The notes under the pieces: generated by a model
The model's input: only the letters and a program-made list of their open reading frames with translations
Database searches by the model: none
What the model was told of the DNA's origin: nothing
Program-made: the position numbers and the translations under genes
NCBI RefSeq assembly: GCF_000023205.1
Contig: NC_012803.1
Span: 2,469,098-2,501,097 of the forward strand
Direction of reading: 5' to 3'
DNA length: 32,000 bases
Origin: Micrococcus luteus NCTC 2665
Lineage (GTDB): Bacteria; Actinomycetota; Actinomycetes; Actinomycetales; Micrococcaceae
Shown here: positions 1 through 32,000 of the stretch, piece by piece
How the letters are laid out: every line of letters begins with the position of its first letter
How positions within the stretch are numbered: position 1 is the stretch's first letter

Positions 1-783
1 GCCGGCTCGGACCCGGCCTCCATGACGACGACGGCCCGCCAGGAGCCCGGCGGCGACTGGGTGCTCGACGGGGTCAAGCGGTGGATCGGGCTGGCCACCC
101 TGGCCGACGTCGCGATCATCTGGGCGCAGACCGGCGAGCCCGGCGACGGGCGCGGGGTGCGCGGCTTCGTGGTCCCCACGGACACTCCCGGATTCCGCGC
201 GGAGGCGATCACCCAGAAGCTGTCCATGCGCGCCTCGGTGCAGTGCGAGATCCACCTCGACGGCGTGCGCCTGCCCGCCTCCGCGATGCTGCCGGCCGAC
301 TCCGCCGTCGGGCTCAAGGGCCCCTTCCAGTGCCTCAACGAGGCCCGCTACGGGATCATCTGGGGTGCGATGGGTGCGGCCCGCGACTCCTTCGACGCCG
401 TCCTCGACTATGCGATGGAGCGGCAGCAGTTCGGGGTGCCGCTGGCCTCCCACCAGCTGACGCAGGCCAAGCTCGCGGACATGGCCGTGGCCATCGGCAA
501 GGGCTACCTGCTGGCGCACCAGATCGGCCGCGCCAAGGACGCCGGCCCGCTCACCCCCGCCATGATCTCGGCGGGCAAGCTGGACAACTGCCGCGTGGCC
601 ATCGGCATCGCCCGGGAGGCCCGCGAGATGCTCGGCGGCAACGGCATCACCCTGGAGCACTCGCCGCTGCGGCACGCGAACAACCTCGAGTCCGTGCGCA
701 CCTACGAGGGCACGGACGAGGTCCACCAGCTCACGCTCGGCCGGCACCTCACGGGCATCGGCGCGTTCGCCCCGGCCCGCTGA
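1..783 (+). CDS. acyl-CoA dehydrogenase, glutaryl-CoA dehydrogenase-like (5-prime partial, continues upstream of the window)
   Basis: Frame 1 is open from nt 1 and reads AGSDPASMTTTA, so the listed Met at 22 sits inside the conserved ACAD G-S-D region and is internal. The middle beta-domain and C-terminal helical domain follow (GPFQCLNEARYGIIWGAMGAA ... NLESVRTYEGTDEVHQLTLGRHLTGIGAF), resembling GCDH-type ACADs. TGA at 781-783. Confidence 0.85.
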   Translation, partial: AGSDPASMTTTARQEPGGDWVLDGVKRWIGLATLADVAIIWAQTGEPGDGRGVRGFVVPTDTPGFRAEAITQKLSMRASVQCEIHLDGVRLPASAMLPADSAVGLKGPFQCLNEARYGIIWGAMGAARDSFDAVLDYAMERQQFGVPLASHQLTQAKLADMAVAIGKGYLLAHQIGRAKDAGPLTPAMISAGKLDNCRVAIGIAREAREMLGGNGITLEHSPLRHANNLESVRTYEGTDEVHQLTLGRHLTGIGAFAPAR

Positions 784-798
784 GCCCCGCGCCCGGGC

Positions 799-2034
799 TC
801 AGGCGTCGTCGGCGGGCGCCTCGGGCGCCGGAGCCTCCTCGGCCACGGAGGCGAGGATCGGGGTGGCCGGCAGCTTCCGCACGCGCTTGGGGCGGCGGGC
901 GCGGGCGGGGATGAGGGCGCGCATGTTCTCGGTCTTGCCGAAGCAGAGCAGCCGGTCGCCCTCCTCGAGGACCTTGGTGTCCGCGGGGTTGGGGAACACG
1001 GAGGTGCCGCGGTGCAGGGTGAGCACCTGCAGGTCCTTCGCGAGCAGCCCGGAGTCCTCGATGGACTGGCCCACCCAGCCGGAGCCGGCGTGCACGGTGA
1101 TCTCACCGACCCCGTACCCGGTGGACACGGCCAGGCGCTGGCGCACGTCGATGTCGGGGAAGCCGGCCTGGTCCGCGACGTAGTCGATGATCGCGCCGGC
1201 CACGTCCAGGTCCGTGGCGGCCTCGATGCCCTGCAGCCCCGGGGAGGAGTTCACCTCCATGACCAGCGGGCCGTGCTCGCCCTCGAGCATGTCCACGCCC
1301 GCCACGCGCAGGCCCATGATGTGGGCCGCCCGCACGGCGGTCTCCGCGTACTCGGGCGAGAGCTCGACGCGCTCCACGGTGCCGCCGCGGTGCACGTTGG
1401 AGCGGAACTCGTCCCCCTGGGCCCGGCGGCGCATCGCGGCCACCACGCGGTCCCCCACCACGAGCGCGCGGATGTCCTTGCCCTTGGACTCCTCCACGAA
1501 CCGCTGGATGAGCACCTGCTGGTTGGTGCCGTGCAGCGTCTCGATGATCGCCTCGGCCACCTTCTTGGTCGGCGCCAGGATCACGCCGATGCCCTGGGTG
1601 CCCTCGAGCAGCTTGATCACCACGGGTGCCCCGCCCACCATGTCGATCGCCGTGGAGACCTCGCCGCGGTTGCGCACGAACACGGTGGCGGGCATGTCGA
1701 TCTCGTGGCGGGAGAGGATCTGTGTGGCCCGCAGCTTGTCCCGCGAGTTCATGATCCCGGCGGCCGTGTTGGGCGTGTAGACGTCCATCTGCTCGAACTG
1801 GCGCACCACGGCGGTGCCGAAGTAGGTCACCGAGTTGCCGATGCGCGGCAGCACGGCGTCGTAGCCGGAGAGGGGGCGGCCGCGGAACATCAGATCGGGC
1901 TCGTCCGAGCTGAGGTCGATGCCGAAGCGCAGGGTGTCCAGGACCTTCACCTGGTGGCCGCGCTCGAGCGCCGCGGTCTTCAGGCGCTGCGTCGAGTAGG
2001 CGCGCAGGGAACGGGAGAGGATGGCGAGCTTCAT
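799..2034 (-). CDS. rimK: RimK-family alpha-L-glutamate ligase (ATP-grasp) with a C-terminal RCK_C/TrkA_C-like domain
   Basis: Track ORF 799..2454 trimmed to the ATG at 2034 (MKLAILSRSLRAYSTQRL..., a canonical RimK N-terminus). ATP-grasp motifs are present (GAPVVIKLLEGTQGIGV, DIRALVVGDRVVAAMRRRA..EFRSNVHRGG, VAGVDMLE..GPLVMEVNSSPGL). About 110 extra C-terminal residues resemble RCK_C (GEITVHAGSGWVGQSIEDSGLL..LHRGTSVFPNPADTKVLEEGDRLLCFG). Confidence 0.85.
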   Translation of the reverse strand: MKLAILSRSLRAYSTQRLKTAALERGHQVKVLDTLRFGIDLSSDEPDLMFRGRPLSGYDAVLPRIGNSVTYFGTAVVRQFEQMDVYTPNTAAGIMNSRDKLRATQILSRHEIDMPATVFVRNRGEVSTAIDMVGGAPVVIKLLEGTQGIGVILAPTKKVAEAIIETLHGTNQQVLIQRFVEESKGKDIRALVVGDRVVAAMRRRAQGDEFRSNVHRGGTVERVELSPEYAETAVRAAHIMGLRVAGVDMLEGEHGPLVMEVNSSPGLQGIEAATDLDVAGAIIDYVADQAGFPDIDVRQRLAVSTGYGVGEITVHAGSGWVGQSIEDSGLLAKDLQVLTLHRGTSVFPNPADTKVLEEGDRLLCFGKTENMRALIPARARRPKRVRKLPATPILASVAEEAPAPEAPADDA

Positions 2035-2052
2035 GACCGCTTTCCTGGGAGG

Positions 2053-2592
2053 ATGAGGGGCGTGTCTGCATCTAAGCACACGGCCCCGGCCCCCCACGGC
2101 GTGCCCCCCACCGACGACGGCGCCGCTCGCCCGGGGCTGGTGGGCTGGCGCGAATGGGTCGGCCTGCCCGCCGCCCACACCCCATGGATCAAGGCCAAGA
2201 TCGACACCGGCGCCCGCACCTCGGCGCTCCACGCCTTCGGCATCGAGCGGTTCACCCGCGACGGCGCCGCGTGGGCGCGGTTCGAGGTGCACCCGTGGCA
2301 GACCTCGGCCGCGGACGCGCGGACGGCCGAGCTGCCGGTGGCCGACCTGCGCACGGTCCGCTCCTCGAACGGCACGGCGCAGGAGCGCGTCGTCGTCGTG
2401 ATGCCGCTGACCCTGGCCGGCCGCACGATCGAGGCGGAGGTGACCCTGACCCACCGGGACGAGATGGGCTTCCGCATGCTCGTGGGCCGCACCGCGCTGG
2501 CCGCCGGCGGCCTCCTCGTGGACCCCGCCGCCTCGTACGTGGGCGGGCAGCCGCCGCGCGGCGTGCGCCGCCGGAACCGGGGACGCGCGTGA
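2053..2592 (+). CDS. RimK-associated retropepsin-like aspartic peptidase (PF05618 family, often annotated 'ATP-dependent zinc protease')
   Basis: In-frame tail of track ORF 1012..2592. ATG at 2053 lies only 18 nt from the divergent rimK start; downstream GTG starts are not excluded. Contains WIKAKIDTGARTSALHA (D-T-G-A aspartic protease signature) and GFRMLVGRTAL. Confidence 0.75.
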   Translation: MRGVSASKHTAPAPHGVPPTDDGAARPGLVGWREWVGLPAAHTPWIKAKIDTGARTSALHAFGIERFTRDGAAWARFEVHPWQTSAADARTAELPVADLRTVRSSNGTAQERVVVVMPLTLAGRTIEAEVTLTHRDEMGFRMLVGRTALAAGGLLVDPAASYVGGQPPRGVRRRNRGRA

Positions 2593-3704
2593 GCCCTCGC
2601 CCCGCCCGCGCCCCCTTCGCGTTCGGCGGGGTCGAGGTGGCGGCCGGCCGCCGCCACGAGCTGTCCCTGCCGATCTCCCAGCTCGTCACCGGCGCGGACG
2701 TCACCCTGCCCGTGCACGTGCTGCACGGCCGCGAGGACGGGCCCACCGTGTGGGTCTCCGCCGCGATCCACGGGGACGAGGTGGCCGGCGTCGAGATCAT
2801 CCGCCGCGTCCTGGAACGCCTGCAGCCCACGCAGCTGCGCGGCACCCTGCTGGCCGTGCCCATCGTCAACGTGCTCGGCGTGATGGCCGGGGACCGCTAC
2901 CTGCCGGACCGCCGCGACCTGAACCGCTCCTTCCCCGGCTCCGCCCGGGGCTCGCTGGCCTCGCGCATCGCACACCTGATGATGACCGAGGTGATCGGCC
3001 GCTGCACCGTGGGCATCGACCTGCACACCGGCGCGGACCGCCGCTCCAACCTGCCGCAGATCCGGTGCGACCTGGAGGACCCCCAGACCCGCGCGCTCGC
3101 CGAGGCGTTCGGTGCCCCCGTGCTCTTCCACGCCCGCCTGCGGGACGGCTCCCTGCGCGCCGCGGCCCGCGAGACCGGCGCCCGCGTGCTGCTCTACGAG
3201 GCCGGCGAGGCCTGGCGGTTCGACGAGTACGCGATCGCCCCCGGCGTGGACGGGGTCCTGCGCGTGCTCGCCGCCCTGGACATGGTGGACCCCGCGGACG
3301 TCGGGCTCACCGAGCCCGGGCCGGACGCCGTCGTCGACGCCCCCGGGCCGCTGCCCGGCGAGGTCCCCGAGGAGCGGACCACGGACGTGCCCGAGGCGAC
3401 CGACGCCACCGGCGAGGACACCGCCGCCGTGCACCCCGACGTCGTCGACGGCGAGCAGGACGCCCCGTACCTGGTGTGGCAGTCCACGTGGGTGCGCGCC
3501 CGCGCGGACGGCCTCGTGCACCTGCACGTCTCCCTCGGCGAACGCGTGAGCGCCGGGGACCGGATCGGCGCGCTCTACAACTCGTTCGGCCGCCGCCTCG
3601 CGCACGTGAAGGCCGAGCTGACCGGCGTGGTCATCGGCCGCACCGAGGCACCCCTGGTGCACCGCGGCGACGCCCTCGTGCATATCGGAGGATGGGACGC
3701 ATGA
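2589..3704 (+). CDS. succinylglutamate desuccinylase/aspartoacylase (AstE/AspA, M14-like zinc carboxypeptidase) family protein
   Basis: GTG at 2589 overlaps the upstream stop (GTGA), suggesting translational coupling. Motifs AIHGDEVAG (HxxE zinc site), DLNRSFPG and GIDLHTG are typical of the family. There is an acidic low-complexity insertion (PGEVPEERTTDVPEATDATGEDTAAVHPDVVDGEQD) before the C-terminal beta domain. Confidence 0.75.
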   Translation: MSPRPARAPFAFGGVEVAAGRRHELSLPISQLVTGADVTLPVHVLHGREDGPTVWVSAAIHGDEVAGVEIIRRVLERLQPTQLRGTLLAVPIVNVLGVMAGDRYLPDRRDLNRSFPGSARGSLASRIAHLMMTEVIGRCTVGIDLHTGADRRSNLPQIRCDLEDPQTRALAEAFGAPVLFHARLRDGSLRAAARETGARVLLYEAGEAWRFDEYAIAPGVDGVLRVLAALDMVDPADVGLTEPGPDAVVDAPGPLPGEVPEERTTDVPEATDATGEDTAAVHPDVVDGEQDAPYLVWQSTWVRARADGLVHLHVSLGERVSAGDRIGALYNSFGRRLAHVKAELTGVVIGRTEAPLVHRGDALVHIGGWDA

Positions 3705-3744
3705 GCGGCCGCGGGGCGCCGTCCGCGCGCCGGAGCCGCCCCGC

Positions 3745-4977
3745 TCAGGCCGGGGACGGGCGCCGGGCGATGGCCCGGCCGCCGTGCACGAGCCGGTAGT
3801 AGAGCAGCAGCGCCACCCCGACCCCGCCGGAGAGCAGGTACATCACCGGGATCCCGACGGCGGCCGCCACCGCGCCGAGCACCATGGGGCCGAGGCCGGT
3901 GCCGAGGTCCAGGAGCAGGAAGAACGTGCCCGTGGCGACGCCGATCTCGGTGGGTCGGACCACCTTGATCGCGATGGTCTGGAACACGCTCACCACCGGC
4001 CCGTAGGTCAGCCCCAGCAGGGCGCCGGCCACGAGCATGCCCGCCGGCTCCCGCCACAGCGCCAGCACCGCGTAGGAGACAGCCATCCCCGCGAGGATCG
4101 GGTAGACGACGGCATTGTCCCCGTGCCGGTCGTGCAGCACGCCCAGGACGGTGCGGCCCACGATGGTGCCCACGGCGAAGAGCAGGAAGAACAGGCTCGG
4201 CACCGTCGCCGGGTAGCCCTGCTGCTGCGCGAACGTGGCCATGAACGCGAGGATGCCGCCGTACATGAACCCGGAGGCCAGGGCCACGCCCGCCGCCGGC
4301 GCCACCTCCGCGGAGAACACGTCCGCCCGGTGCAGCCGGAACCGGCCCGTCAGCGGCGGCTCGGGCACGCGCAGGAACAGGGCGATCAGCAGGGCCATGC
4401 CCGTGAAGCCGATGCACGCCCGGAACAGGGCGTCGTAGCCGAGGGCCGTGCTCAGCTGCAGCGCCACCATCGGCCCGACGGCGCCCGCGATCGTCATGGA
4501 CGTCGAGAACCAGCCGGTGCCCTCGGAGCGGCGCACCGGCGGGACGATCCGCTGCACGGCCGTGGCCAGCACGGTGCCGGCCGCACCGAAGCACATGCCG
4601 TTGAGCAGCCGCACCGCGGTCAACGTGGCCAGGGAGTCCGCCCAGAGGTACGCCGCCGTCGTGAGGACGTAGCAGGCCAAGGCGACGAGCAGGACCCGCC
4701 GCCGCCCCCACGCGAAGGTGGCGGGCGTCGTCGTCATGCGGGTGAGGACCGCGCCCAGCACGAACGCCCCCACCACGACGCCGGCCTCCGCGTCCGACGC
4801 GCCGAAGGACGTGACGGCGTAGAGCGCCATCGCGGTCATGAGCGTGTAGAAGATCATCGCCACGAACAGGTAGGTCGCGCTGACGAGGATGAACGGGCGC
4901 GTCCACAGCGGCGGGCGCGGGGCCGCCGTCGAGCCGGCGGGGTCGGAGGGCGGTGGGGCGGAGGGCATGGCCTCCAT
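3745..4977 (-). CDS. MFS transporter
   Basis: Track ORF 3745..5535 trimmed to the ATG at 4977 (MEAMPSAPPP..; ATG at 4968 also possible). About 12 hydrophobic helices with MFS-type loops (LLNGMCFGAAG, PPVRRSEGTGWF). The upstream part of the long ORF is lower-GC and not transporter-like. Confidence 0.8.
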   Translation of the reverse strand: MEAMPSAPPPSDPAGSTAAPRPPLWTRPFILVSATYLFVAMIFYTLMTAMALYAVTSFGASDAEAGVVVGAFVLGAVLTRMTTTPATFAWGRRRVLLVALACYVLTTAAYLWADSLATLTAVRLLNGMCFGAAGTVLATAVQRIVPPVRRSEGTGWFSTSMTIAGAVGPMVALQLSTALGYDALFRACIGFTGMALLIALFLRVPEPPLTGRFRLHRADVFSAEVAPAAGVALASGFMYGGILAFMATFAQQQGYPATVPSLFFLLFAVGTIVGRTVLGVLHDRHGDNAVVYPILAGMAVSYAVLALWREPAGMLVAGALLGLTYGPVVSVFQTIAIKVVRPTEIGVATGTFFLLLDLGTGLGPMVLGAVAAAVGIPVMYLLSGGVGVALLLYYRLVHGGRAIARRPSPA

Positions 4978-5103
4978 GTTCCCCCACAGCACGAGGCCCC
5001 GAAGAGAATCCGGCCTGAGGTTCGCGCAGGGGACCACCAGATCACTGATCGCCTCATGCTCCGGATCGGATGGGATGATGTGCAGACGGAATGAGGAGGG
5101 TAT

Positions 5104-5979
5104 GTGCGAGTCTACTACTTCGACGACTCCGGCGACCGCAGTGGGGATCCCACGAAGCCCTACTTCGCGCTCGGAGGGTTCGGCATCGAGGCTGCCCGGG
5201 TCCCGGAGCTGGGCAGCAAGATCCGCGCCGTGGCGGAGCGTTACGGCATGCCGCTGGGGCATCCCGTCGAGTTGAAGTTCAATCAGGTCGGGCGAAGCAA
5301 GGACAACAAGCCGCGCAAGCCGCATTGGATGATCCGCGCTGGGCTGACGGACCCGAATGAACGTCGCGCGTTCGTGTACTCGGCACTGCGTGAGGCAGCT
5401 CAAGTGCCCTCCGTCGAATTCCTGTGCGTTGTCGTAGACCAGAGGCAATTGCGCGAGGAGGCTCACCCACTCAAGGAGGCCCTCACCCCCCTCCTCGAGC
5501 GCATTCAAATGAACGCAAAGAAGCACGCGACGCATGCGTTGGTCCTCATGGACGAGGAACAGGCCGATGACAAGGCATTACGGGAGGTGATGCGGAATGG
5601 GTCCGAGTTCCTGAAATATGACCGGATCCTGGACACCATCGCCTTCATCCCATCCGAAGAGAGCATCGGAATTCAGGTCGCTGACTTGGCGGCGGGCGCG
5701 ATCTCCCGCTACTTCAACTCAAACGACCCCGGGTATGTCCGGACGTTCCTGCGCAGCACGGCCTGCTCTCCGTCCGGAGATCCCAATGGATATGGGGTCA
5801 AGGTTTATCCCTTCGGGCGTTTCGCCGGGCCCGCCCGGCGATCTGCCCCTTGGGGCAGCGTTGACCGCGAGATCCATCAGATCGAGTTTGCTCGGTATCC
5901 CGGAGCGACATTGGGGTGGCGAAATGACGGCGCGCCAACGTTCGTCTGGCGACACGACTGGGACAGCGGTCTCGACTGA
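5104..5979 (+). CDS. DUF3800 domain-containing protein
   Basis: GTG start at 5104 preceded by GAGGAGG (5092-5098). N-terminal VYYFDDSGD and C-terminal IGIQVADLAAGAI match the two signature motifs I remember for DUF3800 (D-x-S-G and Q-x-A-D). G+C is visibly lower (about 58% in line 5401-5460) than in neighbouring genes. Confidence 0.7.
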   Translation: MRVYYFDDSGDRSGDPTKPYFALGGFGIEAARVPELGSKIRAVAERYGMPLGHPVELKFNQVGRSKDNKPRKPHWMIRAGLTDPNERRAFVYSALREAAQVPSVEFLCVVVDQRQLREEAHPLKEALTPLLERIQMNAKKHATHALVLMDEEQADDKALREVMRNGSEFLKYDRILDTIAFIPSEESIGIQVADLAAGAISRYFNSNDPGYVRTFLRSTACSPSGDPNGYGVKVYPFGRFAGPARRSAPWGSVDREIHQIEFARYPGATLGWRNDGAPTFVWRHDWDSGLD

Positions 5980-6104
5980 ATCTGCGTGAAAAAGAAACCG
6001 GGGGCTCCCTATTGAGAGCCACGGGGCGTTGAGAACCCCTCCCGGTCGTCAGTTCAGTGTATAGGACACCGAACAGTTGGCACCACCCTATCGCGCCCTA
6101 CACA

Positions 6105-6148
6105 CGATGATGCCCCGCCGTTCGAGTGGAACGGGCGGGGCATCATCG
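6105..6148. terminator. bidirectional intrinsic-terminator-like hairpin between the DUF3800 gene (+) and rplI (-)
   Basis: Perfect 15-bp stem: CGATGATGCCCCGCC (6105-6119) pairs with GGCGGGGCATCATCG (6134-6148), 14-nt loop. It lies 40 nt downstream of the rplI stop. Confidence 0.6.
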
Positions 6149-6187
6149 GGCGGATGACGCGTACTCGACGCGTTCAGAAGCGGATGA

Positions 6188-6649
6188 TCACTTCTTGGCC
6201 TTGGCGGCCACGACCTGCAGCTGGACGGTCGCGATGACGTCCTCGTGCAGGCGGACCTGGGCCTCGTGGTTGCCCACGGACTTGATGTGGGCCGGCAGGG
6301 TGATCGAGCGCTTGTCCACGGAGCCGAGGCCGGCGGCCTCGATCGCCTCGGCGACGTCGGCGGTCTGGACGGCGCCGAACAGGCGGCCCTCCGCACCGGC
6401 GGTGCGCTCGAGCTGCACGGGAGCGGACTGGAGCTGCGCGGCCTGGGCCTGCGCGTCCTCCAGGTTCGCCACGGCGCGGGCCGCGCGGGCCTTCTGCAGG
6501 GACTCGACCTGCTTCTCCCCGCCCTTGGTCCACACGGTGGCGAAACCGCGCGGGAGCAGGTAGTTGCGGGCGTACCCGTTCTTGACCTCGACCACGTCAC
6601 CGGAGGTGCCGAGACCGGCCACTTCCTGGGTCAGGATGAGCTTTGCCAT
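6188..6649 (-). CDS. rplI: 50S ribosomal protein L9
   Basis: [37 protein letters not shown]... is a canonical L9 N-terminal domain. Last gene of the rpsF operon. Confidence 0.97.
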
Positions 6650-6677
6650 CTGGGTGTTCCTTCCTTCGCTCGCTCGA

Positions 6678-6917
6678 TCAGCCGCGGCCGGCGCCGGCGT
6701 AGGGCAGCAGGGCCACCTCGCGGGCGTTCTTGACGGCCTGGGCGATCTTGCGCTGCTCCTGGACGGTCACGCCGGTCACGCGACGGGCACGGATCTTCCC
6801 GCGGTCGGAGATGAACTTGCGCAGCAGGGCCACGTCCTTGTAGTCGATCTCGGTGATCTTGGCGGCCTTGAGCGGGTTGGACTTCGGTTTGGGCTTGCGG
6901 AGTTCAGCCTTCGCCAT
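6678..6917 (-). CDS. rpsR: 30S ribosomal protein S18
   Basis: ...[50 protein letters not shown] is a canonical S18 sequence. Confidence 0.97.
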
Positions 6918-7147
6918 CGTGGTGCTCCTTCAGAGTTCTCTGGAGCCCGCAGAACGGTTCTGCGGGATGGGATCACGCGGCGTCCCATGCGGGGCACGGG
7001 GCCGTGTGCGGTGCGGCCCGGCGGTGCCGGGTCGCGGGTGGGATGGGCCGCCGGGGCGGCCCTCCGGGCGACGTGCGCCCGGACGGAGAGGTCCGTGGTG
7101 TTCCGTGTCCGTCGCGGCCGTGGGGGCCGCGCCCGGTCAGTGCAGGA

Positions 7148-7750
7148 TCAGAACGGGGGCTCGTTGGAGGACGGGGTGTCCCATCCGCCGCCACCGCCGC
7201 CGCCGGACCAGGGGTCCTGCGGTGCGGCCTGGCCGCCGCCCTGCTGCTGGCCGCCCCAGCCGCCGCCCTGCTGGGCGCCGCCGAAGCCGCCGTCGTTGTT
7301 CCCCCCGGCGCCGCCGCCGGCCGGGGAGCCGCCGAAGCCGCCCCCCTGCTGGCCGCCGCCGAAGCCACCGCCGCCGCCACCGCCGCGCTGGGCGCGGGTG
7401 ACCTTGGCCGTGGCGAACCGCAGCGCCGGGCCGACCTCGTCCACGTCCAGCTCCCAGCTGGTGCGACGGTTGCCGTCCCGGTCGTCGTAGGAGCGCGCCC
7501 TGAGGCGGCCCTGCACGATCACGCGCATGCCCTTGGTCAGCGACTCCGCCACGTTCTCCGCGGCCTCGCGCCAGACCGAGCAGCGCAGGAACAGCGCTTC
7601 GCCGTCCTTCCACTCGTTGGTCTGACGGTCGAACGTGCGGGGCGTGGACGCGACGGTGAAGTTCGCGACGGCCGCGCCGTTCGGGGTGAAGCGCAGCTCC
7701 GGGTCGGCGGTGAGGTTGCCGACCACGGTGATGACGGTCTCGCCTGCCAT
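7148..7750 (-). CDS. ssb: single-stranded DNA-binding protein
   Basis: [38 protein letters not shown]... OB fold, a Gly/Gln-rich linker, and an acidic tip ending ...NEPPF. The ATG at 7750 has AGGAG 5 nt upstream; the track's GTG at 7756 is less likely. Confidence 0.95.
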
Positions 7751-7882
7751 GGTCACTCCTGTCTTCGGGGGTTCTGCCGGTCAGTGACCGGATCCGGGGA
7801 TCCGGGACTGCTCAGCGGGGTTCCGGTGGGGGCGTCGGGGACTGATCCGATGCTCTCAGACCCTCCGGACACGGTACGAGGA

Positions 7883-8188
7883 TCACTCAGCGGTGATCTT
7901 CTGCTCCTCCGGACGGATGATCTTGGTGCGCAGGATCGTCTCGTTGAGGTTCAGCAGACGGTCCAGCTCCTGGGTGGCGGCCGGCTCCGACTGGAAGTTG
8001 ACGACCACGTAGATGGCCTCGGACTTCTTCTGGATCTCGTAGGCGGTCTTGCGGCGACCCCACACGTCGATGTTGTCGACGGTGCCGCCGGCGTTCGTGA
8101 CGACCTCGAGGTACTTCTTCAGGGTCGGCTCCACGGTGCGCTCGTCGACCTCAGGGTCGATCAGCACCATCAGCTCATAAGCACGCAT
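7883..8188 (-). CDS. rpsF: 30S ribosomal protein S6
   Basis: [30 protein letters not shown]...[16 protein letters not shown] is canonical S6. ATG at 8188 with GGAGG 9 nt upstream. The C-terminus ends ...EEQKITAE (terminal Glu). Confidence 0.95.
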
Positions 8189-8430
8189 GCGAACCCACCT
8201 CCTCTGGGCTTGCGGCCGCGGTATCTCCGCGGCAGGAGGTTCTGTGCTCGTCGTCCGTGCGATGCTCCGCGCTCTTCGGCGGCACACAGACAACCTGATG
8301 AATCCTAGCAGTTCGACGAAGGGGCGCTGGCGCGGCGTCCACGTGCGCGGGCGCCTCCCGCGCCGACGCCTCCCGCGCGTCGAGCCCGCGAGCCAGATGA
8401 TTCAGTCGTTTTCCGGCCGCTTCTACGACC

Positions 8431-8478
8431 GAAATCTCTGGCTCGCGGCCATCCAGGAGCAGAAATCTCTGGCTCGCG
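8431..8478. repeat. 17-bp perfect direct repeat (GAAATCTCTGGCTCGCG x2, 31-bp period) in the apeB-rpsF intergenic region
   Basis: Copies at 8431-8447 and 8462-8478, 245-290 bp upstream of the rpsF start, in locally lower-GC DNA. Confidence 0.9.
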
Positions 8479-8493
8479 CCCCCACGCGCAGCC

Positions 8494-9981
8494 TCACACC
8501 CCGCGGAAGAACTCCCGCACGGCCGCCGTCAGGTGCTCCACGTCCCGCACACCGCACATCTCGCGCGCCGAGTGCATGGACAGCAGGCCCAGGCCCACGT
8601 CCACGGTCCGGATGCCCAGGCGGGTCGCCGAGATCGGGCCGATGGTGGAGCCGCAGGGGACGTCGTTGTTCGAGACGAACTCCTGGAACGGCACCCCCGC
8701 CACGCCGCACCAGCGGGCGAACGCGGCCTCTCCCCCGGCATCGGTGGCGTAGCGCTGGTTGGCGTTGATCTTCAGCAGCGGGCCGTGGTTCACGCGCGGG
8801 TGGTTCACGGGATCGTGCCGCTCGGCGTAGTTCGGGTGCACCAGGTGGCCGGCGTCCGCGGACAGCAGCCAGGACCCCGCGATCGCCCGCGCCCGGCCCT
8901 GCCCGGCCACGCCGAGCGCCTCGAGCACGCGCCCCATGACCTCCTCGAGCAGCGGCCCGGCCGCCCCGGACCGCGACGCCGACCCCAGCTCCTCGTGGTC
9001 GAACGCGGCGAGCAGCGGGATCACCGGGGCGCCGGACGCCTCACCGGCCACCCCGCCCGCGACGGTCCCCTCGTACGCGATCGCCCCCTCGGCGCCGCCG
9101 TGCTCGCGCGCCAGCTCCTCGAGCGCCACGAGGCCCGCGTGCACCGAGCTCAGGTTGTCCAGCCGACCCGACGCGAAGAACTCGCCCGCCAGCCCGAAGA
9201 GTCCCGGCGCCTGGGCGTCGGCCACCACGACGTCGTGCCCACGCACCGCGGCCGGGTCCACACCGGCGGTAGCCGCGAGCGCGGTCAGCACGTCACCGGG
9301 CACGCGGGCGGCCAGACCGTCGGCCTCCGCCTCGCCGGCGTCCTCGCCGCGCGGGGCGAGCGCCCCCACGACGGGGTTCGTGTGCCGCTGCCGCTTCAGC
9401 CTCAGCCCCTCGTTGACCTCGCGGTCCAGATGGATGGCCAGCTGCGGGATACGCCCCACGGGCCCGGTCGCGGCGAGCACCTGCGTGCCGTCGTCGAGGG
9501 CGAGACGCCCGGCGAAGCGCAGCTCGCGGTCCAGCCACGAGTTCAGCAGCGGGCCGCCGTACACCTCGACGCCGGCCTGCACCCAGCCGTCGGCCGTCAC
9601 GGTGGCCGGGTTCGGCTTGAGCTTGAACCCCGGCGAGTCCGTGTGCGCGCCGAGCGCGCGGAACACCGGCACGACGCCGGCGTTCGGCCCCGCCTCGTCC
9701 GGCCCGGCCGCGCGCGCCTCAGCGCCCTCGTCCCGGCCCAGCGCGCCGGCACCCGTCGGCACGATCCAGGCCACCGCCGCGCCGTCGCGCACCACGACAT
9801 AGCCACCCGGGGCCGACGGGAAGTCGACCGTCTCGTCGAGGCGGGTGAAGCCGACGGCCTCCAGGCGGCGTGCGACCTCCTCCGCGGCGTGGTAACTGGA
9901 GGGTGAGGCGGTCACGAACTCGGCCAGGTCCCGCAGGTGGGCGGGCAGCTCGGCGACGGTGTCACGGGTCACGGGGGTCAT
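8494..9981 (-). CDS. M18 family aminopeptidase (aspartyl aminopeptidase-like)
   Basis: Track ORF trimmed to the ATG at 9981 (MTPVTRDTV...). Motifs include SPSSYHAAEE, GAHTDSPGFKLKPNP, FDHEELGS, DAGHLVHPNY and LSMHSAREM. Confidence 0.85.
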   Translation of the reverse strand: MTPVTRDTVAELPAHLRDLAEFVTASPSSYHAAEEVARRLEAVGFTRLDETVDFPSAPGGYVVVRDGAAVAWIVPTGAGALGRDEGAEARAAGPDEAGPNAGVVPVFRALGAHTDSPGFKLKPNPATVTADGWVQAGVEVYGGPLLNSWLDRELRFAGRLALDDGTQVLAATGPVGRIPQLAIHLDREVNEGLRLKRQRHTNPVVGALAPRGEDAGEAEADGLAARVPGDVLTALAATAGVDPAAVRGHDVVVADAQAPGLFGLAGEFFASGRLDNLSSVHAGLVALEELAREHGGAEGAIAYEGTVAGGVAGEASGAPVIPLLAAFDHEELGSASRSGAAGPLLEEVMGRVLEALGVAGQGRARAIAGSWLLSADAGHLVHPNYAERHDPVNHPRVNHGPLLKINANQRYATDAGGEAAFARWCGVAGVPFQEFVSNNDVPCGSTIGPISATRLGIRTVDVGLGLLSMHSAREMCGVRDVEHLTAAVREFFRGV

Positions 9982-10079
9982 GCCCCGACCGTACCGCGCC
10001 CCACCACCCCCTCCGGCTACCCTGGCCCGGAAGCGGCCCCGCCGCATCGCCCGCCCCGTCAGCGCAGGAGGAGCCCGCC

Positions 10080-10421
10080 GTGGACATCATGATCGCCGTC
10101 GCCGTGGGGGTCTTCCTCCTGGTGGCGTGGACCGTGGGCGGCTGGGCCATCGTGCGGATGGGCTTCACCCGGGACGGGGACGCGGCCCGCACCCCCGCCC
10201 ACGACGACGGCGCCGCGCGTCCGGTGCACCCCGGCGCGGCCGCGGACCCGGCCACCGACCCCCACGTGATGTGGCGCGAGCAGATGAAGGCGGCCACGGC
10301 CGCCTCCGGGGCGCAGTGCGTCTGTCCGCCGCCGCCCCGCGAGGACGGCGCCGCCGAGACGGGGACGACCGCGCCGCCGTCGTCCCCGGACTGCCCGATC
10401 CACCGCTGGGACTACGCCTGA
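10080..10421 (+). CDS. hypothetical small membrane-anchored protein (one N-terminal TM helix, Pro/Ala-rich tail with 3 Cys and a His)
   Basis: GTG at 10080 with AGGAGG at 10066-10071. Third-position G/C is very high throughout. Has a TM helix (IMIAVAVGVFLLVAWTVGGWAIV). No family recognised. Its 3-prime end overlaps the convergent GT87 gene by 10 nt. Confidence 0.45.
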   Translation: MDIMIAVAVGVFLLVAWTVGGWAIVRMGFTRDGDAARTPAHDDGAARPVHPGAAADPATDPHVMWREQMKAATAASGAQCVCPPPPREDGAAETGTTAPPSSPDCPIHRWDYA

Positions 10422-11944
10422 ACCGCGGCCGGCCGGCCTGAGCGCCCCCGGGCCGGGCCGGAGTCCGCGGCGTACGCGCCGGCGAGCGGGTCGGTGTCCG
10501 GGTGGCCGCCGTGGTCGCGCTTCACGAGGTCCTCGGCCGGGTGCAGCATCTCCCACACGACGCGCCCGCACAGCCACAGCACCGCGAGCATGTGCGCGAG
10601 GATCGCGGCCACGTAGACGGAGTCGTCCATGGAGTGCTGCGGCGGGGTCTCGGCCACCCCCTTGGCCAAATACATCCACACGGCGAAGAAGTGCAGCGCC
10701 TCCACCGTCTGCCACACCCAGAAGTCCCGCCACCGCGGCAGGGCGAGCGCCAGGAGCGGGATCAGCCAGACCACGAACTGCGGTGAGTACACCTTGTTGG
10801 TGAGCACGAACGCCGCCACCACCAGGAACGTCAGCTGGGCCAGCCGCGGGGTGTGCCGCACCCGCACGCCGAGCACGAAGATCCCCAGGCAGCACACCGC
10901 GAAGGTCCCGTAGGCCAGCAGGGTCAGGGAGTCCTCCGGCACGAACGCCCACCCGGCCTGCGCGGCGGTCACGTCCCACGCGTGCCACACGCTGGACAGG
11001 CCCGGCCCGCGCTCGCCGGAGAAGGTGAAGAACACGGACCACGCCTGGAAGTTCACGACCATGAGCGGCACGTTGACCGCCGCCCACGCCGCCACCGTGC
11101 CCCCGGCCGCGAGCAGGAACGGCCGCCACCGCCGCGAGCGCACCGCCAGGATCAGCAGCGGCCCCAGGATCAGCAGCGGATACAGCTTCATGGCCGCGCC
11201 GAGGCCGAACAGCACCCCCGCCGTCAGGGACCGGCCGCGCGACCACGCGTACATGCCGCACGCCAGCAGGGCCACGGCCCACAGGTCCCAGTTGATGGTG
11301 CCGGCCAGCACGATCCCCGGGGCCACGGCCACCATGAGCCCGTCCGTCCACCGGCGCCCCGCCATCCGGACGGTCAGCACCGCGACGACGGCCCACAGCA
11401 CCACCACGAACCCGAAGTTCACGAGCCAGAACACCACCGTGCCCTGCTCCGGCGAGAACGGCAGCGCCTGCGTGATCCAGGCCGCCACCGAGCCCACGAC
11501 GGACATCAGCACGGGGTACTCGAACGTGGAGCCCGCCCGGAACGGCGCCCACGGGTCCGCCGCGAACCCGCGCCCGCCGTAGAGCGCGGCCCAGTCCGAA
11601 TAGCAGCCCGCGTAGTAGACGTCCGGGGCGCCCCAGCCGTGCAGCAGGCACGGCGACTTCTGCAGCACGGTCACGACGGCGGCCAGAGCCACCAGCAGCC
11701 CCGTCAGCGCCACGGGCCCGGCCCAGGAGCCGGTCCCCCGTCCGGGGCCGTTCGCCGCGAGGCCGCCGGCGAGCTGGAAGCGTCCGCCGCGCTCGCCGGG
11801 GGCGGGCAGGGTCCCGGACGGTGCGCTGTCAGCGGAACGCCCGGCGGGGACACCCGGGGCGGTCACGGCGTCGCTCGGGGCGCCGTCCGCGGCGTGAGTG
11901 GGCGGCTCGCTGGGGGTCGCGGCGTGCGCGGGGGCCGGTCTCAT
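10412..11944 (-). CDS. GT87/DUF2029-like polytopic membrane glycosyltransferase (Rv0051-like)
   Basis: Multi-pass membrane protein. After a Pro/Ala-rich N-terminus it has the GT-C-like first loop (DVYYAGCYSDWAALY...FEYPVLMSVV). Its position next to ino1 and the rpsF operon mirrors mycobacterial Rv0046c-Rv0056 synteny. The function is an inference. Confidence 0.6.
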   Translation of the reverse strand: MRPAPAHAATPSEPPTHAADGAPSDAVTAPGVPAGRSADSAPSGTLPAPGERGGRFQLAGGLAANGPGRGTGSWAGPVALTGLLVALAAVVTVLQKSPCLLHGWGAPDVYYAGCYSDWAALYGGRGFAADPWAPFRAGSTFEYPVLMSVVGSVAAWITQALPFSPEQGTVVFWLVNFGFVVVLWAVVAVLTVRMAGRRWTDGLMVAVAPGIVLAGTINWDLWAVALLACGMYAWSRGRSLTAGVLFGLGAAMKLYPLLILGPLLILAVRSRRWRPFLLAAGGTVAAWAAVNVPLMVVNFQAWSVFFTFSGERGPGLSSVWHAWDVTAAQAGWAFVPEDSLTLLAYGTFAVCCLGIFVLGVRVRHTPRLAQLTFLVVAAFVLTNKVYSPQFVVWLIPLLALALPRWRDFWVWQTVEALHFFAVWMYLAKGVAETPPQHSMDDSVYVAAILAHMLAVLWLCGRVVWEMLHPAEDLVKRDHGGHPDTDPLAGAYAADSGPARGRSGRPAAVQA

Positions 11945-12112
11945 GCCCCCATCCTAGGAAGCCGCCCGGACACCGGACGGGCGGGGCCGCCGTCGTCGGT
12001 CGTAGACTGGCGGGGTTGATCCCCGGGTGAGCGCCCCGCCGAACGGTGTGGGCCCCCCTGCGCGCGCCGCGTGCCCGCACCCGTTCCGGACAGTCGAGGA
12101 GAGAACCAGACC

Positions 12113-13198
12113 GTGGCCACCAATCCCATCCGCGTCGCCATCGCCGGCGTGGGCAACTGCGCAACATCCCTCATCCAGGGTGTGGAGTACTACCGCGAGG
12201 CGAAGGCCACGGACACGGTCCCAGGCCTGATGCACGTGCAGTTCGGCGACTACCACGTGTCGGACCTCGAGTTCGTGGCCGCGTTCGACGTGGACGCGAA
12301 GAAGGTCGGCCTGGACCTGTCCGAGGCCATCACCGCCTCCGAGAACAACACCATCAAGATCGCGGACGTGCCCCACGCGGACGTCACCGTCCAGCGCGGC
12401 CCCACCCTGGACGGCCTCGGCAAGTACTACGCCGAGACCATCGAGGAGTCGGAGGCCGAGCCCGTGGACGTGGCCCAGGCCCTCCGCGACGCGGAGGTGG
12501 ACGTGCTGGTCTGCTACCTGCCCGTCGGCTCGCAGCGGGCCACAGAGCACTACGCCCAGGCCGCGATCGACGCCGGCGTCGCGTTCGTGAACGCCCTGCC
12601 CGTGTTCATCGCCGGCACCCCGGAGTGGGCCGAGAAGTTCACCGCCGCGGGTGTGCCGATCGTGGGCGACGACATCAAGTCCCAGATCGGCGCCACCATC
12701 ACCCACCGCGTGATGGCCAAGCTGTTCGAGGACCGCGGCGTCACCCTGGACCGCACCTACCAGCTCAACGTGGGCGGCAACATGGACTTCAAGAACATGC
12801 TCGAGCGTGAGCGCCTGGAGTCCAAGAAGATCTCCAAGACGCAGGCCGTCACCTCCAACACCTCCGCGCAGCTGGGCGAGAAGGATGTGCACATCGGCCC
12901 GTCCGACTACGTGGCCTGGCTCGACGACCGCAAGTGGGCGTTCGTGCGCCTCGAGGGCCGCAACTTCGGCGACGCCCCCGTCTCGCTCGAGTACAAGCTC
13001 GAGGTGTGGGACTCCCCCAACTCGGCCGGCGTGATCATCGACGCCGTGCGCGCCGCGAAGATCGCCCTGGACCGCGGCATCGGCGGGCCGATCCTCTCGG
13101 CCTCGTCCTACTTCATGAAGTCCCCGCCCGTGCAGCACAACGACGACGCGGCGCACGAGCTCGTGGAGGCCTTCATCCGCGGCGACATCGAGCGCTAA
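12113..13198 (+). CDS. ino1: myo-inositol-1-phosphate synthase
   Basis: [24 protein letters not shown]...[60 protein letters not shown] is a canonical actinobacterial Ino1. I prefer the GTG at 12113 (GAGGAGA about 10 nt upstream) over the track's GTG at 12071. Confidence 0.92.
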
Positions 13199-13224
13199 CC
13201 CGCCCGGTCCCCCGCAGACCGCGC

Positions 13225-13273
13225 ACGACGCCGGCCCGTCACCTTCCCCGTGGAGGTGACGGGCCGGCGTCGT
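13225..13273. terminator. bidirectional terminator-like hairpin between ino1 (+) and the SGNH ORF (-)
   Basis: Perfect 19-bp stem: ACGACGCCGGCCCGTCACC (13225-13243) pairs with GGTGACGGGCCGGCGTCGT (13255-13273), 11-nt loop. Confidence 0.65.
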
Positions 13274-13305
13274 CGTGGGGGCGCGTGCCGCCCCGGCCAC
13301 CGCGC

Positions 13306-15443
13306 TCAGCGCCGCACGCCGAGCCGGTCCTCGATGGTGAGCCGGACGAGCTGGGCGTACATGGCCTGGCCGTCGGCGCGGGGGTGCACGCCGTCGGCGG
13401 AGAAGTCCGTGACGTGCTGCTTCGCCACGGCGTCCCAGTCCGCCAGGACGATCCGATCCGGGTGCGCCGTGGCCTGCGCCTCCATCTGCCTCTGCACGTC
13501 GGCGATCCAGTCCATCGGGCCGTGCGGCACCACGAGCACGAGCAGCCGGTCCTCGCCGACGGCCGCCAGGATCTTCTCCCAGTCGCCCCGATGGGTGGTG
13601 CCGTTGGCGCCCAGGGCCACCACGACGACGTCGCTCAGCTGGCCGTCCGCCTTGAGCTTCTCGATCTCGTCCGCGGCGTCCCAGATCTGGTAGCCCACCT
13701 CGGCCTCGAGCAGCATCCCGGGCAGCTGCTCCATGAGCTGGGGCGCGGCCGAGAGCGAGACGGAGTCGCCGATCAGGGTGACGTCCGGGCCGAGCTCGGA
13801 CGGCGGCAGGGCCGCGGTGAGCTGCTCTTTGGAGTACGTGGGGCGCGCGACGGCCGGGTCGCCGAGCCCGAGCCCGGACGGCTCGGCGGACGATCCGGGC
13901 GAGGGCGTCGCGCCCGCGGAGCCCTCCGCGTCCCCCGGGGCGGGTGAGCCGGGCGAGGCCGACGCCTCGGCCTCGGCCCGCTTCGACTGCTCCGCCGCCC
14001 GGGACTCGCGGGCCGCCTGCTGCGCCGCCTCGGCGGCCTTGAGGGACTCCTCCGCCTGGGCGATGTCCTGCTCGAGCTGGGTCTGCGCGGGCGAGTGCAC
14101 CACGGCGGCCATGGCCGCCGCGGGCACGGCCACGAGCCCCAGCACCGTGGCGGCGGCCGCGAACCGGCCGATCGGCCCGGCCCCGCCCGTGAACGCCCGC
14201 CGCGCGGCCGCGCCCCAGCGGCCGAAGGCGCCCCTGAACCCCTCGTGCAGGATGGGCTCCTCGATCAGCCGGGTGCTCAGGTCGGCGAGCAGGGCGGTCA
14301 GCAGCAGGATCGCTCCCGCGGCCACGGGTTCGGCCCACCCGGGGCGTCCACGGGCACCATCACGCGCATGATCACGAGCAGCGGCCAGTGCCACAGGTAC
14401 GCGGCGTAGGAGCGGCGCCCCCACCAGCGCAGGAACCCGTTGCCCAGCACGCGCGAGAGCGAGTCGCGCCGGTCACCCTGCACCACGTGCCAGACGATGA
14501 ACGCGACGACGGCGGACAGGCCCGCCAGCACCCCGCGGTACGTGCTCGCGTGGCCGCCGTCGACCAGGGCGAAGCCCGCCGCGAGCACCGCGACGGCGCC
14601 CCACGCGACGGCCACCCGCGTGGCCGAGGTCCGCGGCTCGGGGCCGCCGTGCTCGGGCCGGGGCACGTGGGCCAGACCGATCGCCACGCACGCGCCGAAC
14701 AGCAGGCCGAAGGCGTGGGTGTCCGTGCCGAAGTAGAGGCGGGCCTGCTCGAACCCGTGCCACGAGCCCCAGGCCATCCACGCCGCGGAGGCCACGGCCG
14801 CGACCGCGACCGCGAGGATGCGGCGTCGGTCCGCCACCCGCCCCGAGTTCACCGTGCTGCGCGGCGGCCAGGTGAGCAGGAGCAGCCCCCAGAGGAGCAG
14901 GGGCCAGAGGATGTAGAACTGCTCCTCGATCGCCAGGGACCACAGGTGCTCGAACAGAGGCGGCGAGGCGCGGTTGAAGTAGTCCCCGCCCTCGAGGATC
15001 ATCACCCAGTTGCTGGTGTAGGTCAGGGCGCCGAACCATTGGCGGCCCAGGCCCGCGGGGAACTCGTCCACCGCCAGCCACGCGAGCGCGGTGGTGCCCA
15101 CGAGCGCCATCAGCATGGCCGGGATGAGGCGTCGGACGCGCTTCATCCAGAAGGTGCCCAGCGCCACGCCCCGGCCCGCGTCCACACCGCGGACCAGGCC
15201 GGTGGTGATGAGGAAGCCGGAGAGCACGAAGAACATGTCCACGCCCACGAACCCGCCGCGCAGGAAGGTGGGCCAGGCGTGGAAGACGAGCACGGCGAGC
15301 ACCGCGATCCCCCGCAGCCCGTCGAGGGCGGTCACCCGGCCGGGGCCGCGACTGACCCGCGTGCCGACCTTGACGGCGGGCGCGCCGTCCTGGGGCGACA
15401 GGGCATGGCGGGGCACGGGCGCGGTGCGCTGGTCGGAACTCAC
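13306..15443 (-). pseudogene. acyltransferase-3 (OafA/YrhL-like) plus SGNH-domain O-acyltransferase, interrupted by a frameshift (ORFs 14298..15443 and 13306..14424)
   Basis: The upstream ORF carries AT3 motifs (LDGLRGIAVLAVLVFH, VDMFFVLSGFLIT, HLWSLAIEEQFY, YLWHWPLL) but stops 20 codons later. The last AT3 helix plus the conserved ...LSTRLIEEPI motif and the SGNH domain (VTLIGDSVS...ALGANG...DGVHP) continue in the -1 frame. The switch maps to CCCCGGGT on the minus strand (plus-strand 14337-14344). Confidence 0.75.
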
Positions 15444-15557
15444 AGCGGTCGATCATCCCATCCGGACCTGGATGGGCCAAAGCCTCCGGCTATCCCCACC
15501 CGCCCCACCGCGTTGGGGGCGGTTTCCGGCGGTATTCCGCTCCCAAAGCACCGGTTT

Positions 15558-15579
15558 CCGCCCCGGAAGCGGGGGGCGG
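15558..15579 (-). terminator. weak terminator-like hairpin just downstream of the Rho_N-domain gene
   Basis: 7-bp GC stem: CCGCCCC (15558-15564) pairs with GGGGCGG (15573-15579), 8-nt loop. No U-tract. Confidence 0.25.
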
Positions 15580-15586
15580 GCGCCGG

Positions 15587-15886
15587 TCAGTGGTTCCGCA
15601 GCGCCTCGATGAGCTCGTCCTTGGTCATGGTGGAGCGGCCCTCGATGTCGAGCTCGCGGGCCCGCTTCTCGAGCTCGTCCTTGGTCCAGTCCTCGTAGGA
15701 GCCGGCCTCGCCGCCGCGCTCGGCGACCTCGTCCCGGCCGTCCCGGGCGGACGCGTTGGCGATCCGCGCGGCCTTCTCCTCGCTCGCGCCCTCGCGGCGC
15801 AGCGCCTCGTAGACCTCGGGGTCCTTGATGCTGGACGTGCCGGGGCCCATGGGGGCACCGTTCTTCTCGGTCTTCTTCTCAGCCAT
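15587..15886 (-). CDS. Rho_N (SAP-like) domain-containing small acidic protein
   Basis: The C-terminal WTKDELEKRARELDIEGRSTMTKDELIEALRNH matches the Rho termination factor N-terminal helix-extended-helix motif. The N-terminal IKDPEVYEALRREGASEEKAARIANA is seen in actinobacterial proteins of this size. ATG at 15886. Confidence 0.7.
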   Translation of the reverse strand: MAEKKTEKNGAPMGPGTSSIKDPEVYEALRREGASEEKAARIANASARDGRDEVAERGGEAGSYEDWTKDELEKRARELDIEGRSTMTKDELIEALRNH

Positions 15887-15938
15887 GCGGCCAGTGTGGT
15901 CCCGGCCCGACGACGGGTGGAAGGCCCGCCGCGCCGCC

Positions 15939-17390
15939 TCAGCCCTGCTGGGCCTCCGGCTGCTCGGCCCACCAGCGCCGCAGCTCCGCCTCGGCCTCGG
16001 CCTGCTCGTGCGGGCCCTCGTCGAGACGCCACTCGAGCAGGTGGCTGTACGCCCGCCCCACCACCGGGCCCGGGCGGATCCCCAGCAGCGCCATGATCTG
16101 CTGCCCGTCCAGATCCGGCCGCACGGCGGCGAGCTCCTCGGCCTCGGCGATCTCGGCGATGCGCCGCTCGAGGTCGTCGTACGCGTGGGCCAGCCGCTCG
16201 GCCTTGCGCCGGTTGCGGGTGGTCACGTCCGAGCGGGTCAGCGCGTGCAGGCGGGGCAGCAGGTCGCCGGCGTCGTGGGCGTACCGGCGGACGGCGGAGT
16301 CGGTCCAGCCGGCGTCGCCGTAGCCGTAGAACCGCATGTGCAGCTCCACGAGGCGGGCCACCGCCTTGATGGTGTCGTTGTCGAACTTCAGGGCGCGCAG
16401 CCGCTTGCGGACGAGCTTGGCGCCCACGGTCTCGTGGTGCCGGAAGGTGACGGCCCCGCCCTTCTCGAAGCGGCGCGTGGCCGGCTTGCCGACGTCGTGC
16501 AGCAGCGCCGCCAGGCGCAGCACGGGGTCGGGGGTCGACGGCGCGTACTCGCCCTCCAGCTCCATGGCCTGCTCCAGCACGGTCAGGGAGTGGGCGTAGA
16601 CGTCCTTGTGGCGGTGGTGCTCGTCCGACTCGAGCTGCAGGGCGGGCAGCTCGGGCAGGATGTGGTCGGCCAGGCCGGTGCGCACGAGCAGGTCGAGGCC
16701 GGCGCGCGGGTGCGCACCGCACACGAGCTTGACGAGCTCCTCGCGGACGCGTTCGGCGGAGATGATCGTGATCCGCTCGGCCATCGCGGTCATGGCCTGC
16801 TCCACCTCGGGGGCCACGGCGAAGCCGAGCTGGGAGGCGAAGCGGGCGGCGCGCATCATGCGCAGCGGGTCGTCGGAGAAGGAGTCCTCAGGGGTGCCGG
16901 GGGTGCGCAGCACGCCGGCGTGCAGGTCCCGCATGCCGCCGAAGGGGTCCACGAGCTCGAGGGCGGGCAGGCGCAGGGCCATGGCGTTGACGGTGAAGTC
17001 GCGGCGCAGCAGGTCGTCCTCGAGGCTGTCGCCGAAGGCCACCTGCGGCTTGCGGCTGGCCGGGTCGTACTGCTCGGCCCGGTAGGTGGTGACCTCGAGC
17101 TGCCAGCCGGCCTTGCGGAAGCCGATGGTCCCGAACCGCCGCCCCACGTCCCACGTGGCGTCCGCCCAGCCGGCGCCGACGGCCTCGGACGCGTCCGGGT
17201 CGGCGTCCGTGGTGAAGTCCAGGTCCGGCGACGGCCGTCCCAGGAAGAGGTCGCGGACCGGGCCGCCCACCAGGGAGAGCTCGTGGCCGGCGGCCTCGAA
17301 CCTCCGCCCCAGCTCCACGACGACGGCGGGCAGGGTGGCGTCCGCGGGGAAGCCGGGGGGCAGCGCGTGGGTGGCGGTGGTCAGATCCAT
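15939..17390 (-). CDS. cca: CCA tRNA nucleotidyltransferase (PcnA-like, with HD domain)
   Basis: LSLVGGPVRDLFLGRPSPDLDFTT, RDFTVNAMA, DPLRMMRAARF, and HD-domain motifs (HHRHKDVYAHS..LLHDVGKP). I prefer the ATG at 17390 (MDLTTATH) over the track's GTG at 17423. Confidence 0.9.
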   Translation of the reverse strand: MDLTTATHALPPGFPADATLPAVVVELGRRFEAAGHELSLVGGPVRDLFLGRPSPDLDFTTDADPDASEAVGAGWADATWDVGRRFGTIGFRKAGWQLEVTTYRAEQYDPASRKPQVAFGDSLEDDLLRRDFTVNAMALRLPALELVDPFGGMRDLHAGVLRTPGTPEDSFSDDPLRMMRAARFASQLGFAVAPEVEQAMTAMAERITIISAERVREELVKLVCGAHPRAGLDLLVRTGLADHILPELPALQLESDEHHRHKDVYAHSLTVLEQAMELEGEYAPSTPDPVLRLAALLHDVGKPATRRFEKGGAVTFRHHETVGAKLVRKRLRALKFDNDTIKAVARLVELHMRFYGYGDAGWTDSAVRRYAHDAGDLLPRLHALTRSDVTTRNRRKAERLAHAYDDLERRIAEIAEAEELAAVRPDLDGQQIMALLGIRPGPVVGRAYSHLLEWRLDEGPHEQAEAEAELRRWWAEQPEAQQG

Positions 17391-17455
17391 GATGCCTACA
17401 AGGGTGCCAGACGGTCCCGGCACGGGCCCGCGCGGGCCGGGCTAGAGTTGACGGC

Positions 17456-18067
17456 ATGACCCGCCCCGATCCCTCCGCGCACCGGGGCGCCCCCCTGCCC
17501 TCCGCGCTGGGGGCGTGGCGTCGCCGGCCGCAGCCGCCTCTGCGCCCCGTCACCTCGGCCCCCGCGGGACCCCGTTCCGCCGCAGCCGCCTCCCTGCCCA
17601 CGGTGGAGGAGGTCTCCGCCGGCGGCGTCATCGTCCGCGAGCATGACGGCGGCCTCGAGGTGGCCGTGATCGCCCGCTACAACCGCGGTGGCCGGCTCGA
17701 GTGGTGCCTGCCCAAGGGCCATCCCGAGGGCGAGGAGGACCACCGGCAGGCGGCCGTGCGCGAGGTGGAGGAGGAGACCGGGATCGCCGGCCACATCCTC
17801 GAGCCGCTCGGCGCGATCGACTACTGGTTCACAGTCGCCCGGCACCGCGTCCACAAGACCGTGCACCACTTCCTGCTGCGCGCCACGGGCGGCGAGCTGA
17901 CCACGGAGAACGACCCGGACCACGAGGCCGTGGACGTCGCATGGGTGCGCCTCGAGGACGTCGCGCGCCGCCTCTCCTTCGCCAACGAGCGCCGGATCGT
18001 CGACCTGGCCCGCCAGGTGGTCGACCAGCACTTCCCCCCGGGCGGTGCCCGGGGCCCCCGCCCCTGA
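17456..18067 (+). CDS. NUDIX hydrolase (MutT4-like)
   Basis: Nudix box LPKGHPEGEEDHRQAAVREVEEETGI. Divergent from cca, as with Rv3907c/Rv3908 in mycobacteria. Confidence 0.88.
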   Translation: MTRPDPSAHRGAPLPSALGAWRRRPQPPLRPVTSAPAGPRSAAAASLPTVEEVSAGGVIVREHDGGLEVAVIARYNRGGRLEWCLPKGHPEGEEDHRQAAVREVEEETGIAGHILEPLGAIDYWFTVARHRVHKTVHHFLLRATGGELTTENDPDHEAVDVAWVRLEDVARRLSFANERRIVDLARQVVDQHFPPGGARGPRP

Positions 18068-18113
18068 TCCACCGCCCCCGGCACGGGGCCTTCCGACCAC
18101 GATTGGGTGACCC

Positions 18114-19958
18114 TTGAGCAGCAGACCCGCCCCGCGCCGAGCGCAGGACCCCGCCCACGCCGGCGTCGCCGACGAGGAGCCGACGACGACGGACCCCGCC
18201 CCCGCCACGGATCCGGCCGCCGTGGACCCCGCGGACGAGACCCCCGAGGGCGAGCGCCGCGCCGGCCGGTCCACCGCGATCATGGCCTCCGGCACGCTCC
18301 TCTCCCGCGTGCTGGGCCTCGTCCGTGCGACGCTGGTGACGGTGGCGATCGGCCTGTCCGCGGACATGGCCGACATCTTCGAGATCGCCAACTCCCTGCC
18401 GAACGTGATCTACCTGCTCCTGGTGGGCGGCGTGTTCAACGTCGTGCTCGTGCCGCAGCTGATCAAGCACGCCCGCGACGCCGACCGGGGCGCGGACTAC
18501 ACCTCCCGCCTGATGACGCTCGGCACGCTCGTGATGCTCGCCGGCACGGTGGTGGTCATGCTGGCGGCAGCCCCGCTCATGACGGCCCTGACCCGCGGCT
18601 GGTCGCCGGAGAAGCTCGAGATGGCCACCGTGTTCGCCCTGTGGTGTCTGCCCCAGGTGTTCTTCTACGGCATGTACGCGCTGGTGGGGCAGGTGCTCAA
18701 CGCCAACGGACGCTTCGGCGCCTACATGTGGGCGCCGGTGCTGAACAACGTCGTCGCGATCGGCGCGATCGTGCTGTACCTGGGCATGTTCGGGGCGTAC
18801 CGGGCCGGGGACGACCTCGCTGGGTGGACGAGCGCACAGACGGTCGTGCTGGCCGGCGGCCACACCCTGGGCGTCGTGCTGCAGGCCGTGATCCTCTTCC
18901 TGCCGCTGCGCGGGCTCGGCCTGGGTCTGCGCCCGCGGTTCGGCTGGAAGGGCATCGGCCTGCGGGACACCGGCCGGATCGCCGGGTACACCCTGATCAC
19001 GATGGTCGCCACGAACGTGGTGCTCCTGCTGTGCCAGCGGTACGTCACCTCCGCCACGGAGGCCCGCGACCGCGGCGAGCTGCGCATCCCCGGCACGGAG
19101 ACCTGGAGCGCCGAGATGGCGCAGGCGGCCATCCCCGGTGTGGCCGCGTACAACATGGCGATGCTGATGGCCGTGCTGCCCCATTCGGTGTTCGTGCTCT
19201 CCCTGGCCACCGTGCTCTTCAACCGGCTGGCCCGCGCCATGGGCCGCCAGGACATGTCCGCGGTGCGGCGCACGACGGCGCAGGGTCTGCGCGCGTTCAC
19301 CGTGCCGCTGATGTTCTGCCTCGCCGGCGTGGTGGTCCTGGCGGGCCCCCTGGGCCGCGTCTTCGGCTCGACGGCCGAGACGGCGATGGTGGCCGGCGTC
19401 GCGGTGGGCTCGGTCCTGCTCGCGCTGGCGCTGTCCATCCCGTTCCGCTCGGGCTCCTTCTACCTGCTGCGCGTGTTCTACGCCGCCGAGGACGCCAAGG
19501 TGCCGATGGTGGTCCAGGTCAGCGGCTCGCTCCTGATGCTGCTGCTCTCGTGGGCGGGCGCGATGCTGCTGCCGCTGTGGTCCATGGCCCTGTGGGTCGC
19601 GGTCGCCTCGTCCGTCTCGTACGTGTACCAGTTCGTCCTGACCCATGTGCTCACCGTGCGCCGGTTCGGGGACTACGGCCTCGCATCCGTGCTGCGTGCC
19701 CACGTCCAGACCGGCCTGGCCGCGCTGGCCGCGGCGGCCGCGGGCGTCGTCGTCGTGTGGCTGCTGGGCGGGTACACCGGCGGGTTCGCGTGGAACTCCA
19801 TCGGGACGGCGCTGCTCACGTGCGCGGTGGCGGCCGTGGCGATGGGTCCGGTGTACCTGATGGTGCTGCGGGCCATGCGGTTCCCCGAGCTGGACGACGC
19901 CCTCCGGCCGCTCGTCGCCCGCGTGCCGGCGCTGGGTCGTCTGCTGCGCGTCGGCTGA
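18114..19958 (+). CDS. murJ: lipid II flippase MurJ/MviN
   Basis: SGTLLSRVLGLVRATLVTVAIG..ADIFEIANSLPNVIYLLLVGGVFNVVLVPQL and about 14 TM helices. The TTG at 18114 gives a 56-aa acidic/Pro-rich N-terminal extension; the ATG at 18282 (MASGTLL) is an alternative start. Confidence 0.88.
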   Translation: MSSRPAPRRAQDPAHAGVADEEPTTTDPAPATDPAAVDPADETPEGERRAGRSTAIMASGTLLSRVLGLVRATLVTVAIGLSADMADIFEIANSLPNVIYLLLVGGVFNVVLVPQLIKHARDADRGADYTSRLMTLGTLVMLAGTVVVMLAAAPLMTALTRGWSPEKLEMATVFALWCLPQVFFYGMYALVGQVLNANGRFGAYMWAPVLNNVVAIGAIVLYLGMFGAYRAGDDLAGWTSAQTVVLAGGHTLGVVLQAVILFLPLRGLGLGLRPRFGWKGIGLRDTGRIAGYTLITMVATNVVLLLCQRYVTSATEARDRGELRIPGTETWSAEMAQAAIPGVAAYNMAMLMAVLPHSVFVLSLATVLFNRLARAMGRQDMSAVRRTTAQGLRAFTVPLMFCLAGVVVLAGPLGRVFGSTAETAMVAGVAVGSVLLALALSIPFRSGSFYLLRVFYAAEDAKVPMVVQVSGSLLMLLLSWAGAMLLPLWSMALWVAVASSVSYVYQFVLTHVLTVRRFGDYGLASVLRAHVQTGLAALAAAAAGVVVVWLLGGYTGGFAWNSIGTALLTCAVAAVAMGPVYLMVLRAMRFPELDDALRPLVARVPALGRLLRVG

Positions 19959-20023
19959 TCTCTGGCCGCGACGGCCACGCCACGTATCATCGGATTCCGA
20001 CCCCGTCGTCAGGAGAAGAGCCC

Positions 20024-22069
20024 GTGCCCCAGCCCATCGCCGTCGGCGCCGTCCTGGGCGGCCGCTATCGCATCACCCAGCACGTGGTGACGTCCGCGGA
20101 CCAGGACATGGTGTTCCTGGGCACGGACCAGGTGCTCAACCGCCGCGTCACCGTGCTCGTGGCCTCACGTGAGAACGCCACGCAGGTGGCCTCGTCCGCG
20201 CGGGAGCTGGCCACGGGCGAGCGCACCGACGACGTGCAGGTGCTCGACCTGGGGCTGTCCGAGGGCCGCACGTACCTGATCGCCGGCGGGGACCCCGACC
20301 CGGACGTCCTGCTGGGTCTGGCGTACCCGCAGGAGCTGTACGTGGAGCCGTTCCAGACGGACAGCCTCGGCTCCGAGCTGTTCGGCGAGTCGCGGACCGG
20401 AGACCCCCACGCCTACGACGACGACGAGGCGTACTACACCGACCTCGACCGCCGGCTCCGCGCGGACGAGGACGAGGCCCAGCGTCGTCCCGGGTTCCTG
20501 AACCGCCTCTCCGAGCGCCTCGCCGAGCGGGTCCGTCCCTCCGACGGCACCGCGGCGAAGGCGGCCGCCGGGGCGTCGGCCCTGGCCGCGGCGGACGCCG
20601 CCACCCGGAAGCAGCAGGAGGAGCGCGAGCGGGCGGAGCGGGAGGCCGCCGAGCGCGCAGAACGCGAGCGCAAGGAGGCCGAGGAGAAGGCCCGCGCCGA
20701 ACGGGAGGCCGCCGAGCGGGTCGAGCGGGAGCGCAAGGAAGCCGCCGAACGCGCAGAACGCGAACGTCGGGAGGCGGAGGAGCGTGCCGAGGAGGAGCGC
20801 CGCGCCGAGGCCGAGCGCGCGCGTCGCCAGGCGGAGCAGGAGGCGGAGGAGCGGGCCGCGCGCGAGCGGGAGGCCGAGCAGGCCCGGCTGGCCGCGGAGC
20901 GGGAGGAGGCCGAGCGCCGCGAGCTCGAGCGCCGGGCCGAGGCCCGCCGTCGTGCCGAGGAGGAGCGGGCCCGGGAGGCCGCGGAGCGCGAGGCTGAGAA
21001 GCGCGCAGCCCAGGAACGCGAGGCCGCGGAGCGCGAGGCTGAGAAGCGCGAGGCCCAGGCGGGCACCGCCGCGCTTCCGGCCGTGGCGGCCGAGAAGACC
21101 GACGCACCGGAGCCGGCCGCCCCGGACACCGAGGCTATCCCCGTGCGTCGCCAGCGTCCCGTCCCGCGCCGCGTGCTGGAGACCGAGTCCGCGCCGGCGG
21201 TCGACGAGAAGTCCCGCGGCACGGCGGCGCCGGTGGCCGCCGGTGCCGCGGCCATGCGCGCTGCGGATGCCGCGACCGCGGGGTCGACGGCCGCCGCCGC
21301 GGCTCCGGACGCATCGACCGCCGCGTCCGCCCCGCCGGCCGGGGGCGGCGAGGGCGCCACGGTGGCCGATCCAGGCGATGGGGACAGCCGGAAGAGCGGC
21401 GGCCCGCTGGCCCTGCTCCTCGTGCTCGGCCTGCTCGCCGCACTCGTCGTGGGCGGGGTGCTGCTGGCCCAGAACCTGCGCGGCGGGCCGGCCCCGCAGG
21501 CCGCGGCCGCGTCGTCCGAGTCTGCGTCGTCCGGGTCCGCATCGGACACCCCGTCGCCGTCGGAGAGCACCAGCCCCTCCCCCACCCCGACCAGCGAGAG
21601 CGCCGCGGCCGCCCCGCAGCCCGTCCAGGCCCTGCGCTCGGTGCCGGACCTGCCGGAGCACGAGGCCGAGCACGACGCGGACCTGCCCAACCTCATCGAC
21701 GGCGACCCCACCACCGTGTGGCGCACCTTCGCCTACGCACGGCCGAACTTCGGCGGCTATGTGGAGAGCATGAACCTCGTGGTCCAGCTTGAGGACCGCA
21801 CCGAGGTGAACGAGGTGACCCTGCAGAGCACGGGGGCCACCGGTGGCGCCTGGTTCGCCTACATCGCCGACTCCCCCGAGGGCGCGAACGCCCAGGAGAT
21901 CGGCAACGGCACCTTCGACCAGGACACCGTCTCCATCCCCGTGCCGTTCGAGGGCACCGAGGCCGAGGCCGAGTACGTGATCGTCAGCCTCACCTCGCTG
22001 CCCCAGCTGGAGGGCACGACGTCGGACCTCCCGTTCGGCCTGCGCCTCGGCGAGATCGCCGTCCGCTGA
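20024..22069 (+). CDS. MurJ-associated pseudokinase-like single-pass membrane protein with an extracellular discoidin/CBM-like domain
   Basis: Only the 3-prime part of track ORF 18107..22069 is real. GTG at 20024 with AGGAG at 20011-20015. The N-terminus has a kinase N-lobe-like sequence (LGGRYRITQHV..FLGTDQVLNRRVTVLV) without an obvious catalytic loop. Next come about 150 aa of E/R/K/A, a TM helix (LALLLVLGLLAALVVGGVLLA), an S/P/T linker, and a C-terminal LIDGDPTTVWRT... domain. This corresponds to the C-terminal half of mycobacterial MviN (Rv3910). Confidence 0.75.
   Translation: MPQPIAVGAVLGGRYRITQHVVTSADQDMVFLGTDQVLNRRVTVLVASRENATQVASSARELATGERTDDVQVLDLGLSEGRTYLIAGGDPDPDVLLGLAYPQELYVEPFQTDSLGSELFGESRTGDPHAYDDDEAYYTDLDRRLRADEDEAQRRPGFLNRLSERLAERVRPSDGTAAKAAAGASALAAADAATRKQQEERERAEREAAERAERERKEAEEKARAEREAAERVERERKEAAERAERERREAEERAEEERRAEAERARRQAEQEAEERAAREREAEQARLAAEREEAERRELERRAEARRRAEEERAREAAEREAEKRAAQEREAAEREAEKREAQAGTAALPAVAAEKTDAPEPAAPDTEAIPVRRQRPVPRRVLETESAPAVDEKSRGTAAPVAAGAAAMRAADAATAGSTAAAAAPDASTAASAPPAGGGEGATVADPGDGDSRKSGGPLALLLVLGLLAALVVGGVLLAQNLRGGPAPQAAAASSESASSGSASDTPSPSESTSPSPTPTSESAAAAPQPVQALRSVPDLPEHEAEHDADLPNLIDGDPTTVWRTFAYARPNFGGYVESMNLVVQLEDRTEVNEVTLQSTGATGGAWFAYIADSPEGANAQEIGNGTFDQDTVSIPVPFEGTEAEAEYVIVSLTSLPQLEGTTSDLPFGLRLGEIAVR
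20606..21057 (+). repeat. in-frame imperfect tandem repeats encoding an E/R/K/A-only segment
   Basis: 31-bp perfect repeat GAGGCCGCGGAGCGCGAGGCTGAGAAGCGCG at 20975-21005 and 21020-21050 (45-bp period). CGGGAGGCCGCCGAGCG occurs at 20639-20655 and 20702-20718 (63-bp period). Protein: RKQQEERERAEREAAERAERERKEAEEKARAEREAAERVERERKEAAERAERERREAEERAEEERR... Confidence 0.9.
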
Positions 22070-22080
22070 CCCCGCGCCCA

Positions 22081-22116
22081 GGCGACGGCGCGCCGGACCT
22101 TCCGGCCGCCGTCGCC
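22081..22116 (+). terminator. strong terminator-like hairpin after the pseudokinase-like gene
   Basis: GGCGACGGCG-c-GCCGGA-cct-TCCGGC-CGCCGTCGCC: 16 bp of stem with one bulge, beginning 12 nt after the stop at 22069. Confidence 0.6.
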
Positions 22117-22146
22117 GGACGACGCTGCACCGCGGCCCGACACCGC

Positions 22147-22174
22147 GGAATACCCGCCCGTGGCTCCGCCGTTG
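22147..22174 (+). promoter_or_regulatory. candidate SigH/SigR-type (ECF, thiol-oxidative stress) promoter for trxB-trxA
   Basis: GGAAT (22147-22151), then 19 nt, then GTTG (22171-22174), about 43 nt upstream of the trxB GTG. The pattern GGAAT-N18/19-GTT is the published SigR/SigH consensus, and trxBA are classical members of that regulon. Confidence 0.45.
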
Positions 22175-22216
22175 TCCTGGAGGAGCGTCCACCACCCCGA
22201 TCCACTGGAGGAACCC

Positions 22217-23218
22217 GTGGCCCCCACCGCCCAGGACCAGAGCGTCCACAACGTCGTGATCGTCGGATCCGGCCCCGCCGGATACACCGCGGCGATCTAC
22301 ACCGCCCGCGCCGACCTCTCCCCCGTCCTCGTGGCCGGGGCGGTGACCGCGGGCGGCGAGCTGATGAACACCACCGAGGTGGAGAACTTCCCGGGCTTCC
22401 CGGAGGGTGTGCAGGGGCCCGAGCTGATGGCGAACCTCGAGGCCCAGGCCCGCCGGTTCAACACGGAGGTGGTCTACGACGACGTCGTGCAGGCCGACCT
22501 GACGTCGAACCCCAAGGTGCTCACGCTCGGCGACGGCACCCAGCTGCGCACCCACGCGGTCATCCTCACGACCGGCTCCGCCTACCGGAAGCTCGGCGTT
22601 CCCGGCGAGGAGCGCCTCTCCGGCCACGGCGTCAGCTGGTGCGCCACGTGCGACGGCTTCTTCTTCCGCGAGCAGGAGATCGCGGTCGTGGGCGGCGGCG
22701 ACTCCGCCATGGAGGAGGCCCTGTTCCTCACGAAGTTCGCGTCCAAGGTGACCGTGCTGGTCCGCAAGGATGAGCTGCGCGCCTCCAAGGTGATGGCCCA
22801 CCGCGCCATGGAGAACGAGAAGATCGAGTTCCGCTGGAACACCGAGGTCACGGAGGTGACCGGTGACGACAAGGTCAACACCCTCCGCCTGCGCGACACC
22901 CGCACCGGTGAGGCGTCCACGCTGGACGTGACCGGCCTGTTCGTGGCCATCGGCCAGGACCCGCGCACGGACCTGGTGCAGGGCCAGGTGGAGCTCACGG
23001 AGCACGGCACCATCCGCATCGACCATCCGTCCTCGCGGACCTCCCAGCCGGGCGTCTTCGCCGCCGGCGACGTCACGGACCACACCTACCGCCAGGCCGT
23101 CACCGCCGCCGGCTCGGGCTGCGTGGCCGCCCAGGACGTGGAGCACTACCTCGCGACCGTGGCCGATGTGGAGGAGGCCGCGCCGGCCGGCCCCGAGTCG
23201 GACGCGAACCCGGCATGA
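22217..23218 (+). CDS. trxB: thioredoxin-disulfide reductase
   Basis: VVIVGSGPAGYTAAIY, redox-active WCATCDG, VVGGGDSAMEEA, GVFAAGDV. GTG at 22217 with GGAGGA at 22207-22212. Confidence 0.95.
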   Translation: MAPTAQDQSVHNVVIVGSGPAGYTAAIYTARADLSPVLVAGAVTAGGELMNTTEVENFPGFPEGVQGPELMANLEAQARRFNTEVVYDDVVQADLTSNPKVLTLGDGTQLRTHAVILTTGSAYRKLGVPGEERLSGHGVSWCATCDGFFFREQEIAVVGGGDSAMEEALFLTKFASKVTVLVRKDELRASKVMAHRAMENEKIEFRWNTEVTEVTGDDKVNTLRLRDTRTGEASTLDVTGLFVAIGQDPRTDLVQGQVELTEHGTIRIDHPSSRTSQPGVFAAGDVTDHTYRQAVTAAGSGCVAAQDVEHYLATVADVEEAAPAGPESDANPA

Positions 23219-23315
23219 GCCACCGACTCATGACCCCTGACGGATCGTCATGGGTCATGTCGATAACACCCCTGTCCACCCTCGTCAGACACAGAACAAA
23301 CCCCAGGAGGCTGCC

Positions 23316-23639
23316 ATGAGCACCATCACCGTCACCGACGCCGACTTCGACCAGAAGGTCCTCCAGTCCGAGCTGCCCGTCCTCGTGGACTTCTGGGCCG
23401 AGTGGTGCGGCCCGTGCCGCATGCTCGGGCCCGTCCTGGAGGACATGGCCGTGGAGCACGAGGGCAAGGCCGTGATCGCCAAGCTCAACGTGGACGAGAA
23501 CCCGGCCATCGCCGCGCGCTACGGCGTCACCTCCATCCCGCTCGTCGTGGGCTTCCAGAACGGCGAGAAGGTCGCCGAGTCCGTGGGCGCCAAGCCCAAG
23601 GCCGCGCTGGAGAAGGAGTTCTCGGCCCTGCTCGGCTGA
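23316..23639 (+). CDS. trxA: thioredoxin
   Basis: VLVDFWAEWCGPCRMLGPVLE (WCGPC active site). ATG at 23316 with AGGAGG 6 nt upstream. Confidence 0.96.
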   Translation: MSTITVTDADFDQKVLQSELPVLVDFWAEWCGPCRMLGPVLEDMAVEHEGKAVIAKLNVDENPAIAARYGVTSIPLVVGFQNGEKVAESVGAKPKAALEKEFSALLG

Positions 23640-23656
23640 GCCCCTCCCCCACTCAC

Positions 23657-23698
23657 CACGACGGCCCCGTCACCCCAGAGGGTGACGGGGCCGTCGTG
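23657..23698. terminator. bidirectional terminator-like hairpin between trxA (+) and parB (-)
   Basis: Perfect 18-bp stem: CACGACGGCCCCGTCACC (23657-23674) pairs with GGTGACGGGGCCGTCGTG (23681-23698), 6-nt loop. Confidence 0.7.
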
Positions 23699-23756
23699 CG
23701 TTGATCTTCAGGACCAGCGGCGGGTGCCCGTGGACGCCGTCCGCGGGAACTCCGGA

Positions 23757-25130
23757 TCAGGACTTCTTGCCCTTCCCCTTGCCGTCCTGACCGCCCTGGA
23801 TGAGGTCCATGATGCGGTTCAGGTCCTCTACGGTGGTGAAGTCGATGGCGATGCGGCCCTTGCGCGCGCCGAGGGTGATCTTCACGGCGGTGTCCAGGCG
23901 GCTGGTGAGCGCGGTGGCGTAGTGGTCCAGGCGCTCGTGGCGGGCGTCGTCCGTGCTGCGCCGCGGCGTGCGGCCCGGCCGGAGCCCGCCCTGCAGCTGC
24001 GCGACCGCCTCCTCCGTGGACCGGACGGACAAGCCCTCCGACTGGATCCGCTGCGCCAGACGCTCCATGTCCGACGGGTCCGTGAGACCGAGCAGCGCAC
24101 GCGCATGGCCGGCCGAGAGCGTGCCGGCGGCCACGCGGCGCTGCACGAGGGGCGGCAGCTTGAGCAGCCGCAGCGTGTTGGAGATCTGCGGACGAGAGCG
24201 GCCGATGCGCTGGGACAGCTCCTCCTGCGTGCAGGCGAAGTCCTCCATGAGCTGCTGGTAGGCGGCGGCCTCTTCGAGCGGGTTCAGCTGGGAGCGGTGC
24301 AGGTTCTCCAGCAGAGCATCCCGCAGGAGGTCCTGGTCCGGGGTCTGGCGGACGATCGCCGGGATGGTGTCCAGGCCGGCCTTCTGGGTGGCGCGCCACC
24401 GGCGCTCGCCCATGATCAGCTCATAGGGGGTGGGGCCGTCCACCTCGCGCACGACGATCGGCTGCAGGATGCCGACCTCGCGGATCGAGGTGACCAGTTC
24501 CGCCATGTGGTCCTCGTCGAACACCTCACGCGGCTGCCGCGGGTTGGGGTGGATGTCCCCCACCGGGATCTCCCGCAGGACCGCGATGTCCGCGGACACG
24601 GTCCCCTCGGTCGCGGCGGACTCAACGCTCGAGTCCCCCGGTTCGTTCCTCGACGACGTCGCGGAGGTGGCACGCTTGCTGGGCGCCTTCACCGTCGGCA
24701 TGGCCGGACGCCCCTTGGTCGGCCGCGCCGCGGGTGCATCCTCGGAGTCTGCGGAGAAGAACACGTCGACGGGACGCTGCGCGGGTCGCGAGGCACGCTT
24801 CGACGAGGTGGGCCCTGCCTTCGTGGCGGACGTGGCGTTCCTGCCAGTCGCAGCCGTTGATTTCCCGGCCTGTGTCGTTCGGCCCGCGGTCTTCCGCTGC
24901 GAGGCCGACGGGGCGGGCTCGTTGGACTCCCCTGGCGTCTCGGTCGTCGCGGTGCTCCGCGTCGATGTCGTGGTGGCCTCCGCTGCCGCGGCAGCCTTCG
25001 GGCCGCTCTTCACCGGCACCGCAGAGTCCTTCGGGGAGGTGGCCTCGGCGTTCTCTTCCGGGGCTTCTACAGTGCTCTGGATCAGGGCGCCGAGGCCTCG
25101 CCCCAGGCCTCCTCGACGGCTCGTCTTCAA
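23757..25130 (-). CDS. parB: chromosome partitioning protein ParB (CTP-dependent parS-binding clamp) with a long low-complexity insertion
   Basis: TTG start at 25130 with AGGAGG 5 nt upstream. The N-terminal RRGGLGRGLGALI peptide is followed by about 165 aa rich in S/T/A/P/K. Then come PNPRQPREVFDEDHMAELVTSIREVGILQPIVV, the GERRWRA box, an HTH (TQEELSQRIGRSRPQISNTLRLLKLP), and a C-terminal dimerisation domain with a Lys-rich tail (GKGKGKKS). Confidence 0.93.
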   Translation of the reverse strand: MKTSRRGGLGRGLGALIQSTVEAPEENAEATSPKDSAVPVKSGPKAAAAAEATTTSTRSTATTETPGESNEPAPSASQRKTAGRTTQAGKSTAATGRNATSATKAGPTSSKRASRPAQRPVDVFFSADSEDAPAARPTKGRPAMPTVKAPSKRATSATSSRNEPGDSSVESAATEGTVSADIAVLREIPVGDIHPNPRQPREVFDEDHMAELVTSIREVGILQPIVVREVDGPTPYELIMGERRWRATQKAGLDTIPAIVRQTPDQDLLRDALLENLHRSQLNPLEEAAAYQQLMEDFACTQEELSQRIGRSRPQISNTLRLLKLPPLVQRRVAAGTLSAGHARALLGLTDPSDMERLAQRIQSEGLSVRSTEEAVAQLQGGLRPGRTPRRSTDDARHERLDHYATALTSRLDTAVKITLGARKGRIAIDFTTVEDLNRIMDLIQGGQDGKGKGKKS

Positions 25131-25372
25131 CGGGTCCTCCTGCAGTGAGTGGGTCTGGGATCAGTGTAGGTGAGCGGCCTGGTCTCGATGGTCCCGGGCG
25201 GCGGGAAGACACTTCTCAAGGTGCTCTGGCCCTGACCGCCGGGGGGCGCGCGAGGGCCTGACACGTGCAAGGGGCGCGGCGAGGTTCGGGCCCCGGTTCT
25301 GGGGTGAGACGTCCGTATTGGGCCCGGACGGCAGGAGGTGGGCGCGCGGACAGCACCTGCCGCGAGCGTGAG

Positions 25373-25388
25373 TGTTTCACGTGGAACA
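25373..25388. promoter_or_regulatory. parS site 1 (TGTTTCACGTGGAACA, 1 mismatch in the 14-bp core)
   Basis: Match to the chromosomal parS consensus tGTTTCACGTGAAACa. Confidence 0.7.
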
Positions 25389-25463
25389 CTCCGAGTGGGG
25401 GCGCTTCGGAAGGATGCCGCTGCAATCCCCAAGACCTCCTCGTGTTCCCTCTCGAGGTTCACT

Positions 25464-25479
25464 CGTTTCACATGAAACG
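25464..25479. promoter_or_regulatory. parS site 2 (CGTTTCACATGAAACG, 1 mismatch in the core)
   Basis: Match to the parS consensus. The central CG is replaced by CA. Confidence 0.65.
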
Positions 25480-25777
25480 CGAGCCCGCGTCGACGAGCGG
25501 ACGGTATCAGAATCACGGCTGCTCGGTTTGTTTTCCATGTGCTCCCCGGCCGATCAGCTCCCGTGCGGACGATACTCAGATTGCTGGTTACCCGCATGAT
25601 GATGTGCCTCATCTTGTGTGAAATGCCGGACCAGCAACGAAGCACTCGTCTCACTCCCCCGCGGTGCGAGGTGAACACTCGAATCAGCGAACGGATGAGC
25701 TCGGCTACTCGTCGCTTCGCCGTCAGTGCTTCCTCGCACCCGCGCAGCTGACGAATTGAACGCTGCTTGGCCATCCG

Positions 25778-25793
25778 CGTTTCACGTGAAACA
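25778..25793. promoter_or_regulatory. parS site 3 (CGTTTCACGTGAAACA, perfect 14-bp core)
   Basis: Perfect GTTTCACGTGAAAC palindrome. Confidence 0.88.
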
Positions 25794-25971
25794 CGGACGA
25801 ATCTGTCATCCAAGTACGACATGAGTTCGTGGTGGGCCACGTGCTCGCTCACCCGCGAGTCAGTGCCACCTTCCTGCTTCATTCTCGGTCAGCTCGCTCC
25901 CGGCACGGAACGTGTGCTCCCTGGATCGCCCGAGGTGGCGACCTCGCGGCACGGCCCTTTGTCCCGGAGCT

Positions 25972-25987
25972 CGTTTCACGTGAAACG
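25972..25987. promoter_or_regulatory. parS site 4 (CGTTTCACGTGAAACG, perfect 16-bp palindrome)
   Basis: Perfect GTTTCACGTGAAAC palindrome. Confidence 0.88.
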
Positions 25988-26155
25988 TATCGTTCGAAGA
26001 TTCCACCGCGCGCTCATGCCGTGGAAGCCCGCCCCCAAGCGGGTCGCATCCCGAGGCTGGCGTGCGCAGGGGCCACTATATCTTGAGAGGTTCAGTCTCG
26101 CCGCGTCGCTGATAAAACTGGCTCGGATCCAGTGAGCGCCGACCACCAGTCGTTC

Positions 26156-26171
26156 GGTTTCACGTGAAACG
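26156..26171. promoter_or_regulatory. parS site 5 (GGTTTCACGTGAAACG, perfect 14-bp core)
   Basis: Perfect GTTTCACGTGAAAC palindrome. Confidence 0.88.
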
Positions 26172-26367
26172 TGCTGGGAGGGAACGCCGGGTCGCGGGTT
26201 CGGTGCCGGGGCAGCGTGCACCCACTTCCGCCATCGACGGTATTGCTCGATGTGGTCGCCGATGTCACGGGCGGCAGTACAGTGACGCGGCTGGCCCTCC
26301 ACCCGACCTACCGAATCCATTCGTCCTGTCAGCTGAGGCCGCCCATCAAAGTCTCAGGACCGCCTCG

Positions 26368-26376
26368 TGTGGAAAC
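26368..26376 (-). promoter_or_regulatory. weak DnaA-box-like 9-mer (GTTTCCACA on the minus strand)
   Basis: TGTGGAAAC on the plus strand. Two mismatches to the actinobacterial TTGTCCACA and one mismatch to the relaxed TTWTNCACA. Confidence 0.25.
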
Positions 26377-26446
26377 TGGGTCTTCATGACGTCCATCCGC
26401 GGACAGCTGCGGTCAGGAACCGACGCTAGGGGAGCGCGGACCACCG

Positions 26447-26462
26447 TGTTTCACGTGAAACC
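26447..26462. promoter_or_regulatory. parS site 6 (TGTTTCACGTGAAACC, perfect 14-bp core)
   Basis: Perfect GTTTCACGTGAAAC palindrome. Confidence 0.88.
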
Positions 26463-26691
26463 CCCGGTGACCGGCCGATTACTCGACGCCCTGGTTCCCA
26501 CGTCGCTGCAAGCGACAGAACCACACGGCCCGCCCCATCCCGCACGGAGCCGCCGCGGGCTCCCCGGGGGGCCTCTACCGCAGTCACCATTGACACGCCG
26601 TCCCCGTGCCCAGCCGTCAGACGCCACAGGAGACTGAGCAGGACTCATCAACACCGCAGAGACATCTACCGCCGCACACCTTAGACGTCCC

Positions 26692-26713
26692 TTGTCCACA
26701 GATGTTGTCCACA
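26692..26713 (+). promoter_or_regulatory. two perfect tandem DnaA boxes (TTGTCCACA at 26692-26700 and 26705-26713, same orientation)
   Basis: cccTTGTCCACAgatgTTGTCCACAtatcaacatcaacg. Both 9-mers equal the actinobacterial DnaA-box consensus. They are followed by the most AT-rich patch of the region; line 26701-26760 is about 52% G+C by hand count. Confidence 0.75.
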
Positions 26714-27468
26714 TATCAACATCAACGTTCGCTGGTGACCACGTCAAGACGCCTGTTGGCCAGTTCAACCACTTGCCTCTGTATACATTGGGGGCACACG
26801 ACCGCTCTTCCTCACTGGAGGCTCTCTTTCTCCGCACACAGGAATGCACAGCAGAACTGTCCTTCAGGCGCCGCCAATCGGCCCCTCCAACTCAGACGAA
26901 TCACAGCAGACCCCCTCGCCGCTGACGTCCCCTCTCGCACACGCTGACTGACAGACCGGCCGCGCACCCCCGCGACGGCACTCTGACTCGTGCTCCGCTC
27001 TGGCCCCCGATTCCCTGCACGTCACCGACGGCGAGGAGGTCTGACATGGGGGAGGGGGCACCCAGCCACGGCACCCGGCCTGCTCGACGGCTGCATTCTC
27101 GGGGCTGCCACGAGCCCGCCTGGGGCGGCAGGGACGGGCCATGCCCTGCACGTCCGCAGCCGCCGGTTAGGACGTTCCCTACGAACCGCGCAGCTCCCGA
27201 GGCGCACCTCAACGCACGGTGCACCGCCGGCCGGCCATCACAGCCGCGGTCCCGCCCCAGGGCGAAACCGTCCTCCCCGTGACTTCGTGCGTCGCCGCCC
27301 CCGGCTGCCCCCACGCCTGGCGACAGATGCGCCCCGCCCACAACGGAGCGGCAGAGGGCTCGGCCCAGGGGAGGAGAGGGGAGCGGGACAGACGGGAGCG
27401 GTCCACTACGGGCACCCCTCCCCATCGTCCCATCGCGGCGGCACGACGCTCGCACCCTCGGAGGGGGT

Positions 27469-27484
27469 CGTTTCACGTGAAACA
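27469..27484. promoter_or_regulatory. parS site 7 (CGTTTCACGTGAAACA, perfect 14-bp core)
   Basis: Perfect GTTTCACGTGAAAC palindrome, 165 bp downstream of the parA stop. Confidence 0.88.
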
Positions 27485-27552
27485 CGGTCGTCCGCTATGC
27501 CCAGCGATTCCGCTTGTCTTCCTGCCGCTTATCTCCCGGGCCGCACTCACTC

Positions 27553-27599
27553 ACGACGAAGCCCGCCGGGGGATCGCTCCCTCCGGCGGGCTTCGTCGT
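27553..27599 (-). terminator. terminator-like hairpin downstream of parA
   Basis: 17-bp stem: ACGACGAAGCCCGCCGG (27553-27569) pairs with CCGGCGGGCTTCGTCGT (27583-27599). It lies 50 nt after the parA stop (27649). No U-tract, as is common in high-GC actinobacteria. Confidence 0.6.
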
Positions 27600-27648
27600 C
27601 GTCAGCAGCGCCACCCGGCGACCACCGCAGCAGCGGGTCGCCTGCGCG

Positions 27649-28596
27649 TCAGCCCTTCAGGGCCGTCGGCGCACCGCGGCCGGCGATCTCCGCGGCCGCC
27701 TCCCGGTACGCCACGGCGCCGGCCGAGGCCGGGTCGTAGGTCAGCACCGTCTGCTGATAGCTGGGGGCCTCGGAGATGCGGACGTTGCGGGGGATCGCGG
27801 TGTTCAGCAGCTGCTCCGGGAAGTGCGTCCGGACCTCCTCCGCCACCTGCACGGCGAGGTTGGTCCGCGCGTCGAACATCGTCAGCAGGATGGTGCTCAC
27901 CTTGAGGCGCGGGTTCAGGTGTTTCTGGATCATCTGCACGTTCTTGAGCAGCTGCGAGAGGCCCTCGAGGGCGTAGTACTCGGCCTGGATCGGGATGAGC
28001 ACCTCCTCAGCCGCCACGAACGCGTTGACCGTCAGCAGGCCCAGGGACGGCGGGCAGTCGATGAACACGTAGTCCAGCCGCTCCTGCCCGACCTCCTCGC
28101 GCCAGGCGGTGTACGCCTCGAGCGCCCGCGACAGTCGCTGTTCGCGGGCCACCAGCGAGACCAGCTCGATCTCGGCACCGGCCAGGTCGATCGTCGCGGG
28201 CACCACCTGCAGGCCGTCCACGTCCGGGGCGTCCTGCACGACGTCCTGGATCTCCATCTCGCCCAGGAGCACGTCGTACACGGAGGCCACGTCTCCGGTG
28301 TGGGGGATGTTCAACGCGGTGGATGCATTGCCCTGCGGGTCGATGTCCACCACCATCACCCGCATGCCCGCGCGGGCGAGGGCCGCGGCCAGGTTGACCG
28401 TCGTCGTCGTCTTGCCGACGCCGCCCTTCTGGTTGGACGTCGTGAATACGCGGGTGCGGTCGGGGCGCGTCAGACGGCGACGCTGGAGCCGCGCGGGCTC
28501 CTCGGCGTCGGCGCCGCCCTTCTCGGCGGTCCGGCCGGTCCACTTCTGGCGCAGGGCCCTCCAGGCCCCACCCCGGCTCTCCTGCTCCTGCGCCAT
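27649..28596 (-). CDS. parA: chromosome partitioning ATPase ParA/Soj
   Basis: Deviant Walker A SNQKGGVGKTTTTVNLA, plus VMVVDIDPQGNAS and YVFIDCPPSLGLLT. ATG at 28596 with AGGAGG upstream. About 50-aa basic N-terminal extension, typical of actinobacterial ParA. Confidence 0.95.
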   Translation of the reverse strand: MAQEQESRGGAWRALRQKWTGRTAEKGGADAEEPARLQRRRLTRPDRTRVFTTSNQKGGVGKTTTTVNLAAALARAGMRVMVVDIDPQGNASTALNIPHTGDVASVYDVLLGEMEIQDVVQDAPDVDGLQVVPATIDLAGAEIELVSLVAREQRLSRALEAYTAWREEVGQERLDYVFIDCPPSLGLLTVNAFVAAEEVLIPIQAEYYALEGLSQLLKNVQMIQKHLNPRLKVSTILLTMFDARTNLAVQVAEEVRTHFPEQLLNTAIPRNVRISEAPSYQQTVLTYDPASAGAVAYREAAAEIAGRGAPTALKG

Positions 28597-28670
28597 GCGG
28601 CTCTACCTCCTGGGTCGCGGGTGTGCGGATCTGCTGCCGCCCGGCCCGTCCCGTCCCGGTGGGGGAGGGG

Positions 28671-29396
28671 TCAGCGGGGACGCGCGCTGACGCGCACGAC
28701 GGTGGTGGTCTCGGGCAGCAGGCCCTCGCCCACCGTGAGGATCTCGGGCTCGGCACCACCATACTTGCGCAGGACCTTGCGGGCGGCGGCGATCTCGTCG
28801 GCCGCGGAGCGGCCCTTGATGGCCAGCAGCTCCCCGGCGCCCTGCAGCATCGGCATGGTCAGCGGTACGAGGGTCTTCAGCGCGGACACGGCGCGGGCGG
28901 TCACGACGTCGACGTCGAGGTTCCCGGAGACCTGCTCGGCGCGGCCGCGGATCACGTCCACGTTCTCCAGGCCGAGGTCGGCGACCACCCTGTCCAGCCA
29001 CTCCACGCGCCGCTCGAGCGGCTCGATGAGCAGGAACTGGCAGTCGGGGCGCGCGAGCGCGAGGCACAGGCCGGGCAGGCCCGCGCCGGAGCCGACGTCG
29101 GCCACGAGCGCGCCCTGCGGGAGGAGCTCCTCGACCACGGCGCAGTTCAGGACGTGGCGCTCCCAGAGACGGGGTGCCTCGCGCGGGCCGATCAGGCCCC
29201 ACTCGATGCCGGTGTCCGCCAGGTGGGCCACGTATGCCTCGGCCCGGGGGAGGGCCTCGCCGAACAGCTCGACGGCGGCCGGCCGCAGCGCGTCGGTCAG
29301 CGGCGGCGCCGGCTGCCCCACGGGCGCGGGGCGGTCGCCCCGGTCCTGCGGATCCAGCCCGGGGCGCCGCTCGTAGGCCGAGCCCCGCTCAGTCAT
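28671..29396 (-). CDS. rsmG: 16S rRNA (guanine527-N7)-methyltransferase RsmG/GidB
   Basis: WERHVLNCAVV, SAM motif ADVGSGAGLPGLCLA, AVSALKTL. Its ATG overlaps the jag stop (8-nt overlap). Confidence 0.92.
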   Translation of the reverse strand: MTERGSAYERRPGLDPQDRGDRPAPVGQPAPPLTDALRPAAVELFGEALPRAEAYVAHLADTGIEWGLIGPREAPRLWERHVLNCAVVEELLPQGALVADVGSGAGLPGLCLALARPDCQFLLIEPLERRVEWLDRVVADLGLENVDVIRGRAEQVSGNLDVDVVTARAVSALKTLVPLTMPMLQGAGELLAIKGRSAADEIAAARKVLRKYGGAEPEILTVGEGLLPETTTVVRVSARPR

Positions 29397-29973
29397 CGGC
29401 GGAGATGACCACGTGCCGGCGGGCGCCCTCGCCCTCCGACTCGGAGGTCAGGCCGGCGTCCGCGACGACGTCGTGGACGATCTTGCGCTCGTACGCGCCC
29501 ATGGGCTCGAGGTGCACGGGACCCTCGCCGTCGCGGACGCGCTCGACGGCCGCCTGGGCGGCGGTGCGCAGGGCGACGTTGCGGCGCTCCCGGTGCCCGC
29601 AGACGTCCAGGATCAGCCGGGAGCGGTGCCCCGTGGCGGCGAGCACGGCCAGCCGGACGAGCTCCTGCAGGGCCTCCAGGGTGCGGCCGTCGGGGCCGAC
29701 GAGGCCGTCCAGGCGCTCGTCGTGGTCCTCGGAGACGACGGACACGTACGTGCGCCCGTCGCGGACCTCGATGTCGATGTCCCCGTCCAGGTCCGCGATG
29801 TCGAGCAGCTCCTCGACGTAGTCCGCGGCGACGTCGCCCTCCTCCTCGAGGCGGCGCACCGCCTCCGAGACGGCGGCATCGTCCTGCTCCGCGACGCGAG
29901 AGCCCTGGCCCGCGGGGGTCTCGACGACGGCGTCCTCGGCCTCGGGGGCCGGGGTCACGTTCTCGGCGGACAT
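29389..29973 (-). CDS. jag: Jag/KhpB-like R3H and KH domain RNA-binding protein
   Basis: KH-like (VGPDGRTLEALQELVRLAV) and R3H-like (LEPMGAYERKIVHDVVADAGLTSESEGEGARRHVVI) C-terminal domains. The ATG at 29973 has AGGAGGA 7 nt upstream; the track's GTG at 29979 is too close to the RBS. Confidence 0.88.
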   Translation of the reverse strand: MSAENVTPAPEAEDAVVETPAGQGSRVAEQDDAAVSEAVRRLEEEGDVAADYVEELLDIADLDGDIDIEVRDGRTYVSVVSEDHDERLDGLVGPDGRTLEALQELVRLAVLAATGHRSRLILDVCGHRERRNVALRTAAQAAVERVRDGEGPVHLEPMGAYERKIVHDVVADAGLTSESEGEGARRHVVISADD

Positions 29974-29975
29974 GC

Positions 29976-30974
29976 TCACTTCCTCCTGCGGTTCTTGCGC
30001 TGGGGCTGGACGCGCTGACCCGACTGGCGGACGACCTCACCGTTCAGCACGGCACCGCCGCGGCCCGCCTGGGTGTGTGCGGACGAGGGCGTGGCCTCGG
30101 CGTTCGACACCTTCTGGCCCACGGGGGGCAGGCCCTTGGCGGCGCGGCGCTCGTTGAGCTCCTTCTCGGCGAGGGAGCCCGGGGTCGGGTTGTTGCGGAT
30201 GATCCACCACTGCTGGCCGACGGCCCAGAAGTTGGAGTAGGTCCAGTACAGGAGCACGCCGATGGGGAAGTTGATGCCGCCGATGCCGAAGATCAGGGGC
30301 ATGGCGTAGAGCATGATCTGCTGCGTCTGCATCATCGGGCCGGAGAGGGCCTGCTGCGTCATGTTCTTCGTCATGAGCATCTTCTGCATGAAGAACATCG
30401 AGCCCGACATGAGCAGGATCAGCACGATCGCCGTGACGATCACGGGCCCGCTGCCCGGCGCGCCGAGCGAGTTCATGAAGGTGTCCGACATGCGGGCGCC
30501 GAAGATCGTGGAGCCCTCGAAGGAGCGGATCTGGTCCGCGGACAGGGCGTCCATGGCCTCGCCGCGCTCGGCCGCGCCGCGGGCGCCGATCAGCACCTGG
30601 TACAGCGCGAAGAAGAACGGCATCTGGATCAGCAGCGGCAGGCAGGCGGCGAACGGGTTCGCCTTGTGCTCCTTCATGAGCGCCTGCTGCTCCATGGCCA
30701 TGGCCTGGCGGGAGAGCTGGTCCTTCTTGCCCTTGTACTTGGCCTGCAGCTTCTGCAGCTCGGGCTGGATGGCCTGCATGGCGCGCTGCGCCTTGATCTG
30801 CTTGACGAACAGCGGGATCAGCAGGGTGCGGATGAGCACCACCAGCAGGAGGATGGACAGGGCCCACGTCCAGCCGGAGTCCGCGGGCAGGCCCGCAAAC
30901 TCCAGGATGCTGTGGAACGCCCCGAGCAGCCAGGACATCAGCCAGCGGAACGGGGAGAGGATGGCTTCGAACAT
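29976..30974 (-). CDS. yidC: membrane protein insertase YidC
   Basis: WALSILLLVVLIRTLLIPLFVKQIKAQRAMQAIQPELQKLQAKYKGKKD...NPFAACLPLLIQMPFFFALY. ATG at 30974 with AGGAGGA 9 nt upstream. Confidence 0.93.
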   Translation of the reverse strand: MFEAILSPFRWLMSWLLGAFHSILEFAGLPADSGWTWALSILLLVVLIRTLLIPLFVKQIKAQRAMQAIQPELQKLQAKYKGKKDQLSRQAMAMEQQALMKEHKANPFAACLPLLIQMPFFFALYQVLIGARGAAERGEAMDALSADQIRSFEGSTIFGARMSDTFMNSLGAPGSGPVIVTAIVLILLMSGSMFFMQKMLMTKNMTQQALSGPMMQTQQIMLYAMPLIFGIGGINFPIGVLLYWTYSNFWAVGQQWWIIRNNPTPGSLAEKELNERRAAKGLPPVGQKVSNAEATPSSAHTQAGRGGAVLNGEVVRQSGQRVQPQRKNRRRK

Positions 30975-30979
30975 GGGGG

Positions 30980-31348
30980 TCAATCCTCCTGCGGGAGATC
31001 AGGTGGGATGGGAGGGTGGTTTAGGGCGAGGATGCGCGGCTGCCGGCCCGGCGGCCAGCGTCGGTGCCCGGGCGGGACCGGGTCCACGCCGCCGTCGTTC
31101 CAGGGATGGCACCGGCCGATGCGCCGCGCGGCGAGCCACGACCCCTTCACCGCGCCGTGCACGTGCACGGCCTCCAGCCCGTAGGCGGAGCAGCTGGGGA
31201 AGAACCGGCACACGGGTCCGTACAGCGGGGAGACCACGGCCCGATAGACCGTGAGCAGGCCCGCCAGCAGGGCGGACGGCAGCGCGCGCAGCGGCCCCCA
31301 CTCACGGGAGGGCTCGAGCACGACGAAGGGCGAGGGCGTGACGGTCAT
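30980..31348 (-). CDS. yidD: membrane protein insertion efficiency factor YidD
   Basis: [58 protein letters not shown] is a canonical YidD. Confidence 0.9.
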
Positions 31349-31747
31349 CTACGCGTGCTCCGAGGCGGCGGGCAGGTGCGGCTTCAGGGCCTTGCCGAGC
31401 GCGCCGACGGTCTCGCGGCGCAGCAGCGCGTAGTCCGCCTCGGCGGCGGCAGGCAGCGCGCGGACCTGCACCAGAACCGGCAGGTCGCGCAGCGGGGGCA
31501 GGCGCATCTGCTCCGCGACGACGGCGCGCAGCCGCCGCTTCACCCGGTTGCGGGTCACCGCGTTCCCCACGGCCTTGGACACGACGAACCCGGCCCGCGG
31601 CCGAGGGGCGCTCGGCGACGTGGACCGGGTCTGATCGGGGTCCGTGGCGACGCTCACCACGACGGTGCGCCGACCCGCGCGGGTGCCGGTGCGACCGAGG
31701 TGACGGAACTCCGCGGGCGTGCGGACGCGACGGTCACGGGGCAGCAC
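31349..31747 (-). CDS. rnpA: ribonuclease P protein component
   Basis: VLPRDRRVRTPAEFRHL...GFVVSKAVGNAVTRNRVKRRLR (RNR motif). I prefer the GTG at 31747; the longer track ORF would overlap rpmH. Confidence 0.85.
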   Translation of the reverse strand: MLPRDRRVRTPAEFRHLGRTGTRAGRRTVVVSVATDPDQTRSTSPSAPRPRAGFVVSKAVGNAVTRNRVKRRLRAVVAEQMRLPPLRDLPVLVQVRALPAAAEADYALLRRETVGALGKALKPHLPAASEHA

Positions 31748-31775
31748 GGGGCGCGCCGTCCCTGGACCGAGGTCC

Positions 31776-31913
31776 TCAGGCGGACAGCTCGGCGCGGTTC
31801 TTGCCGCGGCGAGCGGACAGGATGGCGCGGCCGGCGCGGGTGCGCATGCGGGCACGGAAGCCGTGCTTGCGGGCACGACGGCGGTTGTTGGGCTGGAACG
31901 TGCGCTTGGTCAC
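31776..31913 (-). CDS. rpmH: 50S ribosomal protein L34
   Basis: Not in the ORF track because it is 45 aa. The reverse-strand translation reads (GTG)[45 protein letters not shown], with GGAGAG 6 nt upstream of the start. Confidence 0.95.
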
Positions 31914-32000
31914 TGTGATCTCTCCACGACGTGTTGTGTGCCTTCGACCGTCGACCTGAGCAGGTGGACCAGGGGGAAGGACCGGTGAGGCTCTGACATG

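Follow-up and report, generated by a model that had tools for sequence, protein, structure and literature searches.

In Micrococcus luteus NCTC 2665, the chromosome partition genes parA and parB stand apart, and the question is what occupies the DNA between them. We analysed a 32-kb stretch of the chromosome around this locus (the window). The open reading frames and their translations reproduced the gene coordinates of the first-pass annotation, together with its TTG start and ribosome-binding site for parB. The parA gene (27649-28596, minus strand) encodes a 315-aa Soj-type Walker ATPase, in which NQKGGVGKTT represents the deviant Walker A motif KGGxGK[ST] of chromosomal type Ia ParABS systems, and an identical public ParA protein is assigned to the Pfam families ParA, CbiA and AAA_31. 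The parB gene (23757-25130, minus strand) encodes 457 aa beginning with MKTSRRGGLGRGLGALI. The protein consists of an N-terminal RRGGLGRGLGALI peptide, a low-complexity linker of about 190 aa, a ParB_N domain (PF02195) with GERRWRA and an HTH_ParB domain (PF17762), so that it contains the ParA-interacting peptide, the GERRxR CTP-binding motif and the HTH of a type Ia ParB. Both ParA and ParB are intact and carry their diagnostic motifs. The ribosome-binding site of parB, AGGAGGA (25135-25141, minus strand), is invariant across a six-species Micrococcus alignment. Annotation pipelines sometimes choose parB start codons inconsistently, giving products of 314 to 457 aa, and sometimes place spurious ORFs in the island.

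The locus belongs to the primary chromosome and adjoins rpmH-rnpA-yidC-rsmG. In an identical public locus (L081), the dnaA and dnaN genes lie 3.7-7 kb from parA, whose start is separated from dnaA by about 3.7 kb and from the dnaA-dnaN region by about 5.9 kb; these distances place the spacer about 6-7 kb from oriC. DnaA-box clusters were found at corresponding positions, in the dnaA/dnaN neighbourhood, of loci from related species. The gap between parA and parB, put at about 2.5 kb in the first-pass annotation, measures 2518 bp (25131-27648). A canonical parAB operon, with adjacent, co-transcribed genes that overlap or lie up to about 200 bp apart, is thus absent here, since the two genes are 2518 bp apart and a strong hairpin follows parA.

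A motif scan showed that the gap is occupied by parS. We found seven matches to GTTTCACGTGAAAC, five of them perfect and two with one mismatch, against 0.01 expected by chance; every parS of the 32-kb window lay inside the gap. These origin-proximal sites correspond to the type Ia consensus tGTTNCACGTGAAACa and reach a density of 2.8 per kb. Six form an array (25373-26462) at 25373-25388, 25464-25479, 25778-25793, 25972-25987, 26156-26171 and 26447-26462, with spacings of 91, 314, 194, 184 and 291 bp, where chance would give 0.00-0.01 sites. The seventh, CGTTTCACGTGAAACA (27469-27484), is solitary and lies 166 nt past the parA stop; M. antarcticus, M. lylae and the loci L003 and L007 likewise have a parS 70-190 nt past the parA stop. 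A parS-free stretch of about 1 kb (26463-27468) separates the solitary site from the array and measures 0.8-1.2 kb in other Micrococcus species. Similarity extending beyond some of the sites (e.g. GTTTCACGTGAAACACGG) was considered as evidence of site duplication and rejected as too short.

Comparison with other Micrococcus species showed that the flanks share 77-82% DNA identity, while the alignment ends at the parA stop and picks up again about 40 bp before the parB start. The spacer itself could not be aligned between species except for parS, a pair of DnaA boxes and those last 40 bp. The split between parA and parB is not peculiar to the M. luteus genome: it is genus-wide in Micrococcus (at least seven species) and was also found in Citricoccus, Zhihengliuella, the Rothia koreensis group and Arthrobacter sp. 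UM1. Of 76 related loci scored, 66 had a gap of 35-380 bp, and in most other Micrococcaceae parA and parB are adjacent, with an equivalent gene-free island just downstream of parB, before trxA. Equivalent islands were found in 48-49 further loci, with a median of 2540 bp, 6 parS and 2.4 sites per kb. Those of Arthrobacter crusticola and Sinomonas atrocyanea, between parB and trxA, contain long ORFs with no Pfam match. The island is therefore family-wide, and species differ in which side of parB it occupies. Close relatives thus share the spacing, which the first-pass annotation had held would count against it if the island were also annotated as a known element; no paper or annotation describing it as such was found in an incomplete literature search.

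Across the family, parS was the one motif common to all of the 62 islands scanned. A k-mer enrichment scan of these islands for a second shared motif returned only words containing stop codons, a result to be expected in non-coding DNA. The sites within an island are more evenly spaced than chance predicts. Their median spacing is 335 bp; spacings below 150 bp made up 7.8%, compared with 29.5% under random placement, and the mean coefficient of variation was 0.42 rather than 0.74. Neither observed value was reached in any of 2000 simulations, in which related species were treated as independent.

Within the Micrococcus spacer, the one conserved block besides parS lies in the parS-free kilobase. 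This 30-nt block (26692-26721, plus strand) contains two perfect DnaA boxes arranged as TTGTCCACA-N4-TTGTCCACA, with the repeats 13 bp apart, followed by TATCAACA. It is kept in all five Micrococcus species compared, amid DNA that cannot be aligned, and in the loci, box pairs of the same type also occur between rpmH and dnaA and in the dnaA-dnaN region. One explanation of the gap is that an unannotated non-coding RNA or small protein, especially in this kilobase, is its cause. The kilobase is indeed alike in length and position across several Micrococcus species, and the conserved block starts with ATG. We rejected this ATG as the start of a small ORF, since conservation stops right after the two boxes and codon periodicity is lacking. 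Beyond the block, no alignment between congeners is possible, and this speaks against both a structured RNA and a conserved peptide. No Rfam family was matched at the gathering threshold anywhere in the window. In E-value mode, the gap gave only a chance miRNA match and a sub-threshold, hairpin-type match to the Pseudomonas sRNA P37 at the hairpin after parA, and a tRNA/tmRNA scan of the gap found none. We regard an RNA or peptide as an improbable cause of the gap.

The same block could mean that the island is mainly a DnaA-binding regulatory locus, either a datA- or DnaA-box-cluster-like titration site or a DnaA-controlled promoter, with parS secondary. Two consensus boxes at a position conserved across species form a DnaA-box cluster within Micrococcus, and boxes are 10-fold denser in the islands than in the flanking genes. 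Caulobacter crescentus provides a precedent, with consensus DnaA boxes inside a centromere region near oriC; there, DnaA binds the centromere, and both binding and function have been demonstrated (Mera et al. 2014, reviewed in PMC6399470), whereas in Micrococcus the link is suggested by sequence conservation within the genus. Against this explanation, the M. luteus spacer has two boxes and seven parS, and only 8 of the 62 islands of the family contain a perfect box, so that any binding of DnaA would be no more than an addition specific to a lineage. A primarily DnaA-directed island appears slightly less probable still than an RNA or peptide. That DnaA also binds the Micrococcus centromere is suggested by the genus-conserved tandem pair in the parS-free kilobase, and we put it forward tentatively.

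A further explanation is that one or more decayed genes, or a mobile element, once stood between parA and parB, with parS incidental. The first-pass annotation had described the gap as apparently non-coding, and our results agree. The spread of GC by codon position was at most 0.21 over 25160-27560, whereas parA and the conserved parB core gave 0.35-0.69, and the spacer was the window's sole stretch of low periodicity exceeding 500 bp. The 10 longest ORFs of the gap had no Pfam match at E<=1 and no tblastn match, with composition statistics, in 80 loci from other species. A tblastx search of the gap against all loci returned hundreds of short, scattered, non-colinear matches, which we rejected as noise typical of high-GC composition. 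No similarity to plasmid or phage collections was found by blastn, and the gap has no terminal repeats, inverted or direct, apart from parS. Two of three public assemblies call no gene in the spacer; the third calls a 251-aa hypothetical ORF, which might be taken as a remnant, but it crosses two parS and overlaps the parB start.

High-GC genomes are expected to have less GC-rich non-coding DNA anyway, and the first-pass annotation had reported a lower GC content across the spacer. Its sampled lines gave 56.7% and 51.7%, as it had counted, and the gap as a whole is at 66.1% against 72.2% for the window, but the drop is confined to 25350-26850 (62.0%), and the parA-proximal 800 bp have a gene-like 72.2% without periodicity, a value that could be read in favour of decay. 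Recent decay does not predict what the whole family shows, namely the recurrence, in sequence that cannot be aligned, of islands without genes that match in size and in parS density. An intact or decayed gene, an insertion sequence or an RNA family across the spacer was thus searched for and not found, and we consider decay very improbable. An assembly artefact or strain-specific insertion has nothing in its favour and a negligible probability: three independent assemblies of the M. luteus NCTC 2665 type, two of them complete chromosomes, agree with the locus at 100%, 100% and 99.95% over 12 kb, a match that excludes misassembly, and the arrangement recurs in the Micrococcus species and other genera named above.

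The reading that survived these tests is that of the first-pass annotation, a non-coding centromere island rich in cis-elements that uncouples parA from parB. We put the probability that a gene-free parS centromere island splits the two genes at roughly 0.8. The spacer is best read as the chromosome's dedicated non-coding centromere, in which ParB loads and spreads. The steps that follow are drawn from established knowledge of ParABS systems, and we infer them for M. luteus. At each parS, dimers of ParB, which retains the GERRWRA motif, would load as CTP-gated clamps and would slide onto the flanking DNA, giving a single dense partition complex. This complex would be moved by nucleoid-bound ParA-ATP and would probably also load SMC. 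The DNA between the sites has no sequence constraint of its own, yet it is retained, and the even spacing of the sites (median about 335 bp) across the family suggests that it serves as room for loading and spreading. The island would be kept clear of any gene liable to be silenced by ParB or to strip off the clamps when transcribed.

Because the island lies between parA and parB and not after parB, the usual parAB operon is cut in two. Transcription of parA would end at the hairpin reported by the first-pass annotation (27553-27599, minus strand), which begins 50 nt past the parA stop. Its 20-nt arms (27553-27572 and 27580-27599) are 95% complementary around a 7-nt loop, and a 126-nt segment around it has a folding energy of -86.6 kcal/mol (z = -6.4). 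This GC-rich hairpin is likely the parA terminator, though it has no U-tract; the two terminator-like sites in the scan did not exceed shuffle expectation. The parB gene is probably read from its own promoter, for which the candidate is a -10-like hexamer, TACACT (25163-25168, minus strand), 32 nt upstream of the start codon. The form TA(C/G)A(C/A)T is aligned in five of six Micrococcus parB upstream regions, but the motif is weak and its surroundings are not conserved, and a scan of the spacer for sigma-70 consensus promoters found no site. Such a promoter would lie within ParB-spreading distance of the array, which makes autoregulation possible. A separate, autoregulated parB promoter is a reading we hold with at most even confidence.

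We then compared the island with known systems. In Corynebacterium glutamicum, 10 parS occupy 35 kb, 9 of them intergenic, 73 kb from oriC; parA and parB are adjacent, and ParB spreads kilobases from parS (PMC7083940). The two species share the proteins, the 16-bp palindrome and several redundant, mostly non-coding sites near the origin, but the C. glutamicum sites are dispersed among ordinary genes, whereas M. luteus packs seven into a 2.5-kb gene-free stretch that lies about 6-7 kb from oriC and keeps parA and parB apart. Since C. glutamicum and other bacteria manage with parS among ordinary genes, a gene-free zone is no general requirement.

Among described systems, the island most resembles the non-coding multi-parS loci found on repABC replicons, such as 3parS on Paracoccus pAMI4 and a 2-parS locus on chromosome 2 of Allorhizobium vitis, which comprise 1.5-2.4 kb of non-coding DNA with several identical parS; in pAMI4, the gene-free 3parS locus is required for stable inheritance (PMC9040568). 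Like these long intergenic regions, and in keeping with the definition of 3parS-like loci (Czarnecki et al. 2022), the M. luteus island is intergenic over at least 1.5 kb, has no gene remnants, contains several parS and is AT-richer than its replicon, this last only through the drop in 25350-26850. The repABC loci belong to secondary replicons with RepA/RepB and their own parS consensus, GTTNNNNGCNNNNAAC; they contain 2-3 sites at a distance of 12-90 kb from the par genes, and are described as exceptions. The Micrococcaceae islands are primary-chromosomal and family-wide, with 4-10 canonical chromosomal parS abutting parB. The M. luteus island is thus an analogue of the 3parS-like loci and not a member of them.

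Operons with a centromere site between the A and B partition genes share the placement seen in M. luteus, but there a short intergenic region of a single operon contains one site or a few and is proposed to be regulatory, whereas the split array of Micrococcaceae spans 1-3.7 kb and a hairpin follows parA. The plasmid centromere arrays F sopC and P1 parS lie downstream of the partition operon as tight tandem repeats of tens of bp per unit. They resemble the islands as non-coding arrays of B-protein sites directly flanking the A and B genes, and the Arthrobacter-type order parA-parB-island mirrors sopA-sopB-sopC, but in the Micrococcaceae about 335 bp of unique, fast-evolving spacer separates one site from the next.

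The usual view of parS is of single 16-bp points dispersed among genes. The Micrococcaceae set aside 1-4 kb of unique, fast-evolving, gene-free DNA for regularly spaced parS, even in genomes down to 2.5 Mb. The islands offer a natural system for studying how much flanking DNA each ParB loading site needs, whether ParB spreading and transcription exclude each other, and whether the partition complex is tuned by how many sites there are and how they are spaced. The variants, with the island after parB, around it or between parA and parB, are a ready-made experiment on whether parA-parB co-transcription matters, and the conserved DnaA-box pair allows a connection of initiator and centromere to be tested in a lineage other than Caulobacter. 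A wider and, as a whole, rather doubtful reading is that the Micrococcaceae possess a "regional centromere", 1-4 kb kept gene-free by selection, in which only the evenly spaced parS are constrained, the spacer DNA functions as ParB clamp-loading and sliding room, and parB has, through several switches, come to flank the island on one side or the other or to lie within it; in Micrococcus, the island would further recruit DnaA through the tandem box pair, and parB would be under ParB-sensitive control separate from parA. If this reading were true, initiation, segregation and ParB dosage would be coupled in a coccus.

We analyzed the interval between parA and parB, both on the minus strand. parA (27649-28596) is an ORF of 315 aa with the Walker A motif KGGVGKTT, and parB (23757-25130) is an ORF with a TTG start, the N-terminus MKTSRRGGLGRGLGALI and a GERRWRA motif, preceded by the ribosome-binding site AGGAGGA (25135-25141). 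The ORF list placed the two genes 2518 bp apart (25131-27648), the separation reported in the first-pass annotation. By its proteins and sites this is an ordinary chromosomal ParABS system; the feature that it fails is the usual 'parAB operon'. Codons ~15-195 of parB (window 24545-25090) encode an A/T/S/P-rich low-complexity linker of ~190 aa, which separates the N-terminal ParA-interacting peptide from the ParB_N domain. This linker does not align between Micrococcus species. Family-wide, ParB is 333 to 594 aa long, and public records of M. luteus parB list products of 314, 382, 456 or 457 aa.

The coding character of the gap was assessed by codon-position GC spread. The results showed a spread of 0.35-0.69 in parA and the conserved core of parB and of at most 0.21 across 25160-27560, the gap being the sole stretch longer than 500 bp without codon periodicity in the whole 32 kb. 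The ten longest gap ORFs had no Pfam match at E<=1 and no tblastn match in 80 loci from other species, which agrees with the earlier view that these ORFs are not protein-like. Two of three public assemblies have no gene annotated in the gap; in the third, a single 251-aa ORF that has no Pfam family is called, which crosses two parS sites and extends over the parB start. Neither a tRNA scan nor Rfam at gathering thresholds gave a match in the window. When Rfam was run permissively on the gap, the only match was sub-threshold, of hairpin type, and fell on the parA hairpin; the gap DNA had no match in plasmid and phage collections. The gap had also been described as lower in GC. The sampled lines were correct (56.7% and 51.7%), and GC was 66.1% for the whole gap vs 72.2% for the window, but the drop is confined to 25350-26850 (62.0%), with the parA-proximal 800 bp at 72.2%. 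Reduced GC is a normal signature of non-coding DNA in high-GC genomes, and it was therefore not read as foreign origin. Elsewhere in the window, three short segments (300-420 bp) also lack codon periodicity (5730-6150, 6960-7290 and 11790-12120). A 681-aa protein without a Pfam family is encoded between murJ and trxB (window ~20024-22069, plus strand; 14528-16573 in the matching public locus L081), and its long E/R/A repeat region (…AEREAAERAERERKEAEE…) is highly charged and precedes an S/A/P-rich segment.

A search for the parS sequence GTTTCACGTGAAAC identified seven copies in the window (0.01 expected), five perfect and two with one mismatch, all inside the gap, and a 16-mer search returned the identical set. 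From parA to parB, the elements are the parA stop, a strong hairpin, a solitary parS (27469-27484), about 1 kb without parS, an array of six parS sites (between 25373 and 26462), the ribosome-binding site and the TTG codon. The hairpin previously noted after parA (27553-27599) is present, with 20-nt arms that are 95% complementary and no U-tract; folding of the 126 nt around it gives -86.6 kcal/mol (z = -6.4). The parS-free kilobase contains two perfect DnaA boxes, TTGTCCACA, at 26692 and 26705 (13 bp apart); this tandem pair is followed by TATCAACA, and the block spans 26692-26721.

We then compared the spacer within Micrococcus. The flanking genes share 77-82% DNA identity between the window and other Micrococcus species, and the alignment ends at the parA stop and restarts ~40 bp upstream of the parB start. 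Within the spacer, matches between species are limited to the parS sites and to 30 nt around the DnaA boxes, the latter being the sole conserved block besides parS. In this block TGTTGATATGTGGACAAC..CTGTGGA(C/T)AA is kept in five species amid otherwise random sequence. The tandem pair is also located at L001 9450-9480, L002 ~9420, L003 ~5702, L007 9967-9996 and L085 4923/5118. Except for these short elements, the spacer is thus free to drift. Upstream of parB, AGGAGGA is invariant in six Micrococcus species, five of which also share an aligned -10-like TA(C/G)A(C/A)T ~32 nt ahead of the start codon. The parS-free kilobase may conceal an RNA or a small protein, against which stands the finding that conservation ceases right after the DnaA boxes. 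Nor does a primarily DnaA-related locus fit: perfect boxes are ten times denser in islands (gene-free, parS-bearing stretches beside or around parB) than in neighbouring genes, yet they occur in only 8 of 62 islands and are scarce outside Micrococcus. Most loci have similar box pairs in their rpmH-dnaA and dnaA-dnaN regions, and DnaA-box-like sites with one mismatch are found at window 6312 and 6526.

A ParA scan with one genome per species yielded 80 loci, all assigned to Micrococcaceae by record title except one MAG labelled Acidobacteria, and for each we mapped the parA stop, parB start (GLGRGL motif), parB stop, parS sites and low-periodicity segments. Two arrangements were found. In the split type the gap measures 989-3712 bp with 4-9 parS, and no island follows parB except in Arthrobacter sp. 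UM1 (4 parS before parB, 3 after). Besides this strain, the type includes the window, four further Micrococcus species, two Zhihengliuella, Rothia koreensis and Rothia sp. HC945; separate look-ups added M. lylae (gap ~3.2 kb, 7 parS, same internal layout including DnaA boxes) and Citricoccus sp. SGAir0253 (gap 2498 bp, 8 parS, no gene called). The other 66 of 76 related loci scored, from Arthrobacter, Glutamicibacter, Sinomonas, Tersicoccus and others, are of the adjacent type (gap 35-380 bp). Most of these carry a parS-filled stretch without periodicity directly after parB, as in A. crusticola (2850 bp, 9 parS) and Sinomonas atrocyanea (3660 bp, 6 parS), where long island ORFs had no Pfam match. 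Both islands end at trxA-trxB, the genes that also follow parB in M. luteus. With the same flanks in both types, parB and the island have therefore swapped places. Split taxa occupy at least four separate positions in a rough neighbour-joining tree of ParA and the ParB core, which suggests repeated switches between arrangements, the tree being a two-protein gene tree and not a species tree. The first-pass reading of a gene-free parS spacer was thus correct, and the feature is broader than was then seen, extending beyond M. luteus to other Micrococcaceae. The same kind of island recurs across the family in unalignable sequence, a pattern that neither a decayed gene nor a mobile-element scar fits. 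Misassembly, which had been raised earlier, is excluded: across 12 kb the window matches LS483396.1 and WBMF01000017.1 at 100% identity and CP035298.1 at 99.95%, and many public contigs carry ParA unchanged. In CP035298.1 (L083, 8948-12960; 2 gap openings/12 kb) the parB gene is unlisted despite this identity, perhaps because that assembly has a frameshift there or calls the gene a pseudogene.

In most adjacent-type species one parS also lies inside parB itself, where the disordered linker is encoded (e.g. L019 9411, L022 9848, L055 9440, L008 ~9107). The examples inspected share one reading frame for this site, which gives the peptide V-S-R-E-T, and its distance to the conserved core downstream is exactly 72 nt in 14 loci; M. 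luteus parB has no internal parS, and the corresponding peptide is TVSADIA. These species usually have another parS some tens of nt upstream of the inferred parA start (e.g. L059 7857, L029 7854, L015 7896), a site absent from the Micrococcus, Zhihengliuella and Tersicoccus loci.

Class statistics were calculated for 49 islands, window included, from loci of at least 60% GC, a range in which periodicity can be measured reliably. Median length was 2540 bp (range 989-3860), with a median of 6 parS (range 2-10; 2.4 per kb) spaced at a median of 335 bp (interquartile range 232-474). Simulation showed more even spacing than random placement within each island: spacings below 150 bp made up 7.8% vs 29.5% expected, and the mean coefficient of variation was 0.42 vs 0.74. 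Neither observed value was reached in 2000 simulations, a significance that is overstated because related species are not independent. A k-mer scan across 62 islands found no second shared motif.

Among described objects, the nearest counterparts are the long non-coding loci of repABC replicons that are AT-richer and carry multiple parS sites; they differ in lying on secondary replicons, having another parS consensus and fewer sites, and being presented as exceptions (PMC9040568). Full-text searches turned up no account of islands of this type on chromosomes of Micrococcaceae, although an earlier mention is possible. The Micrococcus DnaA-box pair recalls, by sequence conservation only, the Caulobacter centromere, which DnaA binds (PMC6399470).

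Taken together, these results support the island as a dedicated, non-coding centromere. As established for ParABS, ParB would load at parS and spread over adjoining DNA, forming a partition complex that would be moved by ParA and would recruit SMC. In C. glutamicum, ParB enrichment peaks within 2 kb of a single parS, and redundant parS sites improve robustness (PMC7083940). ParB is also able to repress nearby promoters. A gene-free zone would avoid both gene silencing and displacement of ParB by transcription, and the even parS spacing suggests that the spacer DNA as such may have a role. Given where the island lies, parA and parB would no longer form one operon in this genome; two candidate elements, the hairpin that follows parA and the conserved -10-like motif preceding parB, fit such a split operon. 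The island is of moderate interest for work on chromosome segregation and is readily testable.

Follow-up and report, generated by a model that had tools for sequence, protein, structure and literature searches.

The parA–parB locus and its non-coding island

The window, by which we mean the whole 32-kb stretch of Micrococcus luteus NCTC 2665 DNA that was analyzed, carries the genes for the partition proteins ParA and ParB on the minus strand, with a 2.5-kb block between them. The genes and the features at their edges are listed below.

27649–28596, minus strand: parA, 315 aa, Walker-type partition ATPase (Pfam AAA_31, 2.7e-57, and CbiA/ParA families)
27553–27599, minus strand: terminator-like hairpin, ≈50 nt 3′ of the parA stop codon and lacking a U-tract
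25131–27648, unstranded: non-coding, putative centromere island, 2518 bp, 66% GC vs. 72% for the window
25163–25168, minus strand: putative parB promoter −10, TACACT (form TAnnnT), from comparative alignment
23757–25141, minus strand: parB with its ribosome-binding site (AGGAGGA, 25135–25141), TTG start at 25130, 457 aa

The hairpin that follows parA has 20-nt arms that are 95% complementary, and its predicted RNA fold has an energy of −61.7 kcal/mol (z = −7.75 vs. shuffles). ParB contains the Pfam domains ParB_N, HTH_ParB and ParB_C as well as a GERRWRA CTP motif, and matched B. subtilis Spo0J (6sdk) with E = 1.8e-53. Its N-terminus carries the sequence GLGRGLGALI, followed by a linker of ≈170 aa that is rich in Ala, Thr, Ser, Pro and Lys. 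The putative −10 upstream of parB came from comparative alignment alone and not from a consensus scan; a sigma-70 consensus promoter scan of the island returned no matches. In all eight Micrococcus loci this position aligned as TAGACT, TACACT, TAGAAT or TACAAT, ≈20 nt 5′ of an invariant AGGAGGA, and we infer that the conserved TAnnnT is the −10 element of the parB promoter.

The island splits parA (27649–28596, minus strand) from parB (23757–25130, minus strand). The original prediction had placed it between these two genes and had described it as a non-coding island upstream of parB, and both descriptions held up. The ORFs within it lacked third-position GC bias (GC3 of 0.53–0.82, compared with at least 0.85 in the window's 24 codon-biased ORFs). 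When all gap ORFs of 40 aa or longer were compared by tblastn with 80 related loci, no match was found, and the ten longest gave no Pfam match. Searches for RNA genes, using Rfam at gathering thresholds on the whole window and at E up to 1 on the island, together with ARAGORN, found none, except for a sub-threshold match to Rfam P37 at the parA hairpin. One public annotation includes a 251-aa ORF at 25127–25882 on the minus strand, which we rejected as a gene because its codon-position GC is flat and it has no homologue. The island begins 4.3 kb from the rpmH–dnaA spacer and 6.2 kb from the dnaA–dnaN spacer, both of which carry DnaA-box clusters and lie shortly past the end of the window. Over 14,352 bp the window is 100% identical to M. 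luteus NCTC 2665, and the parA product is the same as that of the gene annotated in this genome.

parS sites in the window and across the Micrococcaceae

Scanning the 32-kb window for the 14-mer GTTTCACGTGAAAC yielded seven sites, all of them unstranded palindromes.

27470–27483, unstranded: parS1, perfect GTTTCACGTGAAAC, 166 bp 3′ of the parA stop codon
26448–26461, unstranded: parS2, perfect GTTTCACGTGAAAC
26157–26170, unstranded: parS3, perfect GTTTCACGTGAAAC
25973–25986, unstranded: parS4, perfect GTTTCACGTGAAAC
25779–25792, unstranded: parS5, perfect GTTTCACGTGAAAC
25465–25478, unstranded: parS6, one mismatch, GTTTCACATGAAAC
25374–25387, unstranded: parS7, one mismatch, GTTTCACGTGGAAC, which reads GTTCCACGTGAAAC on the opposite strand

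The rescan reproduced exactly the five perfect and two one-mismatch copies that had been predicted, as well as their irregular spacings of 91, 314, 194, 184, 291 and 1022 bp. Beyond these seven, no match to GTTTCACGTGAAAC was found in the whole 32 kb at up to two mismatches; at three mismatches, the scan gained a single weak match, at position 19783. When 38.6 kb of the 2.5-Mb genome was scanned (the window and the L081 extension), all seven sites fell inside the island. The expected number of matches from 100 dinucleotide-preserving shuffles was 0.01 per window, and none of the 100 shuffles reached seven, consistent with the earlier argument that the recurrence goes beyond chance.

All seven palindromes conform to the parS consensus tGTTtCACGTGAAACa (five as perfect 14-mers and two with one mismatch), and the identity of the 14-mer with that consensus, as originally claimed, was exact. 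The outermost positions of the 16-mer are variable in these seven sites; T..A is the pair seen most often when the related loci are counted together with the window. Of the 93 sites with one mismatch in the same set, 59 are the parS7 variant GTTTCACGTGGAAC, the commonest in the family, and 6 are the parS6 variant GTTTCACATGAAAC. The former matches the parS that was described first, which lies inside B. subtilis spo0J. The flanks of the sites differ from one another, showing that the 14-mers are not part of a longer repeat unit, and a longer repeat or mobile element around them was thus ruled out.

Comparison with related strains had been proposed as a check on the array, which was found to recur in every related genome examined. 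Three M. luteus strains have the same seven sites in common. Every Micrococcus or Citricoccus locus that was recovered with both genes has a parA–parB spacer of 1.5–4.7 kb with 4–9 parS, and no parS outside the spacer in ≈21 kb. A parS lying 77–306 bp 3′ of the end of the parA match, as parS1 does here, was also found in L001, L005, L007 and L008. Although parA and parB are 80–85% identical between Micrococcus species, the spacer DNA is unalignable; the sites are conserved nonetheless, a pattern that reveals selection on the sites and not on the surrounding sequence.

In the Arthrobacter group, parA and parB are adjacent, and an island of 4–8.7 kb with 3–12 parS sits downstream of parB. The motif clusters by parAB in 79 of 80 related loci, the exception being L009, which is cut off just upstream of parB, and it is nearly absent from the genes flanking the clusters. 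A multi-kb, gene-free, parS-bearing island was kept in 58 of the 58 Micrococcaceae loci where this could be measured, while the DNA between the sites changes. The arrangement is a trait of the genus and the family, an aspect that the original prediction had missed.

Taken together, the match to the consensus, the canonical ParA and ParB encoded on either side, the proximity to oriC and the recurrence in every related genome examined support the sites as chromosomal parS. The island is very probably the chromosomal centromere of M. luteus, an array for ParB-CTP loading made up of seven canonical parS in a 2.5-kb non-coding block that splits parA from parB. By the established ParABS mechanism, ParB dimers would bind each palindrome through the helix-turn-helix domain; with CTP bound at the GERRxR motif, they would close into a clamp and slide onto nearby DNA, so that the island and its neighbours would form a single ParB-coated partition complex. 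The GLGRGLGALI segment at the ParB N-terminus would stimulate nucleoid-bound ParA, moving the duplicated origin regions apart. Against an array of seven sites being needed for this, one parS suffices for segregation in C. glutamicum and P. aeruginosa.

A hairpin of its own closes parA, and a separate conserved −10 serves parB at the opposite end of the island; with this layout, the array would seem to occupy DNA that is transcribed little if at all. Judging from that one hairpin and one −10 motif, such a quiet stretch may let the clamps load and spread with few collisions.

Possible parB operator, DnaA boxes and other accounts of the island

We also considered that the array might be mainly an operator, with ParB spread over the island repressing the parB promoter and a single site being enough for segregation. 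The conserved −10 of parB, at the very edge of the island, would be the target of such repression, and in L002 to L006 and L008, which represent most of the other Micrococcus species, a parS lies ≈35–60 bp 5′ of it. In P. aeruginosa, ParB represses promoters that adjoin the intergenic parS3 and parS4 (PMC7022226).

In M. luteus NCTC 2665, however, the site close to the promoter has degenerated and the nearest parS is ≈205 bp 5′ of the putative −10, and seven sites over 2.1 kb far exceed what an operator needs. Furthermore, the island of the Arthrobacter group cannot be a parB operator because it lies downstream of parB, and loss of Spo0J in B. subtilis left the expression of parS-adjacent genes unchanged. 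An operator is unlikely to be the main function. The narrower suggestion in the original prediction, that the array could autoregulate parB, fits poorly with the distance seen in M. luteus NCTC 2665 itself, whereas most other Micrococcus species do have a site near the −10.

The island contains one further conserved element.

26692–26721, plus strand: conserved 30-bp element with two perfect tandem DnaA boxes (TTGTCCACA at 26692–26700 and 26705–26713)

The two TTGTCCACA boxes, 13 bp apart from start to start, are the only two perfect ones in the 32 kb. They lie between parS1 and parS2, inside the 1022-bp gap. The original prediction had listed this gap among the irregular spacings and missed the pair. 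One copy of the element, in the same orientation, was found in the parS-bearing DNA 5′ of parB in each of the seven other Micrococcus loci; apart from parS, nothing else in the Micrococcus islands (the window and the seven loci) forms a conserved block. Among the 40-mers of the island, the element has the lowest GC content (42.5%). The same consensus is used in the organism's own oriC: at up to one mismatch, the 9-mer TTGTCCACA occurs 10 times in the dnaA–dnaN spacer and four times in the rpmH–dnaA spacer.

Across the family, 60 islands from 58 loci contained 91 perfect DnaA boxes, compared with 3.65 expected from an analytic first-order Markov model, an enrichment of ≈25-fold in which the species are related and the counts not independent. 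The boxes are oriented 89:2, and their density in the islands is 41 times that of the flanking DNA. The boxes also make up conserved modules; in Arthrobacter islands, phased triple boxes flank a parS.

These observations would fit an account in which the island is mainly concerned with replication control, as a DnaA titration or positioning cluster or as the distal part of a split origin, with parS secondary. There are precedents in other bacteria: DnaA binds the Caulobacter centromere (PMC6399470), and in B. subtilis, DnaA-box clusters that lie outside oriC hold back initiation and show a genetic interaction with spo0J (PMC3245932). Against this, the island has two boxes compared with the 10 and four in the oriC spacers, boxes are everywhere fewer than parS sites, and L007, L010, L077 and many Specibacter-type loci keep their parS with no perfect DnaA box.

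Neither DnaA-trio (trinucleotide) repeats nor a separate AT-rich unwinding stretch was found after the boxes (GGGACGTCTAAGGTGTGCGG...); the latter test is a weak one in a genome of 72% GC, since the dnaA–dnaN spacer is no more AT-rich. With two boxes only, no DnaA-trio repeats and no distinct AT-rich element, a second or split replication origin was not supported. Overall, we regard replication control as an improbable main role for the island.

If the island were instead a neutral remnant, left by genes that have decayed or by an insertion long ago, for example, parS might simply persist or arise there, and its position between parA and parB would have no function. The complete turnover of sequence between congeneric species, the variable number of sites (4–9) and length of the island (1.5–4.7 kb) and the 251-aa ORF in one annotation are what might be expected from such DNA. 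However, the gene-free, parS-bearing island was retained in 58 of 58 measurable Micrococcaceae loci despite the turnover between sites, the mark of selection acting on the spacer itself as well as on the sites. Moreover, no ORF in it has codon bias or a homologue, and the host genome is small, at 2.5 Mb. We thus find this explanation very unlikely.

Finally, the idea that the 14-mers recur by chance, or belong to a dispersed mobile or REP-like repeat with no link to ParB, has nothing in its favor except that they are short palindromes, and it can practically be dismissed given the 0.01 matches expected per window, the lack of a longer unit common to their surroundings, and the presence of the same motif by parAB in 79 of 80 related loci and its near absence from flanking genes.

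Known systems and significance of the probable centromere island

Among the known systems, Myxococcus xanthus has a cluster of 24 parS, the majority packed into ≈3 kb, which lies upstream of parAB and ≈30 kb from oriC and gives one ParB peak. Both species have a dense canonical parS array that adjoins parAB near the origin. However, the M. xanthus array is the denser of the two and leaves the parAB operon, which it precedes, intact, whereas the M. luteus array, with seven sites in 2.1 kb, is inside the operon, between parA and parB, 4.3–6.2 kb from the oriC spacers. The original prediction had seen part of the novelty in the compaction of the array, at ≈1 site per 300 bp; this was not borne out, since M. 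xanthus packs most of its 24 sites into ≈3 kb.

In C. glutamicum, which belongs to the same phylum, Actinobacteria, parS1–10 occupy 35 kb at 73 kb from oriC; nine of the ten are intergenic, and they are ChIP-verified ParB loading sites. There, too, several consensus sites, mostly intergenic, lie near oriC, but they are spread among genes, whereas the M. luteus sites were all found in one gene-free 2.5-kb block.

Within the same family, the parB–trxA islands of Arthrobacter, Paenarthrobacter and Pseudarthrobacter are likewise multi-kb, have no codon-biased ORFs, and carry 3–12 parS and DnaA-box clusters in the same orientation. Unlike in Micrococcus, these islands are downstream of parB, parA and parB are adjacent, and one extra parS lies upstream of parA. 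They are also longer (4–8.7 kb), with wider site spacing (median 724 bp vs. 280 bp). The literature that we searched contained no description of a parAB pair split by a centromere island, none of the Arthrobacter-group parB–trxA islands, no reports of chromosomal parS, ParB binding or ChIP in Micrococcus or Arthrobacter, and no genetics for M. luteus.

With regard to the DnaA boxes, the oriC-proximal clusters of B. subtilis are, to our knowledge, not embedded in a parS array. Here there are two boxes in Micrococcus and two groups of ≈2–4 boxes each in Arthrobacter. The B. subtilis clusters are similar in being intergenic consensus boxes outside oriC, and they have a genetic link to Spo0J/ParB. 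In Caulobacter crescentus, the origin-near parS region contains the boxes, as it does here, and they link the initiator to segregation: DnaA binds the centromere, with a function shown by experiment (Mera et al. 2014, as reviewed in PMC6399470). The Micrococcus boxes, in contrast, are known from sequence conservation, and the lineage and the box layout are unrelated.

Returning to the island as a centromere, the tandem DnaA-box pair probably also puts the replication initiator on it, which is the least certain part of the mechanism. DnaA at the island could tie segregation to the state of initiation, or the island could titrate DnaA. From these comparisons, we tentatively suggest a broader possibility, which we hold to be less likely than not: that the Micrococcaceae reserve 1.5–8.7 kb of fast-evolving, gene-free DNA as a centromere island, with selection acting only on parS and on oriented, phased DnaA boxes; that DnaA assembles on this centromere and ties ParB loading or origin segregation to the state of initiation; and that a shift of the island into the parAB operon in Micrococcus has given parA and parB separate expression. 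DnaA on the centromere would then be an actinobacterial counterpart of the DnaA–centromere link in Caulobacter.

The M. luteus array is an element of a common type whose location is unusual. Regarded simply as a parS cluster, it brings little that is new, since origin-proximal centromeres with several sites by parAB are textbook knowledge and denser ones are known. What it offers is a natural case of a parAB operon split by a centromere, in which the levels of ParA and ParB could be set independently. Across the family, a centromere that spans several kb of otherwise drifting DNA amounts to a clean natural experiment on cis requirements, the survivors being parS and DnaA boxes. In addition, M. 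luteus is a coccus that has a complete ParABS system in a small genome, and little work has been done on segregation in cells of this kind. If DnaA does bind the island, the link between replication and segregation would become directly testable in Actinobacteria.

Gene neighbourhood and the parS array

Within the window (GC ≈72%), the minus-strand genes yidD, yidC, that for an R3H/Jag protein, rsmG and parA follow one another in that order before a 2518-bp gap, with parB beyond it. Beyond parB lie convergent trxA and trxB, followed by murJ and the usual actinobacterial origin-proximal genes. A 681-aa ORF at 20024–22069 (plus strand), between murJ and trxB, has a GC content of 76–80% and a strong AT skew; it matched no Pfam family, but three M. 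luteus assemblies annotate it. The window ends within the rpmH–dnaA spacer, and record LS483396.1 (NCTC 2665) was 100% identical to it over 14,352 bp; the start of the island was therefore placed 4.3 kb from the rpmH–dnaA spacer and 6.2 kb from the dnaA–dnaN spacer.

Features of the parA–parB region (window coordinates)
27649–28596, minus strand: parA
27553–27599: hairpin with 20-nt arms, ≈50 nt downstream of the parA stop codon
26692–26721, plus strand: 30-bp element, conserved across the Micrococcus sequences compared, that holds a tandem pair of DnaA boxes
25163–25168: conserved TAnnnT hexamer, TACACT, putative parB −10
25135–25141: invariant AGGAGGA
25130: parB TTG start
23757–25130, minus strand: parB
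24590–25100, minus strand: ParB linker, residues ≈12–180

The 32-kb window was searched for the parS 14-mer. Five perfect copies of GTTTCACGTGAAAC start at 25779, 25973, 26157, 26448 and 27470, and two copies with one mismatch lie at 25374 (GTTTCACGTGGAAC) and 25465 (GTTTCACATGAAAC), where shuffling predicts 0.01 per window. The original prediction was confirmed: its coordinates and spacings were exact, and its claim that the recurrence is not due to chance was upheld. No further match was found across the 32 kb at up to two mismatches, and relaxing to three added a single weak match at 19783. A longer repeat unit was ruled out because the palindrome is the only part that recurs. The identification of the 14-mers as parS is well supported, and the same seven sites were present in three M. 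luteus strains.

The N-terminus of ParB bears the sequence GLGRGLGALI, which we take to be the ParA-activating peptide. Between this peptide and the CTP-binding domain stretches a linker of unusual length (≈170 aa) in which Ala, Thr, Ser, Pro and Lys are abundant, and the DNA encoding this linker is not conserved between Micrococcus species. ParB has ParB_N, HTH_ParB and ParB_C domains and the CTP-binding motif GERRWRA, and it matched B. subtilis Spo0J (6sdk) with E = 1.8e-53. ParA is a standard Walker-type ATPase.

The gap between parA and parB is non-coding, as originally proposed. Across the window, 24 codon-biased ORFs had GC3 of at least 0.85, whereas ORFs in 25131–27648 had flat profiles with GC3 of 0.53–0.82. 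Gap ORFs of at least 40 aa had no tblastn match in 80 related loci, the ten longest had no Pfam match at E ≤ 0.1, and neither Rfam nor ARAGORN detected an RNA gene. The GC content of the island, 66.1%, equals that of both oriC spacers of NCTC 2665. A 251-aa "gene" overlapping parS5 to parS7 is annotated in this strain at 25127–25882 (minus strand). Its GC does not vary with codon position, it lacks both a Pfam match and a homologue in the other Micrococcus loci, two other M. luteus assemblies do not annotate it, and it is probably an annotation artefact.

The hairpin at the parA edge has a predicted RNA fold of −61.7 kcal/mol (z = −7.75 against shuffles). At the parB edge, the only stretch alignable between Micrococcus species is 25065–25172, which contains the putative −10, the AGGAGGA and the TTG start. 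We infer from these sequences that parA and parB are probably separate transcription units here. Of the seven Micrococcus loci compared with the window, six (L002–L006 and L008) have a parS ≈35–60 bp upstream of the conserved −10. In NCTC 2665 this promoter-proximal site has decayed, the aligned GCACCTTGAGAAGTGTC (25195–25225, minus strand) bearing no resemblance to parS, and the closest parS is ≈205 bp upstream. ParB may possibly autoregulate parB.

parS islands in the Micrococcaceae

Scanning GTDB species representatives with ParB yielded 80 Micrococcaceae loci (L001–L080). Both genes were present in five Micrococcus/Citricoccus loci (L001, L002, L005, L007 and L008) and in the Micrococcaceae MAG L010, where 1.5–4.7 kb with 4–9 parS separates the ParA core match from that of ParB, and the parB–trxA spacer is 87–275 bp. 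Over ≈21 kb per locus, no parS was found outside the parA–parB spacer in the five; L010 has one, just upstream of the parA match. The spacer DNA could not be aligned between these species despite 80–85% identity in parA and parB.

In Arthrobacter, Paenarthrobacter, Pseudarthrobacter and Specibacter (L011–L080), parA adjoins parB, and 3–12 parS occupy a 4–8.7-kb parB–trxA spacer, roughly at locus coordinates 11000–19000. One further parS is found just upstream of parA, ≈105 bp before the conserved ParA core, and in L011, L014 and L077 parB has parS to either side. In the two loci checked where the parB–trxA spacer could be delimited (L049 and L027), it contained no codon-biased ORF of 100 aa or more. 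The island is thus a trait of the family, and where it sits with respect to parB depends on the lineage.

DnaA boxes within the islands

The only perfect DnaA boxes in the window are two copies of TTGTCCACA at 26692–26700 and 26705–26713, 13 bp apart, within the 1022 bp that separate parS1 from parS2; the original prediction had overlooked them. They belong to the 30-bp element, the sole conserved non-parS block in the Micrococcus island alignment (consensus TGTTGATATGTGGACAAC-nnC-TGTGGAyrA). Each of the seven other Micrococcus loci has a single copy, and its orientation is the same throughout the eight sequences. Measured to parS2, the element is 144–250 bp upstream (the window, L002, L005, L008) or ≈560 bp upstream (L001). 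In a k-mer survey of 12 islands, the recurring words other than those derived from parS came from this element. In the Arthrobacter group, a mid-island module within the parB–trxA spacer consists of 3–4 phased DnaA boxes (GTGGATAnnnnTGTGGATAACnnTGTGGATAA), ≈100 bp, a parS, ≈200 bp and a second tandem cluster, with all boxes in one orientation; besides the four loci listed below, six others of the group have it.

DnaA-box element (Micrococcus) and DnaA/parS module (Arthrobacter group), by locus
L001, 8471–8500: element
L002, 8151–8180: element
L003, 711–740: element
L004, 647–676: element
L005, 6839–6868: element
L006, 241–270: element
L008, 5702–5731: element
L049, 13629–14261: module
L028, 13257–13950: module
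L032, 13240–13872: module
L033, 14089–14739: module

In the 60 islands surveyed (58 loci), the exact box TGTGGA[CT]AA occurred 91 times (89 in one orientation), against 3.65 expected from a per-island first-order Markov model, counts that come from related species and are not independent events; the flanking DNA had 4 in the 571 kb examined. The retention of the boxes amid unalignable surroundings argues for selection on them. The element is not read as a replication origin, since neither DnaA-trio repeats nor a distinct AT-rich stretch follows it. With up to one mismatch, boxes of the TTGTCCACA type number 10 in the dnaA–dnaN spacer and 4 in the rpmH–dnaA spacer. A second low-GC stretch (61–65%) lies at 5000–6600, around the 611 bp between rplI and a gene for an MFS transporter; within it, two 9-mers resemble a DnaA box with one mismatch (6312 and 6526).

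Known partition systems and proposed function

The original prediction saw novelty in both the compaction of the array and its placement. Compaction is not new, because Myxococcus xanthus has 24 parS upstream of parAB, most within ≈3 kb; the placement between parA and parB held up as modestly new. Corynebacterium glutamicum has 10 parS over 35 kb, nine of them intergenic, and a single site is sufficient. DnaA is known to bind the Caulobacter centromere (PMC6399470), B. subtilis has DnaA-box clusters outside oriC with a genetic interaction with spo0J (PMC3245932), and gidAB–parAB transcription in P. aeruginosa is reported to be under DnaA control. The searchable literature, which did not include Livny et al. 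2007 or the M. luteus genome paper, described neither a centromere island splitting parA from parB nor the Micrococcaceae islands. It contained no experiments on parS or ParB in the genus Micrococcus.

The parS sites, the proteins, their position and their conservation are read directly from the sequence. The best-supported reading is that the sites are ParB-CTP loading sites: ParB-CTP would load there and build an origin-proximal partition complex on which ParA would act, with loading, sliding and ParA stimulation inferred from the established ParABS mechanism. Against this familiar background, the placement of the array inside the operon and the DnaA-box module embedded in it are modest novelties.

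Follow-up and report, generated by a model that had tools for sequence, protein, structure and literature searches.

In the spacer between parA and parB of Micrococcus luteus NCTC 2665 we identified a short element (positions 26692-26721 of the 32-kb window, the whole stretch of DNA analysed here) in which two perfect copies of the DnaA box consensus are followed directly by an equally conserved extension that is best read as a third, degenerate box. The arrangement is maintained in every Micrococcus lineage that we compared, although the surrounding sequence has diverged beyond alignment. We give about an even chance to the interpretation that this element is a compact, oriented DnaA docking site outside the origin, which would hold a short DnaA oligomer, tune initiation and provide a link to the ParABS system.

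The window contains exactly two copies of TTGTCCACA, at 26692-26700 and 26705-26713, both on the + strand, separated by the bases gatg and with starts 13 bp apart, as described in the earlier note. This pair is not a chance occurrence, as had been argued, since 100 dinucleotide-preserving shuffles of the 32-kb window gave a mean of 0.10 exact matches and no shuffle contained two. The sequence serves as the high-affinity box in both M. tuberculosis and S. coelicolor (PMC4285127 Table 1) and is identical to the box consensus of the canonical dnaA-dnaN oriC, which is located ~7 kb from the boxes. The expectation that this origin would be found outside the window is borne out by a 21-kb locus (L001) that is identical to the window across the spacer and in which oriC lies past rpmH-dnaA. 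L001 contains five perfect copies of TTGTCCACA: besides the two in the spacer, the dnaA-dnaN oriC accounts for two and the dnaA promoter for one; when one-mismatch variants are counted as well, oriC and the dnaA promoter of M. luteus together contain 15 boxes. The identification of the spacer 9-mers as DnaA boxes is therefore well supported, both by the consensus of the organism's own oriC and dnaA promoter and by conservation in nine lineages. A 'weaker box' that had also been pointed out, GTTTCCACA at 26368-26376 on the - strand, does exist with two mismatches, but it is at chance level, since 50 such 9-mers occur in the window (~1.6 per kb) and it is not conserved in relatives. The element and its neighbourhood are composed as follows.

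23757..25130, - strand: parB, 457 aa, TTG start, with an N-terminal RRGGLGRGLGALI motif followed by a ~170-aa linker
25131..27648, no strand: parA-parB spacer, 2.5 kb, the centromere island hosting the element, with no conserved ORF and no Rfam family
25374..26170, no strand: five further parS sites of the centromere array, at 25374, 25465, 25779, 25973 and 26157
26448..26461, no strand: parS GTTTCACGTGAAAC, flanking the element on the parB side at a distance of 231 bp, in a 33-nt inverted repeat with 27470-27502
26692..26700, + strand: DnaA box 1, TTGTCCACA, exact consensus, supported by cross-species comparison
26701..26704, + strand: inter-box gap gatg, 4 bp, fixed in length in 9/9 Micrococcus lineages
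26705..26713, + strand: DnaA box 2, TTGTCCACA, exact consensus, the anchor box, with no more than one mismatch in 9/9 lineages
26713..26721, + strand: ATATCAACA, best read as degenerate DnaA box 3, with a one-base overlap with box 2 and an 8-bp pitch
27470..27483, no strand: parS flanking the element on the parA side, the first parS; the module lies between first and second in all lineages
27553..27599, - strand: strong hairpin just downstream of parA, with 20-nt arms that are 95% complementary
27649..28596, - strand: parA, 315 aa

The spacer, which is the only large non-coding tract of the neighbourhood, contains seven parS sites in total, and the distance from the boxes to the parB start (25130), previously given as about 1.5 kb, measures 1562 bp. 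The hairpin downstream of parA probably separates the parA and parB transcription units; a search for terminator-like sites in 25000-27800 returned two weak candidates, at chance level. No Rfam family was detected in a scan of the whole window, and tblastx comparison among the spacers revealed only the 5' end of parB in common and no ORF near the boxes. Two candidate reading frames, a 78-aa ORF (27046-27282) with a good ribosome-binding site and a 35-aa ORF from an ATG at 26843 that was read by eye, were rejected as their products are of low complexity and not conserved.

To place the element in a phylogenetic context, nine Micrococcus lineages were compared (L001, L084, L085, L004, L005, L006, L086, L010 and L087). 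The box-N4-box arrangement with its 8-bp extension is present in all nine, always in one orientation and between the first and second parS, whereas the flanks of the spacer cannot be aligned among them and the closest other lineage has only ~67% identity across the spacer. Conservation of the pair in relatives, which the earlier note had left to be checked, thus holds in 9/9 lineages. An unbiased count of k-mers common to at least 7-8 of the 9 spacers yielded only sequences derived from parS or the box motif, and likewise blastn of the spacer against 80 related loci matched parS and the box pair only. Retention of the cluster while its surroundings diverged marks it as a genuine cluster of DnaA boxes outside the origin: it comprises at least two close boxes, they carry the consensus of the organism's own oriC, and they are conserved in non-coding DNA. 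Of the two strong boxes, box 1 is conserved less well than box 2 and reads TTGTCCACA, TAGTCCACA, TTATCCACT, TCATCCACA, TTATCCCCC or CCATCCCCA across the genus; in the 4-bp gap the first base is G in every lineage and the other bases vary, the pitch remaining at 13 bp. The distance from the module to the nearest parS ranges from 140 to 428 bp among Micrococcus lineages, which argues against a fixed DnaA-ParB geometry. Citricoccus likewise has a long, parS-rich spacer but no box pair, indicating that a centromere island does not need the module. The 17-mer TTGTCCACATATCAACA provides a search sequence for the extra-origin module.

The 8-bp extension is TATCAACA in seven of the nine lineages, TATTCACA in one and TGTGCACA in one, the last being M. 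lylae, where ATGTGCACA occupies the position of box 3. In M. luteus the 9-mer at this position, ATATCAACA, has two mismatches to TTATCCACA and three to TTGTCCACA, and T2, T4, A7, C8 and A9 are invariant in the Micrococcus comparison. If this degenerate box is accepted, it forms with the two exact boxes a cluster within 30 bp outside oriC. Occupancy of box 2 could preclude that of box 3 and vice versa, since two DnaA domains 8 bp apart may clash. The extension coincides with the start of a sequence that had been singled out as the most AT-rich of the region, a description that holds in so far as TATCAACATCAACGTT (26714-26729), directly after box 2, is the joint most AT-rich 16-mer of the spacer (69% A+T) and 26700-26729 exceeds every other 30-mer of the window in A+T content (63%); the patch is, however, short and only modestly AT-rich. 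Its first eight bases are the best-conserved part of the whole element, which the earlier note missed, and beyond them no conservation of the AT-rich tail was found among the nine lineages, each of which differs.

Perfect boxes are concentrated at origins and centromeres in the family as a whole. Across 81 Micrococcaceae loci they occur at 0.27 per kb in oriC/dnaA and 0.21 per kb in the parA-parB gap, with ~4-5 elsewhere in 1.3 Mb after reassignment of matches in dnaA promoters. Box pairs or clusters are located inside parB in Tersicoccus, 34 bp from parS, and downstream of parB in Arthrobacter, Sinomonas and Zafaria, where one locus (L026) has nine boxes around a single parS. Boxes are found 0-54 bp from parS in Tersicoccus, Zafaria, Zhihengliuella, Rothia koreensis and some Arthrobacter, and 19/19 box events are nearer a parS than most random positions, an association that is confounded because the spacer is the sole large non-coding tract nearby.

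The three-box module recurs in three Arthrobacter phages. The module of BruhMoment and SilentRX reads box-N4-box-TATCAACA; in AWGoat, a phage related to them, the position of box 3 is occupied by a true box, ATATCCACA (extension TATCCACA). In the three phages and in several high-GC viral contigs the module precedes a ribosome-binding site by 10-45 nt, and a 5' hairpin often comes next; a gene follows the phage copies, and Pfam and PHROGs scans of the phage genes beside the module returned unknown function only. Scans of IMG/VR for a third box, with equal numbers of specified bases at each pitch, recovered 34 stretches at a pitch of 8 (plus six with GTCC as first box), 37 at 9, six at 10, 67 at 11 and at least 120 at 12.

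Several known systems resemble the element in part. In common with datA, DARS1 and DARS2 of E. coli it is a small non-coding group of DnaA boxes of the kind that alters DnaA activity and is not an origin. datA and DARS2 need IHF or Fis sites, and no IHF-type site is evident at the Micrococcus element. The DARS core reportedly consists of three boxes, one of them opposed in orientation; all three Micrococcus boxes are direct repeats, which sets the element apart from DARS. In Streptomyces coelicolor a cluster of TTGTCCACA-type boxes outside oriC, 'D78', is said to restrain initiation; reportedly it occupies another locus, is larger and has not been described as centromeric. A parallel in gene context is offered by the DnaA-box clusters of B. 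subtilis, six loci including thdF-jag and yydA-yycS (PMC3245932, PMC2533591), which are likewise clusters of consensus boxes outside oriC and proximal to the origin, in the same conserved gene neighbourhood (rpmH...jag...gidB-parA-parB). These oriC-proximal clusters restrain initiation synergistically with spo0J (PMC3245932); they act genetically with Spo0J/Soj and are non-coding sites kept for DnaA binding. They have more boxes, mostly in the promoters of regulated genes, whereas the Micrococcus element consists of three boxes only, which keep a fixed 13+8 bp layout, are located in the parS array that separates parA from parB and have no recognisable promoter or downstream gene. In Caulobacter crescentus DnaA binds the parS centromere (Mera, Kalogeraki and Shapiro 2014, as cited in PMC6399470); going by that account, DnaA boxes in the centromere region again lie a few kb from the origin, and a single initiator domain would read the boxes of both origin and centromere. 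Caulobacter belongs to another phylum with another box consensus, and there, according to the same source, experiments demonstrated both binding by DnaA and the need for it in centromere movement, whereas in Micrococcus the putative sites were recognised by comparative analysis and 140-428 bp separate them from the nearest parS. At rctA/parS2 of Vibrio cholerae chromosome II a centromere site likewise binds an initiator and, by retaining it close to the origin, modulates initiation (PMC6399470), but this initiator is RctB rather than DnaA and the system is plasmid-like, so that the resemblance is functional only.

How the element should be interpreted depends on which activity is ascribed to the boxes. 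An auxiliary or relic replication origin, or an unwinding module, might be suspected from the arrangement of the boxes, which are tandem, share one orientation and are followed by the window's most AT-rich 30-mer; this superficially recalls the basal unwinding system (PMC8287927), where, as here, conserved sequence lies directly 3' of the proximal of two tandem direct boxes (PMC6669920, PMC8287927). We applied the published DnaA-trio rule, which demands a run of at least three NAN triplets on the strand opposite the TTATCCACA reading, 0-16 nt from a box (PMC8287927; strand convention checked against its supplementary table). The rule is satisfied in 1/9 lineages, compared with a chance rate of 11%, and not in M. 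luteus, whose true oriC passes the same test and contains the unwinding module predicted for strain NCTC 2665 in dnaA-dnaN (PMC8287927). The element also differs from basal unwinding systems in lacking a GC spacer and a conserved AT-rich tract, in its 4-bp inter-box gap (<=3 in the training set) and in having three boxes rather than the at least ten of the true oriC, and what is conserved after box 2 is limited to eight bases that themselves read as a box. A relic duplication of oriC was rejected, as the spacer does not resemble the oriC region in sequence, and a plasmid origin finds no match in PLSDB. With a full oriC in dnaA-dnaN, we consider the origin reading highly improbable. Binding of another protein, alone or together with DnaA, has somewhat more in its favour but is still a slim prospect: the direct repeats recall recognition by an OmpR-type regulator such as MtrA, box 2 and the extension form, by our own reading, a TGT...ACA symmetry with the 16-bp geometry of a CRP/FNR-like dimer site (TGTCC-N6-CAACA), and the extension is conserved as well as the boxes. 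The 9-mers, however, are the exact DnaA consensus and not the MtrA motif GTCACAGCG (PMC4285127), a 13-bp pitch is atypical for repeats of the OmpR family, the second G of TGTGA is absent from both half-sites, and the variant extensions of AWGoat and M. lylae shift towards a DnaA box and towards no other known motif; both a CRP/FNR-like palindrome and an MtrA-like direct repeat were rejected on these sequence grounds. As for a chance occurrence or a neutral leftover, for which only the small size of the element speaks, its probability is negligible: the window would be expected to contain 0.1 exact boxes but has two adjacent copies, and conservation in 9/9 lineages within flanks diverged beyond alignment has already effectively refuted it.

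A DnaA operator of an unannotated promoter, with DnaA as a transcription factor either for a non-coding or antisense transcript toward the 3' end of parA or for a distal promoter of parB, is unlikely. The position of the viral modules just ahead of ribosome-binding sites, often with a 5' hairpin, is typical of operators, the B. subtilis clusters are mostly associated with promoters (PMC3245932), and on the + strand TTGTCC-N16-TATCAA, read by eye, makes up a weak sigma-70-like arrangement with 8/12 matches. A consensus scan for sigma-70-type promoters in 25000-27800 nevertheless gave no sites, TATCAA does not end in the T that is near-invariant in actinobacterial -10 elements, and no TANNNT recurs at a fixed offset in at least 4/9 lineages within 120 nt of the module on either strand. 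Moreover, conservation in box 1 falls on the DnaA core TCC.C. and not on the TTG of a -35 element, the parB start is 1.5-3 kb away, and the spacers contain neither a conserved ORF (tblastx) nor an RNA (Rfam) downstream; neither recognisable -35/-10 elements at the boxes nor a conserved downstream gene or RNA was found. We also regard as decidedly unlikely a centromeric site of the Caulobacter type, at which DnaA bound between parS sites would act on segregation itself rather than on initiation, for example by licensing ParA-driven movement or as a roadblock shaping the sliding of ParB-CTP. Consistent with such a role, every Micrococcus lineage has the module within the parS array, flanked by the first and second sites, boxes lie 0-54 bp from parS in the five taxa listed above, and the Caulobacter protein, as summarised in PMC6399470, is needed for centromere translocation as well as binding parS. 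The variable distance to the nearest parS in Micrococcus, the Citricoccus centromere islands that lack the module and the confounding of the parS association by non-coding space weigh against it, and the literature searched contained no actinobacterial precedent.

Our preferred interpretation, a docking site outside the origin, assigns distinct roles to the boxes. The two consensus 9-mers with their 13-bp pitch would serve as high-affinity anchors to which DnaA is expected to bind in vivo, and the conserved but sub-optimal box 3 would be filled only through cooperative extension of the oligomer, which by analogy with weak boxes elsewhere would probably depend on ATP-DnaA. A short oligomer would then most likely be held within the ParB-parS/ParA zone, where it would influence when or how often replication starts at the nearby oriC and couple the DnaA state to the partition complex; the element itself would neither open DNA nor work as a classical promoter operator. 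We infer these functional consequences from the layout and conservation of the boxes. The two roles that the earlier note had proposed alongside an origin, a cluster of the datA or B. subtilis type and a platform connecting DnaA with ParA/ParB, both now appear better grounded. The capacity for titration would be small, since the M. luteus element has only three boxes.

Coupling of replication to segregation has been worked out in few models, namely Soj-DnaA in B. subtilis, DnaA-parS in Caulobacter and RctB-parS2 in Vibrio. The element described here is a putative DnaA site, conserved genus-wide, in the middle of an actinobacterial centromere, and offers a mutable target of 30 bp in a simple coccoid host. 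To our knowledge, an 8-bp box pitch does not feature in the textbook picture of DnaA arrays, and the same strong-strong-weak overlapping layout turns up in phages, which hints at a 'DnaA sensor' module that can be reused. If the element acts by titration only, it would represent one more locus similar to datA or the B. subtilis clusters, mainly of use for annotation. A bolder and rather improbable proposal, although one that the data allow us to formulate, is that DnaA forms an integral part of the Micrococcus centromere and, under other arrangements, of those of Tersicoccus, Zafaria and some Arthrobacter, with a short ATP-DnaA oligomer that would either gate both ParB spreading and ParA-driven segregation or report the status of the partition complex to oriC, and with a portable module that phages may have taken up. 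Should this be true, it would extend the link between DnaA and the centromere known from Caulobacter to the Actinobacteria.

The two DnaA boxes recorded in the earlier note are present in tandem on the plus strand of the parA-parB spacer, and the AT-rich patch reported beside them was likewise recovered.

DnaA boxes and surrounding features in the M. luteus window
26692-26700, + strand: DnaA box 1, TTGTCCACA, exact match
26705-26713, + strand: DnaA box 2, TTGTCCACA, exact match, with gatg between boxes 1 and 2
25131-27648: parA-parB spacer, 2.5 kb, with seven parS
27553-27599, - strand: hairpin directly 3' of parA, 20-nt arms, z-score -6.1

The 32-kb window has exactly two copies of TTGTCCACA, the high-affinity DnaA box in M. 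tuberculosis and S. coelicolor (PMC4285127); 0.10 exact matches are expected by chance, and none of 100 dinucleotide-preserving shuffles contained two. The 16 bases after box 2, TATCAACATCAACGTT, are 69% A+T, the joint highest value among spacer 16-mers, and among 30-mers of the window the A+T maximum falls at 26700-26729. A weaker box proposed about 320 bp away (26368-26376) exists with two mismatches; since the window holds 50 such 9-mers and this one is not conserved, we treat it as a chance occurrence.

The minus-strand gene order is rpmH-rnpA-yidD-yidC-jag-rsmG-parA, then 2.5 kb of spacer and parB, followed by trxA and trxB on the opposite strand. ParA (27649-28596, - strand) is identically encoded in M. 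luteus assemblies including LS483396.1, and the spacer matches that chromosome at every base. The seven parS correspond to GTTTCACGTGAAAC with at most one mismatch (chance expectation none), the G+C content of the spacer is below that of its surroundings, and neither an Rfam family nor an ORF conserved between species was found in it. The hairpin behind parA (116-nt fold of -82.6 kcal/mol, without a U-tract) probably acts as an actinobacterial terminator of the kind that consists of a hairpin alone; with so stable a structure between them, parA and parB probably belong to different transcription units. In several parS copies the similarity continues into the flanks (CGTTTCACGTGAAACACGG[A/T]CG), suggesting an origin by local duplication. 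A 33-nt inverted repeat (26429-26461 and 27470-27502, 88% complementary), which reaches 18 nt past the parS palindrome, flanks a 1008-bp segment holding the boxes. An ORF of 251 aa (25127-25882, - strand), annotated as a gene in GCA_900475555.1, encodes an Arg/Pro-rich product without a Pfam match, overlaps three parS as well as the start of parB, and is very probably misannotated. ParB itself (23757-25130, - strand) carries an N-terminal motif resembling a ParA-interaction motif (RRGGLGRGLGALI), separated from the ParB_N domain by a low-complexity linker of ~170 aa; some annotations start it 143 aa later, giving 314 aa. Elsewhere in the window, a 291-aa ORF (5104-5979, + strand), followed by a hairpin at ~6100-6150, lies in a tract of ~60% G+C against ~72% around it that was possibly acquired horizontally; the one-mismatch DnaA boxes at 6312 and 6526, within the adjacent rplI-like gene, are chance occurrences.

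Conservation was assessed in 80 Micrococcaceae loci around parA, together with Micrococcus and Citricoccus loci obtained through ParB homologues. In most Arthrobacter and Glutamicibacter, as in most other Micrococcaceae, parA lies directly beside parB. Long parS-rich spacers (2-4 kb non-coding, 4-9 parS) occur in Micrococcus, Citricoccus, Zhihengliuella, Rothia koreensis, one Rothia sp. and Arthrobacter sp. UM1 (the window and loci L004-L006, L010, L021, L033, L038, L077, L082 and L084-L090). Judging by the alignments, the spacer evolves fast: the nearest other lineage has a ParB 91% identical and a spacer only ~67% identical, and across all loci outside the species blastn matched only the parS and the box pair. 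The pair is conserved within the genus, its flanks having diverged, and every Micrococcus lineage whose spacer is complete, nine in number, has the same element. Its first box varies in quality and is separated by exactly 4 bp from the second, which carries no more than one mismatch; an 8-bp extension follows. Seven lineages have TATCAACA as the extension, one has TATTCACA and M. lylae has TGTGCACA. The consensus of the whole element is TtaTCCACAGnngTTGTCCACATATCAACAg, and no conserved sequence flanks it on either side in these lineages. In every one the first and second parS enclose it, and its boxes point toward the parA 3' end. An unbiased search for words (k = 8-12) common to at least 7-8 of the nine spacers returned only parS-derived words, TGTGGACA, and TGTTGATATGTG together with the sub-words of TGTTGATATGTG. 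Two to four extra boxes lie within 200 bp, at non-homologous positions, in M. antarcticus, M. lylae and one further lineage; a fragmentary MAG (L008) has a small box cluster arranged differently, and the pair is absent from all three Citricoccus spacers.

When the reading starts at the final A of box 2, the extension becomes ATATCAACA, with two mismatches to TTATCCACA and three to TTGTCCACA; positions T2, T4, A7, C8 and A9 are invariant throughout the genus, and the M. lylae version, ATGTGCACA, has two mismatches. On sequence grounds, we regard the extension as a third DnaA box. In a phage collection the 41-bp element had a single marginal match (E = 0.6) of the same architecture, in a 66-bp intergenic gap of Arthrobacter phage BruhMoment (L091 1501-1530 = OM818331.1 57652-57681; other copies in L094 and L095). 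There the module reads TAATCCACA-actg-TTATCCACA-TATCAACA-agg and is followed by a hairpin, a ribosome-binding site and gene 89. The related SilentRX has TTATCCCCA-gcag-TTATCCACA-TATCAACA, and AWGoat has TTATCCACA-cca-CCATCCACA-TATCCACA, with a genuine box (ATATCCACA) in place of the extension; phages with a gene 89 homologue and more distant sequence lack the module. In all three phages a stop codon precedes it and a G-rich hairpin with a ribosome-binding site comes after it; the gene that follows encodes a conserved 170-aa protein (phrog_26090, function not assigned).

Pattern scans of IMG/VR (L099-L324), varying only the start-to-start distance, or pitch, of the third box with the number of specified bases held equal, gave 34 stretches at 8 bp (plus 6 with a GTCC first box), 37 at 9 bp, 6 at 10 bp, 67 at 11 bp and at least 120 at 12 bp, counts that include several mutual duplicates and 'viral' contigs some of which may hold bacterial origin DNA. 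The preference after a tandem pair runs 12 > 11 > 9 and 8, all well above 10. From these counts, the one-base-overlap arrangement TTATCCACATATCCACA is a recurrent placement of DnaA boxes; it occurs on contigs of 29-71% G+C, often inside larger box arrays. Since the sub-optimal TATCAACA, rather than TATCCACA, is kept in seven Micrococcus lineages and two phages, the pattern suggests selection for a weak site beside a strong anchor. In E. coli oriC, weak sites beside a strong anchor are filled by ATP-DnaA only (review PMC6399470), and by analogy the third box may behave in the same way.

The canonical origin lies outside the window, as the earlier note had expected. In the 21-kb M. luteus locus that includes it, the dnaA-dnaN intergenic region contains ten boxes and the rpmH-dnaA promoter region four more, each with at most one mismatch to TTGTCCACA; of the five perfect copies, oriC has two, the dnaA promoter one and the spacer module, ~7 kb from oriC, the remaining two. 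An entry in the supplement of PMC8287927 predicts the basal unwinding system of NCTC 2665 in dnaA-dnaN as TTCTCCACA-GGATCCACA followed by trios, and we recovered this TTCTCCACA-GGATCCACA sequence in the 21-kb locus. By the rule of that paper (at least three NAN trios, 0-16 nt from a box, on the strand opposite the TTATCCACA reading; strand convention verified against its supplementary table), the real oriC qualifies and the M. luteus module does not; one of the nine lineages has qualifying trios, compared with 11% of random spacer positions. The AT-rich tail past the third box differs in every lineage. We therefore rejected an unwinding module here, and the suggestion of an auxiliary or relic origin was not borne out, a relic being very improbable. 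A plasmid or mobile origin was also rejected, with no match among 72,556 plasmids.

The density of perfect boxes in 81 loci is 0.27 per kb for the oriC/dnaA class, 0.21 for the parA-parB gap and 0.03 elsewhere; nearly all of the last lie at ~5.7-6.5 kb of the locus, in the rpmH-dnaA promoter, which the oriC/dnaA class as delimited did not take in, leaving four or five in ~1.3 Mb. Strong pairs outside oriC/dnaA fall into few classes: the Micrococcus spacer, Tersicoccus parB, and a position ~4 kb downstream of parA, where some Arthrobacter, Sinomonas and Zafaria have clusters.

Box groups in other genera
L045 11870-11889, L025 11794-11813, L072 11905-11924: Tersicoccus inverted (palindromic) pair, TTGTCCACAccTGTGGACAA
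L026 14170-14990: Arthrobacter sp. RCC_34, 820-bp ORF-free tract, nine DnaA-box-like 9-mers around one parS

In three Tersicoccus species the pair falls within the stretch of parB that encodes the linker; a parS, also intragenic, follows 34 bp downstream. Five loci (L018, L020, L073, L074, L037) have pairs at the same place as the RCC_34 tract. In Citricoccus sp. SGAir0253 (L089 1642-1683), three boxes in a dnaA-promoter-type layout (TGTGGATAActcTGGGGACAAcccgggtcgtccTGTGGACGA) are in or beside the jag (R3H) gene, away from dnaA. For all 19 box-pair events the distance to a parS is shorter than that of most positions drawn at random from the same region (fractions 0.04-0.39), and rough arithmetic over ~five independent lineages gives a combined p of order 0.004. 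Since boxes and parS both favour scarce non-coding DNA, the association is suggestive and not established.

The element is a small DnaA-box cluster outside the origin, and very probably a real DnaA-binding module that is occupied in vivo; its function we infer throughout. On the account with the best support, boxes 1 and 2 would anchor DnaA and the conserved weak box 3 would be filled cooperatively, placing a short DnaA oligomer 7 kb from oriC within the ParB-parS/ParA zone; there it may modulate initiation and link it to the partition system. A similar initiation role is the likeness to the S. coelicolor DnaA-box cluster, which reportedly acts like the oriC-proximal clusters of B. subtilis. 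The latter, which have to lie near oriC, restrain initiation and show soj-dependent synthetic sickness with spo0J (PMC3245932); they resemble our proposal in their effect near oriC and their tie to partition. A third precedent is Caulobacter, whose DnaA binds at parS (review PMC6399470).

Foremost among the alternatives, though unlikely, is the operator of an unannotated promoter. The phage copies, directly upstream of a gene, make such a function possible in principle, but a consensus scan of 25000-27800 found no promoter, fewer than four of the nine lineages share a TANNNT at any fixed offset within +-120 nt, whichever strand is read, the final T is missing from TATCAA, the conserved letters of box 1 are those of the DnaA core and not of a -35 TTG, and no conserved ORF or RNA lies downstream. 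Somewhat less likely again is a purely segregational role like that in Caulobacter. Binding of another protein is improbable, less so than the relic origin, and chance is negligible, given the shuffles and retention of the element in all nine lineages.

Clusters of DnaA boxes outside the origin and DnaA at a centromere are already known; our literature search found no description of such boxes between parA and parB of Micrococcus, nor at the centromere of any actinobacterium. Of specialist interest are the fixed 13+8-bp three-box layout with its conserved weak overlapping box, and the same three-box module in Arthrobacter phages.
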